Source: Gammaproteobacteria bacterium (GTDB lineage Bacteria; Pseudomonadota; Gammaproteobacteria; Poriferisulfidales; Poriferisulfidaceae). From it: a stretch of DNA of 64,000 nt. This document shows positions 1 through 64,000 of the stretch, in pieces. Location of the stretch: NCBI GenBank assembly GCA_028819565.1, contig JAPPLD010000020.1, positions 32,099 through 96,098 of the forward strand, read 5' to 3'. Made by a program: the position numbers and the translations under genes. The number at the start of each line of letters is the position of its first letter. The first letter of the stretch is position 1. The notes beneath the pieces were generated by a model. The model was not told the origin of the DNA and did not search any database. It was given only the letters and a program-made list of their open reading frames with translations.

Positions 1-166
1 GACGGCTCTTGCGGCGCCAGTCGCGCTGTTGTTCCTGCATCTGGTCGCAACGTTTGACCAAGACTTGGTTGGCATTGACCAGACGCTCGCATAGCGTGGT
101 CAACGTGTCGACCTGTTGCTCAAGCGTGGTGAGCGCGGCTTCGACCGAAGGCTTGTTTAAGTCCAC
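1..166 (-). CDS. 5' fragment of a coiled-coil protein (ZapB/DUF904-like), runs off the window edge
   Basis: Minus-strand frame opens with GTG at 166, preceded by GAAGGAG, and stays open to position 1. The translation ...DLNKPSVEAALTTLEQQVDTLTTLCERLVNANQVLVKRCDQMQEQQRDWRRKS has a heptad-like pattern resembling ZapB. It is absent from the ORF track because it is truncated at the edge. Confidence 0.3.
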   Translation of the reverse strand, partial: MDLNKPSVEAALTTLEQQVDTLTTLCERLVNANQVLVKRCDQMQEQQRDWRRKSR

Positions 167-313
167 AATTAAGCGGCTCCTTCTCGACCTTCATTGAGTA
201 TAGCAAAAACTTGGCATGCTTTCCCTGCACGCTTGTGGAGGTCTTGCAACAAGGGAAAAGGCCTCGCGATGGCCTGTGCTGATGGCTTGGAGATCAGGTG
301 CGTGGCAGCCGGC

Positions 314-820
314 TTATCCCTGCAATGCGGCCATCGCTTCCGCGTAATTCGGCTCGTCTCCGATTTCAGGCACCAGTTCGGTGTACAGAACTTGGTTGTT
401 GCTGTCCAGCACCACGACGGCGCGGGCGGTAATCCCGGTCAGGGGCCCCTCGGCGATCAGTACGCCGTAGTCGCGCGCGAAGTCCCGGTTCCGCATCATT
501 GACAGGGTGACCAGGCGGTCGGCGCCCTGATCGGCGCAGAAGCGAGTCATGGCAAAAGGCAGGTCGGACGAGATCACCAGAACCACCGACTTGTCGTCGA
601 TTTTCTGGGCCTCTTGGTTGAATTGGACGGAAGATTTCGCGCAGACTGGGGTGTCGATACTGGGCAGGATTGAAAGCAGCTTTCGGGCATCGCCGAAGGT
701 GCCGAGGGTGGCTACGTTGAGGTCTCGGTCAACCAACTCAAAGTCCGGCGCGGTACTGCCGATCTCCGGCAGGGTACCTTCCAGGTTGACTTCGTTGCCG
801 TGCAGGGTGACGGTCGTCAT
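314..820 (-). CDS. tpx: thiol peroxidase (Tpx, atypical 2-Cys peroxiredoxin)
   Basis: ORF 314..967 minus. The N-terminus of a Tpx-like sequence (MTTVTLHGNEVNLEGTLPEIGSTAPDFELVD...SIDTPVCA) starts at internal Met50, with GGAGA six nt upstream of ATG at 820. About 168 aa, typical for Tpx. Confidence 0.85.
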   Translation of the reverse strand: MTTVTLHGNEVNLEGTLPEIGSTAPDFELVDRDLNVATLGTFGDARKLLSILPSIDTPVCAKSSVQFNQEAQKIDDKSVVLVISSDLPFAMTRFCADQGADRLVTLSMMRNRDFARDYGVLIAEGPLTGITARAVVVLDSNNQVLYTELVPEIGDEPNYAEAMAALQG

Positions 821-911
821 GAAATTCTCCTTCGGGGGATTTAGCGGACAGATTCTACCCGCTTTTGCCTGCATTGTAGAATGAGGCGCAAATTCATGCG
901 GGACGAATCGG

Positions 912-2129
912 TTGAGCCGACATAGCCTATTTACCTCCGAAGCCGTTTCCCGGGGCCACCCGGACAAAGTGTGCGATCAGATCTCGGATGCGGTGCTGGA
1001 CGAGGCGCTAGCACGGGATATCAATGCACGGGTTGCCGTGGAAACCCTGGTCAAGGATCAGCAGGTGATTTTGGCGGGAGAACTCTCGCTCGCCGAGGAC
1101 AAACAATTCAAGAAAGCGGATTACGAGCGGATCGTCCGTACTGTGATCGAAGACATTGGCTATACCGAAGACATTACCGAAGGCGAAGACATCAGGTTTG
1201 ACTCGACCCACTGCGAAATCAAAGTACACATTGGGGTACAGTCCCCGGATATCGGGCAGGGCGTGGACGCCGAGGAACAGGGCGCGGGCGATCAGGGCAT
1301 CATTTTCGGTTACGCCTGCGAGGACGACGAAGACATCTGGATGCCGGCCCCGATCCACTATGCGCACGAACTGATGCGTAAGCACGAGGAGGTCCGGGAA
1401 GAAGAAGGGAAGGACATCTTGCGCCCGGATGCAAAAAGCCAGGTCACGTTCCGCTACGACGGGAACGGGCGCCCGACGGAAGTTGACACGGTCGTGCTGT
1501 CCACCCAGCACAGCAAGGGGTACTCGCCACCGGAGAAGCAAAAGGAACTGCACGCATTCGTGCGCGAGAAAATCATCCATCCTGTTATCCTCCCGGAGTT
1601 GCGAGCCAAAGACTTAGAAATGCTCATCAACCCGACCGGAAAATTCGAAATCGGAGGCCCGGTCGGTGACTGCGGCGTCACCGGACGCAAGATCATCGTC
1701 GACACCTACGGCGGCATGGCCCGCCATGGCGGCGGGGCATTCTCCGGCAAGGACCCGTCCAAGGTAGACCGCTCGGCCGCTTACGCGGCACGCTACGTGG
1801 CCCGGCATATCGTCGGCGGCGGTTTCGCCCGGCGCTGCGAGGTGCAACTGGCCTATGCGATCGGCTGGCCCAAGCCGGTGTCGGTCCGGGTCGATACGTT
1901 CGGAACCGGAACGATTTCGGAAGAACGCCTGAACGAAGTGCTGATGGCTGGCGAAGTCTTCAAGCTGTCGCCCGGAGGAATCGTTAAAATGCTTGGTCTT
2001 CTGGATGAACCCCGCAGATTTCGTTACCAGGACACGGCCAAGCATGGGCACTTCGGCTACCCGGACGGGGTATTTCCATGGGAAAACTTGGATCAGCTGG
2101 ATGAATTGAAAAAAGCGCTGGGAGTATAG
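912..2129 (+). CDS. metK: S-adenosylmethionine synthetase (methionine adenosyltransferase)
   Basis: 405 aa with TTG start. FTSEAVSRGHPDKVCDQISDAVLD matches the MetK signature GHPDK(V/I)CDQ(I/V)SDA. Adjacent to ahcY. Confidence 0.9.
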   Translation: MSRHSLFTSEAVSRGHPDKVCDQISDAVLDEALARDINARVAVETLVKDQQVILAGELSLAEDKQFKKADYERIVRTVIEDIGYTEDITEGEDIRFDSTHCEIKVHIGVQSPDIGQGVDAEEQGAGDQGIIFGYACEDDEDIWMPAPIHYAHELMRKHEEVREEEGKDILRPDAKSQVTFRYDGNGRPTEVDTVVLSTQHSKGYSPPEKQKELHAFVREKIIHPVILPELRAKDLEMLINPTGKFEIGGPVGDCGVTGRKIIVDTYGGMARHGGGAFSGKDPSKVDRSAAYAARYVARHIVGGGFARRCEVQLAYAIGWPKPVSVRVDTFGTGTISEERLNEVLMAGEVFKLSPGGIVKMLGLLDEPRRFRYQDTAKHGHFGYPDGVFPWENLDQLDELKKALGV

Positions 2130-2139
2130 TTAACAGGTT

Positions 2140-3450
2140 ATGACTGAGCCCGCCACTCAACTCCGCCCGGACCACCAGGTCGCCGACTTGGGATTGGCCG
2201 CCTGGGGCCACAAGGAGATCGCGATCGCCCGCACCGAAATGCCCGGGTTGGTCGCGCTGCGTGATAAATACAAGGACAAGCAACCGCTGGCGGGTGCCCG
2301 CATTGCAGGCTGTCTGCACATGACGATCCAGACTGCCGTGCTGATCGAGACCCTCGTGGCGCTTGGTGCCGAAGTGCGTTGGTCGTCCTGCAACATCTAC
2401 TCGACTCAGGATCATGCCGCGGCCGCGGCCGCCGAGCAGGGCATTCCGGTGTTTGCCTGGAAGGGGGAGACCGAGGAAGAATACGAGGAGTGCATCCGCC
2501 GGACCATCGAGGGCCCGGATGGCTGGATCCCGAACCTGCTGCTGGACGATGGTGGCGACCTGACGCGCATGATGCACGACGAATACCCGGAATTGCTCGA
2601 TCAGGTGCGTGGCATCTCCGAAGAGACGACCACCGGCGTCAACCGCCTGTACGCCATGTACGAGAAAGGGGAGTTGAAGGTGCCGGCGATCAACGTGAAC
2701 GACTCGGTCACCAAGTCCAAGTTCGACAACACCTACGGTTGCCGCGAGTCCCTCCTCGACGGCCTCAAGCGGGCGACCGACGTGATGATTGCAGGCAAGA
2801 TCTGCGTGGTCTCGGGATACGGCGGGGTCGGAAAGGGCTGTGCCCAGTCCCTGCGGGCGCAGGGCGCGATCGTGTGGATTACGGAAGTGGATCCGATCTG
2901 CGCGCTGCAGGCGGCGATGGAAGGCCTGCCGGTGGTAACCATGGAGGAGGCTACGCCGAAGGCCGACATCTTCGTCACTGCGACCGGCTGCCATCATGTG
3001 ATCACCTTCGAGCATATGTGGCAGATGAAGAACGAGGCGATCGTCTGCAACATTGGACACTTCGATAACGAGATCGATATCGCTTCGCTGGACAATTACG
3101 CCTGGGAAGAAATCAAGCCGCAGGTCGACCACGTGACTTTCCCCGACGGCAAGCGCCTGATCGTGCTGGCCAAGGGGCGGCTGGTCAACCTGGGCTGTGC
3201 CACCGGGCATCCCAGTTTCGTGATGTCGTGCTCGTTCGCCAACCAGATACTGGCCCAGATCGAATTGTGGCAGCGCCCGGACGACTACGAACTCGGCGTG
3301 CATACCCTGCCGAAGGAGAAGGACGAAGAGGTGGCACGCCTGCACTTGGATAAGCTGGGTGTCCGGCTGACCGCCCTGACGCCGGAACAGGCGGAGTACC
3401 TGGGCGTTGGCGTGGACGGACCCTACAAGCCGGAACACTACCGCTATTGA
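2140..3450 (+). CDS. ahcY: adenosylhomocysteinase (S-adenosyl-L-homocysteine hydrolase)
   Basis: 436 aa. The N-terminus [27 protein letters not shown] and an NAD-binding [18 protein letters not shown] Rossmann motif are typical of AhcY. Part of the metK-ahcY methyl-cycle pair. Confidence 0.9.
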
Positions 3451-3477
3451 TGACACGTAAGGCGTCGGGCCCGGTTC

Positions 3478-4434
3478 GTGGGTGAGCTGCGCCGCGTCGC
3501 CGTTGTCATGGATCCGCCGGAGCGGATCCAACCCGCCAAGGATTCAACCGTCGCCCTGATGCTGGCGGCGCAGGCGCGGGGCGCCGAAATCTACATCACG
3601 ACCCCTTCCGACCTTTGCGGCGGCCCGACCGGCGTGGATGCGCATGTCCGCAGGGTCCAGGTTGCCGACCAGACCGACTGGTGGCAGGTCCGGGAGGAGG
3701 GCTCGGTGGCACTGACGGAGTTCGACGTGGTGCTGATGCGCAAGGACCCGCCGGTCGATATGGCGTACATCGCCACCACCTGGCTGCTGGATCAGGTTCG
3801 TGCCGCAGGCGTCTGTGTGCTCAATGCCCCAAAGACGCTGCGCAACATGAACGAAAAGCTCTCCATTGTGCCGTTCGCTGACCTGGCGCCGCCGTTGCTG
3901 GTGAGCGCGCGCCGGGACGACCTGGAGGGGTTCTTAGCGGAGTACAATGAGATCGTCATCAAGCCACTCGACCGTATGGGAGGAGCTTTGGTGTACCGCT
4001 TGCGCCTTGATGATGCCGACTTGGCTTCCATCATCGAGTCCGTCACGCACCAGGGGACCGTGCCGGTGATGGCGCAGCGTTTTATTCCCGAAGTCACGGA
4101 AGGGGATCGCCGCCTGCTGCTGATCGACGGGGAATTGATCCCGGATGTCGCCGTGCGCATTCCCAAGGCCGGTGAATTCCTCGCCAACCTTGCCCAGGGC
4201 GGGACCCTGCGGGTCGAGCCCGCCAATGATCGCGACCGCGAGATCGCCGACCGCCTCGGGGCGCCCCTGCGGGACGCCGGGGTCTGCTTTGCCGGCGCGG
4301 ATGTCGTCGGGGGATGGCTGACCGAAATCAACATCACGTCGCCGACCTGCATCCGGGAGGTAGAGGCGCACACCGGGCAGGCAGTGGCGATGCGCTTCTG
4401 GGATGCCGTGGCCGACCACTGGCTGGAGACCTGA
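3478..4434 (+). CDS. gshB: glutathione synthetase (ATP-grasp)
   Basis: 318 aa. VAVVMDPPERIQPAKDSTVALMLAAQARG aligns with the E. coli GshB N-terminus (MDPIEHINIKKDSSFAMLLEAQRRG). C-terminal ATP-grasp region present. Conserved position upstream of the tonB-like/yqgE/ruvX genes. Confidence 0.85.
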   Translation: MGELRRVAVVMDPPERIQPAKDSTVALMLAAQARGAEIYITTPSDLCGGPTGVDAHVRRVQVADQTDWWQVREEGSVALTEFDVVLMRKDPPVDMAYIATTWLLDQVRAAGVCVLNAPKTLRNMNEKLSIVPFADLAPPLLVSARRDDLEGFLAEYNEIVIKPLDRMGGALVYRLRLDDADLASIIESVTHQGTVPVMAQRFIPEVTEGDRRLLLIDGELIPDVAVRIPKAGEFLANLAQGGTLRVEPANDRDREIADRLGAPLRDAGVCFAGADVVGGWLTEINITSPTCIREVEAHTGQAVAMRFWDAVADHWLET

Positions 4435-4439
4435 CCCCC

Positions 4440-5021
4440 ATGCAACCGCTATTGCCTGCGGTTCCCGATTCCGAACGTTTGGCATTCTGCCTGTTTCTTG
4501 CGCTGGCGTTCCACGGCATGGTGATATTGGGCGTGACGTTTTCGTCTGCGCAGCCGGGAGCGAAACTGAATTTCGAGGTGTTCTGGGTCGGAGGCATGGG
4601 CCGATTGACCTCCGTGGCGGAGGCTGGAGAGGGATCACCTTGGCCTTCTTCCTCGATACCCATCCCGACTTTGGCGAGAGGTCTGGATGGAAAGATGCCG
4701 GAGGCGTATACTCTGGAACAGGAATATGTGCGCCAGTGGGTGGAGCGCACGGAACACTTGGGTAACGGCATGGTGCAGGGTCTCGATGGAGAAGTAGTCG
4801 TGCATGTGGTGGTGAATGCGCAGGGCGGGGTTCGGCAGTTCGAAGCCGAACCGGGGCCGAAGCCTCTGGCCGATGCCGCCCGCAGGATCGTGATGAAATC
4901 GCAGCCGCACGCGCCGTTTTCCGAGGAACTTCGCCAGCACCGCGACCAGTTGCAGATCAGCCGTCGCTGGTTGTTCGGGGAGTCGGCCGGGCTGTACGCC
5001 GCGGAGTCGCTCCGTCCATGA
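4440..5021 (+). CDS. TonB-family energy transducer-like protein (N-terminal TM helix, C-terminal TonB-like domain)
   Basis: In-frame ATG at 4440 within ORF 4314..5021. Hydrophobic segment LAFCLFLALAFHGMVILGVTF followed by a TonB C-terminal-like stretch (VVHVVVNAQGGVRQFEAE). Position matches the tonB-like gene of the Pseudomonas gshB-tonB-yqgE-ruvX-pyrR-pyrB block. Confidence 0.45.
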   Translation: MQPLLPAVPDSERLAFCLFLALAFHGMVILGVTFSSAQPGAKLNFEVFWVGGMGRLTSVAEAGEGSPWPSSSIPIPTLARGLDGKMPEAYTLEQEYVRQWVERTEHLGNGMVQGLDGEVVVHVVVNAQGGVRQFEAEPGPKPLADAARRIVMKSQPHAPFSEELRQHRDQLQISRRWLFGESAGLYAAESLRP

Positions 5022-5575
5022 AGACCTTGCGCGGCCGGATGCTGGTGGCGGCCCCGGATCTGCAGGATTCGATTTTCCAGCGTTCCCTGATTCTGGTTTG
5101 CGAGCATGAAGAGGAGAAGGGCGCGATGGGTTTCATCGTGAACCATCCCTCGGAAATGACCCTGCACGATCTGCTCGTCGATATGAAGATTACACCGGAG
5201 GTGGAACAGAACCTCGCCCGGCCGGTCTTCCTCGGCGGCCCGGTGCAGCCGAACCTGGGTTTCGGGCTGTACTCGGGAACCTACGAAATGTCGGACAGCG
5301 CGGAGATCGACGACCGGGTCCGGGTCACGGCGTCCCGTTCCCTGCTGGAGCACTGCGCAGTCGGCAAGGGGCCGGAGAACCTGCTGGTGACGATGGGCTA
5401 TTCCGGTTGGTCTCCCGGGCAACTGGAGCAAGAACTGGATACCGGTTCGTGGTGGCTGACCTCCCCGTCGCCAGAGTTGTTGTTCGACCTGCCCCCGGAG
5501 CGCCGCTGGGGCAAGGCGCTCGAGCAGTTGGGCTTGGAGGAGTCATCCCTGTATTTCGGAAGCGGGCATGCCTGA
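5018..5575 (+). CDS. yqgE: YqgE/AlgH family protein
   Basis: 185 aa. MLVAAPDLQDSIFQRSLILVCEHEEEKGAMGFIVNHP is characteristic of the YqgE/AlgH family. 4-nt overlap with the upstream gene and an overlap with ruvX. Confidence 0.8.
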   Translation: MKTLRGRMLVAAPDLQDSIFQRSLILVCEHEEEKGAMGFIVNHPSEMTLHDLLVDMKITPEVEQNLARPVFLGGPVQPNLGFGLYSGTYEMSDSAEIDDRVRVTASRSLLEHCAVGKGPENLLVTMGYSGWSPGQLEQELDTGSWWLTSPSPELLFDLPPERRWGKALEQLGLEESSLYFGSGHA

Positions 5576-6020
5576 CGCGTATAAGGTGGCCTTGGGATTT
5601 GATTTTGGATTGGCCCGGATTGGCGTGGCGGTGGGCTCCCTGGAGGTTGCGACCGCACGCGGGCTGGATGTGGTCGCTAACCGCGCTGGTGCCGTCGATT
5701 GGCCGGAGATCGACCGCTTGATCCAGACTTGGCGCCCTAGCGTGCTGGTGGTGGGCGAGCCGGAGGCGCAGACCGGATCCGGCGACCGCCTGCCTCGCGC
5801 ATTGCGCCGGTTTTGCACTGAATTGGGGTCCCGCTACGAATTGCCGGTGGCCCGGATCAACGAGGATTATTCTTCCGAGTGCGCCCGTGCCGAACTGCGC
5901 GCACAGCGCCAGGAGGGGGCTCGGAAAAAGCTCGCGCGGGGTGAAACTGATAAGATGGCCGCCGCCTATATCCTGAATGCTTGGCTGTCGGAGCAGCATG
6001 TCATCGCACGAGAGGGTTGA
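5568..6020 (+). CDS. ruvX: Holliday junction resolvase-like pre-16S rRNA nuclease RuvX (YqgF)
   Basis: 150 aa. ALGFDFGLARIGVAVGS matches the RuvX N-terminal motif (GxDxGxKRIGVA). Conserved yqgE-ruvX pairing. Confidence 0.85.
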   Translation: MPDAYKVALGFDFGLARIGVAVGSLEVATARGLDVVANRAGAVDWPEIDRLIQTWRPSVLVVGEPEAQTGSGDRLPRALRRFCTELGSRYELPVARINEDYSSECARAELRAQRQEGARKKLARGETDKMAAAYILNAWLSEQHVIAREG

Positions 6021-6534
6021 TGTCGGTGCCGTACTCGCCCATCTTGGCGATTCTGTTAAATCCTTCCTGACTACCCGCGGAATCAATTTGCCGGTTTTCG
6101 TCGGCATCCACACCGGCGGTGTGTGGGTGGCGCAAGCGCTGCACGCGCACTGCGCGGTCGCCGAGCCGTTGGGCATGCTGGACGTCAGCTACCACCGCGA
6201 TGACGTGGCACGCACTGGGGTGCGGCCGCTGAAGCCGGTCCGCATGCCGGCGTCGCTGGACGACCGGCATGTCCTGTTGATCGACGACGTGCTGTTCACC
6301 GGCCGGACAACCCGCGCGGCGCTCAACGAACTGTTCGAATACGGCCGGCCGGCCTCGGTTTCGCTGGTGGTGCTGGTGGAGCGGCCGGGGCGGGAGATTC
6401 CGGTGGCACCGGATCTGACCGGAATGCGCTTGGAACTGGGCCCGGAAGACCGGGTCAAACTTCAGGGTCCGGATCCCATGGAACTGGTGATCACGCGGCC
6501 CAACGACTCGTTGCTGGAAGAGCCCGCCCGGTGA
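5998..6534 (+). CDS. pyrR: bifunctional pyrimidine operon regulator / uracil phosphoribosyltransferase PyrR
   Basis: ORF 5977..6534. Contains the PRPP-binding motif [18 protein letters not shown]. Starting from the second Met (5998) gives ~178 aa, typical of PyrR. Lies directly upstream of pyrB. Confidence 0.8.
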
Positions 6535-7526
6535 GTTCGACTCAGCCGACACTGTTCCGGTTGCCGCCTGCGGCGCAATATCAATTGGACGAGGAAGGGC
6601 GCTTGCGTCACTTCCTGACCATCGAGGGATTGCCGACCGCGCTCCTGGAAGAGATCCTGAGTACCGCGCAGTCGTTTCATACGGCTTCGGACCAGGCGGC
6701 GCGGAAGGTTCCGTTGCTCCGCGGTAAAACCATCGTCAACCTGTTCTTCGAGGCAAGCACCCGCACCCGCACCACGTTCGAGCTCGCGGCCAAGCGCCTG
6801 TCCGCCGACGTGCTCAACCTGGACATGGCCACCGCCGCCACAACCAAGGGCGAGAGCCTGCTGGACACTCTGCGCAATCTCGAGGCGATGCACTGCGACA
6901 TGTTCGTGGTGCGCCATCACCAGAGCGGTGCGGCACATTTCATCGTCCGCCACGTCGCCGAGCACATCAGCGTCATCAATGCAGGCGACGGTCGGCATGC
7001 GCACCCGACCCAGGCCATGCTTGACATGTTTACCTTGCGTCAGCATTTCCCGGATTTCAGCGCAATCACGGTCGTGATCGTCGGCGACATCCTGCATTCG
7101 CGGGTGGCGCGCTCCGAGATTCAGGCCTTGCGCGCTCTGGGGGTCGGCGAGATCCGGGTGATTGCACCGCGGACTCTGCTGCCTCGCGAGGCAACTAGCT
7201 TGGGAGTGATTCCGTTCAAGTCCATGGAAGAAGGCTTGGTCGGGGCGCAGGCGGTAATCATGCTGCGCCTGCAGAAGGAGCGGATGCATGGCAGTTTCGT
7301 GCCGAGCGAGACTGAATATTACCGGCTCTACGGCCTGACTCGCGCACGGGTGGAATTACTGGCGGAGGATGGGATCGTGATGCATCCGGGTCCCGTCAAC
7401 CGCGGAGTGGAAATCGAGTCGGCCGTGGTGGATGGCCCTCGGTCGGTAATCCTAAAACAGGTCCGGAACGGGATTGCGGTGCGCATGGCGATCCTGTCCA
7501 TGGCGATGCGGAGGCATGCCTGGTAA
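6531..7526 (+). CDS. pyrB: aspartate carbamoyltransferase catalytic subunit
   Basis: 331 aa. STRTRTTFE (the STRTR carbamoyl-phosphate motif) and HPTQAMLD (the HPxQ motif) are present. 4-nt overlap with pyrR. Confidence 0.9.
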
Positions 7527-8809
7527 TGCGCTTGGCGATACGCGGAGGATACGTTCTCGACCCGGCTGGCGGGACGGATGCGGTGCGCGACGTGTTCTGT
7601 GCCCGCGGGAAGATCGTCGGGTTGGGGACGGCGACGGAAGAGTTCGAGGCGGAACAGGTCGTGGATGCCCAAGGCTGTCTGGTGATGCCGGGCGCAGTGG
7701 ATTTAGCGGTCTGCCTCAACCCGATGGGTGAGCAGCGCGCCAGCGTGGAAAGCGAGACCCGGGCCGCGGTGGCGGGCGGCGTGACCACGGTCTGCTCGGT
7801 GGCCGAGACGCAGCCGATCCCTGACTCGCCGGCAGCAGTGAGGCTTCTGATGGAGCAGGCGCAACAGGCCGGTTTCGCTCGGCTGGAAACCTTGGGCGCG
7901 GCCATGCACGGGTTGGGAGATACGCAACTGGCCAGTCTTGGTGCGTTGCGCGAAGCGGGCTGTGTCGGGGTCAGCAACGGGACGCGGCCCTACGCCAACC
8001 TGCTGGTGCTGCGTCGGGCCATGGAGTATGCGGCCAGTCAGGACTTGACCCTGTTTTACCACCCCTTGGATCATGCCTTGGCAGGTCAGGGCTGCGCGCA
8101 TGAAGGCACTTTCGCGGCCCGGCTGGGCCTACCGGGAATCCTGCCGGCAGCGGAAACCGCTGCCTTGGCGCAGATGACGGCCTTGGTACAGGATACCGGC
8201 GCACGGGTCCATTTCTGCCGGCTTTCCTGTGCACAGGCGGTGGATATGCTGGAAATCGGGCGGCAAGCGGGCTTGCCGGTGACGGCGGATGTGGCGGTGC
8301 ATCAGTTGTTTTTGACGGAAGAGGCTGTGGAAGGGTTCGAGGTCAACGCGCTGGTCAGTCCACCCCTGCGCACCGAACATGACCGGCAACGTTTACGCGA
8401 AGGTGTGCGGGATGGAGTAATCCAAGCGATTTGCTCGGATCACCAGCCGCTGGACCCGGATTCGAAGATGGCGCCGTTTCCCGAGGCTCGGCCTGGCATC
8501 TCGGGGATCGAGACGTTGTTGCCGCTGACCATGGAACTGGTGACCGAGGATATCCTCACGCGGGCGACCGCGGTGGAACGGCTGACGGCAGGTCCGGCCG
8601 AGATCCTGGGGCGCAACACGGGGACGTTGGCTGTCGGAGCGCCGGCGGATCTTTGCGTGGTGCGGTTGGACGACCCTTGGACTTTTGACGTGGAAGGAAT
8701 GCTGAGCGCAGGGCGGAACACGCCGTTCGATGGCTGGCAGTTCCATGATCGGGTGCAGGCGACTATTTGCGCCGGTCGTATTGTCTACGAGCGGGAAGGA
8801 GAGGTGTAA
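7526..8809 (+). CDS. dihydroorotase-like protein (PyrC' type, amidohydrolase fold, usually non-catalytic ATCase partner)
   Basis: 427 aa amidohydrolase-family sequence immediately after pyrB, as in the Pseudomonas pyrB-pyrC' arrangement. No obvious HxH metal motif near the N-terminus, consistent with an inactive DHOase-like subunit. Confidence 0.65.
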   Translation: MRLAIRGGYVLDPAGGTDAVRDVFCARGKIVGLGTATEEFEAEQVVDAQGCLVMPGAVDLAVCLNPMGEQRASVESETRAAVAGGVTTVCSVAETQPIPDSPAAVRLLMEQAQQAGFARLETLGAAMHGLGDTQLASLGALREAGCVGVSNGTRPYANLLVLRRAMEYAASQDLTLFYHPLDHALAGQGCAHEGTFAARLGLPGILPAAETAALAQMTALVQDTGARVHFCRLSCAQAVDMLEIGRQAGLPVTADVAVHQLFLTEEAVEGFEVNALVSPPLRTEHDRQRLREGVRDGVIQAICSDHQPLDPDSKMAPFPEARPGISGIETLLPLTMELVTEDILTRATAVERLTAGPAEILGRNTGTLAVGAPADLCVVRLDDPWTFDVEGMLSAGRNTPFDGWQFHDRVQATICAGRIVYEREGEV

Positions 8810-9693
8810 TGGAAGAATTCCGTAACGTCATCCACAGCCTTGACGCCCGGGTCGTCCAAGTGAGCCACCTAGAAGCGGATCAGCATGCGCTGGTGATCGA
8901 CGCCCCGGCGATCGCCGAATCCGCCACGCCGGGCAGTTTTGTTCATCTGGGCGTGCATGCCGAGCCATCCATGATGCGTCGCCCGCTCTCCATCCTGTGG
9001 AGTGACCCAGAGCGCGGGACGATCGAGGTGCTGTACAAGATAGTCGGAAAAGGGACGGAGGAGTTGGCGCGTGTTCAGGAAGGCGAGATACTGCCGGCGC
9101 TCGGTCCGATCGGGCGGGGGTTCCAGGCCGAACCGGATCGGGATCGTCCCCTGTTGATCGGAGGTGGGGTCGGAATCCCGCCGATCCTGTTCCTGGCCCG
9201 CGAAATCAAGGAGCACACCGTACCGCTGGTGGTGATGGGGTCGGAGATTCCCTTTCCGTTCACAAGCCGCCCCTCGACCATCCGGGTCCCGGGAATGCCG
9301 GACGGCGTCATCGCAGGCATGAGCCTGCTCGAGGACTGGGGTGTCGCTTCCCGCTTGTGTTCCACCCAGGGTTACGCTGGTTGCTACGACGGCTATGTCG
9401 ATGCGGCTGCCCGGATGTGGCTTGAGACCCAGACTCCAGAGCAACGTGCGCGGGTCGCCGTGTTCACGTGCGGGCCGGTGCCGATGCTGGAGGCGGTGGC
9501 CCGGTTGGCACGGGAGTTCGACGTGCCATGCCAGGTCTGCATGGAGGAATACATGGCATGTGCGGTGGGCGGGTGCGCGGGCTGTACGGTCCCGGTGTTG
9601 GGTGAAAACGGTTGGGCCATGAAGCGGGTGTGCGTGGACGGCCCGGTGTTCGATGCGCAGGCGGTGTTTCCGGAGGGAACCTATGCGCTCTAG
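8809..9693 (+). CDS. PyrK-like FAD/NAD-binding oxidoreductase with C-terminal 2Fe-2S Cys cluster (dihydroorotate dehydrogenase electron-transfer subunit family)
   Basis: ORF 8767..9693, with an ATG overlapping the pyrC' stop (TAATG). RPLSI FAD-binding motif, GGGVGIPP NAD-binding motif, and a C-terminal CQVCMEEYMACAVGGCAGC cluster typical of PyrK. Confidence 0.55.
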   Translation: MEEFRNVIHSLDARVVQVSHLEADQHALVIDAPAIAESATPGSFVHLGVHAEPSMMRRPLSILWSDPERGTIEVLYKIVGKGTEELARVQEGEILPALGPIGRGFQAEPDRDRPLLIGGGVGIPPILFLAREIKEHTVPLVVMGSEIPFPFTSRPSTIRVPGMPDGVIAGMSLLEDWGVASRLCSTQGYAGCYDGYVDAAARMWLETQTPEQRARVAVFTCGPVPMLEAVARLAREFDVPCQVCMEEYMACAVGGCAGCTVPVLGENGWAMKRVCVDGPVFDAQAVFPEGTYAL

Positions 9694-9763
9694 CCCGGTC
9701 TCATGAGTGGATTGAAGTAGAGATTTATTAACAGAATGTTCACGTAAGCCAATATAATTTCTA

Positions 9764-11641
9764 ATTTTTTTTGCCCTGGCAGCGATTCCGTTCGCGGCCC
9801 AGGCCGAAACATGGAACATATATGGTTGGCAGAATCATTCCTGGGAGTTTGTGGATATCGACGGCGGACGCAGCTTCGACCGGATCCAGTCCAACGCGGG
9901 CAACATCGGCTTCGCGGCCAGCATGGACGCCGGCAACGACATCTCGGTCAACGTGCAATGCGAGCAGTTCACCTACTACAACCACTTCGCGGGCGGCACC
10001 GGCTGGTGCAACCGCAACTCCAAGATCGGTCTGTCCCATCCGCAGATGGGCGAGATCATGTTCGCCACCTGGCTGCTCCCCTACAACGAGGGCGTGGCGC
10101 AGTGGGTGGACCCGTTCTATGACGCTGGCGCGGACTCGCATACCAGCATCATGGGTTCGGTCGGTGCCAACACCATCTTCTACAACACCGGCGACTTCGA
10201 CATGCAAGCTTCGAATTCGCATCACTCCAACAGATTCGACGGATCAGCAGAAGCCTATGATGGGAACGGAGGTCACAACAGTTTCGAAGGCTTTCCTGAA
10301 TTCAACTATTCAGCACTTGGCTACGACACGGGCTTCAACCGTCGTCAGGAGAACATCATTCAGTACTGGTCGCCGAATTGGAACGGTTTCGTGTTCCGCT
10401 TCGCATGGACCGCTGGAATCCGTGATGAAAGCAGAGCCCGGAACGATCACGAAATCGATCCAGTAATTCGCTCCTCGAGCCTTGCCTACACCAATGGCCC
10501 GCTGTGGCTGGCGGTGACCTGGCAGGATCATGAAGACTGGACTGCGGCTTCCATTTCCGATGACGACAACAACCCGGTTATGGAAAGTTCAGATGCAGAA
10601 AGCATCCGGATTGCTGGCCGCTACATCATGGACATGGGTGATGGCATGAGCGTGCAGCTCTCGGCCATGTGGGAAAATCTGGAATACGAGTTCAACGGCG
10701 TGGTCGATGTTGATACGGCCATGTCTGCGTTTGGGTACTGGGGGTTTGCTGGTTCATACGATCTGTTTGATTCAAATGGCATGATTGATAAAGACCTAAC
10801 GCCCCGTGCCCCAGTGAAATCTACCGACTATGCGTCGAAAATTAATGGGAAACTTTTTAACGAGACGCTGATGGTAGGGACAGAGGGTCGTGCGCCCCCA
10901 GTGAGCCTTTCCTACACTGAGGCGACGGATGGAACAAGAACTTGGGAGGTAGGTTCTGGGGGAGACACTGATGTCGCCGCTCCTACGTTCACATTGGCAA
11001 GACAAGCGGTTACGGACGACCCGCTTACAACTGCTGATGAAACTGCCGCAGCAGTCGAAGCGGCTATGACCGGTGATTTGGCGCTCTATCTACAGGGGTT
11101 GAGCTATGTTGCCGATGATGAGAATGATGTTTCAGGTAATGCTGTAGCCAAAGCTCAATATGAAGCACTCAAAGCTGCGGGCATGAAAATTATTGACGAA
11201 GAGCATGAGGTTGCAATGGGAATGCACGAAACTACCGTAGCGAATTTAGATGACAAAGCAACCAACCGCGCTCAAGCCACAGAAGACAAAAACGTCAAGA
11301 TCGAGCGTGATGCCTGGATGGTGTCCGGCAAGATCAAGTTTGGCGGTCCCGTGGACTTCCGCTTCTCATACATGGACGCGGATGACCTTGAGGTTTCCTG
11401 CGGTTCAGCCTGCCGAGGTGACTGGGATGAGACCGCAGCGGACGCATGGAACGTGGGCCTGTTCTACACCATGCCTGCTGGCACGGAACTGCGTCTGACC
11501 TACTCCGAAGTCGACAATGACGACAATGGTACTTATGGTCAGGGGATCTCCGGTACCGGACTTGCCGGTGTCGGCGTGCAAGGTGGTAGTGGCGGCGAAA
11601 TCGAGATGTTCGCAGTGGGCATCGTGCACTGGTTTGACTGA
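9764..11641 (+). CDS. putative outer-membrane porin (beta-barrel), with a non-canonical or possibly disrupted start
   Basis: ORF track gives 9851..11641 (GTG). The same frame is open back to 9758 and encodes ..FFFALAAIPFAAQA|ETWNIYGW, a signal-peptide end plus AQA cleavage site, with no in-frame ATG/GTG/TTG before the T8 homopolymer at 9765-9772. Alternating-hydrophilicity beta-strand pattern, with aromatic-rich C-terminal residues (GIVHWFD, C-terminal residue Asp). A rho-independent terminator follows. Confidence 0.45.
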   Translation: MFFALAAIPFAAQAETWNIYGWQNHSWEFVDIDGGRSFDRIQSNAGNIGFAASMDAGNDISVNVQCEQFTYYNHFAGGTGWCNRNSKIGLSHPQMGEIMFATWLLPYNEGVAQWVDPFYDAGADSHTSIMGSVGANTIFYNTGDFDMQASNSHHSNRFDGSAEAYDGNGGHNSFEGFPEFNYSALGYDTGFNRRQENIIQYWSPNWNGFVFRFAWTAGIRDESRARNDHEIDPVIRSSSLAYTNGPLWLAVTWQDHEDWTAASISDDDNNPVMESSDAESIRIAGRYIMDMGDGMSVQLSAMWENLEYEFNGVVDVDTAMSAFGYWGFAGSYDLFDSNGMIDKDLTPRAPVKSTDYASKINGKLFNETLMVGTEGRAPPVSLSYTEATDGTRTWEVGSGGDTDVAAPTFTLARQAVTDDPLTTADETAAAVEAAMTGDLALYLQGLSYVADDENDVSGNAVAKAQYEALKAAGMKIIDEEHEVAMGMHETTVANLDDKATNRAQATEDKNVKIERDAWMVSGKIKFGGPVDFRFSYMDADDLEVSCGSACRGDWDETAADAWNVGLFYTMPAGTELRLTYSEVDNDDNGTYGQGISGTGLAGVGVQGGSGGEIEMFAVGIVHWFD

Positions 11642-11670
11642 TTCAGTCTGCTGCAGCACCCCAAACCAAA

Positions 11671-11700
11671 CAGGCGCCCTTCGGGGCGCCTGTTTTTTCT
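11671..11700 (+). terminator. rho-independent terminator after the porin gene
   Basis: CAGGCGCCC-TTCG-GGGCGCCTG hairpin followed by TTTTTTCT. Confidence 0.7.
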
Positions 11701-11786
11701 GTGGCTCTTCGAATCGGTTCTATCACTCTATAAGCCAATATAATGCGAGTTGGAGACTTCGCCGCTTTTGCGAGCGGGAACCGCAC

Positions 11787-12626
11787 ATGTCTGAGAATCC
11801 ACGAATCCTTCTGATCGGGGGCGGCAACATGGGCCGCTCGCTGGTGGGTGGCCTGATCCGTTCCGGCTGGGAAGCCGGCGACATCACGGTCTCCGACCCC
11901 AACCCGCAGTCTCACCAGGAGTTGGCCGCCAATTTCGGCCTGATGCAACTGTACTACGAGAATTCGCTGGCCTACTCCCGGGCTTCCGCGGAGGTCGTGT
12001 TGTTCGCGACCAAGCCCGACAAGTTGCCGACGACCGCGACCGAACTGGCGCCCTGGATGGTCACGGACAACCCTTTGCTGATAACCATCGCGGCCGGTGT
12101 GCGCGCAGACGACCTGGCGCGTTGGACAGGAGGGCATTGCCCGGTGGTGCGCGTCATGCCGAACACGCCGGCACTGGTCGGTGCCGGAATGAGCGCCCTG
12201 TATGCGCGGGAGGATGTTTCCGATGCCCAGCGCGCGCTCGCGGGCAGGATTATGGAGAGCGTCGGGAAGATTCTCTGGGTACGGGATGAGGCCCAGATGG
12301 ATACCGCGACGGCGGTTTCGGGCAGCGGGCCCGCCTATTTCTTCCTGTTCATGCAGGCGATGATCGAGGGGGCATGCCGCATGGGACTGGACGAGGCGCA
12401 GGCGCGCCTGCTGGTGCTGGAGACGGCTCGTGGCGCGCAGGAGCTGGCGAGCGCCTCGGAGGATTCCCTGCAGGAGCTTTGCCGAAAGGTGACGTCCAAG
12501 GGCGGGACGACCGAAGCCGCTTTGGATGTACTGGAAGGGGCCGGTTTTGAGACCTTGATTCTCAATGCGCTTGAGGCGGCGCGTCAGCGTGCCGAGGAAC
12601 TGGGGGACGAAAACGGCCGGGCCTGA
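11787..12626 (+). CDS. proC: pyrroline-5-carboxylate reductase
   Basis: In-frame ATG at 11787 within ORF 11517..12626. MSENPRILLIGGGNMGRSLVGGL is the ProC NAD(P)-binding N-terminus. C-terminal ...SKGGTTEAAL is conserved in ProC. Confidence 0.85.
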   Translation: MSENPRILLIGGGNMGRSLVGGLIRSGWEAGDITVSDPNPQSHQELAANFGLMQLYYENSLAYSRASAEVVLFATKPDKLPTTATELAPWMVTDNPLLITIAAGVRADDLARWTGGHCPVVRVMPNTPALVGAGMSALYAREDVSDAQRALAGRIMESVGKILWVRDEAQMDTATAVSGSGPAYFFLFMQAMIEGACRMGLDEAQARLLVLETARGAQELASASEDSLQELCRKVTSKGGTTEAALDVLEGAGFETLILNALEAARQRAEELGDENGRA

Positions 12627-12627
12627 T

Positions 12628-13170
12628 ATGGAAAGCCTGATCCAGTTCCTGCTGACCCTGTACCTGTACGGGATTCTGGTCCGGTTGCTGCTCACGTTCC
12701 ACCAGGCAGACTTCTACAACCCGATCTCGCAAGTGCTGGCACGGGTGACCGATCCGGTGTACCAGCCGGTTCGGCGCATCATGCCGTCGGCTCGGGGCTG
12801 GGACCTCGCCCTGCTTGCGATCGCATTGGTTCTGAAATTAATCATCCTTTACGTCGGCGGGGCCATGCAGCTGGGAGCCTCGATCCTGGGCCTGGTATTG
12901 TTCGCGCTGACCCAGATCGGTGGGATGATGCTGAACATCTACCTGGTTTCCCTGATCGCGGTGGTGATTGCCAGCTGGGTGCAGCTGTCGGCTGGCGCAG
13001 ATCAGTTCCTGAGCCTGGTGCGCAGCCTGACGACCCCGATGCTCATGCGGATTCGCGGAATGCTGCCGGATACGGGAATTTTGGATTTGTCTCCCATGGT
13101 GGCCCTGTTCGGGCTGTATTTTCTGCAGAGCGGGCTGTACCAGATCGGCCGATGGGGGTTGACCGTTTGA
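12628..13170 (+). CDS. yggT: YggT family membrane protein
   Basis: ATG 12628 within ORF 12565..13170. Hydrophobic ~180 aa protein immediately downstream of proC, the conserved proC-yggT pair. Sequence LVRLLLTFHQADFYNPISQ. Confidence 0.7.
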   Translation: MESLIQFLLTLYLYGILVRLLLTFHQADFYNPISQVLARVTDPVYQPVRRIMPSARGWDLALLAIALVLKLIILYVGGAMQLGASILGLVLFALTQIGGMMLNIYLVSLIAVVIASWVQLSAGADQFLSLVRSLTTPMLMRIRGMLPDTGILDLSPMVALFGLYFLQSGLYQIGRWGLTV

Positions 13171-13345
13171 AGCATGGATGCAGCCCAGCCTCTACTTGGT
13201 CGTCCCTGAGGCATTCGTTTTAGGTCAGGCTGCGTTGAGCGGTTGGCGTGGGGAGCAAACTGCATAGGCGCTGGAGAAATAAGGGCAACGATGATATAAA
13301 ACATAGTATATAATACAATTATTTACTAGGAGATATATCACTTCC

Positions 13346-13954
13346 ATGTCTGAGCCTGTATCGCAGCGGGAACGCCTTCTACGATTTCTCCATGAGAAGG
13401 GCATGGCCAAGTCCGCGGAAATCCAGCGGGCCGGGATTACTGCGGCCACCCTGTCCCGACTGGTCGCCGAAGGAGTGATTCTCCAACTGTCGCGCGGCCT
13501 GTATCAGCTTCCAGATTCCATTGGCGATGTCCACCACACGCTTGCGGAGGCATCCATGCGCGTGCCGCGGGGGGTGGTCTGCCTAGTTTCCGCACTAGCG
13601 TTCCATGGCCTGACCGATCAGATGCCCCGGTGTGTCTGGATGGCAATTGGCACGAAGGACTGGAAACCAGTCATTGACTATCCGCCGGTCCGCATCGCGC
13701 GCTTCTCGGAACCTTACCTATCGGCTGGCATTAGCGAGCACGTTGTTGAAGGGGTTCGAGTACCGGTCTACGACGTGGCGAAAACTCTGGCTGATTGCTT
13801 CCGCCATCGGCGCAGCGTTGGGCATCAGGTTGCCATTGAGGGAATTAGGGAGACGCTGCGCCAAGGAAGGGTAACGCCTGCGGAAATTGCTGCGGCCGCC
13901 GAAGAAAGGCGAGCATGGAACGTGATGCGACCCTATGTTGAGGCACTGGTCTGA
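13346..13954 (+). CDS. abiEi: AbiEi-family antitoxin (type IV TA system, wHTH transcriptional regulator)
   Basis: 202 aa. The N-terminal wHTH RERLLRFLHEKGMAKSAEIQRAGITAATLSRLVAEGVILQLSRGLY is typical of AbiEi_4. Directly followed by an AbiEii-type nucleotidyltransferase gene. AT-rich upstream region. Confidence 0.75.
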   Translation: MSEPVSQRERLLRFLHEKGMAKSAEIQRAGITAATLSRLVAEGVILQLSRGLYQLPDSIGDVHHTLAEASMRVPRGVVCLVSALAFHGLTDQMPRCVWMAIGTKDWKPVIDYPPVRIARFSEPYLSAGISEHVVEGVRVPVYDVAKTLADCFRHRRSVGHQVAIEGIRETLRQGRVTPAEIAAAAEERRAWNVMRPYVEALV

Positions 13955-13955
13955 C

Positions 13956-14864
13956 ATGCCCAAGAATATCGGCGCATCGGTTCGGGCGAAACTGTTCAAC
14001 ATCGCCCGCCAACGAGGTCAGGCATTCGACGTTGTCCTCACGATGTTTGTCCTTGAGCGACTTCTGTTTCGTCTCTCGGGTTCACGTTTCTCTGACCAAT
14101 TCGTCCTCAAGGGAGCCATGTTGCTGGCAACATGGCTGCCCGATTTCCACCGTGTGACTCGTGATCTTGACTTGTTAGGATTCGGATCCAGTGTGCCGGA
14201 GAAAGTCGCCGAGATTTTCCATGAGGTCGTAGACATCAAATGCCCGGATGGGGTTGAGTTTGACACGAAGAGCATCCGCGTTGAGCGTATCCGCGAAGAA
14301 CAGGAATATGGAGGTCTCCGGCTGCGTGCGATAGCGACGCTATCTGACGCACGAATTCCGGTGATCGTGGACATCGGGTTTGGAGATGCCGTCGCCCCGG
14401 GGTTGAGAGACATTGAGTATCCTGCTTTGCTTGATTTCCCGGTGGCGAAAATCCGGGCCTATGCACCCGAGACTGTCGTTGCCGAGAAATTCCAGGCGAT
14501 GGTGGCCCTCGGGCGTGTGAACAGCCGAATGAAGGACTTCTACGATATTTGGATGCTGTCGCGAATTTTCGACTTCAACCGTGACAGTCTGGCGCAGGCG
14601 ATCGCCGCCACGTTTTGTCGCCGGGGAACAGAGATTCCCACCCAACGGCCCGCTGCGTTGACACAGAATTTCAGTCTGGAACCGATCAAGATCAATCAAT
14701 GGCGATCTTTCACCGAGGATCTTGCCGTAACGGCTCCTGATCTTTCAGCGGTCGTGGAAGACCTTGCGGGCTTTCTTATGCCGGCTGCGGTTGAGGCAAA
14801 CCGGTGCAGAGACAAAGTCTTGGATGATCTTGCCAAGCGTGGCCAGGAGTTTGATGCGGCTTGA
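13956..14864 (+). CDS. abiEii: AbiEii/AbiGii-family nucleotidyltransferase toxin (DUF1814)
   Basis: ATG at 13956 within ORF 13935..14864. MPKNIGASVRAKLFNIARQRGQAFDVVLTMFVLERLLFRL is the conserved AbiEii N-terminus. The GS..D.D nucleotidyltransferase region LKGAMLLATWLPDFHRVTRDLDL is present. Confidence 0.75.
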   Translation: MPKNIGASVRAKLFNIARQRGQAFDVVLTMFVLERLLFRLSGSRFSDQFVLKGAMLLATWLPDFHRVTRDLDLLGFGSSVPEKVAEIFHEVVDIKCPDGVEFDTKSIRVERIREEQEYGGLRLRAIATLSDARIPVIVDIGFGDAVAPGLRDIEYPALLDFPVAKIRAYAPETVVAEKFQAMVALGRVNSRMKDFYDIWMLSRIFDFNRDSLAQAIAATFCRRGTEIPTQRPAALTQNFSLEPIKINQWRSFTEDLAVTAPDLSAVVEDLAGFLMPAAVEANRCRDKVLDDLAKRGQEFDAA

Positions 14865-15099
14865 AGCGCATCCCGATCATCTTGTCGCTGTTCCGCACTG
14901 AAATCTCCGCTTTGTCAGGCATACCAAGTGGGACTTGCCCCTTTATCTCATGCTGTGAGCCAGTTGAAGAATAGGCGCGCAGCATATTGACTTTTTGTAA
15001 GAGAGCGCTGGGAAAATTTGGACTCGGTTGTAACAGACCAGCCAGTGGGGACTTATAATCCGAGATGTCACTGGAAACGTCAAGAGAAGGCTGATAGCG

Positions 15100-16497
15100 A
15101 TGGCCCGCAAGCCGAAAATCGTCATTGTCGGAGGGGGAACCTCTGGTTTGGCTGCGGCATACACTTTACGCAGCAAATACGGAAGCAAGTTGGAAGTCGT
15201 TGTGCTGGAGGCAGCTGATCGCGCTGGAGGTCGCATTGCAGGGGAAGAAATTGGTGGTTTCTCCATCCATACCGGTGCATCAGTTTTCCACGAATCGTTT
15301 GAAACGGTTCAGGACTTGGCCGAAAGCCTCGGTGTCCCCTTGAAGATGAGTCCCCGCAAAAAAGGGGGGCACATCTACCGCGATGGGAAACTTTGGGGCA
15401 TCTATTCGAACGGTTCACTGAAACAGATGATGACAACCGTCCAGACCATCCTTTCTTTCCGGTTGTTAACGCCGAAAGCAATGTGGCAGTCCATGCGATT
15501 CTTTGGAATGCTGAAAGCCCGGGGCAACGACATTGACTTTCAGGACCACTCGAGAATGCTGGACCTGGACACCCCCGAAAGCTTTGCCGAATTCATGAAA
15601 GCGAATTCCCTGGTTGAATATCTGGAGCAGACCGGAGAAGTCGACATTAACTGCTTTACGGCGGGTTGTTCTGAAGAGGTCGGTGCCGCCCTTGGGATGG
15701 CGATGCTTTGGCTTTGGACCCTGAACCAATCCGAACGCTCATGCCTGCCCGGAAAAGGTGTCGGAGAATTTGCCGACGCGCTTGTAGGTGCATGTGCAGA
15801 AGACACCCGGCTCGGCACACCCGTCCAGCGTGTCGTGGTTGAGGAAGGGTGCGTGAAGGGTGTCATGGCAGGTAACGTGGGGAATGGCGACGGCTTTGTT
15901 GAGGCGGATGCGGTCATTTGTGCCGCTCCGGCCACGAAGGCACTTGAAATTATTCCCGACCTTCCTCCCGAGGCCAGACGCATCCTGAGCCGAGTCACGT
16001 ATTCTTCCTGCATCAACATGGCCATCGGGCTTGACGCGAATATCCTTCCCGAGGGTTCTCATGCCGCTGTGTTTCCCCCGGAATCCGGAACTTTTCTGAC
16101 CAACGTCAGCAACTTGGCCTCGATGGCGCCTCAGGCGGCGCCGGAGGGCAAGTCCCTGGTGTATGCGCTGGTGATTGGCGAACATGCCAGGGAACTCTTC
16201 GCCTTGAGCGACGACGAGATCGCAGGTCGGATAATCGAAGAAATCAGCAAGTATCTGCCGACCATGCCCGAAAAGCCCCTGTTCGCTCGCGTCTATCGCT
16301 GGCCCGAGGCGTTGTGTCTAGCCCCCGGCGGGATGCTGAAGGAGATCTACGAGATGCGCCAGCAGAAACTAGTTGACCTGGAAGGCCTGTTTCTTGCGGG
16401 TGACTACATGCGGATGCCTTCATGCAACGGCGCCCTGCTGAGCGGGGTGGACGCCGCCGGGGAATGCGCCTCTTTCGTCTCTCGGGACACGGTCTGA
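15100..16497 (+). CDS. FAD-dependent oxidoreductase (amine oxidase / protoporphyrinogen oxidase-like family)
   Basis: 465 aa. N-terminal dinucleotide-binding motif KIVIVGGGTSGLAAAY...VLEAADRAGGRI. Lower GC than the flanks, preceded by a 230-bp AT-rich spacer. Confidence 0.6.
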   Translation: MARKPKIVIVGGGTSGLAAAYTLRSKYGSKLEVVVLEAADRAGGRIAGEEIGGFSIHTGASVFHESFETVQDLAESLGVPLKMSPRKKGGHIYRDGKLWGIYSNGSLKQMMTTVQTILSFRLLTPKAMWQSMRFFGMLKARGNDIDFQDHSRMLDLDTPESFAEFMKANSLVEYLEQTGEVDINCFTAGCSEEVGAALGMAMLWLWTLNQSERSCLPGKGVGEFADALVGACAEDTRLGTPVQRVVVEEGCVKGVMAGNVGNGDGFVEADAVICAAPATKALEIIPDLPPEARRILSRVTYSSCINMAIGLDANILPEGSHAAVFPPESGTFLTNVSNLASMAPQAAPEGKSLVYALVIGEHARELFALSDDEIAGRIIEEISKYLPTMPEKPLFARVYRWPEALCLAPGGMLKEIYEMRQQKLVDLEGLFLAGDYMRMPSCNGALLSGVDAAGECASFVSRDTV

Positions 16498-16525
16498 TTC
16501 GCGACAGGCCGCAGGCCTCGACCGG

Positions 16526-17506
16526 CTACACGAGTCCGTGGAGCCAATTGAAGAACAACTGCCGGGAGACTTCCTTCCATGAGTGGCGCATTTCCTTCGT
16601 GAGAGCTTCTTCCGGGAATTCCTCGATCAATTCTTCATCTCCGTTTCTTGGCAAGGCACTTTCGCGGAAGGTCGCCGCAAGGTCGGTTGCCGAATCATTG
16701 AATGTGTTGTCTGGCAGGGGCGGATAATCCTCACGCTCTTGGTTCAAGTAGCGCAGGACCTCGCGTTTGTACTCCTTCAGCAGGCTGACGGCCTCGTATT
16801 CGGGATGCCCCTGGAAATAGAGCCGACGGCCGTCCGGCTCCACGGCCATCTGCACGCCGGCCACGGGTCCCGTGATCAGAACCTGCACACCGCATTCCCG
16901 GAGACTCTCTTCCGGGGCGTCATTGAAGCGCGAATGCGGCATCTCGAAACGGCTCGGAAGATCGGCGACCAGGGGGTGGTCGGGTTCGCAGACCGAGTGA
17001 TCGAAAATACCCCAGCGCTTATGCGGCAGGTGGCGACGGGCGACGCCATGGAAGATCAGGGCGGAAGCATGTGCGGCCAAGCAGGAGCAGAGCACCGGCA
17101 GGCGGCAGTCGTCAGCCTGCTTCAGCACGCCGGCCAGACCGTCCCAAAAAGGTTCGCTCGTCAGGTCGGGTTTGGTGACGTTGGCCCCGGTAATAATCAA
17201 AGCGTCCAGGTCTGTGCTGCCAATTTCCGCGCAGTCCCGGTAGTACTGCTGGAGATGTTCGCGACCTTCGTCTCCACGGGGGACACCTTCGATCGTGAAT
17301 AGATGTACGGCGCAGTAGCGTTCTTCGTGGCTGTCCAGAAGCCGCAGGAACTGCCGCTCGGTCGCGGCCAGCGCGCGGTCCGGCATCATGTTGAGCAGGC
17401 CGACATTCAAACGGATGGCATGTTCCGGGGTCTGCTCGGCAACCCGGGTGCCTTGTTCAGCAATCCGGTCCAGGCTGGGCAGGTCCTGCAGGCGAAGCAG
17501 GGGCAT
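16526..17506 (-). CDS. metA: homoserine O-acyltransferase MetA family (homoserine O-succinyl/acetyltransferase)
   Basis: 326 aa. Aligns with E. coli MetA across its length (LNMMPDRALAATERQFLRLL... / ...GHPEYEAVSLLKEYKRE vs GHPEYDAQTLAQEFFRD). The catalytic Cys lies in the VLCSCLAAHA region. Confidence 0.8.
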   Translation of the reverse strand: MPLLRLQDLPSLDRIAEQGTRVAEQTPEHAIRLNVGLLNMMPDRALAATERQFLRLLDSHEERYCAVHLFTIEGVPRGDEGREHLQQYYRDCAEIGSTDLDALIITGANVTKPDLTSEPFWDGLAGVLKQADDCRLPVLCSCLAAHASALIFHGVARRHLPHKRWGIFDHSVCEPDHPLVADLPSRFEMPHSRFNDAPEESLRECGVQVLITGPVAGVQMAVEPDGRRLYFQGHPEYEAVSLLKEYKREVLRYLNQEREDYPPLPDNTFNDSATDLAATFRESALPRNGDEELIEEFPEEALTKEMRHSWKEVSRQLFFNWLHGLV

Positions 17507-17511
17507 GGGGG

Positions 17512-18357
17512 CTAGCCCGCGCGTTCGATGGCTTGGGCGATCAGGTCAACAAAATCATCGGCGTTCTGTACGCGGCTGACTTCGTCCATGCTGACGGTGT
17601 ACCCGTATTCGGTAGCAATGCCTTGGTAGCGTTCCAAGCGGTCCCGCGACAGCCTCGGGAAAGCCCAGCGGGTGAAATCGTCAGGGTTGATGTCTTGGAA
17701 ATCGCTCAAGTCGTGCTCGGCCATGAAATCCTCAATCGCTTGATCCAGGAAAGCCTCCGGGTAGTAGAGAGGTTTGGGGCTTTTCGCCTGGCGATCGCAG
17801 AGCTCCTCGATCTGCTGGTCGTCGGCGTGGATGTACAGGATCAGGGTATGTTCGGCCAGCAAGTCGAATACGTCCGGCCTTTGCAATTCGCATAGGCTGC
17901 CGCCGGCATCGTTCACGAGATGCGGATAGCCGTAGATCTCCTGTCCTTTACGGATGAAATCCGGGACATCCTGCATGGCCTTGATTTCGGCTTCGTGATG
18001 AAGCCGCAGGCGGTTCTTGAATTCCTCCAGCGACAGCCCGCCAAGCCCGGAATTTCCGGGTTTGCCGAGAAAGGTCGAGACCGGCTCCAGGTTGCCGACG
18101 GTGAGATTGTTGGAGATGTAGATGGAGTCCGAGCGCAGCAGGTCCGCCAGGAACGGCACCTCCATCATCTTCGACTTGAGGTTGTCGAGGATGTTCTCGC
18201 TGAGGTAGCGGGTTCCGATCCGGTAGTCCCCGGAGTAGTGGAACCACTGGGTCTTGTCCAGCCGCTCGGAAAGCCGGGTCTTGCCCACGCCGGACATGCC
18301 GAGCAAGGTGACGGCCTTGTGCGGGAGGGCGCGGAATTCAGCGGCGGTCAGGCGCAT
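17512..18357 (-). CDS. P-loop NTPase of unknown function (Walker A GMSGVGKT)
   Basis: 281 aa with Walker A LLGMSGVGKTRL near the N-terminus. Tightly linked on the same strand between the ALDH and metA genes. Confidence 0.45.
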   Translation of the reverse strand: MRLTAAEFRALPHKAVTLLGMSGVGKTRLSERLDKTQWFHYSGDYRIGTRYLSENILDNLKSKMMEVPFLADLLRSDSIYISNNLTVGNLEPVSTFLGKPGNSGLGGLSLEEFKNRLRLHHEAEIKAMQDVPDFIRKGQEIYGYPHLVNDAGGSLCELQRPDVFDLLAEHTLILYIHADDQQIEELCDRQAKSPKPLYYPEAFLDQAIEDFMAEHDLSDFQDINPDDFTRWAFPRLSRDRLERYQGIATEYGYTVSMDEVSRVQNADDFVDLIAQAIERAG

Positions 18358-18385
18358 CGGAATAGGGGAACGGGCGGTTCCAGAA

Positions 18386-19822
18386 TCAGAGGGACGGCGA
18401 GCGGACGACCATCAGCTTGTCGACCTGCATGTCCTCGTAGGTGTAGGGGATGCCGCCCACGCCGTGGCCGGACTGCTTGAGACCGGCAAAAGGCATCCAG
18501 TCGACCCGGAACGCGGTGTGGTTGTTGATCATCACCGCGGCGGCTTCCAACTGGTGGTAGCAATGCAGGGCGGTGTTGATGTTCTGGCTGAACACGGCGG
18601 ACTGGAACGAATACGGTCCGGCATTGGCCTGCGCGATGGCGGCGTCGATGTCGTCGAAGCCGTACACGCAGATTACCGGCCCAAACACCTCGTGGGCGCT
18701 GACCTTGGCATCGGCCGGAGGGTTCAGCAGCACGGTCGGCTGGTAGGCGGTGTCCGACAGCCGCTGGCCTCCGCTGACGAGCTGCGCTCCTGCGTTCACG
18801 GCTTCCTGGACCCAGGCTTCGACCCGGTCCACTTCAGCCGGTCGGATCAGGGGGCCGACCTCCGTGTCGGCTTCGGTCGGATCGCCCACTTTCATATCGT
18901 TGCCCAGTTCGGCCAGTCCTTCGGCAATACGCTGGGCGATGCTCTGGTCGGCGTAGACTCGCTGGACCGATACGCAGACCTGTCCGGCATGGTAGAACCC
19001 GCCCTTGGCCATCAGGGGCAGGGCATCGTCGATATCGGCATCCGCCGCCACGATGACTGGGGCGATGCCGCCGTGCTCCAGCGCGCAGCGTGCGCCGGGC
19101 GCCAGTTTCGACCGCAGCATCCAACCAACTTCACCGCTTCCGATAAAGCTGAAAAACGCTACCCGGGGATCTCCGACCATCTGCCCGGCAACCTCGTGAT
19201 CGCCCAAGTTGATTGCCTGCACGTAGCCTTCGGGAAGCCCGGCCTGATGCAGCATTTCAACGAAGCGCATGCACGACAGGGGCGTGTCGAGTGCCGGCTT
19301 GATGATGGCGGGACAGCCGGAAGCGAGGGCGGGACCGACTTGGTGCACGATCAAATTGAGTGGATGGTTGAATGCGGAGAATGCCAGCACCACGCCGATC
19401 GGGTACTTGCGGGTCAGCGCCATGTGGTGGGCCGACGCGGCATTCAAGTTCATCGGGATTTCCTGGCCTGCCTCGGTGCGCATGATTTCCACGCAACTGT
19501 GCATGCCGTCGATTGCCCGGGCCACTTCGACCTTGGAATCTGGCAAGGGCTTGCCGCCTTCACGGGCTGCTTCCACGGCCAGTTCTTCGCTGCGCGCAGC
19601 CATCAACTGTGCGGTTTTCTCCAGCACCTCGATGCGTTTCGCGGGCGGCAGCCAGCGCGACTTATCCTGGTAGATCGCGAAGGCAGTCTCCAAGACCTGG
19701 TCGGCTTGGTTACTGTCGACGACATCAACCGTGGCGATGGGCGAGCGATCCCAAGGAGCGTAGACAGTCGCCTGCTCGGCGCAGGCTCCAATACTGGGCG
19801 CAAAAGCGGAGTAGTGTTCCAT
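18386..19822 (-). CDS. aldehyde dehydrogenase family protein
   Basis: 478 aa. The ALDH catalytic region FFSFIGSGEVG / GQVCVSVQRVY (catalytic Cys) and the ELGG-type glutamate motif CALEHGG are present. Confidence 0.85.
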   Translation of the reverse strand: MEHYSAFAPSIGACAEQATVYAPWDRSPIATVDVVDSNQADQVLETAFAIYQDKSRWLPPAKRIEVLEKTAQLMAARSEELAVEAAREGGKPLPDSKVEVARAIDGMHSCVEIMRTEAGQEIPMNLNAASAHHMALTRKYPIGVVLAFSAFNHPLNLIVHQVGPALASGCPAIIKPALDTPLSCMRFVEMLHQAGLPEGYVQAINLGDHEVAGQMVGDPRVAFFSFIGSGEVGWMLRSKLAPGARCALEHGGIAPVIVAADADIDDALPLMAKGGFYHAGQVCVSVQRVYADQSIAQRIAEGLAELGNDMKVGDPTEADTEVGPLIRPAEVDRVEAWVQEAVNAGAQLVSGGQRLSDTAYQPTVLLNPPADAKVSAHEVFGPVICVYGFDDIDAAIAQANAGPYSFQSAVFSQNINTALHCYHQLEAAAVMINNHTAFRVDWMPFAGLKQSGHGVGGIPYTYEDMQVDKLMVVRSPSL

Positions 19823-19906
19823 GAGGCTAGGAGCAGTGGAAAAATCCCATTTTAAACCAAGTATTCCCGCATCTTGCGGCGTGAAGCGACCTGCGGGACA
19901 GCCCAG

Positions 19907-20695
19907 TCAGCCCGAAAAAGAAAAGAATTCCTGTGCGCACGCCTGCGTATGGCGGGCGAATTCATCCAGGCTCAGGTCTCGAGCCTCGGCAATCTGCTCG
20001 GCGATATGGGGCAGCCACATGGGTTCATTGCGGCGAGTTCGGGGGCGTGGGCGCAGCGTGCGTGGCAATAGATAGGGCGCATCCGTTTCAATCATCAGAC
20101 GATCCAGTGGAATCTCTTTGATCAGGTCCCTGAGCGACTGTCCCCGGCGTTCGTCGCAGAACCAACCGGTGACGCCGATGTATATGCCGCGCTCAAGGCA
20201 GGCATGCAACATAGACCGTCCTCCAGTGAAGCAATGCAAGACGGAGCGCGGTGGGCGGCTGGCCACGTTATCGAAAACCTGCAGGAAATCCTCGCTCGCA
20301 TCGCGATTGTGCATGAGTACGGGCAGACCTAATTCACCTGCCAGTTCTAGTTGTTCCGAGAAAACGGCGGCCTGTGTCTCGCGAGGCGACAGGTCCCGGT
20401 AGTAGTCCAGCCCACACTCGCCGATAGCAATGACTTTGGGATCATGTTGAAGGTCCCGGAGGATTTCGGCGCTGTCGGAGTCCCATTCACGCGCCTGATG
20501 CGGATGCACGCCGATTGCCGCCCAGCAGTCGGGATGGCGCTGTGCAGCCGAAATGCACGCCCGGCTCTCGGCAAGATCCGCGCCAGCCAGCAGAAACCGG
20601 GTGACGCCAGCTTCCCGGGCCCGATGCAGGACCTCTTCCTGATCGTTTGCGAACGACTCGTGGGTCAGGTTGCAGCAGATGTCAGTGAGCATCAA
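19907..20695 (-). CDS. tatD: TatD family hydrolase (metal-dependent DNase)
   Basis: 262 aa. MLTDICCNLTHESFANDQEEVLHRAREAGV aligns with the E. coli TatD N-terminus. AIGVHPH and GECGLDY motifs present. Confidence 0.8.
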   Translation of the reverse strand: MMLTDICCNLTHESFANDQEEVLHRAREAGVTRFLLAGADLAESRACISAAQRHPDCWAAIGVHPHQAREWDSDSAEILRDLQHDPKVIAIGECGLDYYRDLSPRETQAAVFSEQLELAGELGLPVLMHNRDASEDFLQVFDNVASRPPRSVLHCFTGGRSMLHACLERGIYIGVTGWFCDERRGQSLRDLIKEIPLDRLMIETDAPYLLPRTLRPRPRTRRNEPMWLPHIAEQIAEARDLSLDEFARHTQACAQEFFSFSG

Positions 20696-21488
20696 GCCTG
20701 GGATCTCCGCATTCCGCGCAGCGACCGAGCCTCATTTCCGAAAGGGGTTTCTGGCAGGTGCGGCATAGCTGGGGATAGGTGGCGTGCAGTTCGGGGTCCA
20801 CGGCTAGGCGGTCGTCAAAGACAAAGCATTCTCCCTGCCAGTGGCGGCCGCCGCATTGCTCGAAATAGTTTAGGATGCCTCCGGACAACTGCCAGACTTC
20901 CGGGTGTCCCTGCTCGCGCAGCCAGGCGCTGGCCAACTCGCAGCGGATGCCGCCCGTGCAGTAGGTCACGATGGGTCTTGTGTCCGGTTCCAGGTTGCGA
21001 GCCGCTTCCTGGAAATCACGGAATTGATGCAAAGGCAGGGTTTTGGCGGTGGCAAACTGCCCCAGATGCGTCTCGTAGACATTGCGCACATCCAGCAGTC
21101 GCAGTGGGCGACCCTCGTCCAGCCATTGGCATAGCTGTTGCGGTGGCAGGTGAGTGCCCGGCTGGCGGTAGGCGACCGGAGTGTCCACCTGGATGGGCAG
21201 GAGGGAAGGGCGGAATCGGATGATTAGCTTGGAAAAAGGTGAAGTGGCGATGCGGCTGCGCCGGAACTGGAGTTGTTTGAATGGACTTTCGTCCAAAAGA
21301 AGTCGCTCGATCTGGCCGATGCCATTTTCCGAACCCGACAAGCTCAGGTTGATGCCTTCGGGGGCCAGGGTGATGTTGCCGGTCAGTTGCAGACGTTCGC
21401 ATGCCTCGAGCAGGTGGCGGCGCAGCGTCTCGTCCTCGTCGAAGTCCAGGAATTGGTAGGCCGTGGTATGGGCCAGAAGGGGCGCCAT
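20682..21488 (-). CDS. trhO: rhodanese-domain tRNA uridine(34) hydroxylase TrhO (YceA/UPF0176)
   Basis: ORF 20682..21803 minus. Start placed at internal Met106 (MAPLLAHTTAYQFLDF...), since the preceding 105 codons are a Pro/Arg/Gly-rich read-through. Rhodanese active-site Cys in VTYCTGGIRCE. C-terminal CxxC Zn-ribbon-like CRTCQK...CAECG. Confidence 0.7.
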   Translation of the reverse strand: MAPLLAHTTAYQFLDFDEDETLRRHLLEACERLQLTGNITLAPEGINLSLSGSENGIGQIERLLLDESPFKQLQFRRSRIATSPFSKLIIRFRPSLLPIQVDTPVAYRQPGTHLPPQQLCQWLDEGRPLRLLDVRNVYETHLGQFATAKTLPLHQFRDFQEAARNLEPDTRPIVTYCTGGIRCELASAWLREQGHPEVWQLSGGILNYFEQCGGRHWQGECFVFDDRLAVDPELHATYPQLCRTCQKPLSEMRLGRCAECGDPRLDAH

Positions 21489-21490
21489 AG

Positions 21491-22006
21491 TCAGAACTGT
21501 TCCAGGGTAGTGAACAGGCCGACCCGAAGATCCTTCGCAGTGTAGATGTCGCGGCCGTCCACTTGGACCAAGCCGTCGGCAATCCCCATCACCAGTGAAC
21601 GGGTGATCAGGCGTTTGAGGTGGATGTGGTAGTGCACGGTGCGGTTTTCCGGAGTCACTTGGCCGGAAAACTTGACCCGGCCGACGCCCAGCGCTCGGCC
21701 TCGCCCCGGATGACCCTGCCATCCCAGGAAGAATCCCACCAACTGCCACAGGGCATCGAGCCCCAGGCAGCCTGGCATAACCGGATCGCCGGGGAAATGG
21801 CATTGGAAGAACCAGAGGTCGGGGCGAATGTCCAGTTCCGCCTGCAGTTCGCCTTTCCCGTAGGAGCCGCCTTGCTCGCTGATATGCGTGATGCGGTCCA
21901 GCATCAGCATGTTCGGACTCGGCAACTGGGCGTTGCCTTCGCCGAACATCTCACCGCGCGCGCAACGCAGGAGATCCTCGTAGGAGAAACTTTGAGGTGA
22001 ACCCAT
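21491..22006 (-). CDS. fabA: 3-hydroxydecanoyl-ACP dehydratase/isomerase
   Basis: 171 aa. [30 protein letters not shown] matches the FabA N-terminus. Active-site His in [14 protein letters not shown]. Confidence 0.85.
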
Positions 22007-22065
22007 GGGATGGAAACCGAGTAATAAACCTGCAGGCTATTCTATAGAGTGCGGGTGGGGGGCAA

Positions 22066-23022
22066 TCAGGCCGGTTCGGCATCGGCTTGGGCATCGAGCC
22101 GCATCCGTCCCAGGGCGAGACGCAGTTCACCGAACGTCTGTGTCGGGATGATCCGGGTATCGTCGATCACCGCTTCGAAAAGATTCAAGTTAGAGCCGTG
22201 CAGGAGGACCGGGTGATTTTCCGGGATGGCGCGGCGGAGTTTGCGCAACTCATTCGGAAGCAAAGGATCATCGACCGGGTAGGCGGCGATGGCGGTGCAC
22301 AGGGCCCGGCTACGTTCCGCTGTGTACGCGACTTCGTCAGCAGACAGCCCGACACCAAGGAAGATTGGCCGCCACCCGTAGGCTCGGGTCGCCACGGCCA
22401 AGCGAAGCAGCGGAAGTTCATCTGTTCCGGACAATCCGCCGGCCACGACCACGCGGAAGGCGGAACCGGTTCCCGGGCGGGTGGCATAGTTCAGCAAATG
22501 ACTGCGGATTACGCCTTCGGCCATGTGCTTTTGAGCCATGCGCAGGGTTCCGTTGCGGCATTCGTCCTGCATGTGCTGGATCAGCGGTGCGACCAAGTCT
22601 TCCTGCATGAACAACTCGACCAAATTCTTCTCGGCGTCGCTCAGGGTTTCGGCCAGTTGTTCCGGATCCATCCTGTCGATCGCCTCGAGGCAGCGGTCGA
22701 AGTATTCCATGACCGCGTCCGTGCGGGGTCGCGAGGAACCTAGGGAGGGGACCAGGACAGCCGCTTGCTCGTCTCCTTCCACCATGGTCTGGAGTTCGGC
22801 AATGGACGACCGCGCGATGGCGCCGATGCGCCGTCCGGCATGGGTGGCACGGGCCAGCAGGCGCAGGCGCTCGATATCCTCGTCCCGGTACAATCGATGC
22901 TGGTTCCGGGTTCGCGTCGGTTCGACTGCGTGATAGCGGCGCTCCCAGGCGCGGATCAGTTCCACGCTCAGGCCCGATCTCCGCGCGGCGACCTGGATCG
23001 GATGGAGTGGATGTTCGGCCAT
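22066..23022 (-). CDS. MerR-family transcriptional regulator with C-terminal B12-binding-like domain (CarH/LitR-like architecture)
   Basis: 318 aa. N-terminal MerR HTH IQVAARRSGLSVELIRAWERRY. C-terminal Rossmann-like B12-binding-type region FRVVVAGGLSGTDELPLLRLAVATRAYGWRPIFLGVGLSADEV. The canonical ExHxxG His ligand is not evident. Divergent from an AlkB-like gene. Confidence 0.55.
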   Translation of the reverse strand: MAEHPLHPIQVAARRSGLSVELIRAWERRYHAVEPTRTRNQHRLYRDEDIERLRLLARATHAGRRIGAIARSSIAELQTMVEGDEQAAVLVPSLGSSRPRTDAVMEYFDRCLEAIDRMDPEQLAETLSDAEKNLVELFMQEDLVAPLIQHMQDECRNGTLRMAQKHMAEGVIRSHLLNYATRPGTGSAFRVVVAGGLSGTDELPLLRLAVATRAYGWRPIFLGVGLSADEVAYTAERSRALCTAIAAYPVDDPLLPNELRKLRRAIPENHPVLLHGSNLNLFEAVIDDTRIIPTQTFGELRLALGRMRLDAQADAEPA

Positions 23023-23191
23023 GTCGGGTCATTCACCTTTTGTTCAGGGAAAAACCAGAGAATCTGGCATTTCGTACAGCCATTGTACTGGATGTTTTTC
23101 CATCAGCCAACTGGTCGGCTGAAATATTTGTGATAGATTAGCCTCAAAAGAGTCGTGTCCCCACGATTGTCAGAATTACTTAGGAGGAGCC

Positions 23192-24334
23192 GTGAAAAAA
23201 CTGTTTATTAATCTACGCTATTTCCTCGCGCCGCTGCTGATCCTGTCGGCACTGTTCGGGGTTTTGGCAGGCGGCCCGTGGGTCTGGACCGGAATCGCCC
23301 TGATGGGCATCGGCATTCTGGTTGATACCACAACGCCACAACGCACCATGGGTGCGGGGTTTGACGAAGAGGGTAACACCTATGGCATCCCTGCTCTTCA
23401 GAACGGTGTCATGTACAGCATGCTGGGCGTTTTCGTCCTATTGCAGTTGGCGATCTGCTGGCGCATCTACCAATATGTAAATGGTGTCCCGATGGGGACT
23501 GGCACTTTCCTGGGCCTGTCCTATCAGGAAGGGATTACCGGGATGCAGTTGGTCGGGGCGGTCGTTTCGACAGGCATCTTTGCCGGCATCGGCATCATCT
23601 ACGGGCACGAGCTGGCGCACACCAAGGGCTTCAGTTTCGTGATTGCACGCTGGATGATGGGGCTGTCCGGTTCATCCCATTTCTGCTACGCGCATGTGTA
23701 CAACCATCATCTGGAACTGGGTTGCGAGGATGATCCCGCAACTTCGCCGCGCGGACGCAGTCTGTACGCTCATTTCCCGAAATCCTATTTCGGCCAAAGC
23801 AAATTCCTGTATTCGATGGAGAAGCATCGCCTAGAGCGTCTGGGCGTGCCGTTCCTGTCTTGGCAGAACCGCTGGATTCGTGGCTATGCAATGAGCTTGC
23901 CGACGCTTTTCCTGTTCTGGATGGCAGGCGGCTGGCTCGGCATCTGCGCCATGCTGCTGATCTGGATGATCTCGAACTTCGAGCTGGAAGCGCTCAACTA
24001 TCTGGAGCACTATGGGCTGATTCGCGAGAAAGGCCAGCCCATCGACTATCGCCATAGCTGGGACAACAGCACGGCGTTCACCAGCTGGTTCTTCATCGAG
24101 ATCGGCCGTCAGGCAGACCACCACGACCGTGGTGAAACTCACTTCTGGGAGCTCGACGAGGTCGGGGCGCCAAATACGGGGATGGGGTATTTCACCCTGT
24201 TCGCGCTGGCGTTGGTTCCACCGGCATTCCATGCTCTCATGGAAATTGAGTTGAAGAAGTGGGACGACAACGAAGCCTCTGAAGGCGAGTTGGAAGTCTC
24301 CCGGGCGATCAACAAGGTTGCAGGCTACGCATAA
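23192..24334 (+). CDS. AlkB-like integral-membrane non-heme di-iron hydroxylase / fatty-acid-desaturase-superfamily protein
   Basis: 380 aa, multiple TM helices. Has the four AlkB-family His boxes (HELAHTK, HVYNHH, NYLEHYGL, ADHHDRG), cf. AlkB HELGHK / EHNRGHH / NYIEHYGL / SDHHA. Confidence 0.7.
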   Translation: MKKLFINLRYFLAPLLILSALFGVLAGGPWVWTGIALMGIGILVDTTTPQRTMGAGFDEEGNTYGIPALQNGVMYSMLGVFVLLQLAICWRIYQYVNGVPMGTGTFLGLSYQEGITGMQLVGAVVSTGIFAGIGIIYGHELAHTKGFSFVIARWMMGLSGSSHFCYAHVYNHHLELGCEDDPATSPRGRSLYAHFPKSYFGQSKFLYSMEKHRLERLGVPFLSWQNRWIRGYAMSLPTLFLFWMAGGWLGICAMLLIWMISNFELEALNYLEHYGLIREKGQPIDYRHSWDNSTAFTSWFFIEIGRQADHHDRGETHFWELDEVGAPNTGMGYFTLFALALVPPAFHALMEIELKKWDDNEASEGELEVSRAINKVAGYA

Positions 24335-24363
24335 GAGGTCTGAAAACCCTAACCATATAAAAG

Positions 24364-24396
24364 AACGCCCCCTTTCGAGGGGGCGTTTCTTTTTTG
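24364..24396 (+). terminator. rho-independent terminator after the AlkB-like gene
   Basis: AACGCCCCC-TTTCGA-GGGGGCGTT hairpin followed by TCTTTTTT. Confidence 0.7.
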
Positions 24397-24423
24397 AGGC
24401 AAGCCCTCCGTACAATAAGGGTC

Positions 24424-25122
24424 ATGAGTGAATTCGGGCAAACCCGTCGGCTGGAAGACCGGTTGATCGACGATGCCGCGGCCGCAGGGCAGTCGGCACG
24501 GCAGCAGCGTCGATTGACGCTGGAGAAGGAATTGCGCCGCCCGAATCTCAAGGATTCGGAACGTCTTGACGCACAATTGGAACTTTCCCAAGTTTTGCTT
24601 GACCTCGGCGAGTCCGAGACCGCTTTCGCGACAGCTCGGGAAGTGCTGGATGTGGGTATTCGGGCGGAACGCTACGAAGAGGCGACCTCGGCCTGCCAGG
24701 TCATGTACCTGAGCGAGCAGCCGGAGTCCACGCCAGCTCTGGGACACGGCCTTTGGCTGGCGCTGGCTTGCCCCATGGATCCGGATCTGACTTGGCAGTT
24801 GTTCCGCCATTTGGTCGAAGAGACTCCGGCTCATTCCGATGGTGCGGCTGTGGCTGCGATGCTGGCTTATTTCCTGATGGACAAGCGAGCGACCGGTACG
24901 GAACGCGATCGCCTAATCTTCCTGGCCCGGCAGCAAGTGGCGGAAGTGGCTGAGCGCCACCGTGGCATCACCGACGAGGAAGCAATCGGGATCTGGGTGC
25001 AGATGCATGACTTGGACGATGTGGATCTATTGCTGGAACGGATGGCATGCATTCTCGATACGATCACGCCGGACTGGTGGTTTGACCGGGAGGCGGTGCG
25101 CGCCCGGTTTTCCTCCGATTGA
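24424..25122 (+). CDS. hypothetical protein
   Basis: ORF 24394..25122 with a likely start at MSEFGQ (24424). Balanced composition and a terminator upstream. No recognisable motifs. Confidence 0.4.
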   Translation: MSEFGQTRRLEDRLIDDAAAAGQSARQQRRLTLEKELRRPNLKDSERLDAQLELSQVLLDLGESETAFATAREVLDVGIRAERYEEATSACQVMYLSEQPESTPALGHGLWLALACPMDPDLTWQLFRHLVEETPAHSDGAAVAAMLAYFLMDKRATGTERDRLIFLARQQVAEVAERHRGITDEEAIGIWVQMHDLDDVDLLLERMACILDTITPDWWFDREAVRARFSSD

Positions 25123-25141
25123 TTCCAACCGGTACGGGGTC

Positions 25142-26233
25142 ATGGCATCCGCTGACGATCCTTACGCACGCCGCATCATCCACATTGACATGGATGCGTT
25201 CTATGCGGCAGTCGAGATGCGCGAGGACCCTTCGCTACGAGGTCGCCCCCTGGTCGTTGGCGGTGATCCGGAACGGCGGGGCACGGTGGCGACATGCAAC
25301 TACGAGGCCCGAGCCTACGGCATTCACTCGGCAATGGCGAGCCGGACTGCCAAGAAGCGATGCCCGGAAGTAATCTTCATCCGCCCGCGGTTCGATCTGT
25401 ACCGCGCAGTGTCGGCCGAAATACGTGAAATCTTCCTCCAGTACACTCCCAAGGTCGAGCCTTTGTCCCTGGATGAGGCATACCTTGACGTGACCGGCTG
25501 CCGCCTGTTCGGTGGAATTGCAACTGACATTGCGCGTGACATCAAGCGTCGCATCTTGGAGAAAACCCGGTTGACCGGTTCGGCCGGCGTCTCGTACAAC
25601 AAGTTCCTCGCCAAGATCGCTTCGGACATGAACAAACCGGATGGCTTGACCGTGGTGCGTCCGGAGGACGGCCCGAAGCTGGCGGCCCGCCTGCCGATCC
25701 GAAAATTCTTCGGGATCGGACCGGTCACGGCGGCACGAATGAAGGAATTGGGGATCGAAACCGGAGCCGATCTCAGGCAGTGGCCGCTGGAACGGCTCCA
25801 GCCTTTGTTCGGGAAGCACGCCGAGTACTACTATCAGGCGGCACGGGGCGTGGATCTGCGCGAAGTAGAGCCGGACCGGCCCCGCAAGTCGCTGGGCTCG
25901 GAGACGACATTCGTGCAGGACATCCAGGACCTGGAAGAAATGCTGAATGCGCTCAAGTTGCGGGCGCGCGAGGTGGCGCTGGATCTGCAGGAAAAGCAGT
26001 TGACCGGGAAGACCGTCACGGTGAAAGTCAAGTTCAGCGATTTCACGCAGGTCACCCGGAGTCATTCGTTCGACCGGCCGCTGACTTCGTACCGGCAGAT
26101 GGCGGATATCCTGCCGGATCTGCTGCGCCGAGCCACGCAACCAGGCCGGGCGGTACGCCTGCTCGGGGTGACGGTTTCGAACCTGGTTCCGCATGCCGAC
26201 GAGGAGGAATCTGTACAGCGCAGCTTGCTGTAG
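25142..26233 (+). CDS. dinB: DNA polymerase IV (Y-family)
   Basis: In-frame Met61 of ORF 24962..26233. RIIHIDMDAFYAAVEMREDPSLRGRPLVVGG and SLDEAYLDVTG are hallmark DinB motifs. About 363 aa. Confidence 0.9.
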   Translation: MASADDPYARRIIHIDMDAFYAAVEMREDPSLRGRPLVVGGDPERRGTVATCNYEARAYGIHSAMASRTAKKRCPEVIFIRPRFDLYRAVSAEIREIFLQYTPKVEPLSLDEAYLDVTGCRLFGGIATDIARDIKRRILEKTRLTGSAGVSYNKFLAKIASDMNKPDGLTVVRPEDGPKLAARLPIRKFFGIGPVTAARMKELGIETGADLRQWPLERLQPLFGKHAEYYYQAARGVDLREVEPDRPRKSLGSETTFVQDIQDLEEMLNALKLRAREVALDLQEKQLTGKTVTVKVKFSDFTQVTRSHSFDRPLTSYRQMADILPDLLRRATQPGRAVRLLGVTVSNLVPHADEEESVQRSLL

Positions 26234-26389
26234 ATGCGGGGTTTCCATCATGCAAATCGTTGATGGATTGAAGCTTGATAATCTGATAAGGTCTGACGAA
26301 TGGCATGGAAACCGAACAAAGGATTATGGCCATTTACGAATCGGCGCCATGTGCATTTCGTCTTCGCCTGGACCGGTCTTAGATAAATA

Positions 26390-27523
26390 ATGACTACGGT
26401 GCCCTTGGACATGGCAGTCATCGGCGCTGGGCCAGCTGGAAGTGTCTGCGCCTATAGCGCGCTTGCCATGTCCACGAAAATACAAGTAGCGCTTGTAGAC
26501 GGGGAAACCTTCCCGCGCGACAAGTCCTGCGGCGATGGGGTCCGGTGTGATGCCGTGTCCATACTGAGAAAGCTTGGCCTAGGGACCATCTTCGATGGGA
26601 AGCCGGTAATCCGGCAGTTGGAGCATACAAGCCCCCCTGGCTTTAAATGTCCGGAAATATCCTTGACAGACGGCGAAGTTGATCCCATGGATGAAATCGG
26701 GTATTACATCGTCGAACGCAAAATCTTTGATCACCATTTGTATGAAGCGGCAATAACTCAAGGGGCAAAAGACTATACGGGGTGCAGGCTGACAGATGCC
26801 AAATTTGATGAATCACAGAAGTTCTGGAATCTGATTTTGCAGGAACGGTCTGGAGCGAGGACCGCGATCCGGAGCCGGGTCTTAATCGGTGCAGACGGCG
26901 CAGGGTCGCGAGTTCGACGGATTGCGGGGTTGAGCCTCAACGGACAGCAGCACAAAGCGGTTGGTCTTCGCGCATATGCGCGAACCGAAGATCTGGCGGA
27001 GAACATCATGCGTGTTGATTTCACCAAGAGCCTGATTCCCGGATATGGATGGGTGTTCCCGCTGGGGGGAGGCAAAGTCAATATAGGAGTAAGCCTTGAT
27101 GCGCGTGATTACAGAAGTTGTGGCAGGAGCCTGGTCTCCTATCTGGACGAGTACATGGGGTATCTAAGCGGCCAGGATGTGGCGATTCAAGACTTGAGCG
27201 GCATCAAATCTCATTCATTGCCGCTAGCGTCGATGTCTCCGCCTCTCGTTCCAAGGCGGCAACTGGCGCTGATCGGTGATGCGGCGGCGATGATCAACCC
27301 ATTCACCGGAGAAGGAATCCACTACGGAATTTGGGCAGGGCACTCGCTGGGAACGGCTATCGGCAAAAATGTGAGCCAGAAAAAATCCGTACAAGCTGCT
27401 TTGGAAGGCTACGCTAGATCATACGCAGAACGATTCGAGGAGACCATGAAGCAGTATGAGAACCTGCGTAAGTGGCTAAGATTCCTGAGATTCCTGGCCA
27501 ACCCGGCCGAGGCGCGGTCTTGA
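26390..27523 (+). CDS. geranylgeranyl-reductase-family FAD-dependent oxidoreductase
   Basis: 377 aa. N-terminal AVIGAGPAGSVCAY...VALVDGETFPRDKSCGDGV matches the GG-reductase family (FAD-binding GxGxxG plus a conserved Cys after the DG motif). Lower GC. First gene of the low-GC RiPP island. Confidence 0.6.
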   Translation: MTTVPLDMAVIGAGPAGSVCAYSALAMSTKIQVALVDGETFPRDKSCGDGVRCDAVSILRKLGLGTIFDGKPVIRQLEHTSPPGFKCPEISLTDGEVDPMDEIGYYIVERKIFDHHLYEAAITQGAKDYTGCRLTDAKFDESQKFWNLILQERSGARTAIRSRVLIGADGAGSRVRRIAGLSLNGQQHKAVGLRAYARTEDLAENIMRVDFTKSLIPGYGWVFPLGGGKVNIGVSLDARDYRSCGRSLVSYLDEYMGYLSGQDVAIQDLSGIKSHSLPLASMSPPLVPRRQLALIGDAAAMINPFTGEGIHYGIWAGHSLGTAIGKNVSQKKSVQAALEGYARSYAERFEETMKQYENLRKWLRFLRFLANPAEARS

Positions 27524-27701
27524 CGGAAAAAGTGCCGGTGGCCCCTGTGGTTCGAGGGCCTGCCTAATCCGACCGTTCCTCTATTGCCGATGCTTTCGAG
27601 TCCGCCGTAGGTCCTCGGCTCTCACTTGACACGACTGTCGCGCCGTGGACAATTCCTGCTATGTCGTCGCCGGATTAATCCTGGCAAGCGAGGAGGGTGT
27701 T

Positions 27702-30119
27702 ATGGCGGAAGGCAGGGCAGAGACAGAGGGCTTGGAGATTGCGGCAGAAAAGGCGATGGAACCCTCGTTCGGGAATGCCTTGCTGTATTTCCAGTCTCTC
27801 GCGGTTTTCCCCCTTATTGTTTGCGCTGCCATGTACGGTGGTTGGTGGATCGCGGGCCCGATCCTCTTCATTATCCTTGTTGAAAGTCTCGATGGCGCCT
27901 TTGGAGAGGAAGAGCGCAACATGGATCCGGACCGGACGTCCGCAAACCAATTGCACTGGTACGAATTGAGCCTCTGGTTATGGGCGATTCTCTGGCCCGC
28001 GACACTGGTGTTCTCGCTCTGGCAGATTCTTGTTGTTGGGCATCTATCCGTTTGGGAAATTGTGCTGATGGCGTCGGTATTGGTGAATGTCGGCCAGGCG
28101 GTCTTCATCATCGGCCATGAACTGGTTCATCGGCAGGCTGCCTGGGAACGCTGGTTTGGTGAGTTTCTGCTCGCCTCCTCTTCCTACCCGCATTACGCCA
28201 CTGAGCACATCTACGTTCATCACGCCCTCGCCTGCACGCCCATGGATTCCGGGACCGCCCCCAAGGGAGTGAGCTTCTGGCAACTCCTTCCGGGAGATTT
28301 GAAGGACAGCTTGGTCAAATCTTGGCGCTTCGCACGCAACCGGTTAGCCCGTCGGCGCCTGCCCGTCTGGCACTACACGAATCCGTTCTGGCGATACGCC
28401 ATTGGAGTCGCGGTGTGGTATTCGCTGGTTTATTGGATGGGTGGGCCGTGGGCATTGTTGATCTTCATCGCTCTTTGCTTCAGCGCAATCCTTTCGATGA
28501 AGATCATCAATTATGTCCAGCACTATGGGCTGCAGCGGGTTCTCTTGCCGAGCGGTCGGCACGAGAAAGTTCGGCCGCGGCATTCTTGGACTGCTTCCAG
28601 CAGGTTCACGAACTGGCTTTTCTATAACATGGAGCGCCATGCCGACCACCACCTCGAGGCAACCCGGCATTATCCGCTGTTGCAGCATTACGGCGAGGAC
28701 GAATCACCGAAATTGCCGGGAAGTTACCTCAAGATGGCAGGCCTCGCCATGTTTCCCCGCAAATGGTTCCGAACCATGGACCCATTGGTCGATCGCTGGC
28801 GCGCGAAATTCTATCCGCAGATCGAGGACTGGCGCACTTATGAAAGCCGGGCGTACGCCGCGTACCCGGGCGCATTCGAGGCAATCAGTGAAATCCTTGG
28901 CGCTGCGCCTCTCCTCGCCGAGTGGATTAACCACTCCCCAGAACTGCTCACGAATCTTCAGGACAGGGAGTTCACTGACCTTGACCTGCCGGATGGTTTT
29001 GGGCCGGACCCGGAATCCGAGAGAGTGGCCCGCAGCGGTCTTGTGCGCCTCTACTGGACGCGCGAGTTTGGGGTCTCCGAAATGGAAGAGCAGATTACGG
29101 AAGTCCCGTTCCAAGGGACTCGCGAGGCGGTGGAGATCGCCCGGCACTGGTCAAATGACAAGACGTTTCAGGTTGGCATGCATATTATGCGCGGCAACCT
29201 GTCGCCGGTCGAGGCAGGAACAGCGTTGTCCAATATCGCCGAAGCCTCGGTTTCTGCCTTGCTGCTGGCAGTCCAGAAAGTCCTTTCCAACCGCCACGTT
29301 TGGCAGGCCGGGGATGGCGTGGCAGTGGTGGCTTTGGGAGACCTCGCCAGCAGGGAAGTGGTGCCTGGGACCGAATTGCGTCTTATGATTGCCCATGGCA
29401 GCGGCAGTGCTCCCGGAGCCCATCACGAAGTGATTTGCCGCCGCTTCCTTGATGCGCTTCATTCGCTGTCGCGCAACCACCTGCTTTTCACATCAGCCCC
29501 GGGCGGGGGAGACGATAATGCCGTTCATTCCCTCACCGATTTCACGGAACTCTATCAGGCTGCCGGTTCGGTCAGGGAACTGTTAGACCTGGCTCGGGCA
29601 CGGTGTGTTTTCGAAACTGGCGACCCAGATATCGGGGAGCGATTTGCTGAAGCAAGACGCGAGATCCTGGCCTCCGACCCGACTTCGCAACGCATGATCG
29701 CCGAACTTCGCGGAATCACCGAAGGCACGGCCGACCCTGGCCTGTCCTCAATCGACGATATGCGGGGAGGTCGCCGAGACGTCGAACGCGCCGCCCGATT
29801 CTTGCAACTGACCCACGCGAATGACACTCCGGACATTCTGGTTCCCGATGCGGTCTCCATCTTCCGAACCGCAGGTGCCGGTGGCTTGATTTCGGCCGAG
29901 GTTGCAGCGCGGTTGGTGGAGGCCACGGAGATGTGGCAGAACTTGCGAGGCATACTGCGGCTGGCTATGGAAGACGATCTTCCAGTCGAAGCGGCAAGCG
30001 CGGAGGCTAAGGACATGATCGCCAGATCCTGCGGGCTGGACGATTTTGACGAGTTGACTGCCGCGATTCGTGAAACGGCTTCCCGTGCCGCTGCTGATAT
30101 TGAAGAAGTAATGACGTAA
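27702..30119 (+). CDS. fusion protein: N-terminal AlkB-like membrane di-iron hydroxylase domain plus C-terminal GlnE/GlnD-like nucleotidyltransferase-type domain (catalytic acidic pair degenerate)
   Basis: Strong RBS GAGGAGGG before ATG 27702 within ORF 27645..30119. N-terminal ~390 aa have TM helices and His boxes HELVHRQ, EHIYVHH, NYVQHYGL, ERHADHH. C-terminal ~430 aa resemble GlnE adenylyl-removase NT plus helical domains, but GAVVALGDLASREVVPGTELRLMIAHGSG replaces the G(S)x9-13DxD motif. Confidence 0.55.
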   Translation: MAEGRAETEGLEIAAEKAMEPSFGNALLYFQSLAVFPLIVCAAMYGGWWIAGPILFIILVESLDGAFGEEERNMDPDRTSANQLHWYELSLWLWAILWPATLVFSLWQILVVGHLSVWEIVLMASVLVNVGQAVFIIGHELVHRQAAWERWFGEFLLASSSYPHYATEHIYVHHALACTPMDSGTAPKGVSFWQLLPGDLKDSLVKSWRFARNRLARRRLPVWHYTNPFWRYAIGVAVWYSLVYWMGGPWALLIFIALCFSAILSMKIINYVQHYGLQRVLLPSGRHEKVRPRHSWTASSRFTNWLFYNMERHADHHLEATRHYPLLQHYGEDESPKLPGSYLKMAGLAMFPRKWFRTMDPLVDRWRAKFYPQIEDWRTYESRAYAAYPGAFEAISEILGAAPLLAEWINHSPELLTNLQDREFTDLDLPDGFGPDPESERVARSGLVRLYWTREFGVSEMEEQITEVPFQGTREAVEIARHWSNDKTFQVGMHIMRGNLSPVEAGTALSNIAEASVSALLLAVQKVLSNRHVWQAGDGVAVVALGDLASREVVPGTELRLMIAHGSGSAPGAHHEVICRRFLDALHSLSRNHLLFTSAPGGGDDNAVHSLTDFTELYQAAGSVRELLDLARARCVFETGDPDIGERFAEARREILASDPTSQRMIAELRGITEGTADPGLSSIDDMRGGRRDVERAARFLQLTHANDTPDILVPDAVSIFRTAGAGGLISAEVAARLVEATEMWQNLRGILRLAMEDDLPVEAASAEAKDMIARSCGLDDFDELTAAIRETASRAAADIEEVMT

Positions 30120-30196
30120 ACGACATCCTGCAGGCCAAGTGATACTGGAGGCACCAGTAGAATGGTTGCGAACGAGTACCGGTTTTGAAAGCGGAT

Positions 30197-32539
30197 ATGA
30201 GTCATAACACGCAGGAAGACGCAGAGTCGCACCAAAAGTTGAATCGCGGAATCCTGCGCAAGGTGGATGCCGCCGACCTCGGCGTGATCGAAATGCCGGC
30301 ATTGACGCCGCATCTTGAGTTTCGAGAGATTGGTGATGGACAGGTGCTTCTGGTCTCCGAACTGTTCAATACGCTGCTTCGCGGGTCAATCCATTCCGAT
30401 CTTCTGCCTCTTCTCGACGGTTCGCGTTCGCACCATGACATTGTGGCCGCTCTTTCCGGTACTTATTCGGAATCCAATATTCGGACGGCATTGGCAGCCC
30501 TTGCCTCAAGAGGCTATGTCGTCTCGGGTGATTATGCCTTGGAGCGAGAATCGGCGGCGTTCTGGTCTTCGTTGGGCGCTTCTCCCCGGTGGGCCGAAAA
30601 ACGCTTGGCAGCCTCGAAAATTTCGATGACCGGTGACGAGGGCAATATTGCCCGTCGGCTTGATGCCGCGGGCGTGACCATAGATGCGGATGGCCCGACC
30701 CTCTCCGTGGTGGTGTGCAAGGACTACCTTGAGCAGATGCATGAGGACATAAACCGGCGCCACATTGAGTCCGGCGTGCCGTGGATGCTGGTCAGGCCGA
30801 AGGGCATCCACCCTTTGTTCGGGCCGATTTTCCGGCCGGCGGAGCAGGGGCCGTGCTGGGCCTGTCTCGCCTATCGTCTTCGCGGCCACCAGGAAGTGCA
30901 CAATTTCCTGCGAAATTTCGCTGGTGCAGATGCCGCGTTTCTTCCTGGTGCCGCTGACCCCACCGTTCTGGATGCGATATACGGCCTTGCCGCGACTGAA
31001 ATCGCGAAATGGCTGGTTTTGGAAGAAATGGCGCCACTTCATGCACAGGCAATCTCGATCGATACCATTCGCCTGAAAAGCGAACACCATCAGGTTATGC
31101 GTCGCCCGCAGTGCTTCACATGTGGCGATGAGAGGCTGTACCGCGCTGACCGGCCACCGGAGCCGGTGCGGCTGAAGCCAAGCCCGAAAGACATCTGCAA
31201 CAGTGGTGGCGTGCGCTCAGTACCTCCAGAAAAGACTCTGGCCAAGTATCAGCGCCTGATCAGCCCCGTCAGCGGGGTCGTGTCGTGGGTTGCGCGTACT
31301 ACGGAGGAGACGGACCCATGGCTGCATGTCTATTGGGCGGGGAGCAATTTCGCACTGAGAAGCAGCGAACTGAATTCGTTGCGGCGGAGCCTGCGTAGCA
31401 AGAGCGCGGGCAAGGGAAGCACGCCGCGGCAGTCTGAAGCAAGTGCGCTTTGTGAGGCGATAGAACGCTACTCCGGGGCCTTTCATGGCGATGAGATTCG
31501 TTGTCGAAGACGTCTTGCGGATTTTCTCAAAGCCGGAGAATCCGAGGCGATCCATCCAAATGACGTTCAACTGTTCAGCGACCAGCAATTGAATAATGCC
31601 GAGCAACTCAATGCGCGCGGTCATCCTTACAATTTTGTCCCGGCGCGGTTCGACCCAGATGCAGAGGTGGATTGGTCGCCTGTGTGGTCGCTTACGCAGG
31701 GTCGGCATCGATACCTGCCGACATCTATGCTCTATGGAATGCTCGATGAACAACGAGGGAATTCAGGTCTCAAGGCGGATTCGAATGGCTGTGCTGCGGG
31801 CAACACGCTTGAGGAAGCCATCCTGCAAGGGTTCTTGGAATTGATCGAACGTGATGCTTTCGCTGTTTGGTGGTACAACCGACTTCGCTTGCCTGGAGTG
31901 GACCTGGAAAGCTTTGGAGACGATTATCTTGCATCCGCGCAGAATTACTACGGCGGTTTCAATCGTGAAATGTGGGTGTTGGATGTCACCCATGATTTCG
32001 GCATACCTACTTTTGTTGCCGTCTCGCGCCGGACTGACGAGGGAGAGGAAGACATTATCTACGGGGCCGGGGCGCACCTGGACCCACACATTGCAGCCTT
32101 ACGTGCGGTGTGCGAACTGAACCAGTTTTTGAACTGGGCCCAAGGGTCGGAGCGGGGGGGGTGCGGCCATGATGTTGACGAGCCATTGTGCCGATGGTGG
32201 TGGAAGAACGGGAAACTCGGGGATCATCCCTACTTGATGCCAGCGTCTGACGTCTCGTTACGCGGCAAGTCTGATTACCCCATCCCTGACACTGCGGATG
32301 TCAGAGAGGATGTGGAGCGATGCCGTGCACTGGTCGAAGCCAAAGGCTTGGAGTTCTTGGTTCTGGATCAGACGCGGCCAGACATCGGCATGCCGGTTGC
32401 AAGGGTCATCGTGCCCGGCTTGCGCCATTTCTGGGAACGTTTCGCGCCTGGGCGCCTGTTTGACGTGCCGGTCGAAATGGAATGGCGCGAAAGTCCTGTT
32501 GAGGAAACGGATCTCAATCCCATCCCGGTCATCGCCTGA
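30197..32539 (+). CDS. PatD/TruD-like azoline-forming cyclodehydratase (fused E1-like/RRE N-terminus plus YcaO domain)
   Basis: ORF 30185..32539 (TTG), with the likely start at ATG 30197. YcaO hallmark motifs GKGSTPRQSEASALCEAIERYSG and GCAAGNTLEEAILQGFLELIERDAFAVWWYN. About 780 aa, matching fused heterocyclases of cyanobactin/TOMM pathways. C-terminal PxPxP-like tail. Confidence 0.8.
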   Translation: MSHNTQEDAESHQKLNRGILRKVDAADLGVIEMPALTPHLEFREIGDGQVLLVSELFNTLLRGSIHSDLLPLLDGSRSHHDIVAALSGTYSESNIRTALAALASRGYVVSGDYALERESAAFWSSLGASPRWAEKRLAASKISMTGDEGNIARRLDAAGVTIDADGPTLSVVVCKDYLEQMHEDINRRHIESGVPWMLVRPKGIHPLFGPIFRPAEQGPCWACLAYRLRGHQEVHNFLRNFAGADAAFLPGAADPTVLDAIYGLAATEIAKWLVLEEMAPLHAQAISIDTIRLKSEHHQVMRRPQCFTCGDERLYRADRPPEPVRLKPSPKDICNSGGVRSVPPEKTLAKYQRLISPVSGVVSWVARTTEETDPWLHVYWAGSNFALRSSELNSLRRSLRSKSAGKGSTPRQSEASALCEAIERYSGAFHGDEIRCRRRLADFLKAGESEAIHPNDVQLFSDQQLNNAEQLNARGHPYNFVPARFDPDAEVDWSPVWSLTQGRHRYLPTSMLYGMLDEQRGNSGLKADSNGCAAGNTLEEAILQGFLELIERDAFAVWWYNRLRLPGVDLESFGDDYLASAQNYYGGFNREMWVLDVTHDFGIPTFVAVSRRTDEGEEDIIYGAGAHLDPHIAALRAVCELNQFLNWAQGSERGGCGHDVDEPLCRWWWKNGKLGDHPYLMPASDVSLRGKSDYPIPDTADVREDVERCRALVEAKGLEFLVLDQTRPDIGMPVARVIVPGLRHFWERFAPGRLFDVPVEMEWRESPVEETDLNPIPVIA

Positions 32540-32590
32540 AGTGCCGCTCTGCGGCAGCCGTATTTTCGATCTCGCACGCAGCTCGTTTCT

Positions 32591-33475
32591 CTATTCTTCG
32601 GACTTCTGGCCTGGCTTTGTGCCGGACAAGAAGTGGTAAGTGAACGCGCCTGCCTGCAGGCCTTTGTCAAAGTCGAGGGCGGCCCCCATGAATTCATGGT
32701 AGGCCAGATCCGGTCCCGGAGGAGGAGGGGTCAGAAATCCGAACCATGACCAGAATTTTCGGGTCATTTCTGTAGATGGGGCCACCTCTGCTGACAGATT
32801 TTTTTCCTGCACTTCGCGGAATCCCGCTTTTTCCAGGGCCACGCGCGCGTCGGACCACGTCACCAATGGGGGCATGCGAAAGCCCCACTGCATACTGGCG
32901 TGAACAGCCTCATGGGCTTCGGACAGGGGAACTCCGCTCAGCAAGCCTTCCAAAGCCTGCCAGCGACCGCCTGGCCTCAGAATTCGGTAGACACCCTGTA
33001 AGTAGGCATGTTTGTCGGGTGCGTAGCAGAATGATTCATGGTTCAACACTGCATCGAAACAAGCGTCGGGAAAGGGCATATCCATGAAATCGCCATGGTG
33101 GAACTCAACCAAGCCGCCGACTCCGCGCTGTTCCGCGAGTTCTGTCGCAACCGCGACATGGGATTCGCAATTAGTCAAACCGATGGCTTGGACTTTGTAC
33201 GTTTCCGCCAACCAGATCACCATTCCCCCGACGCCGCAGCCGGAGTCGAGGATCCGTTGCCCCGGCTTGAGATTGCATTCCTGTGTCAACGTCTGATTGG
33301 CGCGCAGTAGGGATTCGTAGTGGGATTTCGTGTCCGACCCCCAAAGCCCGAAATGGCAGGTAAGGAGGTCGCCTCCGCCGTATTTCACAATGGGGTCTGT
33401 CAACGCTTCATAATGAGCAGGAACAGAAGTTTCTTGTTCTTGGTCGCTTTTCGGAATTTGTTGCGGATTCGTCAT
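32591..33475 (-). CDS. class I SAM-dependent methyltransferase
   Basis: 294 aa. SAM-binding motif I RILDSGCGVGG, plus the acidic residue after beta-2 and motif post-I. Convergent with the cyclodehydratase gene. Confidence 0.75.
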   Translation of the reverse strand: MTNPQQIPKSDQEQETSVPAHYEALTDPIVKYGGGDLLTCHFGLWGSDTKSHYESLLRANQTLTQECNLKPGQRILDSGCGVGGMVIWLAETYKVQAIGLTNCESHVAVATELAEQRGVGGLVEFHHGDFMDMPFPDACFDAVLNHESFCYAPDKHAYLQGVYRILRPGGRWQALEGLLSGVPLSEAHEAVHASMQWGFRMPPLVTWSDARVALEKAGFREVQEKNLSAEVAPSTEMTRKFWSWFGFLTPPPPGPDLAYHEFMGAALDFDKGLQAGAFTYHFLSGTKPGQKSEE

Positions 33476-34596
33476 GGTAGCGCAGTTTAGGGCATCTATT
33501 GCAGTTTGGATAGTTTTGGGTCGCCATTTCTTTCTTTCCCTTTTAGGTGGCAGGTTTCAGGATCAGAACCAGTAATTGGGATTTTCCCACGACTGAGATG
33601 GTCACCATCATCTCAACCCCAACGGGCGTAGGATTGCCACCAGGCCCAGGCCCAGGTGTCACATCCGCAGGAGCGACGATTTCAGGCGGTGCGTCTTTCG
33701 CTTCGGGCGCAAGAACTTATGGGTCCACGGGGACGGGAATTATGATACCGCCGAGCAACGAATCCCATAATATATCTGTCCAATTCAGGCACATGGGTAC
33801 TCACAGAGGTAAGGCGCACTTCGCCGTCGAAGCCGACACGGCGAATCGATACTCTGCTGTCTGCAGAGGCTGCGGGCATTTTACTATCGGAGCATTTGTT
33901 AGTGGCGTAGTAGGCACCACGTGCTAAGCGGTGGCCGACAGGCCAGTCATTTGCCCGCCGCCGGGTGTAATGCCAGCGGTCGTTGATCGGAACCGACAGC
34001 GGCCTCCCCCATCGTCGCCTTGGATTCCGAGCCGGGGTTCAGCACTGCCGGCGCAATAGGCTGGAGAACCCGATTGCCCGGACCCCGGATCAAGCCCGGG
34101 GCAGGCGGCTTCGCTGCGGCAGTCTCCGCGACCCAACTTCAACAGTGGGTCTCAAGGGTATTCAATCACACAGGGGGTTACGCCGCGTTGCCGAGTGCAT
34201 CCATTGCATTTTTCTCACCCTGCGCCAACCCGGACGCCACGATCCAATGGTTTCAACAACTTGACGAAACCGGAGCCGGCAAGAATCGATGCCTACGGTT
34301 GGAGTCGGGTCTGGGTGGACACCAGCGTCATCGACGGCCGGGACGGGCACGGGTCATGCTCAAACCGAGCGGTTCCAAACCGTTCTCCCGGATGCGGTGG
34401 ATTGCTCATCGCCATGTTGCCATTCCTGCCGGTGGGGGTCGATCAGGTCAACTTGTTTCGTGAATTTCCCCGGAATTAGGCATGCTCGATGCTACACTGT
34501 AAAAATAAAAATTGGCATCGCCTCGAATCCAGCCATCAACAGCGTGGGCAAGCCATGTGCATCACTGGAGTTAATCCTTTCACTTGAGTCGTCGCT

Positions 34597-35706
34597 GTGA
34601 GTCTCGAAGAACAATGGGTCGCGACTGAAGACCGCCTTCTTCATGAAACGGAATCCCTGGGTGGGCTGCTTGGGCAATTAAGGGATCGTGTCTCTTCCGG
34701 TTTGATTGGTGACGAGGAGTGGGGGAAGATACTGGAACGTGCCCGCGGATTGCCTGTCACAATGGGTGCTTTTCCTTTCGGCTTCGAATTGCTCATGCAC
34801 GAATCACGGCCGGGGGCGGATTTCGGCGCGTCGCTGGTCGGGGGAAGCCAATCGGCGGCGTTCTTTGAGAAAAGGAGTAAAACGAAAGATGCGGACCCGG
34901 CTACTGCTGGAGTGGCTTGGTTGCTAAAGGAAACGGAACCAGAGAGCGCCCCCCTCCGACGCATCGCTGGCCGAAAGATGCTGCTCGAATATGATGTCGA
35001 TCAAATACCGTCTGGAGAATTTCCGGATCCCGGCATTTTTCTGTATCCTGCCGATCAGGTGTTGGCTGGCGATGGTTCCGATCAGCGCCTTCATGAACTA
35101 AGGATCGTGGCCGACGCGGTGGCTTCTGCGACGAACCGCAGGTTGAACGAAGCTGAGCACCGACAGATAGACCAGGTATTCTTGGCGATGAACCCGAATA
35201 CGAGTGTTCGGGCCGTTGGCGCTTTCCCGTCGCGAGCAAGGGAAATTCGATTGACGGCGACGGGATTCAGGAAGGCGGATGAGGTCGGGGAATTCCTGAA
35301 ACGCACGAACTGGCCTGGACAGCATTCTGCTGTGACTTCCACCGTGTCGCACTTGGAAGAACGCGAGGCTTTCGCCTATGTTGGAATCCACTACGATGTT
35401 GCGGAAAACGGTGTAGGCCCGACGCTCGGACTGAGTTTTTTCGCCAAGGAAGGGCAGTGGCTTAAAGATGTCCGACACTGGACTCCATTGATTGACAGCA
35501 TCCGCGAGGAACAACTCGCTGTTCCAGAGAAACTGTCGGAATTGGTCGCTTGGTCGTCGGGGTCGGAACCCTTATCCGGCAAGTCCGGTTCGTTTGTGCT
35601 GGTGCGCGGCATTCACCACATCAAATTTACACTGGTCGACGACCGGGTCGAGCAGGTCAAAGCATATATTTTTCTTCTTTTACTGGCATGGCCGTTGACC
35701 GGTTGA
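34597..35706 (+). CDS. hypothetical protein (RiPP-cluster associated, GTG start)
   Basis: 369 aa ORF with balanced composition and no recognisable motif. Sits between the modification genes and the RND exporter. Confidence 0.4.
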   Translation: MSLEEQWVATEDRLLHETESLGGLLGQLRDRVSSGLIGDEEWGKILERARGLPVTMGAFPFGFELLMHESRPGADFGASLVGGSQSAAFFEKRSKTKDADPATAGVAWLLKETEPESAPLRRIAGRKMLLEYDVDQIPSGEFPDPGIFLYPADQVLAGDGSDQRLHELRIVADAVASATNRRLNEAEHRQIDQVFLAMNPNTSVRAVGAFPSRAREIRLTATGFRKADEVGEFLKRTNWPGQHSAVTSTVSHLEEREAFAYVGIHYDVAENGVGPTLGLSFFAKEGQWLKDVRHWTPLIDSIREEQLAVPEKLSELVAWSSGSEPLSGKSGSFVLVRGIHHIKFTLVDDRVEQVKAYIFLLLLAWPLTG

Positions 35707-35755
35707 TTTTCCTTCAACGCCTTGGGCAATTTCCCTGCATGGGAGAAAGACGGAC

Positions 35756-38098
35756 TTACGCCGGAATTGTTTTGCGCGATTTGGTGCGCTGGCCCAAAGT
35801 TATCAGCAAGGAGGGCAGCAGCAGCAGATCGGCAATCAGCGCGAGCACGATGATCAACGCGGTAAGCAATCCCACCTGGACAGTCGGGATGAATGGAGAA
35901 AGGACCAGGATTAGGAAACCTGCCGCCAGCACGGTCGACGTCGTGAACAATGCCCGCCCGACTGCCTGGAAAGCGTAACGCACCGCATCCTCGGCCGTAG
36001 AGTTGTACTCACGGCGTGCCCGGCAGTATTTGCTGAGAAAGTGCACCGAGTCATCCACCACAATTCCGATGGTCATCGCCATAACGACCGACAGCACAAG
36101 CCCGACTTCTCCTACTGCCAGTCCCCAGATTCCAAATCCCATTGCGCCGGGAACGAGATTTGGCACGAGGCTTACGAGACCAAGCCGTAGTGAGCGAAGG
36201 GCGGCGATGAGGAGCATGGAAATGCCGAAAAGCGCGAGCGTCGTTCCGAGCAACATGGCCTTGATGTTGCGTAGCCCGATGTGTGCGAACATTAATGCGG
36301 CTCCTGCGCCTTCGGCTTGAGTGAAGTGGGGCGCATGGTCGTCCAGCCATGCCGCGGCACGCTCGTTCAGTTCCACGACCTCCCGCGAAGAGAGCGTTCT
36401 CGTCGTCACCGTCATGCGGGTGGCTGACCTGGAAACATCAATCTGGTTATTGAGGTCGAGGCCAAGAGGGAGCGAGAGTTCATAAAGGAGCAAGTATTGC
36501 GAGGCGAGGTCGCGGCTGGCGGGTAGCCGATAGGCGGCAGGGTCGTCTCCGTGCATGCTCTTGTTGAGTTGCTGGAAAGTGTCGCTAAGTACCGTGACGT
36601 GACGTGTTTCCGGTTGTACGCGATACCAGGCGGCGAAAGCTGCGAGATTTTCGAGAAAGGCAGGTTCGGAGATCCCGCCCGGCCCAGATGAGACCACCGA
36701 ATATTCAAGCACGGTGTTTCCGCTGAGATGCTCATCCATAAAATCTATATCTCGACGAAACTCCACGCTCTCATCGAAGAAATACACCAAAACATCATTC
36801 AGCTCATTGCGGGGGATGGCTGCGACCAGCATCAGGACCACTGCGACCGAACCCCACAGCAAATGCTTCCGGTGACGCACCACAAATTCCGCAATGACTG
36901 CCATAACCGGATCGGCGTCCTGTCGGATTCTTGGCGCACGGACCGGAAGGAGTGAAAGCAGGGCGGGCAGAAACGTCACCGTGAGCACAAACGAAGCGCC
37001 GACCCCAAATGCGACGAACATTCCGAGGTGACGGTATGGAGGGACTTCAGAGAAATTCATGCTCAGGAACCCAAGTGCCGTCGTTAGGCTCGCGAGGAAG
37101 ACCGGATACAGGTTGATGTTGAGGGATTCGACAATCGCGACGTGTTTCGAGTCTCCAGCCCGCAAGCGTTGCAACAAAGTGACCAGCAGGTGTATGCAAC
37201 TGGCAACAGCGATCATCAGCACGATAGTGGGTGCCGGAGCGGTCGGTGGCGTGAACGGAAGGCCAACCCAGCCCCCCAGCCCCATTGCCACGAGAACCGA
37301 AAAGATGATGATCAAGCCCGTTGCCACGACTCCCGTAAATCCCCGGATCAGGATGCCGAGCGTCAATGCCATGATGGCCAGGCTCGCGGGCAGGAAAGTT
37401 TTCTGGCCGTCTATCGTTGCCCTTGAGAGGGTGTCGTTGATTATCACTGTGCCAACCAGACGGAGATCAATGCCGGGAAAATTTTCTTCCGCTTCGACAG
37501 CAAGGTCATGCGCGAATTTGGCAACTTCGGAGACCTCGGCCGATTCGTCTTCTTCAGAAAGTTTTATGGTGACGCTGACCGCACTCACGCCTCCATCCCG
37601 GGCCACGAGATTCCCAACGAGTCGGGGTTCGGCCAATGCCGTTTCGCGGATCCAGGATCGTTCTTGGACATTATCCAGCTGCAGCGGATTCACGAGATTG
37701 CGCACAACCAAATCGTCGCCGTCGGCGGCGGTATGCTGGAAGTTTGCAATTGAATCGACTCGTGTCGAATACGGTGTTTGCCAGGCGCGGTCGGTAAGCC
37801 AGACTATGGCCGCGAGAGATTGCTCTGATGCGAAATCACGATTTTCCGGAACCACCAGGAAGACGACGTTGTCGTTTTTCCCGTAGGTATTTTCTAGTGC
37901 TTCAAACGCCAAGAGTTGAGGATTGTCCTCATCGAAGAACATACGATAACTTGTAGAGGTCTGAAGAAACATGCTGCCGCTAGCGGCGAGCATGACCAGG
38001 ACCAAAGAGATGATGATGATCGGCCAGCGGGTCGCGATCACCCACTCCCCGAATCGCATTCCAAAAGATTTGGGAGTGCGGGGAGGCTTGCTCGTCAT
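35756..38098 (-). CDS. RND-superfamily exporter (MMPL/HpnN-like, two 6-TM bundles)
   Basis: 780 aa. Two hydrophobic blocks, each after a large periplasmic loop, typical of the COG1033 predicted exporters. Directly downstream, on the same strand, of the NHLP precursor gene. Confidence 0.75.
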   Translation of the reverse strand: MTSKPPRTPKSFGMRFGEWVIATRWPIIIISLVLVMLAASGSMFLQTSTSYRMFFDEDNPQLLAFEALENTYGKNDNVVFLVVPENRDFASEQSLAAIVWLTDRAWQTPYSTRVDSIANFQHTAADGDDLVVRNLVNPLQLDNVQERSWIRETALAEPRLVGNLVARDGGVSAVSVTIKLSEEDESAEVSEVAKFAHDLAVEAEENFPGIDLRLVGTVIINDTLSRATIDGQKTFLPASLAIMALTLGILIRGFTGVVATGLIIIFSVLVAMGLGGWVGLPFTPPTAPAPTIVLMIAVASCIHLLVTLLQRLRAGDSKHVAIVESLNINLYPVFLASLTTALGFLSMNFSEVPPYRHLGMFVAFGVGASFVLTVTFLPALLSLLPVRAPRIRQDADPVMAVIAEFVVRHRKHLLWGSVAVVLMLVAAIPRNELNDVLVYFFDESVEFRRDIDFMDEHLSGNTVLEYSVVSSGPGGISEPAFLENLAAFAAWYRVQPETRHVTVLSDTFQQLNKSMHGDDPAAYRLPASRDLASQYLLLYELSLPLGLDLNNQIDVSRSATRMTVTTRTLSSREVVELNERAAAWLDDHAPHFTQAEGAGAALMFAHIGLRNIKAMLLGTTLALFGISMLLIAALRSLRLGLVSLVPNLVPGAMGFGIWGLAVGEVGLVLSVVMAMTIGIVVDDSVHFLSKYCRARREYNSTAEDAVRYAFQAVGRALFTTSTVLAAGFLILVLSPFIPTVQVGLLTALIIVLALIADLLLLPSLLITLGQRTKSRKTIPA

Positions 38099-38270
38099 CT
38101 ACGCAAACCCTCTCCCTAGGAAGTTTCCTAGAATTTTTCCGTCAAGACATGACGGAGGAGAAACAACTGACTCCTGGCGAGAATGTGTTATGCGTGTTCT
38201 GCGCCAGAAGTCATCTTGTTTCTGGAAATGCTTCTAACTCGACTTGCCAGTTAAGAGAGGCAAGGGTTCG

Positions 38271-38546
38271 TTAGGTACAGCAGCAAAGACCCGCAGCAAT
38301 TGTCTCAAGTTGCTCTTCATCCAGGTCCGGACCTGCCGGCAGGGCAAGATGGAGCGTGGTCATGCTGCTTTCATGTACTACGATTTCAAAGCCTTCCGGA
38401 ACCTCAACGCCGAATTCTTCCGCGATGACGCCTTTAGGGTCGGCTAGCAACCGTTGACGAAAACCAGTGTCTTCACACGCTTTATCCGTCAGGTGCTGAC
38501 GCATTTCCTCGGCCCGTTGCTGGGCCGTTTCGACAAATTCTCCCAT
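38271..38546 (-). CDS. RiPP precursor peptide with nitrile-hydratase-like leader peptide (NHLP family), AG cleavage motif and 5-residue core LCCCT
   Basis: 91 aa with RBS GAGGAGG seven nt before the ATG. Leader LLADPKGVIAEEFGVEVPEGFEIVVHESSMTTLHLALPAGPDLDEEQLETIAAG matches the NHLP consensus (LLANP..AL.EEGIE.PEG.EVKVVEDT..TLHLVLP.....LSDEELE.VAGG). The ORF ends ...IAAG-LCCCT-stop. Confidence 0.8.
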   Translation of the reverse strand: MGEFVETAQQRAEEMRQHLTDKACEDTGFRQRLLADPKGVIAEEFGVEVPEGFEIVVHESSMTTLHLALPAGPDLDEEQLETIAAGLCCCT

Positions 38547-38828
38547 AATTCCTCCTCGCTTAGGTGGGTAATTTGAATACTCATAATGTATTCTTTTTCA
38601 GAGATTTGTCAAGCCCCAGTTGCGCATGTGCAGGCTTTCAGGACTTTACCTTGCGCGCTGATTTTCAGCGGACTTTCGAGGGTTTTTCACTAAGTAAAGT
38701 ATTCTGAAAAAGCTTTGTGCCATACCCGTCAAAATGGCAGAGCAATAACAATTTTCACAACATGCCGTTCTTCCCTAGCAGACAGACGATGACTTTTGAT
38801 AATGGTGTGTCAGTTGTGGCTATAATGA
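38547..38828. promoter_or_regulatory. AT-rich divergent promoter region between the precursor gene and the HlyD/ABC export genes
   Basis: ~280 bp at ~40% GC. Contains inverted repeat GAATAC-N7-GTATTC (38575..38593) ~30 nt upstream of the precursor start, and a TATAAT box at ~38818 on the plus strand. Confidence 0.35.
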
Positions 38829-39737
38829 ATGACCCTATATGGACAAGCATTGATGTTCAATAGTCTGTTTTTTGATGATGCTGCGGCCAGCAGGAACAAA
38901 CGCCATCAACTCGGCTATTTATTAAGGGTAGCGGCTCCTCACGAGCGCGTCATCCTGGCTGGCATCGGTGCGGTTTTGTTGGCGCTCCTCGTTTGGATAT
39001 TATTCGGCAGTGTTGTACGCAGCGTTACGGTCGACGGAGTCCTGCTGAAGCCAGGAATCCGCCATGAGGTTGTCTCGACCGAGCCGGGCCATTTGATGAA
39101 GTTTTTGGTGACCCTTGGAGACCAGATTGAAAAGGGGGGGGCGATTGCCCGTCAGACCGTACCGGAATTGGAGCGCGAGATTACCGCTTTACGTGACCAG
39201 ATTGAGATTCTGGAGGCGGGGGTGCGGCAGGTTGGTGGTGACGGCACGAACTCATTTCTAATCTCGGCCCAAGAAGCATTGCTGCAAATGGAAGCCCGGC
39301 GTATTGCGAAAGAAGTCATCGCCAGCCACATGAATGGCGAAATCATGGTTTTGGATGCTGCCCCGGGAGACTACTTGCCTGCTGGATCAGTTGTTGCCCA
39401 GCTTCGCGATCCGGAGGACAAGCCACTCCAAGCGGTGCTGCTAGTCGCTCCGCGTATGGCAAAACGTCTCCGTGCTGGCATGCAGACATCGGTCGAGGTT
39501 GTAATGTCGGACGGGGCAGTGCGTGAAGTGGATGGAGAAATTGTCGCTGTAACCTCTGGGCCGTTTCCGAATTGGCTTGCGGCGTTTCAGTCGGAGAGCG
39601 TGGATTACGCCTATCGCGTCGACATTACCCTTGACTCTGAATCGAAACTCGCTGTGCCGGACGGCACGCCATGCCACGTACGCATCTTGCTTGGTCGGCA
39701 TTCGCCTATCGCGCTGCTTAGCCTAGAGCAAATTTGA
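38829..39737 (+). CDS. HlyD-family secretion adaptor (NHLM bacteriocin-system secretion protein type)
   Basis: 302 aa. N-terminal TM helix LAGIGAVLLALLVWILFG. Coiled-coil region PELEREITALRDQIEILEAG. C-terminal beta-barrel-type region. Immediately upstream of a C39-peptidase ABC transporter. Confidence 0.7.
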   Translation: MTLYGQALMFNSLFFDDAAASRNKRHQLGYLLRVAAPHERVILAGIGAVLLALLVWILFGSVVRSVTVDGVLLKPGIRHEVVSTEPGHLMKFLVTLGDQIEKGGAIARQTVPELEREITALRDQIEILEAGVRQVGGDGTNSFLISAQEALLQMEARRIAKEVIASHMNGEIMVLDAAPGDYLPAGSVVAQLRDPEDKPLQAVLLVAPRMAKRLRAGMQTSVEVVMSDGAVREVDGEIVAVTSGPFPNWLAAFQSESVDYAYRVDITLDSESKLAVPDGTPCHVRILLGRHSPIALLSLEQI

Positions 39738-39749
39738 TGGCTATCCTGA

Positions 39750-41972
39750 ATGCCTTCTTCCAACCCGAAAGAACCGACTAAACCCGGTAAGTTGCAAATA
39801 AAAGAACGCGAAAAGCGGCGTGTGACTACTCCGCTTCTGCTGCAGATGCACATGACCGAATGCTCTGCCGCATGTTTGGGTAGCGTACTTGCCTATTTCG
39901 GGCGCTGGGTGCCACTGGCCGAATTGCGCGACAGATGTGAGATCAGTCGGGATGGTTCTACAGCTGCCGGCATCAAGCGTGCGGCCCAACACTATGGCCT
40001 CGAATGTTCCGGATGGTTCGGAAAAATTAGCCAGATCAAGCAACGGCCACTCCCGATGATCTTATTCTGGGAATTCAACCACTTTCTGATCCTGGAAGGC
40101 TATGACCGCGATTGGTTCTATCTCAACGACCCAGCCACCGGACGCCGAAATCTCTCAAGGAAGGAATTTGAAAGCGGCTTTACAGGAGTGGCTCTGCAGT
40201 TCGAACCTGGACCGGAATTCCAGCCCGGAGGCGTTCGTCCTAGCGTCTTGGAACGTATCCTGCCCTGGTTGCAAGGCACTTGGGGTGGATTGGCTTATGC
40301 GGTTGGATGCGGGCTATTGCTGGCCGTCCTGGCCCTCGCTACACCTGCATTACTGATCATATTCGTGGATCAAGTATTGGGCAAAAGTGAGCCTTGGGGA
40401 GGGATTGTGGCCGGTGCCATGGCAAGCGCGGCCGTTCTCATCTACGGGTTGACTTGGTTGAAACGGAGATGTTTGCGGCGTTTGGCTGCCCGCATCTCGA
40501 TAGTTGCTTGGGATCAATGTCTGACTCGGCTACTGCAGTTGCCAATCGACTTCTTCCATCATCGGTTAGCGGGAGAACTGACAGCCCGCGTCCTGTCTGT
40601 CGACAAGATTGCCAAGGCTCTTTCGAATCACTTCATCAGCCTGTTGATCGAACTCGGAATGAGCATAGTGTTTTTGTTCGCCATGCTGGCGTACGAGCCG
40701 ACGTTAGCGCTAATCGTCTTGGGCTTGGCCGTACTTAATGCCGTTTTGATGCGCCTGATCTCACGTATTCGCGCCGATGCGAGCCATACCCTGCAGAGAG
40801 AGCAAAGCCTGTTACTGGGCATCGGAACGATGATGCTGCATCACACGGATACATTGCGGGTGACTGCTGCGGATGATCGCTTCTTTTCCCGCTGGAGCGG
40901 CCATCAAGCTCGAGAGATAGAAGCGCGCCAGTGCTTTTCCGAGTGGAGCCATGTTAATTCGGCTTTGCCGGGCCTGTTCTTGATCTTGGGGAGTGTGGCT
41001 GTATTGGCGATTGGCGCAACAGAGGTTATGGCTGGTGAAATGACACTCGGCATGTTGGTGGGATTTTATGTTGTGGCGGCTATGTTTTTGGAACCCGTCG
41101 GGCGTTTCGTTTCGTTTTCAGACGATCTTCAGATACTTGAGACGGATATGCAACGCTTGGAAGACATTACGAAGGCCTCGAAAGATCCTGGGTTAGCCCA
41201 GAGGCGTGATTCGTCGGATTCCATTGCCACACTGAATGGGCGGTTGCAGTTGGCTGGGCATGTAGAGCTGCGCGACATCACCTTTGGCTACAACCAGAGT
41301 CGCCCTCCCATAATCGAGAATTTTGACTTGACAATAAAACCAGGGCAGAGAGTCGCAGTGGTTGGGGCGAGCGGGTCGGGAAAATCGACACTGGCCCGCT
41401 TGATTTCCGGCCTCTACCAGCCATGGTCCGGTGAAATTCTGTTCGACGGTTATCTCAGAGATGAAGTTCCTGACGAAGTTCTATCCCGGTCTTTATCGAT
41501 GGTTGACCAGAATATTATTCTTTTTTCTGCGACAGTACGTGAGAACATCACTTTATGGAATCCTGCCATTCCAGACGATATTCTGGCTAGGGCAGCCCGC
41601 GATGCCTGCATTCACGATGAGATTCTCAGCCGGCCACATGGCTACGCGACGCAGGTCGAGGAAGACGGAGATAATTTCAGCGGCGGTCAGCGACAGCGAT
41701 TGGAAATCGCGCGCGCATTGGTCGGCAACCCGACAGTATTGATTCTTGATGAAGCAACCAGCGCGCTTGACGCGGCCACCGAGGATTTGGTCGACGATGC
41801 ACTACGCCGCCGGGGAATTAGTTGCCTAATCGTGGCGCACCGGCTGAGTACGGTTCGGGATTGCGACCAGATTATTATGCTCGAAAAGGGGAAGGCAGTA
41901 CAGCGTGGCACACACGCTGAGTTGATAACGGACAAGGACGGGACCTACTACCGGCTTGTCCAGGCTGGTTAG
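39750..41972 (+). CDS. ABC transporter with N-terminal C39 bacteriocin-processing peptidase domain (NHLM-system peptidase/ATP-binding protein type)
   Basis: 740 aa. C39 domain LLQMHMTECSAACLGSVLAYFG with the catalytic Cys. Six-TM domain. Walker A GASGSGKST, signature FSGGQRQRL, Walker B ILILDEATSALD. Confidence 0.85.
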   Translation: MPSSNPKEPTKPGKLQIKEREKRRVTTPLLLQMHMTECSAACLGSVLAYFGRWVPLAELRDRCEISRDGSTAAGIKRAAQHYGLECSGWFGKISQIKQRPLPMILFWEFNHFLILEGYDRDWFYLNDPATGRRNLSRKEFESGFTGVALQFEPGPEFQPGGVRPSVLERILPWLQGTWGGLAYAVGCGLLLAVLALATPALLIIFVDQVLGKSEPWGGIVAGAMASAAVLIYGLTWLKRRCLRRLAARISIVAWDQCLTRLLQLPIDFFHHRLAGELTARVLSVDKIAKALSNHFISLLIELGMSIVFLFAMLAYEPTLALIVLGLAVLNAVLMRLISRIRADASHTLQREQSLLLGIGTMMLHHTDTLRVTAADDRFFSRWSGHQAREIEARQCFSEWSHVNSALPGLFLILGSVAVLAIGATEVMAGEMTLGMLVGFYVVAAMFLEPVGRFVSFSDDLQILETDMQRLEDITKASKDPGLAQRRDSSDSIATLNGRLQLAGHVELRDITFGYNQSRPPIIENFDLTIKPGQRVAVVGASGSGKSTLARLISGLYQPWSGEILFDGYLRDEVPDEVLSRSLSMVDQNIILFSATVRENITLWNPAIPDDILARAARDACIHDEILSRPHGYATQVEEDGDNFSGGQRQRLEIARALVGNPTVLILDEATSALDAATEDLVDDALRRRGISCLIVAHRLSTVRDCDQIIMLEKGKAVQRGTHAELITDKDGTYYRLVQAG

Positions 41973-44895
41973 TCCCATGGCGTCTCCGGAATCCCACTCA
42001 CTTGCCAGTTTGGCGGTTCGATCAGGATCTTTGGTGCCCTGCGCCGGAAACCTACCGATAGACCTGGACGACCCGCAAAGCATCTGGTTCATCGAGAAAG
42101 GTGCGGTTGATTTGTTTCTAGTCGAGCGTCAGGGCGGAGTGGATCAGGCATCCCCGCAACACCTGTTTCGTGCCCACTCCGGACGTCTTCTGCCGGGTGT
42201 GGTTCCGCAGGAAGGGGACACGACTTTCGGCTTGGCTGCGAAAGGATTGCCGGACACGGTTTTGTGGCGTCTTTCGATTGCAGACTTGAGTGTGGTTCCG
42301 AATGCGGAATTGGCAGAGCATGTCGATGCATGGATCGCGGATGTTTCTACTGAACTGTCCCGGGATGCAGGACAGCGGCCACGGCCGGACACGCCTGTCG
42401 AGCCCGGCAAGATTTTTCCAGAAGTGGGCGGCACACTTTCGTCCCGGCAGGGCGTGGTGTGGGTATCGCAACTGTCTTCAGGAGCGGGATTGTTTCTGGG
42501 GCTAATCGATCCGGTCGAGGGCGATTTGTATGGTGAGCCCGCCAGTGGCACCGTACCGCTCACGCCTGCGACTTGGCTGACCTTGATGGAAAAAACGAAG
42601 ATTTCCATTCGATCCTCGGAAAATTTTGCCAAAGAGGGGCTTCTTCTGTCTGCCTTAGCGAATTTCCACGTGACAGCGTTTTCTCATGAGCGGCTCAACC
42701 GCAATCTGGCGGTTGCTGATCAGGCGAATTTGGAGCGGGATCGCGTGACTAGTCGCCGCAGCGACGAAGAGCATGCCCGACACCGCCTGTTCAATCTCTA
42801 CGATCTTCCGGATGAAGAAAAGGCCGATGTGGACGGTACAGCATTGCATGAGGTGTTGAAAGTTATAGGGGAACATGAAGGTATTGATTTCAAATGGCCC
42901 GCAAAATCGGGCATTGTTGATTCGGCTCCTACCCTCGGCGACGTCTTGGATGCATCTGGAGTGCGCGGTCGGCAGGTGCGGCTAACTTGGGAAGAACGGT
43001 GGTGGATTGGAGACAGCGGTGCGATGTTGGCGTTTCGGGAAGCCGATGGACAGCCTGTGGCATTGCTGCCGGGTATGCTCGGGCATTATCAGGAAACGGA
43101 GATAGTCGGACAACGCGGCACTCGAGTGACCCCCGAACGTGCGAAGGCGCTCGATCCTGATGCCTGGGTTTTCTACCAGCCGCTGTCGTCGGGCAAGGTC
43201 GGATGGCGAGACTTGTACCGCCTTGTTCGCAAAGGTCTAGTTGCTGATTTTTTACGCTTTGCGACAGCCGGGCTGCTTGGTGGCTTGGTCATACTGGTGC
43301 CTGCCGTAGTGGTCGGTTTCGTCGTGGATAAAGTCATTCCAACTGGTGAGATAAGTCTGCTGTATCTGGCGACAGCAACACTGGCGGCATTCGCTTTGGT
43401 TGGGGCATTACTGCATATCCTTCAGGGCATGGCGCTCATGCGCCTCGAAGGACGTGGCGCGTCTCGACTTGAGGCTGCATTCTGGGATCGCCTGCTTCGG
43501 CTGCCTTTGAGTTTCTTGCGTCGTTACCCGGCGGGCAATCTCGCCATGCGAGGTATGACGTTTCAGGCTCTCCGCGATGCCGTGCGGGCCGTGATCGCAA
43601 ATGCAGTGCTGTCAATCATTTTCCTGTTACCCGCGTTTCTCCTGATTTCCTACTACGATGAGGTGCTGGGAACTGTTACAGCTGCTTTTGGTTTTTTGTC
43701 CTTGGTTGTAATCGTGGTATTGGGCCTGCAGCAAATCTCGCCTTATGGTCAAGTGATGCAGACCGTTCACCACATGGCGGGCCAGCTGTTTCAGTTCATC
43801 AACGGCATTTCTAAACTACGGATCGATGATGCGGAAGGGACCGCTTTCGCGGTTCTGGCGCGTGGCTACCGCGAGCAGAAACGCGCGGAATCCAAACTGG
43901 GCGCCTTGGAAGATCATCTACAGGCATTTGGAGCCGCATTGCCACTGCTAGCCGGTGCGGTGCTGTTTCTGATGATGACGCTGGGCCGGGAGGGACTCGA
44001 GATCGGAGACTTCCTTGTCATTTACCTCGTATTTATAGCGTTTCAGGCGGCGGTGGCCCGGTTGGGCGCATCGTTCAGTGCAGTCGTTGGCATCATGCTA
44101 GCATTCGATCAAATCCGCCCATTTCTATCCGAGACCCCGGAGACAAGTTTTGAGGGAGAACTTGTCGAGAGTTTGGGGGGCGAGGTCGTGTTCGACCACA
44201 TCACTTTTCGATATGATCCTGAGGGTCCCCTGATTCTCGACGATGTCACAATTCGCGCCAACCCCGGCGAGTTTGTCGCTATTGCCGGCGAGTCGGGGGC
44301 GGGCAAGAGTACGATTTTCCGAATTGCGCTTGGCTTGGACCATCCGTCTTCCGGGGCGGTGTACTACGACGGGCGCGACCTTCAGCATCTCAACCTCAAG
44401 CAAGTGCGCCGGAAGATTGGCGCAGTTCCTCAGGACCTGCAATTGCATCCAGAGGACGTATGGGACAACATCGTTGGAGACCGGGAAGGTGTGACCAGTG
44501 ATGTCGCATGGACAGCCGCCAAGGCCGCATCTGTCGACCGCGACATCATGCGGATGCCGATGGGGATGCTGACGTGCGTGGGTGGTGGTGGCCTTACGTC
44601 AGGAGGAGAAAGTCAGCGTATCGTGATTGCTCATGCGCTGATTGAGACTCCCCGAGTCATGTTGCTTGACGAGGCGACGAATTGGCTCGACAACGATAAT
44701 CAAGCCAGGGTCATGGACAATCTCGCGAGTCTACGTTCAACTCGGATTGTCATTGCCCACCGACTTTCAACGTTGCGCCAGGCAGATCGCATTTATGTCA
44801 TGCAAGCCGGGAAAGTGGTCGAAGTGGGGACCTTCGAGACATTGATGGAGGTTGGAGGGGTTTTTCAGGATCTAGTTCGCCGTCAAGTCGCCTGA
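41956..44895 (+). CDS. ABC transporter ATP-binding/permease protein with N-terminal cyclic-nucleotide-binding-like domain (NHLM-system second ABC protein type)
   Basis: 979 aa. N-terminal ~300 aa with a cNMP-binding-like fold (IWFIEKGAVDLFLVERQGG). TM domain. Walker A GESGAGKST. Degenerate signature TSGGESQRIVIA. Walker B VMLLDEATNWLD. Confidence 0.8.
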   Translation: MSRLVSPMASPESHSLASLAVRSGSLVPCAGNLPIDLDDPQSIWFIEKGAVDLFLVERQGGVDQASPQHLFRAHSGRLLPGVVPQEGDTTFGLAAKGLPDTVLWRLSIADLSVVPNAELAEHVDAWIADVSTELSRDAGQRPRPDTPVEPGKIFPEVGGTLSSRQGVVWVSQLSSGAGLFLGLIDPVEGDLYGEPASGTVPLTPATWLTLMEKTKISIRSSENFAKEGLLLSALANFHVTAFSHERLNRNLAVADQANLERDRVTSRRSDEEHARHRLFNLYDLPDEEKADVDGTALHEVLKVIGEHEGIDFKWPAKSGIVDSAPTLGDVLDASGVRGRQVRLTWEERWWIGDSGAMLAFREADGQPVALLPGMLGHYQETEIVGQRGTRVTPERAKALDPDAWVFYQPLSSGKVGWRDLYRLVRKGLVADFLRFATAGLLGGLVILVPAVVVGFVVDKVIPTGEISLLYLATATLAAFALVGALLHILQGMALMRLEGRGASRLEAAFWDRLLRLPLSFLRRYPAGNLAMRGMTFQALRDAVRAVIANAVLSIIFLLPAFLLISYYDEVLGTVTAAFGFLSLVVIVVLGLQQISPYGQVMQTVHHMAGQLFQFINGISKLRIDDAEGTAFAVLARGYREQKRAESKLGALEDHLQAFGAALPLLAGAVLFLMMTLGREGLEIGDFLVIYLVFIAFQAAVARLGASFSAVVGIMLAFDQIRPFLSETPETSFEGELVESLGGEVVFDHITFRYDPEGPLILDDVTIRANPGEFVAIAGESGAGKSTIFRIALGLDHPSSGAVYYDGRDLQHLNLKQVRRKIGAVPQDLQLHPEDVWDNIVGDREGVTSDVAWTAAKAASVDRDIMRMPMGMLTCVGGGGLTSGGESQRIVIAHALIETPRVMLLDEATNWLDNDNQARVMDNLASLRSTRIVIAHRLSTLRQADRIYVMQAGKVVEVGTFETLMEVGGVFQDLVRRQVA

Positions 44896-45022
44896 TGGGA
44901 AGGGATTTACACGGTGGCAACACCTGAATCGAAAGAGTTTCTGCCCACCTGCGCGATTTGCAGTGAGAGCGAGTCTCTGTGATAGACTTGCGCGCAGCGT
45001 TTTCTGACGGTTTTTCAGCGAG

Positions 45023-45949
45023 ATGTCTGAGCGTCTTACTCCGGTAGCACTTATTGCATTGTTGCTTGTTCTGCTGATCGGATCCATCTATATCTCCCAA
45101 AGACCGGCACCATTTTCGGAAGGTGTCTTCTGGGAGGTGAGCAAGGACGGCATGGTCGTCGGGCATATTCTCGGCACCCTCCACAGTAACGATGAACGCG
45201 TCACGCGGATCCCGAAACGAGTCATGGACGTGTTCGCGCAATCGTCGGCCTATGCCATCGAGGCATTTCCCGGAAGTGAATTATGGAATCCCTACCATGG
45301 GCTTCAGAATATTCGCGGCCGCATGATGTTGCCGGGCAAGCAGACCCTTGCGGAGGTTGCTGGTGAGGAAGTGGCGCAGAAGGTGTATACGATCCTCAAG
45401 AGCAATTACGTCGACGATGAGTTTGCACGGCGCGTAAAACCGTGGGCCGCGATCCACAGCCTCGCTATTAAGTCAGAGCACCAAGGGCCGATTGTGGATC
45501 AGAAGCTTCTGGATCTGGCGGTGCTGCAGGATAAAGAGTTGTATCAAATCGAGAGTCCGGAAGAATTGTTGGCTGCCTTCTATGCAATGCCGATGGATTC
45601 GCAGATCTCATTACTGAAAGACAAGTTGCGGGCCTTTCCGGAGATGCGTCACACCATGGAAGATATCGTTGTGGCTTATGGGCAGGAAAATCTGCAGGCC
45701 ATGATGGATCTGTCGACGGGCTTTATTGATAAGGACCCGAACAAACGGAAGCATTATGAGATGTATGTCAAGCATGCCATTGATATTCGAAGTATTGTGA
45801 TGACGCACTACATGGGCGCAGCGTTCCGCGAGGGCAATGCGTTCATTGCCGTCGGTGCCTTGCATCTGTATGGAAAGAACGGAGTGTTGGCGTTGCTCGG
45901 CCAAGACTTTTACGGTAGATACGCAGTCAAGCGAATTTTGATCAAGTAA
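45023..45949 (+). CDS. TraB/GumN family protein
   Basis: 308 aa. N-terminal signal/TM segment. FWEVSKDGMVVGHILGTLHSND matches the TraB/GumN GTxH motif region. Low GC. Confidence 0.6.
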   Translation: MSERLTPVALIALLLVLLIGSIYISQRPAPFSEGVFWEVSKDGMVVGHILGTLHSNDERVTRIPKRVMDVFAQSSAYAIEAFPGSELWNPYHGLQNIRGRMMLPGKQTLAEVAGEEVAQKVYTILKSNYVDDEFARRVKPWAAIHSLAIKSEHQGPIVDQKLLDLAVLQDKELYQIESPEELLAAFYAMPMDSQISLLKDKLRAFPEMRHTMEDIVVAYGQENLQAMMDLSTGFIDKDPNKRKHYEMYVKHAIDIRSIVMTHYMGAAFREGNAFIAVGALHLYGKNGVLALLGQDFYGRYAVKRILIK

Positions 45950-45996
45950 CCTGCTTGGTCTTGCTGTCGCGGAACAGGCGACAAAGGCACCTTTCG

Positions 45997-46689
45997 TCAA
46001 CTGCGTCCGTAAACCGGCACGATGGCGCCGTTAATAGATCTGCTGGATGGATTGGCGAGATGGATGATGGCAGCGGCGAGATCCTCGGGCGGCACCCACT
46101 TTGAATGGTCGGCATTGGGCATGTCGGAGCGATTCCGGGGGGTATCAATGGTGCCGGGCAAGATGCAGTTGGCCGTGATTCCGGTTTCGGCGCATTCAAG
46201 GGCAAGCACTTCCGTCAGGGTGACCACGGCTGCTTTCGAGACACAGTAGGGGGCCATTCGCGCCCCCGGTTTACGCACGGCGCGAGCCCCCACGTTGATG
46301 ATGCGGCCGAAATCAGCCTCTCGCATGATTGGTAGGGCGTACTTGCAAGCCAGCCAGGCAGTGACAGCGTTAATCTGAAACATGTCAATCCAGTCGTCCA
46401 GGGTCGTTTCTTCGACTGTTGGTCCCATCGCGAACCCGCCGGCGATGTTGGCAAGAATATCGATGCGGCCTTGCTGCTGGTGAATGGCGTTAAATGTTTC
46501 GTGTACGGAAGACTCATTGGTCAGGTCGCAGGCATGGACCGCCGAACTTGGCAGGTCTTCCAACCGTTTGGCATCGCAGTCCACGGCAACGGTAGTCGCA
46601 CCGCATTCCTCGAAGCGTCGAATTGTGGCTTGACCCAGCACCCCGGCTGCCCCGGTGACAATAGTGACGCGGTCGGTGAAGATGCTCAT
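45997..46689 (-). CDS. SDR-family short-chain dehydrogenase/reductase
   Basis: ORF 45997..46770. Start placed at Met28 (MSIFTDRVTIVTGAAGVLGQA, the TGxxxGxG motif), which avoids overlap with the upstream transporter gene. YxxxK in PYCVSK. Confidence 0.75.
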   Translation of the reverse strand: MSIFTDRVTIVTGAAGVLGQATIRRFEECGATTVAVDCDAKRLEDLPSSAVHACDLTNESSVHETFNAIHQQQGRIDILANIAGGFAMGPTVEETTLDDWIDMFQINAVTAWLACKYALPIMREADFGRIINVGARAVRKPGARMAPYCVSKAAVVTLTEVLALECAETGITANCILPGTIDTPRNRSDMPNADHSKWVPPEDLAAAIIHLANPSSRSINGAIVPVYGRS

Positions 46690-46714
46690 GGACGGGTCGA
46701 GTCTGGCGGTGGAT

Positions 46715-48403
46715 TCATTGTATGGCCCAGCCGGGGATTTCGCCCAACAGACCGAAGACCCAATGGCCAAGGCTAAAGACCAGCGTGGTCAATATGACGA
46801 CCGACAGGATGTCTAACCAAACTCCGGCGATGATCATCTTGATTATCGGGACCCGCCGTGAGCCGTAGACGATGGCATTGGGTGGGGTGGAGATAGGCAG
46901 CATGAACGCGCAGGAGGCGGCCAGAGCCGTCGGGATCAGCAGCAGCAAGGGGTGCACCTCGATGCCTAGCGCGAGACTGGCCATAATCGGGATGGCCGTG
47001 GAGGTGGTGGCCGTATTGGAGGTCAGTTCGGTCAGGCTGGTGATGAAACCGACCGTGCTCATGACAACCACAAGCGAACTGCTGTCGTGCAGCAGGATTT
47101 CAAATTGCTGAGCTGCCCAGGCAGACAGACCGGAAACGCCGAACCCCTTGGCCAGCGCTAGGCCGCCGCCGAAGAGAATCAATACGCCCCAAGGGACCTT
47201 GTTCACATCATCCGCATCCAACAGCCGGCCGTGAGTCGATTTGGCGGGAAGCGCGAACAGCAGGAGTGCCATGGCAATGGCAACTGTGCCGTCGTCGAGC
47301 ATTGAGCCGACGGCAGAAATATCGAGTCGGGCTAGGAACAGGTCCAGGTAATGGCTCCAGCCGAAGATGTCGACATCGCTGCCAAATAGGTGCTTCTTGC
47401 GGGTAAACCACAGGACGACCAGGGTAATGAATACCGCCAAGACTCTCTTTTCCTCGGGACTCATCGGCCCAAGTTCCCGGTGTTGCCGTGCAATCAGATC
47501 GCCACCGCTGAATTGACCCGTAGGAGGCAGGGGAAAGACCAGACGAGTCAGCAGCAGCCAAGCGCACCCCAAGAACAAGAATGAGAAAGGCATGGCCATC
47601 ATCGACCAGGAAGCAAACGAGATAGAAGGCGCATGGGGATAAAGTTGCTCAAACTGGGCGACCAGAATGGCGTTGGGCGGTGTTCCCGTCAGCGTGGCCA
47701 TGCCGCCGATGGAAGCGGCATATGCAAGCCCCAACAGCAGGGCAAAGGAAAAATTCCTCTCGCGGGGGTGCGGAGAAGTGTCGGCCGCGCTATGAGCCGC
47801 GTGGAATTCCTCGCGAAGCAGGACGACGGAGAGCGCGATCGGAAGCAGCATCATGGTGGTGGCGGTATTGGATAGCCACATCGACAGTAGGGCGGCCGCC
47901 AGCATGAATCCGAGTATCAGGGTATCAAGCCGATTGCCCATGACCCGAAGAATGTTCAGCGCAATGCGTTTATGTAGATCCCACTTCTGCACCGCGATCG
48001 CCACTAGGAACCCGCCCAGCAGGAGAAATGTCACCCAGCTCATGTACTGGCTGACCACGTTGTGGAGACTGATGCTCAGGTCGCCGGGAGCCAGCCCGCC
48101 GCTGAGCGCGGAGTCTCCGAAATCGACTTGCCTTGAAACATCGGTGTAGCGGCCCCGCATGATGCCCATGGCCGGGAACAGTACCAGCGGCATCAGGGCA
48201 GTCGCGGCGATCGGGATGGCTTCGCTGATCCACCAAATGGCCATCCAGGCGGTGATGGCCACCATGCGGGTGACCATCGGATTTCCGGGATCGAGATCTG
48301 TGAAGGCGAGAATCAGGACGAACGCCAACGGTCCGAGCCATAGCCCGACCCGGTTGCGCAGGGTGACCGGCCCGTCGTCATGCCATGTTGGGCGAGCGAA
48401 CAT
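46715..48403 (-). CDS. SLC13/DASS-family anion transporter permease
   Basis: 562 aa polytopic membrane protein with an internal duplication and hairpin-loop SNT motifs (WLSNTATTMMLLP / LTSNTATTSTAIP) characteristic of DASS transporters. Confidence 0.7.
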   Translation of the reverse strand: MFARPTWHDDGPVTLRNRVGLWLGPLAFVLILAFTDLDPGNPMVTRMVAITAWMAIWWISEAIPIAATALMPLVLFPAMGIMRGRYTDVSRQVDFGDSALSGGLAPGDLSISLHNVVSQYMSWVTFLLLGGFLVAIAVQKWDLHKRIALNILRVMGNRLDTLILGFMLAAALLSMWLSNTATTMMLLPIALSVVLLREEFHAAHSAADTSPHPRERNFSFALLLGLAYAASIGGMATLTGTPPNAILVAQFEQLYPHAPSISFASWSMMAMPFSFLFLGCAWLLLTRLVFPLPPTGQFSGGDLIARQHRELGPMSPEEKRVLAVFITLVVLWFTRKKHLFGSDVDIFGWSHYLDLFLARLDISAVGSMLDDGTVAIAMALLLFALPAKSTHGRLLDADDVNKVPWGVLILFGGGLALAKGFGVSGLSAWAAQQFEILLHDSSSLVVVMSTVGFITSLTELTSNTATTSTAIPIMASLALGIEVHPLLLLIPTALAASCAFMLPISTPPNAIVYGSRRVPIIKMIIAGVWLDILSVVILTTLVFSLGHWVFGLLGEIPGWAIQ

Positions 48404-48420
48404 AAGGCGCTATCTCTCTG

Positions 48421-48452
48421 AATAAAAAGCGCACGCAGAAGTGTGCGTGCGC
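48421..48452 (-). terminator. rho-independent terminator downstream of nrdB
   Basis: On the minus strand, AGCGCACGCAC-ACTTC-TGCGTGCGCT hairpin followed by TTTTTATT. Confidence 0.65.
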
Positions 48453-48474
48453 TAGGTTGGCACTCAACCGATCG

Positions 48475-49668
48475 TCAGTCCCAACTAAGTGCCCCTCCGG
48501 TCTGGTATTCGGTCACCCGGGTTTCGAAGAAATTCTTTTCCTTTTTCAGGTCCAGGGTTTCCGACATCCATTGAAACGGGTTCTGCGCGCCGGGGAATTG
48601 CGCTGGTAGGCCGATCTGGGCGAGTCTGCGATTAGCAATGAACTTGACGTAGTCCTCGAATACAGGAGCGTTCATCCCCAAGATACCGCGCGGCATGGTG
48701 TCGTAGGCGTAGGCAATTTCCAATTCCACGCCTTCCATAATCAAGTCGATCATCTGTTGCTGGAATTCTCCGGACCACAGCTGCGGATTTTCGATCTTGA
48801 TCTGGTTGATGACGTCGATCCCGAAATTCATGTGCATGGACTCGTCGCGCAGGATGTACTGAAACTGTTCGGCAACGCCGGTCAATTTGTTTCGGCGACC
48901 CATCGACAAGATCTGTGAGAACCCCACGTAAAAGAAAATTCCCTCGAAAACCACATAGAACGCGATCAGGTCGCGCAACAGGCGCTGGTCGTTCTCAAAA
49001 GTTCCGGTTTGGAAGTTCGGATCGCCTAGGCTCTGGGTGAAGGGAAGCGCCCACTCCGCTTTGCGCGCCACGGATGGTAGTTCGCGATACATGTTGAATA
49101 CTTCGCCTTGGTCCAGTCCCAGGGATTCGACGCAGTATTGGTAGGCATGGGTGTGAATGGCCTCTTCGAAGGCTTGACGAAGCAGGTATTGCCGGCATTC
49201 CGGGTTGGTGATGTGCCGGTATACGGCCAGCACTAGGTTGTTGGCCACCAGCGAATCGGCGGTGGAGAAGAATCCGAGGTTGCGCATGACGATCATGCGT
49301 TCGTCCTCGGTCAGGCCGTCCGGGTTCTTCCACAACTCGATGTCCGCGGTCATGTTGATTTCCTGCGGCATCCAGTGGTTGTTGCAGGCGGCCAGGTATT
49401 TCTCCCAGGCCCAGGTGTACTTGAAAGGAACCAGCTGATTCAGGTCAGCGCGACAGTTGATGATCTGCTTGTCATCGACTTGGATACGGGCCGCGCCCAT
49501 CTCTAGGGTCTCCAAGCCAGTGGCTCCGGCGCCAGTTTCGGCGTCGGGTGTTTCCGTGGCGACTGGAGCCTCGGGCAGACGAGGTTCTAGGGCGAGGTCG
49601 GCGGCTGGCGGTGGGGAGCTCGATGGAGAGAGCGGATCGTCCCAAGCGGTAGGAGTCATGGATGTCAT
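48475..49668 (-). CDS. nrdB: ribonucleoside-diphosphate reductase beta subunit (class Ia)
   Basis: 397 aa. Di-iron/tyrosyl-radical region and the C-terminal NrdA-binding tail. The N-terminal ~55 aa are Pro/Ala-rich; the true start may be Met57. Confidence 0.85.
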
Positions 49669-49695
49669 AGTGATCCTCCTTCGTAGGTTCGGGGA

Positions 49696-52602
49696 CTACT
49701 GGCAAGCCTCGCAATCCTCGTCCATGGAGCAGAACGAGGCGGCGTCTTCGCCGGTGTCCGGAGTGGTCGCACTTGCGGCGACCGCGTTGAGTTGGCTGCG
49801 CTCGTCACCGGTACTTTTCTCAACGTGTGTGGCGCCGAGCGAGCGCAGATAGTAAGTGGTCTTCAGGCCGCGCACCCAAGCCAACTTGTACAGGTTGTCG
49901 AGATCGCGTCCGGAAGGCGTAGCCATGTAGAGGTTTAGTGATTGCGCTTGGTCGATCCACTTCTGCCGGCGCGAAGCGGCTTCCACCAGCCAGCGCGGAT
50001 CCAGTTCGAATGCTGTGATGTACAGCTGTTTGATCTCGTCCGGGATGCGGGCGATGTCCTGAATGCCGCCGTTGTAGTGCTTGAGGTCGTTGATCATCAC
50101 ATCGTCCCACAGGTCTTCCTTCTTGAGGTCGCGTACCAGATACAGGTTGATGACCGTGAATTCGCCGGACAGGTTGGACTTCACGAACAGGTTCTGGTAA
50201 GTGGGCTCGATGCTTTGCGTCACGCCGGTGATATTGGAGATGGTGGCGGTCGGTGCGATAGCCATCGTGTTGGAATTGCGGATGCCAAGGCGCACTTTTT
50301 CGCGCAGGTTGTCCCAGTCCATCGTGGTGTCGGCGTTGACCTGATAGAACCGTTCGTCGCCGCGCGTCTGGCGGACCCGTTCCATTGAATCGATAGGCAG
50401 GATCCCTTGGGACCATAGCGAGCCTTGGAAGCTCGGATAAGCGCCGCGTTCCTGAGCCAAGTCAGCAGATGCGTCAATGGCGAAGTAGCTGACCGCCTCC
50501 ATGGATCGGTCGGCGAAATCGATCGCTTCGTCGCTGGCGTAGGGGATACGCAACTGATACAGCGCGTCCTGGAAACCCATCAGGCCCAAGCCGACCGGGC
50601 GGTGGAGCAGGTTGGAACGGCGCGCCTTGGAGACGCTGTAGTAGTTGTAGTCGATCACGTTGTCCAGCATGCGCATGGCGGTCCGCACGGTGCGCTCGAG
50701 TTTTTCCATCATCAGGCCGTTTTCGTCGACGTGAGCCGCGAGATTGATGGAACCAAGGTTGCACACGGCGATCTCGTCGTCGGAAGTATTGAGCGTGATT
50801 TCGGTGCACAGGTTGGATGAATGGATGACGCCATGGTGCTGCTGCGGGGAGCGCAGATTGCAGACATCCTTGAAGGTAATCCAGGGATGACCGGTCTCGT
50901 AGAGCATGCCCAGCATCTTGCGCCACAGATCCTTGGCGCGGACTGTCTTGAAGTTCGAGACCTGTCCGTTTGCCGCCATCGCTTCATATTGGGTGTAGCG
51001 GGCTTCGAACGCTTCGCCGATCAAGTCATGCAGGTCGGCTGTGTCACTCGGGCTGAAGAGGGTCCAGTCTCCGTCGTCAGCGACGCGTTTCATGAACAGG
51101 TCGGGAACCCAGTTGGCCGTGTTCATGTCGTGCGTGCGTCGCCGGTCGTCGCCGGTGTTCTTGCGCAGCTCCAGAAATTCCTCGATGTCCAGATGCCAGG
51201 TTTCGAGATAAGCGCACATGGCGCCCTTGCGCTTGCCGCCCTGGTTGACGGCGACGGCCGTGTCATTGGCCACCTTGAGGAATGGCACCACGCCCTGGGA
51301 GCGGCCGTTGGTGCCCTTGATGTGCGAACCCATGGCGCGAATCCGGGTCCAGTCGTTGCCAAGGCCGCCGGCGAATTTGGACAGCATGGCATCGTCCTTG
51401 ATGGAACTAAAGATGCCGTCCAGATCGTCTGGCACGGTGGTCAGATAGCACGAGGACAGTTGCGGGCGCAGGGTGCCGGAGTTGAACAAGGTCGGGGTTG
51501 AACTCATGAAGTCGAAGGTCGACAGCAGGTTGTAGAACTCGATGGTCCGGGCCTCCCGGTCCACTTCGGGACCGGCAAGGCCCATGGCCACGCGCATAAA
51601 AAAGGCCTGAGGCATTTCGAAACGGGTGCTGTTCGAGTGTATGAAGTAGCGGTCATACAATGTCTGCAGGCCAAGGTAGGTGAATTGCATATCCCGCTCC
51701 GGCACGATGGCGGCCGCGAGTTTTTCCAGGTCGTATTCCTGGGCCAGATGCGGGCTGAGCAGTTCGAGTGTGGTGCCGCGGCGGATGTAGCGGGGGAAGT
51801 AGTCGGCGTAATCGACCGTCATTTCCACGCTCTGTGTCTGCACGGGTGCGTCATAGACGAATCCCGTTGCTTCCTGGTGCAGGCTGTGCAGCAGCAGGCG
51901 CGCCGCGACAAACGTGTAATTCGGTTCCTTCTCGATCAAGCTGCGGGTGCTGATCGTCAACTGGCGGTCGACCTCGGCTTCGGGGACGCCGTCATACAGG
52001 TTTCGGCAGGCCTCTTCCACGACGGGGTCGGGCTCGACGTCATCAATGCCCCGGCAGGCTTCCTCGGCGAGTTTGCGCAGGCGCTCCGTGTCCAGCGGGC
52101 GCAGGGAACCATCGGCAGCCTTGACTTGAAGGGGGGTGGCAGGCCGCCCCTCAGTGCTTTTCTCTTCTGCCTCTTTCTCGGCACGTTCGCGGGCGCGTTC
52201 CTCCCGGTACAGCACGTATCTCCGGGCCACCTTGTGGTGACCTCCACGCATCAGGGCCAACTCCACGTGATCCTGGATATCCTCGATATGAAACGTGCCG
52301 TTTTCCGGATGACTGCGGGTTAGAGCATGAACGGTCTGCCGGGTGAGGTCGGCGACTATCTCATGAATGCGGCTGGAGGCGGCAGCGGTACCGCCCTCAA
52401 CGGCGAGAAACGCCTTGGTAATGGCGACTTGGATCTTGGATTCGTCGAAAGGTGTCAGTTGCCGATTGCGTCGAATAACTCTATATTTTCCAGGGGCGGT
52501 GGCTTGGAGGCTGGCCTCGGTGGGAGCGTTCGGACGCGGCACGCCGGCAGCAATGCTCGGCTTGTCGATGGCAGGCTGTTCGGGGGTGGCTTCGGTGGTC
52601 AT
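49696..52602 (-). CDS. nrdA: ribonucleoside-diphosphate reductase alpha subunit (class Ia)
   Basis: 968 aa. N-terminal ATP-cone(s). Catalytic core with NLCTEI / CNLGSINL motifs. C-terminal CxxC redox tail (CSMDEDCEAC). Confidence 0.9.
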   Translation of the reverse strand: MTTEATPEQPAIDKPSIAAGVPRPNAPTEASLQATAPGKYRVIRRNRQLTPFDESKIQVAITKAFLAVEGGTAAASSRIHEIVADLTRQTVHALTRSHPENGTFHIEDIQDHVELALMRGGHHKVARRYVLYREERARERAEKEAEEKSTEGRPATPLQVKAADGSLRPLDTERLRKLAEEACRGIDDVEPDPVVEEACRNLYDGVPEAEVDRQLTISTRSLIEKEPNYTFVAARLLLHSLHQEATGFVYDAPVQTQSVEMTVDYADYFPRYIRRGTTLELLSPHLAQEYDLEKLAAAIVPERDMQFTYLGLQTLYDRYFIHSNSTRFEMPQAFFMRVAMGLAGPEVDREARTIEFYNLLSTFDFMSSTPTLFNSGTLRPQLSSCYLTTVPDDLDGIFSSIKDDAMLSKFAGGLGNDWTRIRAMGSHIKGTNGRSQGVVPFLKVANDTAVAVNQGGKRKGAMCAYLETWHLDIEEFLELRKNTGDDRRRTHDMNTANWVPDLFMKRVADDGDWTLFSPSDTADLHDLIGEAFEARYTQYEAMAANGQVSNFKTVRAKDLWRKMLGMLYETGHPWITFKDVCNLRSPQQHHGVIHSSNLCTEITLNTSDDEIAVCNLGSINLAAHVDENGLMMEKLERTVRTAMRMLDNVIDYNYYSVSKARRSNLLHRPVGLGLMGFQDALYQLRIPYASDEAIDFADRSMEAVSYFAIDASADLAQERGAYPSFQGSLWSQGILPIDSMERVRQTRGDERFYQVNADTTMDWDNLREKVRLGIRNSNTMAIAPTATISNITGVTQSIEPTYQNLFVKSNLSGEFTVINLYLVRDLKKEDLWDDVMINDLKHYNGGIQDIARIPDEIKQLYITAFELDPRWLVEAASRRQKWIDQAQSLNLYMATPSGRDLDNLYKLAWVRGLKTTYYLRSLGATHVEKSTGDERSQLNAVAASATTPDTGEDAASFCSMDEDCEACQ

Positions 52603-52687
52603 TTTTGTATGTCCCTCTTTTAGGTTTAGACCCCATCCGGGAGGCTACTGGATTCCCGGACAAGTCCCTTTCGACTGTGGAAAGAGA

Positions 52688-52739
52688 TTACCACAATATA
52701 TAGGGTTAATCACACGTGTCAAGCACTATAAGCGGTGGA
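52688..52739 (-). promoter_or_regulatory. candidate tandem NrdR boxes upstream of nrdAB
   Basis: Two AT-rich partial palindromes, CCACAATATATAGGG and CACTATAAGCGGTG, ~33 bp apart in the nrdA 5' region. They resemble the NrdR operator consensus (acaCwAtATaTwGtgt). Confidence 0.35.
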
Positions 52740-52973
52740 ATAGACCTCGAATTTAAGTGGAGAAATCTCTGAAATTCTGTGGAAAACATCAAAACAGGCG
52801 GGGAAAAGCGCTTATCTGGTTGGTTTATCGAGGAGTATGGCCGGAAAAGTATGAACAATTCATGACTATTCTGGTTTTGTATAGCAATCCTGTTTTCAAT
52901 AATTTATATTTATGAAAGAGGGGTTTGGCGCGCCGCGCGGGGCAAATTCGGGATTTTCTGGTATGGTTTCGGC

Positions 52974-54146
52974 ATGAATACTCCTGCCTCCGCATCCGGA
53001 ATCCAGGCTGAAACCGACCTCTGTGTCAAATGCGGCCTTTGCTTACCGCATTGCCCGACTTGGCGGGTTCATCGCCGCGAAGGAGACTCTCCGCGCGGTC
53101 GCGTCGAGTTGATTGCAGCGCTGGCTGGCGGACAAGTAGAATCCAGCCCGACGTTGCAGGCTCGGCTGGATGGTTGTCTGATGTGCCGGGCCTGCGAAAG
53201 CGTCTGTCCTGCCCGGGTTCCATTTGGTCGCTTGATGGATCAGGCCCGTGAGCGCTGGCCTGCCCGTGGAGTCTGGTGGAGCCGCCTGTTCTGTTCCGCA
53301 GTTGGTCGGTCCCTGCTGCGTTTCGGATTCTGGTTGGCGGCTGCTAGCGGACTTGCTCGAATCGGCCAGCCGTTGCTTGCTTTGTTGCCAGAGGCCGTCG
53401 TGCTGCGGCGCAAGCGCCTGTCAAAGACCGGGAGCCTTGAGATCGGGCTGTTTACGGGATGTGTGTCGGATGCTGTGGACCGGGCCACGCTCAACGATGC
53501 GGCAACTTTACTGGAACGCTGCGGTGCTCGAGTCGCATGGATCGAAGGATCAGGTTGCTGTGGCGCACTGGATCGACACCAAGGCAATGTCGCGAATGCT
53601 GACGCGCATGTCCAGAGCAACGCTGCGCGCATCGACCTGCAAGCATTCGACCGTCTGGTTTCGGTCGCCACCGGATGCGCGGCGGAACTGATGGACTACC
53701 CGCAGATGCTAGGCGGTGAAGAGGCCGCAGCTTGGGAGGGCAAGCACTGCGAAGTGATGGCCTATTTGGCGTCCCGTCAGGAAAAACTTTCATTCCGGCC
53801 CTTACGGAAGGCGGTCATGCTGCATCATCCCTGCAGTGCACGCAATGTGTTGCGGGAAACCACTTTGACCGCGCACCTGTTGCAAAAGATCCCGGATTTG
53901 AACGTGATCGAATCTAGGAGCGTCCAGTGTTGTGGCGCGGCCGGCGTGACCATGTTTCGTACGCCGCAAATGGCCCAGGCCTTGGCAGACGACCTTGTCG
54001 AGGAATTCTCACGCAGTGGGGCGGAAGTCCTGGTGACGTCCAACATTGGCTGTGCGCTGCATTTGCGTGGGGCGTTTCGTGCGGCCGGCGTGGATGTTGC
54101 CGTCAAACATCCCGTAAACTTGTTGCGTGAGCAGTTGCGAGATTAG
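52974..54146 (+). CDS. (Fe-S)-binding protein, GlcF/GlpC-like (two 4Fe-4S ferredoxin motifs plus two CCG domains)
   Basis: 390 aa. CVKCGLCLPHCP and CLMCRACESVCP ferredoxin motifs. C-terminal Cys-rich CCG-type repeats (GSGCCGA, VQCCGAAG). Confidence 0.6.
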   Translation: MNTPASASGIQAETDLCVKCGLCLPHCPTWRVHRREGDSPRGRVELIAALAGGQVESSPTLQARLDGCLMCRACESVCPARVPFGRLMDQARERWPARGVWWSRLFCSAVGRSLLRFGFWLAAASGLARIGQPLLALLPEAVVLRRKRLSKTGSLEIGLFTGCVSDAVDRATLNDAATLLERCGARVAWIEGSGCCGALDRHQGNVANADAHVQSNAARIDLQAFDRLVSVATGCAAELMDYPQMLGGEEAAAWEGKHCEVMAYLASRQEKLSFRPLRKAVMLHHPCSARNVLRETTLTAHLLQKIPDLNVIESRSVQCCGAAGVTMFRTPQMAQALADDLVEEFSRSGAEVLVTSNIGCALHLRGAFRAAGVDVAVKHPVNLLREQLRD

Positions 54147-54148
54147 AC

Positions 54149-54784
54149 ATGCGCCGAATGAGCCCACTGGATCACTTGCTGAATGAGGCTGGCCGCTGGC
54201 TTTCCGATTTCCACCCTCCACCCGGAGCAGCGCGGGCTTATCCGGCGGAGTCGTTGCCCGACGACAAGTTGAGCGAATCCCGGAAGCGGGAATCTGCCGC
54301 ATTCATGCGGGTCAACCATGCGGGGGAAATCGCGGCGCAGGGTTTGTACTTGGGGCAAGCCTTGACAGCGCGCAGTGAAGCGGTCCGCACGCACATGCGG
54401 ATGGCGGCCCGGGAGGAAACGGATCACCTGCGCTGGTGCGAACAGAGACTGCGTGAACTGGATTCGAGAGTCAGTTGGTTGACCCCGGTTTGGGGCTTGG
54501 GGTCTTTGGCCATCGGAGTTGCCGCCGGCTTGGCCGGGGATCGCCGGAGCTTAGGCTTCGTGGAGGAGACGGAACGTCAGGTTGGCGCGCATCTGGAGTC
54601 CCACCTGGTGCGTCTGCCGGAGGAAGATACGCGGAGTCGTGCGGTGGTCAAGCAGATGAGAGAAGACGAGGAAAGCCACCGTCGGCAAGCGGCCGAAGTC
54701 GGTGCCGAGAGAGTGCCAGAACCCGTGCGCCATGGTATGGCTGCTGCCGCCCGGATGATGACAGGGACCGCATATTGGCTGTAA
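54149..54784 (+). CDS. coq7: demethoxyubiquinone hydroxylase Coq7 (di-iron carboxylate)
   Basis: 211 aa. RVNHAGEIAAQGLY and the EExxH motifs (REETDHLRW, EDEESHRRQ) are typical of the Coq7 family. Confidence 0.8.
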   Translation: MRRMSPLDHLLNEAGRWLSDFHPPPGAARAYPAESLPDDKLSESRKRESAAFMRVNHAGEIAAQGLYLGQALTARSEAVRTHMRMAAREETDHLRWCEQRLRELDSRVSWLTPVWGLGSLAIGVAAGLAGDRRSLGFVEETERQVGAHLESHLVRLPEEDTRSRAVVKQMREDEESHRRQAAEVGAERVPEPVRHGMAAAARMMTGTAYWL

Positions 54785-55139
54785 CAAATGTGACAGCCGA
54801 TAAAACATATAAATTCATTATAAATCAATAATCTTGACAAGTGTCTGCCATAGTGTATATTTTTCGGAGACGGACCCACCATCGTCAAGACGGGACTAAG
54901 ACCCATGCGTTCTTCTTTACACAGGGAAGTGTTTTGGTGGCTTGCGGTATTGGCTGGCACGGAAAGACGAAAAAGTAGCAGTGCTGGCCGGTCGGGCATG
55001 AGGGCAATCCCTCGTCTCCGGTTGATCCTTTCCCAAACATCCCGGCATTTGCCGATTCTCGATATCACCCGGCGGGAGTTTTCCGGTCATGCCGAGCGGT
55101 ATGGAGTGGCGGGCGGAGCCTGGGAACGGAGACGGAATA

Positions 55140-56138
55140 ATGAAAATAAAAAGCTCCTCAAGTTTTGCTCTAATCAGTTACATTTCGCGCTGTTACCACG
55201 ATGGCGACAGGGCGGCTCTGGATGTCCTGAATATCGACCCTGGGCAAGCGCGCCGAATCAGCAGGCTCTCTGCATTTGAAAGCAACACGCTCAGCGGCAT
55301 TGCTGGGCGTTTCACTATCTTCAGGCTGCAGTTCAGCAGCCTGGAGAAATGTTATCGCCTGGTTGTAGAGGATCCCGTTTCCCTTAGCGGTTCCCGGTCC
55401 AAGACCAAGGAGGTCGATCTCTGCTTGCATGTGTTCAATCACATCATTACCCTGTACCGCCGCAGCGAGCAGCAAGCGTTGGCCGAGATCGGACTCGAGC
55501 CGGAGCAGGCGGAATTCATCAGTCTGCGCCCTTGGGTGGAGCTTCAGAAGTTGGCTCGGTATCTCTGGTTTTTCACTACCGTAAAAATCGACAACAAGCT
55601 CTTGGAGCAGTCGATCGATACGGCGATTGCTTCTGCCCGCTGGATCGGCCAGTGCGCGGAACTGATCCGCGCAGGTGCGCCTCGGGACCTGATGACGCGC
55701 TATTACGGCATGAGTTGCGAGTTGTACGCGGCGGCACGCGAGATGCACGGCCGGCAGTGCCGTGGGCGCCCCCGGGTCCTGTCGGAAGACCTGCAATACC
55801 TTCTGTACGAGGAGTTCGTGCGCCGTTACCAGAGCTATGACGAAGGTGTCGATCCGCTGTGCCAGCCGGGCTTTTTCTTGGCGATTTACGAAAGCCTTGA
55901 GCGGAAGGTTTCGCTGCGGGAGATCTGGATTCTGATCCAGGAATGGCTGAATGGGAAGCGAGAACTCCGGCGGCTTGCAGGCGTGCCGGAGAAATGCTCA
56001 GTGCCGGTTCAGGATTCGGGCTTCAATACGCCGAGTACAGCACCACGTTTGCGCAACCGTTCCAAAATCTCCAAGCCGCCATCCACCACGGCCTCGGGGG
56101 TGTCCCGTCCAAGCTCGGCGGCAATCCTTTCGAGGTGA
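55140..56138 (+). CDS. hypothetical protein (low-GC; 3' end uncertain, ORF runs into the convergent DUF2063 gene)
   Basis: Start at MKIKSSSS (Met18 of ORF 55089..56138), after a 350-bp AT-rich region. Protein-like composition until ~55.95 kb, then Pro/Ser/Arg-rich read-through that overlaps the minus-strand gene. Confidence 0.35.
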   Translation: MKIKSSSSFALISYISRCYHDGDRAALDVLNIDPGQARRISRLSAFESNTLSGIAGRFTIFRLQFSSLEKCYRLVVEDPVSLSGSRSKTKEVDLCLHVFNHIITLYRRSEQQALAEIGLEPEQAEFISLRPWVELQKLARYLWFFTTVKIDNKLLEQSIDTAIASARWIGQCAELIRAGAPRDLMTRYYGMSCELYAAAREMHGRQCRGRPRVLSEDLQYLLYEEFVRRYQSYDEGVDPLCQPGFFLAIYESLERKVSLREIWILIQEWLNGKRELRRLAGVPEKCSVPVQDSGFNTPSTAPRLRNRSKISKPPSTTASGVSRPSSAAILSR

Positions 56139-56788
56139 GACCGAGCTGGCGTGGCGGGCTGATCCTTCAGCAGGGCAATCAGCCGGGCGGCCACTGGATT
56201 GAGTTCCATGAACCGGGCCTTTCCGGCGGGATTGCGGAAAACAAACAGGAAGGTCGGGATCTCGGGTTTCTGTTGCGGTTGGAAGTCCTGGTTGATACGG
56301 TGCACCGGGTACGCGTAGACGCAGAGCTCCGAGGCTGACGACAGGATCACGGGATAATCCAGCAGGTCGCCGTCAGGGTCGATCCGTTCCGGATCGTGCG
56401 GGGTGATCTCGTCGCTAAGTCGGATCTTGACGTCAATCCATTCGTGGTGGGCGAGTTCCGCCAGAAAGGGGGGAATATCGGGTTCGGAGACGTGTTCCCG
56501 GGAGAGGTAGTCGACGAATTCCTGCCCGATCTTGTGAAAATACGGGGTGTGGCAGCCGTGCTGCGAGAAAAAGGCGTAGGACAGCTCACGCAGCGCATCC
56601 GGTCCAAGCAGTTGGGCGGTCACGGGGAACGAACGCTCGACGAACCCTTGGATGTTCTTAAAGAAGAGGTCGCGGTAGACGGCCATGCGCCGTTCCTCGA
56701 CATCCTTCGGGCGGGGGTTCTGACGCGGGTCGCGCAGGTGCGCGCAGAATTCTTCCTGGACGCGCTGGAAGTCGGGTTGCGCGGCCAT
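56009..56788 (-). CDS. DUF2063-family protein (BufC/MbnC-like partner of the DUF692 oxidase)
   Basis: ORF 56009..56887. Start placed at Met34, 4 nt after the DUF692 stop. Downstream of a DUF692 gene in the typical two-gene arrangement. Confidence 0.65.
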   Translation of the reverse strand: MAAQPDFQRVQEEFCAHLRDPRQNPRPKDVEERRMAVYRDLFFKNIQGFVERSFPVTAQLLGPDALRELSYAFFSQHGCHTPYFHKIGQEFVDYLSREHVSEPDIPPFLAELAHHEWIDVKIRLSDEITPHDPERIDPDGDLLDYPVILSSASELCVYAYPVHRINQDFQPQQKPEIPTFLFVFRNPAGKARFMELNPVAARLIALLKDQPATPARSHLERIAAELGRDTPEAVVDGGLEILERLRKRGAVLGVLKPES

Positions 56789-56792
56789 TGCG

Positions 56793-57638
56793 TCAGGCGG
56801 AATGGGGGGCCTGGGCCTGATGGTCGCGGATGCGCTGGACTTCTCCAAGCAGTTGATCGATCGGCGGGAAATTGAAGTCGCGCTCAAGCAGGGTCGGCAG
56901 CGGACCGAAGCGTTCGTATGCGTGATCCAGGAGATCCCAGACCGGCTCGATCACGTCGGCGCCGTGCGTATCGATAATCAGGTCCTTGGCCTCGTTGTAG
57001 TGGCCGGCGATGTGGAAGTACGCCACCCGTTCGGCAGGCAACGCGTCCAGGTAGGCGTGCGGGGAATAGCCGTGGTTCACTGAATTGACGTAGACGTTGT
57101 TGACGTCCAGCAGCATCAGGCAATCGGCTTCCTCGAGCACGTCTCGGACGAAGTCGATCTCCTCCATCTGCTTGCCCGGCGCGGCATAGTAGGAGACGTT
57201 CTCGATCAGCATCTGGCGGTTCAGTGTTTGCTGCACCTTGCGGATTCGGTCGGCAACGTAATGCACGGCTTCTTCCGTGAACGGGATCGGCGCGAGGTCG
57301 TAGAGTTGCGCGTGATCCGAACAATAACTCAGGTGTTCGCTGTACAGGCCGATGCCGTAATCGTCCAGAAAGCCGCGGATGCCCTCAAGCAGCTCACGAT
57401 CCAGGGGAGCTGGGCCGCCAAGCGACAGGGACAGACCATGCGTCGTGATGGGATAGCGTTCGGCAAGCTCGTCGAAACTGGATTTCAGGGAACCGCCGAG
57501 GCCAATCCAGTTCTCGGGAGCGACCTCGAAGAAATCGATTGCGCCGTCCTCGAAGCGGAGGAACTCGTTCAGGATGTCGCGGCGCAGGCCCAGGCCGGAA
57601 CTGCGCGGGCGCGGCCTTTCACTCGGTTGGACAGGCAT
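56793..57638 (-). CDS. DUF692-family multinuclear non-heme iron oxidase (MNIO; BufB/MbnB-like)
   Basis: 281 aa. [13 protein letters not shown]...[11 protein letters not shown]...HGLSLSLGG...LYSEHLSYC...MLIENVSYY are the conserved DUF692/UPF0276 TIM-barrel motifs. Confidence 0.75.
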
Positions 57639-58239
57639 TTCGGCAGGATCTCGAGATCCAGTAGTCCAGGCTGACGCAGCGTCCCGAACCGATGAAGAAC
57701 AGGGTCAGCAGCATGATGAAGTAAGTGGCCGCGAATTCGATGCCGTTGTTCAGCATGACCAGGCTGCCGTGCTCGGTCAGCCAGGCATAGTCGCCGTCCT
57801 CGCGCAGGATAGATTTGGCAACCTGCAGCCGTTCGACGGCTTCGACGGTACGCTCGGTGGCGAAAAATCCGCTGCCGGTGGCGATGGCGAGCCAGCCGTT
57901 CTTCCAGTGCACGGCAAAGGTGGCGACCAGCATGGTGACCATCAGGGGGATGCTCATCCAGCGCGTGGCGAGCCCGACCAGCAGCAGGAGGCCGCCGAAC
58001 AGTTCGGCCCACCCGGCCAGGGCGGCCATCAGGGCCGGGAACGGCAGCCCCAGGCCGTACTCGAACCACTGCACGGTGCCGGCGTTCGGCAACAGGCTCG
58101 GAAGGTCCAGTTTTCGGGAGCCCGCCTCGATGAAGATCGGGGCCAGGTACAGACGCAGCAGCAGCGGCGGCAGGAAGTCAAGCGGCTGCAGCCGTTCGAG
58201 AGAGTTGTAAGCGCGACAGGCACAACGGATAAGGTTCAT
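57619..58239 (-). CDS. DoxX-family membrane protein
   Basis: 206 aa with four TM helices ([11 protein letters not shown]..., [36 protein letters not shown]). DoxX-type architecture within the DUF692 operon. Confidence 0.6.
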
Positions 58240-58372
58240 GGTGCAAGTCCTCGTTTACAGTCGAGCGACATCAGGTCGGTGCCGTCCGGGGAATGGTTCC
58301 CGGAGGACCCGGATTCGGTCCGCGCCCCCCGGAGTCCGGTTGCAGGCACTTTGCGTGCCGGCAGCTTGGGCT

Positions 58373-58744
58373 TTACTCGCTCGCCTCGCCCTCGGAGGCG
58401 CCTTCGGCGTCACCGCCGCACTTGCCCTCGCCGCATTTGCCTTCCCCGCACTTGCCTTCACCCTCTTTCTCGGCTTCGCCTTCGGCAGGAGCTTCCCCTT
58501 CAGCCCCTTCTTCGGCCGGGGCTTCGCCTTCAGCGGCTCCATCCTTGGCGTCCTCTCCGCACCGGCCTTCCCCGCACTTGCCCTCGCCGCAGTTGCCTTC
58601 GCCACCATGTGCGTCGGCGACCATGTGGCCCGGGGACAGTTCGGTCAGGCTGAAAGGATTGTCGGCGGCGACGGCGCTGGAGCACGCCAAGGCGCCCGTG
58701 ATGCCCAAGGCCAGCGCGATGGGGCTTAGATCTTTCTGGTTCAT
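58373..58744 (-). CDS. bufferin-like Cys-rich RiPP precursor (Sec signal peptide plus six EG[KR]CG repeats)
   Basis: 123 aa. Signal peptide MNQKDLSPIALALGITGALACSSAVAA. Repeats NCGEGKCGEGRCGED ... EGKCGEGKCGEGKCGGD, separated by an acidic Glu/Ala/Gly-rich spacer. First gene of the DoxX/DUF692/DUF2063 operon. Confidence 0.7.
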   Translation of the reverse strand: MNQKDLSPIALALGITGALACSSAVAADNPFSLTELSPGHMVADAHGGEGNCGEGKCGEGRCGEDAKDGAAEGEAPAEEGAEGEAPAEGEAEKEGEGKCGEGKCGEGKCGGDAEGASEGEASE

Positions 58745-59084
58745 GTGTCGGATACTCCTTGATTAATGGGGACAGAAATGTCCATTCGATTGTAACAGAC
58801 CATGCGGCGGAAAAGTTTTGATTTTGGGGTTCCCTTCGGACAGGGGCGTTTTCTCCGGGCCGGAGCAGATCTCAGAGACGCCGCTCGGGCCACCCACACG
58901 GGTCGGAAATCCCGCTCAGGCCCTTCGGATTGCACGCGGTGCAGGTATGTTGTCCTGCAGGATCGTTCCTGCTACTGTCGGTCGTGTGCGAATATTAGGG
59001 GGCCTCTAGTGTGCGGTCCCCTAATATCATAAGATCGTTTCCGAGGACGATTCTGGAGGCACTGCAATCCGGAGGGGCAAACAG

Positions 59085-59309
59085 GTGAAGACATTGCCCC
59101 GCTGTTCTGCTGTCGAGCAGGATCCCGATAAAGTGAGCGGAGCCTTGGTTTTTCAAGGCACGCGCGTACCCGCCGCGGCACTGTTCGAGAATCTCCGCGA
59201 CGGGGCCACGCTCGAACAGTTTCTGGATTGGTTTTCGGGTGTTGAGCGGTGGCAGGTGGAGAGCGTTGTGGACTACGAAAGCCAAGAGTTGAGGGAACTG
59301 GCTTTTTGA
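59085..59309 (+). CDS. DUF433 domain protein (antitoxin-like, orphan)
   Basis: 74 aa. VSGALVFQGTRVPAAALFENLRDGATLEQFLDWF matches DUF433. No DUF5615/PIN partner follows. Confidence 0.55.
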   Translation: MKTLPRCSAVEQDPDKVSGALVFQGTRVPAAALFENLRDGATLEQFLDWFSGVERWQVESVVDYESQELRELAF

Positions 59310-59400
59310 AAAGACTGCTTAATCAGGGTATGCGGCAGAATGCCATAAACCTTATTTTGCTTCAATTATGATGGTGTGTGTGGGTGCAGAGAGAGCGAAG

Positions 59401-62202
59401 TCATTTGCCACGCTTTTTCTTGCGAGGTTGACGCTTCGTTGCTGCGGTTGCAAGAGGTAAGGACATTTTCTCGTAAAGTCCAAAGAGATACTCAATCCGC
59501 TCGCGCTCGGACAAGAATTCGGCACGGCGATATAGCCGGTCCACCGCGCAATCAAGTGCTTGATGCGCCCGGCGCAGGGTCGGCGGCATCAGGTCCGGAT
59601 CATAGAGGCTGGCCAATGTCGCGTCAGGATGTTCGGCTCGGGCATCCAATACGGCTTGAGCCAAGGGCTCCAATTTGGACAGATCAGCATCCTTGGACGG
59701 TAGAGGGAAGGTGTTGTAGACAAGACCGATGGAGTATCGATAGTCACTTTTCAACCGTCCGCCGATATGACGTAGCCAGGCCATGTGCATGGCGGAAGTC
59801 AGCAGGGCGAAGTCGGCGAGGGTTGCGTTTTGAAGCAGTAAGGCCGAGTCACTTGGGATTACTGGTGGTTCAAGCCAGCCAATTGGCGCATAGTCTCGTC
59901 GTTCAGAGCTAACTCGTGGAATAAGCAGAAATGGTGCCGCAGGCAGCACATTGATATGGTAGAGCGTTGGTGTTTCGGCGAGTTTCCGCGTCGGAGCGCT
60001 CTTGCTGGCTTTTCGGTAGGCACGGACAGCAGCAATCCGTTCCCGCACGTGCGGCAACCGCGCCAGCACATCGGGCGGGGCATCGTGCAGGGCTAGAATC
60101 CAGCGTTGGCCGCCTTGCAGGTATTCACGCGCTCCGACGAACGGCCGAAGGAAGGGTGTGGCGTTTGGCTCGGCGTCCAGAAACGTGGTACGTTCCTCCA
60201 CATCAAAAATGTAATGGCCCCCGTCGATGGGCTTGGAGCCGATGATCAGCCTGGGCATCCCATTGATCGGAGCGCTCTCTTCCCGCACCACCAGGCGCGG
60301 GTCGGAAAGCCCACTGGCATCGAACAGGTAGGGTGACAGCAGACTGTGGGTGCTTTCCTCCGGCTCACCGTTGATGTCGGGGTAGCTGAACAGACGTTTT
60401 TCCGGTCGTGCGGTGTCCTGCCGGTCAAGACCAAGGATGATTACATGCACGTGCGCTTTGCCGCGTGCGTCCGACCCCCACGCAAAAGTCCGATGCGCGA
60501 ACGCGATCTCCAGTTTGTGGCGGTCGAACAGGATCGGCCACAGCTGCGCAACCTGTTCGCCTTGCGTGAGTGAGTTGGTGGCCACGAAGCCGATTCGAGC
60601 AGGACTTTTCCGAAGATATTCTCCTGCTTTGATCAACCATGCAGCCACGTAGTCGAGGGAGCCGCCACTCTTGCCAAGCGCCGCGATCCTGTGCACTTGG
60701 GCACGTTGATCTGTCGTCTGCAATTTCGCACCCGAGAAGGGAGGATTACCGAACATGAAAGAACAACGCTCGGGTTGCAACAGATCCGCCCACTCAATCT
60801 CCAATGCATCTCCATGGAAGATATGCGGGGATTTCTCTAGTGGGATCCGGGTGTAGGTCTGGCCGAACTCCAGGCTCAGTTGGTTGTTCATGATGTGATC
60901 CATCATCCACAACGCAGTTTCCGCGATGCGGGCCGGGAATTCTCCAATCTCAATGCCGTAGAACTGATCGACATCGATCTGGGACAGGTCTGCCGCGAGC
61001 GCGTCCATCTGCCTTTTTCCCTGCAATTTCGGATAAAGCTCCCTCAGGACCTCCATCTCAAGCAATCGCAGTTCCCGATACGCGATGATCAGGAAATTGC
61101 CGCAGCCGCAGGCCGGATCGAAGAAAGCCAGGGAACCGAGTTTTTCCTGGAACCGTTCAAGCCCCGTGCGCCGATCTCGGGATTTGCGTTTCTTCAGGCG
61201 TTCGAACTCGGAACGCACGTCGTCCATGAACAACGGCTCGATGACCTTGAGAATGTTCTTCTCGGTTGTGTAGTGCGCTCCTTGGGTGCGCCGCTCTGCC
61301 GGATCCATGACCGACTGGAACAGGGCGCCGAAGATGGCCGGTGAAATCTCCGACCAGTCGAACCGGGAAGCATCCAGCAATGCCCCGCGCATGGCCGCAT
61401 CGAACGCGGGGATGCGCAACGACCCGTTGAACAGTTCGCCGTTGACGTGGGGGAATCGCGCGAGGTCCTCGTCGAGCGTGTTTTGGCGCCGGTCTTCCGG
61501 CGTGTCCAGCACCTGGAACAGTTGCGACAGCCACAGGCCAAGATCTGCGCCGTCTGTCCCAGTCCGTGTCTCGATGAAGTCGAGAAAAATGTCACGCGGC
61601 TCGAAAATCCCGGTGTCGTCGGCAAACAGGCAGAACACGATTCGCACCAGGAATTGCTCCAAGTCATGCCCTTGGTAGCCTGCATTGTGGAGCGCATCAT
61701 GCAGCCGTCCGACCAGTTCGGCAGCCTTGACGTTGGCGGGATCCTGATCGCGGAAAGTCCGACGCTGGCGACCGCAGATGAATCCGAAATCCTCCACATG
61801 GCCGGGAAGTTCGGCAAGCGGGAAAAAGAGGGCCTGGCGCTCGCTGAGGTCGTGGAGTTCGAAGGTCTGGAAGTCGCTGACCAGGACATAGCGGGGATGA
61901 TCGCGTTCAGGCAGGGCGAGCAGATAGTCGAGTGCCTGGCTGTAGGCTTTCTCGAGATTGCGTCCGGCGCTTTTCTGCTCCACGACCAGCATGCCCGGCC
62001 AGAAAAGGTCGATGAAGCCTGAGTGGTTGTCGATTTTCCCGACATGTGCCTCGTAGGTGGCGACTCGTCGTCGCCGAACACCGAAGATCTCGAAGAATTC
62101 GTTGTAGAAACTCTGCGTCTCACCTTTCTCGTATCGGGCATCCCTCCACTCTTCGGCGAAGGCGGCGGCCCGGACGCGCATCTCGTTCCACGATAGGTGC
62201 AT
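59401..62202 (-). CDS. MmeI-family Type IIL restriction-modification enzyme (single-chain endonuclease, gamma-class N6-adenine MTase and TRD)
   Basis: 933 aa. N-terminus MHLSWNEMRVRAAAFAEEWRDARYEKGETQSFYNEFFEIFGVRRRRV matches the MmeI-family N-terminal nuclease region. MTase motif I FFDPACGCGNF and motif IV FMFGNPPFSG. Confidence 0.7.
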   Translation of the reverse strand: MHLSWNEMRVRAAAFAEEWRDARYEKGETQSFYNEFFEIFGVRRRRVATYEAHVGKIDNHSGFIDLFWPGMLVVEQKSAGRNLEKAYSQALDYLLALPERDHPRYVLVSDFQTFELHDLSERQALFFPLAELPGHVEDFGFICGRQRRTFRDQDPANVKAAELVGRLHDALHNAGYQGHDLEQFLVRIVFCLFADDTGIFEPRDIFLDFIETRTGTDGADLGLWLSQLFQVLDTPEDRRQNTLDEDLARFPHVNGELFNGSLRIPAFDAAMRGALLDASRFDWSEISPAIFGALFQSVMDPAERRTQGAHYTTEKNILKVIEPLFMDDVRSEFERLKKRKSRDRRTGLERFQEKLGSLAFFDPACGCGNFLIIAYRELRLLEMEVLRELYPKLQGKRQMDALAADLSQIDVDQFYGIEIGEFPARIAETALWMMDHIMNNQLSLEFGQTYTRIPLEKSPHIFHGDALEIEWADLLQPERCSFMFGNPPFSGAKLQTTDQRAQVHRIAALGKSGGSLDYVAAWLIKAGEYLRKSPARIGFVATNSLTQGEQVAQLWPILFDRHKLEIAFAHRTFAWGSDARGKAHVHVIILGLDRQDTARPEKRLFSYPDINGEPEESTHSLLSPYLFDASGLSDPRLVVREESAPINGMPRLIIGSKPIDGGHYIFDVEERTTFLDAEPNATPFLRPFVGAREYLQGGQRWILALHDAPPDVLARLPHVRERIAAVRAYRKASKSAPTRKLAETPTLYHINVLPAAPFLLIPRVSSERRDYAPIGWLEPPVIPSDSALLLQNATLADFALLTSAMHMAWLRHIGGRLKSDYRYSIGLVYNTFPLPSKDADLSKLEPLAQAVLDARAEHPDATLASLYDPDLMPPTLRRAHQALDCAVDRLYRRAEFLSERERIEYLFGLYEKMSLPLATAATKRQPRKKKRGK

Positions 62203-62265
62203 CGGTTCGCGTCTCCTTACCGCTCAGTCTGCACCCGCTTGGGTTTGCCAAGGCATGTTTTACGA

Positions 62266-62287
62266 TATTGAGTAAATTTACTCAATA
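62266..62287. promoter_or_regulatory. perfect 22-bp palindrome TATTGAGTAAATTTACTCAATA in the AT-rich region upstream of the MmeI-like gene
   Basis: 11+11 inverted repeat with no mismatch, ~65 bp upstream of the minus-strand start at 62202. The surrounding 130 bp are <30% GC. Confidence 0.5.
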
Positions 62288-62338
62288 TCATAATTATCAT
62301 TTTAATCAATTTCTTATACATTATTCCTAAATGGTAAT

Positions 62339-62977
62339 TTATAATTTTTTTGTGCGTCCAGGCCATTCGCACAGGTCGGAAATCCCGCATTCCGGACACT
62401 TCGGATTGCGTGCGGTGCAGGTATAGCGGCCATGCAGAATCAGCCAGTGGTGGGCATCCTTGAGGAACGCCCGGGGGACCCGCTGCATCAGGCCGTCCTC
62501 TACCTCGCGCACGGTTCGCCCGGGGGCGATGCCGATCCGGTTACTGACCCGGAAGATGTGGGTGTCCACCGCGATCACGGGTTCACCGAATGCGGTGTTG
62601 AGGATCACGTTCGCGGTTTTCCGCCCGACGCCGGGCAACGCCTGCAGGGCCTCGCGGGTCTGCGGGACCTGCCCGCCGTGCTGCTCAATCAATGTGCGGC
62701 AGGTGGCGATGATGTTGGCGGCCTTGCTGTTATGCAGGCCGATCGAGCGGATGTAGGGTTTGAGGCCGGCGACGCCGAGCGCCAGGATGGATTTCGGGGT
62801 GCGTGCGCGGGCAAACAGTTTTCGCGTCGCCTTGTTGACCGCGACGTCCGTGCATTGGGCGGACAGGATGACTGCAACGAGCAATTCGAACGCGTTGCGG
62901 TAACGCAGTTCGGTGGTCGGCTCCGGGCGCAGTTTCTGGAAGCGGCGAAAAATCCGCGCGCACTGGCGCGTGTCCAT
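62339..62977 (-). CDS. nth: endonuclease III (DNA glycosylase/AP lyase)
   Basis: 212 aa. HhH-GPD region LPGVGRKTANVIL with the catalytic Lys. C-terminal CxxxxxxCxxC...C 4Fe-4S cluster loop (CTARNPKCPECGISDLC). Confidence 0.9.
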   Translation of the reverse strand: MDTRQCARIFRRFQKLRPEPTTELRYRNAFELLVAVILSAQCTDVAVNKATRKLFARARTPKSILALGVAGLKPYIRSIGLHNSKAANIIATCRTLIEQHGGQVPQTREALQALPGVGRKTANVILNTAFGEPVIAVDTHIFRVSNRIGIAPGRTVREVEDGLMQRVPRAFLKDAHHWLILHGRYTCTARNPKCPECGISDLCEWPGRTKKL

Positions 62978-63429
62978 CAGCGAGACGGCGCCGTGCGGTC
63001 GAGCGCACGACCGACGGCCTCCCGAATGGCAGCTTGCCGTGCCTCGCTGCTGCCGTCCCGGAACTGGGCGTGCGCTGCTTGCACCTGTCGCTCATGCGCG
63101 TCGCGCAGCACGGTCAGGCGCTGCAGGCGTTGCCGTGCCCGGTTGCGAGCCCGGAGGCGGTAGTCGTGATCGCGGGGCGGATGTTCCGTGTCCGGTCGCA
63201 GGGAGATGCAATCGACCGGGCAGGCTGGAAGGCACAGGGCGCATTCCGTGCACAGGTCCGGGAGTATGCGATGGGTCTTCTGCGCGAGACCGGCGATGGC
63301 ATCGAATGGGCAGGCTTCGATGCACAGGGTGCAGCCCACGCACTGCGCTTGGGTGATCCAGGCAACCTGGCTGGCGCTCACCGGATCTTCATGCCCGGTT
63401 GCGCGCCTTCGTCCAGCGTCAGCAACCAC
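62977..63429 (-). CDS. 4Fe-4S ferredoxin-type protein (RnfB C-terminal-like)
   Basis: Two CxxCxxCxxxCP motifs (CVGCTLCIEACP, CTECALCLPACP). Gene immediately upstream of nth, as in the Pseudomonas-type arrangement. The N-terminal 20 codons may be read-through. Confidence 0.6.
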   Translation of the reverse strand: MVADAGRRRATGHEDPVSASQVAWITQAQCVGCTLCIEACPFDAIAGLAQKTHRILPDLCTECALCLPACPVDCISLRPDTEHPPRDHDYRLRARNRARQRLQRLTVLRDAHERQVQAAHAQFRDGSSEARQAAIREAVGRALDRTAPSR

Positions 63430-64000
63430 ATTCCCTCGTCGTCTCCTGCTGCCAGAATCATGCCTTCGGAAGTCCCGAAGCGCATCTTGCGCGGCTCCAG
63501 GTTGGTGACCATCACGACCATGCGGCCGTTCAACTGTTCCGGCGTGTAGGCGGTACGAATGCCGGCGAAGACTTCACGCTGTTCATCGCCGAGGTCGAGA
63601 GTCAACGCCAGCAGCCGGTCGGCGCCTTCGACCTCGCGGGCCTCCGCGATCCGGGCGACCCGGAGATCGACCTTGGCGAAGTCTTCGTAGGGAATGGTGT
63701 CGGATTGCGCGGGCTCGGGCGGCGGCGCGTTTGAGGATTTGGTTTCTTCGATCATGGCTTGAACGGATTTCGGGTCGATGCGGGTGGACAGGGGGGTGAA
63801 CGGGCGAATCGGGCAGTCCAGTTGCGGCGTCTGCCGGGCGGTCCAGTCGAGCGGGCCGCAGTCGAGGAAGGCCTCGCTCTTGGCCGCCAGCGCGGGCAGC
63901 ACCGGTTTCAGGTAGATGACCAACACCCGGAACAGGTTGAGACCCTGGGTGCAGGCCTCCCAGGCCTGTTCGCGGGTGGCGGCGTCGCGCACCGTTTCCC
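63378..64000 (-). CDS. metG: methionyl-tRNA synthetase, C-terminal part (gene continues beyond the window end)
   Basis: GLNLFRVLVIYLKPVLPALAAKSEAFL and the C-terminal EMAP/tRNA-binding domain DFAKVDLRVARIAEAREVEGADRLLALTLDLG...NLEPRKMRFGTSEGMILAAG align with E. coli MetG residues ~520-677. Confidence 0.85.
   Translation of the reverse strand, partial: ETVRDAATREQAWEACTQGLNLFRVLVIYLKPVLPALAAKSEAFLDCGPLDWTARQTPQLDCPIRPFTPLSTRIDPKSVQAMIEETKSSNAPPPEPAQSDTIPYEDFAKVDLRVARIAEAREVEGADRLLALTLDLGDEQREVFAGIRTAYTPEQLNGRMVVMVTNLEPRKMRFGTSEGMILAAGDDEGMWLLTLDEGAQPGMKIR

Follow-up and report, generated by a model that had tools for sequence, protein, structure and literature searches.

The minus strand of the window, by which we mean the whole stretch of 64,000 nucleotides analysed here, carries a cluster of four genes that an earlier note described as a bufferin-type RiPP operon with non-canonical gene order, and this raises the question to which family of Cys-rich RiPP systems the cluster belongs, and whether its layout sets it apart. 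The gene set itself, composed of a precursor with signal peptide, a DoxX protein, a DUF692 multinuclear iron oxidase (MNIO) and a DUF2063 protein, is real, and the ORF list contains all four reading frames on the minus strand at the positions that the note had assigned to them (Table 1). Tight or overlapping spacing, claimed for all genes, applies to the last three only: hvfX and hvfB overlap by 20 nt and hvfC starts 4 nt past the hvfB stop, whereas the precursor gene is separated from hvfX by 133 nt. The DUF2063 start was moved from TTG 56887 to, most likely, ATG 56788 (259 aa), because the family model does not set in before residue 43 when the long ORF is used and the 292-aa version of the protein is absent from the protein collection. 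The operon is not annotated as such in the source organism: GenBank MAG records list the precursor as a "hypothetical protein", the enzymes being labelled no more specifically than "DoxX family" and "DUF692 domain-containing".

Table 1. Features of the hvf-type operon and its surroundings (coordinates in the window)
Feature	Coordinates	Strand	Description and basis
Candidate extended -10 promoter element	58789..58797	-	TGTTACAAT; ~45 nt upstream of hvfA ATG
hvfA-like precursor gene	58373..58744	-	123 aa; HvfA/oxazolin (Buf_EGKCG) family
Signal peptide, residues 1-26	58667..58744	-	MNQKD n-region, h-region LSPIALALGITGALA, CSSAVA↓AD; sequence inspection
Cys block 1	58556..58600	-	EGNCG-EGKCG-EGRCG (Cys52, Cys57, Cys62); translation
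Acidic spacer, residues 64-95	58460..58555	-	AEGEAPAE twice; translation
Cys block 2	58415..58459	-	EGKCG three times (Cys99, Cys104, Cys109); translation
GC-rich hairpin, hvfA-hvfX spacer	58298..58334	-	Conserved; fold and comparison
hvfX	57619..58239	-	DoxX-family inner-membrane protein, 206 aa
hvfB	56793..57638	-	MNIO (DUF692), 281 aa; predicted Cys-to-5-thiooxazole maturase
hvfC	56009..56788	-	DUF2063/RRE partner protein (PME1), 259 aa

The cluster is, with high probability, an hvf/oxazolin-type RiPP operon in the order hvfA-hvfX-hvfB-hvfC, a type also named Buf_EGKCG or Lys-Cys captophorin, since the bufferin models fail and each of the four proteins scores above the cut-off of an NCBIfam Hvf model, the precursor doing so at the HvfA-family domain model. 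Thus, HvfX reaches 211.8 bits with NF050144 (cut-off 80), HvfB 420.8 bits with NF003818 (cut-off 360) and HvfC 269.6 bits with NF050145 (cut-off 142), and the precursor matches NF050137 (KCGExKCG_twice) over two stretches with 25.6 bits at a cut-off of 19.5. With the HvfA equivalog model NF050188 the precursor likewise scores 25.6 bits, below the cut-off of 95, and this counts against the assignment. In Pfam, HvfX matches PF07681 (7.6e-23), HvfB PF05114 (MbnB_TglH_ChrH, 1.1e-104) and HvfC both PF09836 (3e-25) and PF22106 (NGO1945_C, 1.4e-26), so that the two enzyme families proposed earlier, DUF692 and DUF2063, were both found; the proposed DUF2282/bufferin identity of the precursor was not borne out, as it matches no Pfam family at E<=0.01, PF10048/DUF2282 included. 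What stands from the earlier reading is therefore a RiPP operon that pairs an MNIO with a DUF2063 protein and encodes a Cys-repeat precursor with a Sec-type signal, probably copper-binding, and what falls is the bufferin label: of the two findings named in advance as speaking against it, the lack of a bufferin match in the precursor was observed, and the MNIO still groups with a RiPP clade.

The precursor ORF is a genuine gene and not one that arose by chance in GC-rich DNA, given its 1308 homologues at E<=1e-3, its NCBIfam match above cut-off and the fact that all length differences to its closest relatives are in-frame indels. The homologues have in common the signal peptide and an NPF..TEL..YMVA motif, and the cleavage site AxA↓A(D/E)NPF is conserved family-wide. 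By inspection, the N-terminus shows n-, h- and c-regions ending in AVA↓AD, that is, a Sec-type signal and no classical RiPP leader. Six EG[KR]CG repeats had been reported and five of these fit, the first motif being EGNCG, followed by EGKCG, EGRCG and three further EGKCG copies. Both Cys blocks have a 15-nt period (Tandem Repeats Finder; 58552..58603 and 58416..58459), and the long acidic spacer described between the two CG triplets is indeed present, its length differing among close relatives. The mature peptide contains no Cys outside the motifs, and the whole precursor is predicted to be disordered (AlphaFold2, mean pLDDT 48.5). Arg at motif position 3 is tolerated by FonBC, while Asn lies outside the FonA variant panel (PMC13097082); the Asn in the first motif thus counts against the preferred assignment.

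In the oxidase, alignment A1 shows no variation at R19, R20, D254 and F255 or in the His/Glu/Asp/Asn motifs. By motif, these RR and DF pairs appear to correspond to R15/R16 and D249/F250 of FonB, positions that in Lys-Cys MNIOs are associated with EGKCG/Lys-Cys substrates and the catalytic base (PMC13097082). The nearest solved structure is 3BWW (E = 7e-79), with which the NN and DTHG motifs of the window MNIO align; combining this alignment with published numbering, they probably represent HvfB N175, D242 and H244, which are essential (bioRxiv 10.64898/2026.07.17.739211).

A bufferin in the strict sense (Buf1/DUF2282 or Buf2/BUF_6/12Cys) encoded in a rearranged buf operon, as the earlier note had it, shares with the locus the MNIO/DUF2063 pair, the Sec signal, the DoxX gene and the six motif Cys; BufB is moreover the second-best NCBIfam match of the oxidase, and bufferin- and oxazolin-associated MNIOs fall in one sequence cluster (PMC12452194). 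We nevertheless consider it highly improbable. Buf1 identity is contradicted by the family-model scores, as the precursor is without DUF2282 and the MNIO, at 274.2 bits, stays below the BufB cut-off (NF050167, 310) while exceeding that of HvfB. Buf2 precursors are of the Cys-Lys type and their MNIOs have Asp at the FonB-F250 position (PMC13097082); we rejected this identity on account of the Lys-Cys-Gly motifs, of Phe255 at that position and of the predicted disorder of the precursor. The NCBIfam scan returned no Buf2 match, from a library that may hold no Buf2 model. In the bufferin paper itself, oxazolins fall into a precursor cluster separate from bufferins (PMC11626156). Production of a methanobactin-like chalkophore, secreted for copper acquisition and carrying oxazolone/thioamide chemistry, would draw on the same enzyme superfamily, to which a weak MbnB match (TIGR04159, 51.2 bits) and a match to structure 7DZ9 (5.7e-13) point, and the NCBIfam family name still reads "oxazolone/thioamide-modified". 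This reading is scarcely credible to us: the MbnB score is well under the cut-off of 325, the precursor has a Sec signal instead of an MbnA-type leader, and neither an MbnA-like ORF nor a protease, exporter or TonB-dependent receptor adjoins the operon; MbnABC identity was rejected on these grounds. In addition, since 2026 the Hvf modification has been reassigned by two groups to 5-thiooxazole, at -4 Da per Cys (PMC13097082; bioRxiv 10.64898/2026.07.17.739211), with which the -4 Da thiooxazole change foreseen in the earlier note agrees.

The hvf/oxazolin family has thousands of members. Characterised prototypes come from Haemophilus, Neisseria, Fontimonas and Microbulbifer (PMC11252979, PMC13097082, PMC12538549), and the hvf operon of nontypeable Haemophilus influenzae (NTHi; PMC11252979; bioRxiv 10.64898/2026.07.17.739211) encodes the same four protein families as the window, with an HvfA that likewise has a Sec signal and whose EGKCG-type motifs also hold six Cys; by analogy, the same chemistry would be expected here, namely 5-thiooxazole formation at -4 Da per Cys, together with binding of Cu(I). 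The two differ in gene order (A-X-B-C in the window, X-A-B-C in NTHi), in motif layout (two triplets around a 32-aa acidic spacer versus three AEGKCGEGKCG doublets) and in additional Cys, of which NTHi HvfA has two in its N-terminal region, joined by a disulfide, and the window precursor only Cys21, within the signal peptide. Fontiphorin (FonABC, Fontimonas thermophila), gonophorin (Neisseria gonorrhoeae) and Lys-Cys captophorins at large share the MNIO, the PME1 and the EGKCG-repeat precursor, as well as the RR/DF specificity and catalytic positions, and often co-occur with DoxX (PMC13097082); in contrast to these, the window precursor has Asn in the first and Arg in the third motif and spacers that are acidic, not Lys-rich. 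The Microbulbifer bulbicupramide cluster mmrABC (PMC12538549) resembles the window in its EGKCG cassette precursor (5-8 Cys by strain) and its MNIO/DUF2063 pair and differs in lacking a DoxX gene, in its A-B-C order and in its Lys-flanked cassettes; the 80 nearest relatives include a Microbulbifer locus (L064). Bufferin 1 of Caulobacter vibrioides (buf1ABCD, PMC11626156) also combines MNIO, DUF2063 and DoxX with a Sec-signal precursor, and its 5-thiooxazole product, which sequesters periplasmic copper, would be a further shared trait, whereas the folded DUF2282 precursor, the terminal DoxX and the SigF/NrsF control set it apart.

Gene order is non-canonical, as had been put forward, with respect to buf1ABCD only; DoxX has no fixed place in Hvf-family operons. 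Among the 80 species-level relatives closest to the oxidase, 16 have an HvfX-type DoxX gene directly upstream of the oxidase gene, the NTHi prototype has X-A-B-C (PMC11252979), and a published survey finds the core genes "in various combinations" (PMC12452194). Ca. Porisulfidus, a lineage of sponge symbionts, has conserved exactly the A-X-B-C order, located downstream of rnfB-nth, with architecture and synteny kept in loci L001-L004. The operon is an ordinary addition to a described copper-peptide family, its gene order and repeats lying within known variation, and it opens no new class of system; its main value is in correct annotation, with HvfA-family metallophore, HvfX, HvfB and HvfC as names.

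Analogy with the prototypes suggests how the system would work. In the cytoplasm, the disordered precursor would be bound by HvfC, which would heterodimerise with the iron enzyme HvfB, and the latter would use O2 for a four-electron oxidation of every motif cysteine (X-Cys-Gly), yielding 5-thiooxazoles at Cys52, 57, 62, 99, 104 and 109 and a total change of -24 Da. The modified peptide would then be exported by Sec, its signal peptide probably being removed at AVA↓AD, and would bind Cu(I) in the periplasm or envelope, thereby buffering copper or oxidative stress. We infer these steps, from binding through oxidation and export to Cu(I) capture, from homologues whose chemistry and copper binding are documented (PMC11252979, PMC13097082, PMC12538549, PMC13056109). 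HvfX would be a co-transcribed membrane protein that is probably unneeded for modification, DoxX being dispensable for this in bufferin 1 (PMC11626156). The physiological role is uncertain, because the homologous Microbulbifer cluster is neither expressed nor copper-induced (PMC12538549), which counts against our explanation, as does the finding that no copper-homeostasis gene or metal-responsive regulator is present beside the operon or among the annotated window ORFs.

Two further readings concern the fate and role of the peptide. Lipo-NedA of Neisseria dentiae (PMC13056109) combines EGKCG repeats with a signal-peptide Cys, and so does the window precursor, in which this Cys may serve as a lipobox: its seventh Cys, Cys21 (GALAC-SS), is lineage-specific and with its context fits a PROSITE PS51257-like lipobox pattern. 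Cleavage by signal peptidase II before Cys21 would then give a lipidated thiooxazole peptide on the outer membrane or on vesicles, the Ser at +2 carrying no inner-membrane retention signal. Each of the 21 lineage-specific precursor clusters that were examined has Cys21 in this context, as has the more divergent L004 (MLACTS), and nearly all other relatives lack it; lipidated oxazolins have been demonstrated experimentally (PMC13056109). The strict lipobox [LVI][ASTVI][GAS]C is however not present (-3 is Ala, -2 is Leu), the signal peptidase I site is kept six residues downstream, whereas the NedA signal is SPII by SignalP (PMC13056109), and conservation of Cys21 is weak evidence, as these relatives hardly differ anywhere in their N-termini. 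We judge lipidation possible, if on the unlikely side; that Cys21 could divert the peptide into the lipoprotein pathway counts against our preferred explanation. The peptide could also act mainly at the host-symbiont interface, its variable core reflecting diversifying selection, instead of in copper detoxification. Among relatives, MAGs of the sponge symbiont Ca. Porisulfidus stand closest and retain the operon; through repeats gained or lost in frame, the core carries anywhere between 2 and 9 Cys motifs, while the enzymes are >90% identical. Moreover, NTHi HvfA promotes host-cell invasion (PMC11252979). Slippage in 15-nt tandem repeats predicts such variation in repeat number, which is also seen throughout the whole family, and an interface function is compatible with copper binding. 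We regard this as the main role only with considerable scepticism, and equally doubtful is the extended proposal that the Ca. Porisulfidus hvf operon is a conserved host-interface module with a fast-changing core of 2-9 thiooxazole sites and Cys21 perhaps as membrane anchor. Many close alleles are without Cys block 2, and the module reading would have many Ca. Porisulfidus alleles lose this block entirely, with only the acidic tail left.

Returning to the hvf/oxazolin assignment, the lineage-specific traits of the locus are the acidic (not Lys-rich) spacers, the variable core, the lipobox-like Cys21 and the hairpin after the precursor gene. A sponge-symbiont lineage of which some MAGs assemble as chromosomes of only about 1.6-2 Mb keeps a copper-peptide system at a fixed chromosomal site, a modest lead towards metal or oxidative-stress handling in symbiosis, and its natural alleles with 2 to 9 modification sites are possible substrates for studying repeat processing by HvfBC. 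A further part of the doubtful host-interface module proposal is that other loci with rnfB-nth upstream retain hvfXBC and have no precursor within 5 kb; the HvfXBC trio would then either act on a substrate whose gene lies at another site or have an additional function.

Upstream of hvfA, a conserved ribosome-binding site (AAGGAG, 58755..58760) lies 10 nt before the ATG, and the TGnTACAAT element, shared by the window and L001-L003 (alignment A2), is a candidate promoter -10; a simple promoter scan requiring both hexamers found nothing. The 133-nt spacer between hvfA and hvfX folds at -61.5 kcal/mol (z = -2.76 versus shuffles). Its hairpin, not followed by a U-run, has a stem of ~15 bp that is retained in four relatives with one-sided changes only, and may be a partial terminator or mRNA stabiliser; placed after hvfA, it may raise the ratio of precursor to enzyme transcripts.

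Pfam searches of the four co-oriented minus-strand genes across 56009..58744 matched hvfX to DoxX, the MNIO gene hvfB to MbnB_TglH_ChrH and hvfC to DUF2063 and NGO1945_C, and matched the hvfA precursor to no family. The ORFs are present in the layout that the earlier note proposed (precursor, DoxX, DUF692, DUF2063), with the other three proteins confirmed by Pfam, and the note named the kind of system, an MNIO/DUF2063 Cys-peptide operon, correctly. NCBIfam holds dedicated models for the hvf system, and all four proteins exceed their own cut-offs: the precursor at 25.6 bits (NF050137, HvfA-family domain; cut-off 19.5), DoxX at 211.8 bits (NF050144, HvfX; 80), the MNIO at 420.8 bits (NF003818, HvfB; 360) and the DUF2063 protein at 269.6 bits (NF050145, HvfC; 142). 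The MNIO scores 274.2 bits on the model of the bufferin maturase BufB, under its cut-off of 310, and is far under the MbnB, ApyH and ChrH models. Since all four proteins pass the Hvf models and the MNIO fails BufB, we assign the locus by sequence to the hvf/oxazolin type. The bufferin label first given to it is thereby withdrawn, the precursor being without a Pfam match, and Buf1 (DUF2282) and Buf2 (BUF_6/12Cys) identities are ruled out by model scores and motif type. Oxazolins occupy a precursor cluster apart from bufferins (PMC11626156), and such clusters have been named hvf operons (PMC11252979), Buf_EGKCG/oxazolin, with some 2,000 precursors chiefly from Pseudomonadota (PMC12452194), and the Lys-Cys group of captophorins (PMC13097082). 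The locus thus adds one more member to a family that is large and has been characterised by experiment. GenBank has exact matches to the precursor, DoxX and MNIO sequences among proteins of uncultured Gammaproteobacteria MAGs; these are labelled "hypothetical protein" for the precursor, "DoxX family protein" for DoxX and "DUF692 domain-containing protein" for the MNIO. For some relatives the newer names HvfA and HvfB are already in use.

Features of the hvf locus, its neighbourhood and a possible second cluster
Feature	Position	Strand	Remarks
hvfA (precursor)	58744..58373	-	123-aa ORF
hvfX (DoxX)	58239..57619	-	133-nt gap separates it from hvfA
hvfB (DUF692/MNIO)	57638..56793	-	20-nt overlap with hvfX
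hvfC (DUF2063)	likely start ATG 56788	-	4 nt past MNIO stop; 259 aa
TACAAT of candidate extended -10	58794..58789	-	found by alignment
Cys21 codon of hvfA	58682..58684		GALAC|SS
GC-rich hairpin	58298..58334		~15 bp; hvfA-hvfX spacer
DUF2857 gene	55089..56138	+	converges on hvfC; ~130-nt overlap with its 3' end (56009..56138)
DUF433 gene	59085..59309	+	with MmeI between nth and hvfA (59085..62202)
MmeI-family type II restriction-modification gene	59401..62202	-	carries the full set of five MmeI Pfam domains
YcaO-domain protein	30185..32539	+	second cluster; 784 aa, N-terminal winged-helix domain
MMPL/RND-like protein	35756..38098	-	second cluster
C39-peptidase ABC exporter	39750..41972	+	second cluster
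Second ABC protein	41956..44895	+	second cluster

The tight or overlapping spacing described for the whole operon applies from hvfX to hvfC but not between hvfA and hvfX, and hvfC probably starts later than the longest ORF does. The hvfA ATG is preceded, at a distance of 10 nt, by an AAGGAG ribosome-binding site. The precursor reads MNQKDLSPIALALGITGALACSSAVA|ADNPFSLTELSPGHMVADAHGG-EGNCGEGKCGEGRCG-(acidic spacer)-EGKCGEGKCGEGKCG-GDAEGASEGEASE; it has the six motifs counted before, the first of which is EGNCG and does not fit EG[KR]CG, and the acidic spacer noted between two Cys triplets is indeed there, 32 aa long with AEGEAPAE twice. The ORF is a genuine gene because it has 1308 database homologues with the signal peptide, the NPF..TEL..YMVA motif and the Cys repeats in common, because solely in-frame indels separate it from its nearest relatives, and because both Cys blocks are 15-nt tandem repeats. 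Its core is highly variable: the number of Cys motifs ranges from 2 to 9 among relatives whose N-termini are nearly the same, and many alleles miss the second Cys block entirely, despite 91–97% identity between the window enzymes and those of the closely related loci L001–L003. Spacers and tail are acidic and Lys-free in this lineage, spacers being Lys-rich in most family members. The AlphaFold2 model of the precursor is disordered (mean pLDDT 48.5), without the beta-helix reported for some family members; such disorder is compatible with the substrate flexibility needed by FonBC of Fontimonas thermophila. At six loci (L020, L030, L037, L049, L052 and L077), EGKCG precursors 5' of the MNIO gene have an EF-hand-like segment (DxDxDG motifs), either within the chain or at the C-terminus, matching the published Buf_EGKCG|EF-hand fusion type (PMC12452194). 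Cys21 in the signal peptide is confined to the Ca. Porisulfidus-like lineage; its context matches a PROSITE-like lipobox pattern but misses the strict one, and a little further on the peptide keeps the signal peptidase I site found across the family. Cys21 may belong to a non-canonical lipobox. Since NedA is an experimentally shown case of a lipidated oxazolin (PMC13056109), a lipidated product would still be of a known kind.

By analogy with characterised homologues, the precursor would be bound by HvfC, which heterodimerises with HvfB, and this complex would make possible the mixed-valent diiron state with which HvfB, using O2, would convert each motif Cys into a heterocycle at a loss of 4 Da; Sec export of the modified peptide and Cu(I) binding would follow. 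The product was initially assigned as oxazolone/thioamide and later as 5-thiooxazole by two groups (PMC13097082; bioRxiv 10.64898/2026.07.17.739211), and the shift anticipated in the earlier note (−4 Da per Cys, thiooxazole) would agree with this revised chemistry of the homologues. FonA tolerates Ala, Arg and Thr at motif position 3, Asn being outside the variants tried (PMC13097082), and for this reason the predicted modification is least certain at Cys52 (EGNCG). Modification of bufferin 1 proceeds without DoxX (PMC11626156). R19/R20 and D254/F255 of the MNIO are invariant among its relatives and by motif appear to correspond to FonB R15/R16, catalytic D249 and specificity residue F250, a position held by Phe in Lys-Cys and by Asp in Cys-Lys MNIOs (PMC13097082). 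The NN and DTHG motifs align to 3BWW, the closest solved structure, and from this alignment and the published numbering probably match three essential HvfB residues, N175, D242 and H244 (bioRxiv 10.64898/2026.07.17.739211). The expected features of an active Lys-Cys-subgroup enzyme thus appear to be present.

The order A-X-B-C (hvfA-hvfX-hvfB-hvfC) differs from X-A-B-C in the prototype operon of nontypeable Haemophilus influenzae, and had been considered significant as non-canonical. We surveyed the best 80 species-level loci with MNIO relatives (58–95% identity), classifying neighbours by phmmer and motif searches. An HvfX-type DoxX is absent nearby at 38 loci, downstream of hvfC at 25, directly upstream of hvfB at 16 (six A-X-B-C, ten X-B-C) and part of X-A-B-C at one. 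With DoxX directly upstream of hvfB in 16 of 80, the window has a common minority arrangement; this variation, also seen in the prototype papers, disposes of gene order as a novelty. A-X-B-C is common to the window and its four closest relatives, L001–L004, which include sponge Ca. Porisulfidus MAGs, and is characteristic of this lineage, in which the operon keeps one chromosomal position; it does not stem from rearrangement of a bufferin operon. In L001–L004 the genes rnfB-like, nth, hvfA, hvfX, hvfB, hvfC, convergent DUF2857, COQ7 and Fe-S/CCG protein are syntenic, and rnfB-nth-hvfXBC is retained at other surveyed loci. A mobile-element origin of the operon, to which the DUF2857 and MmeI neighbours had pointed, is rejected on this synteny, just the MmeI/DUF433 segment being inserted. 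That segment is found in the window alone and is absent from L003 and L004, L001 retaining a 47-aa MmeI C-terminal remnant between nth and hvfA; it is an insertion/deletion polymorphism directly 5' of the putative hvf promoter. Because the DUF2857 gene and its hvfC overlap are kept in L001–L004, it looks like a stable chromosomal neighbour by COQ7 rather than a sign of a mobile element. The window contains no tRNA genes.

A sigma-70 scan of the operon region returned no promoter, and terminator-like matches there were not commoner than in shuffles. Alignment alone detected a conserved candidate extended −10 element, TGnTACAAT, some 45 nt 5' of hvfA. The hairpin in the hvfA-hvfX spacer is conserved among four close sequences; as these are few and the stem shows zero compensatory changes across them, they argue weakly for the spacer as a structured RNA. 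The hairpin may raise the precursor-to-enzyme transcript ratio.

Most X-B-C loci lack any precursor within 5 kb, one having turned out to be X-A-B-C. Seven loci (L005, L006, L016, L021, L022, L031 and L058, each around 4200..6650) have hvfX-hvfB-hvfC but no EGKCG-type precursor in the 5 kb flanking either end, the trio lying directly 3' of rnfB-nth in L016, L021, L022 and L031; a gene for the substrate may lie at another place in the genome or may have been lost. More speculatively, the system may act at the host interface, its core being quickly retuned and possibly lipidated, and related loci may carry orphan hvfXBC trios. Elsewhere in the window, 30185..44895 may be a second cluster of the RiPP or bacteriocin kind.
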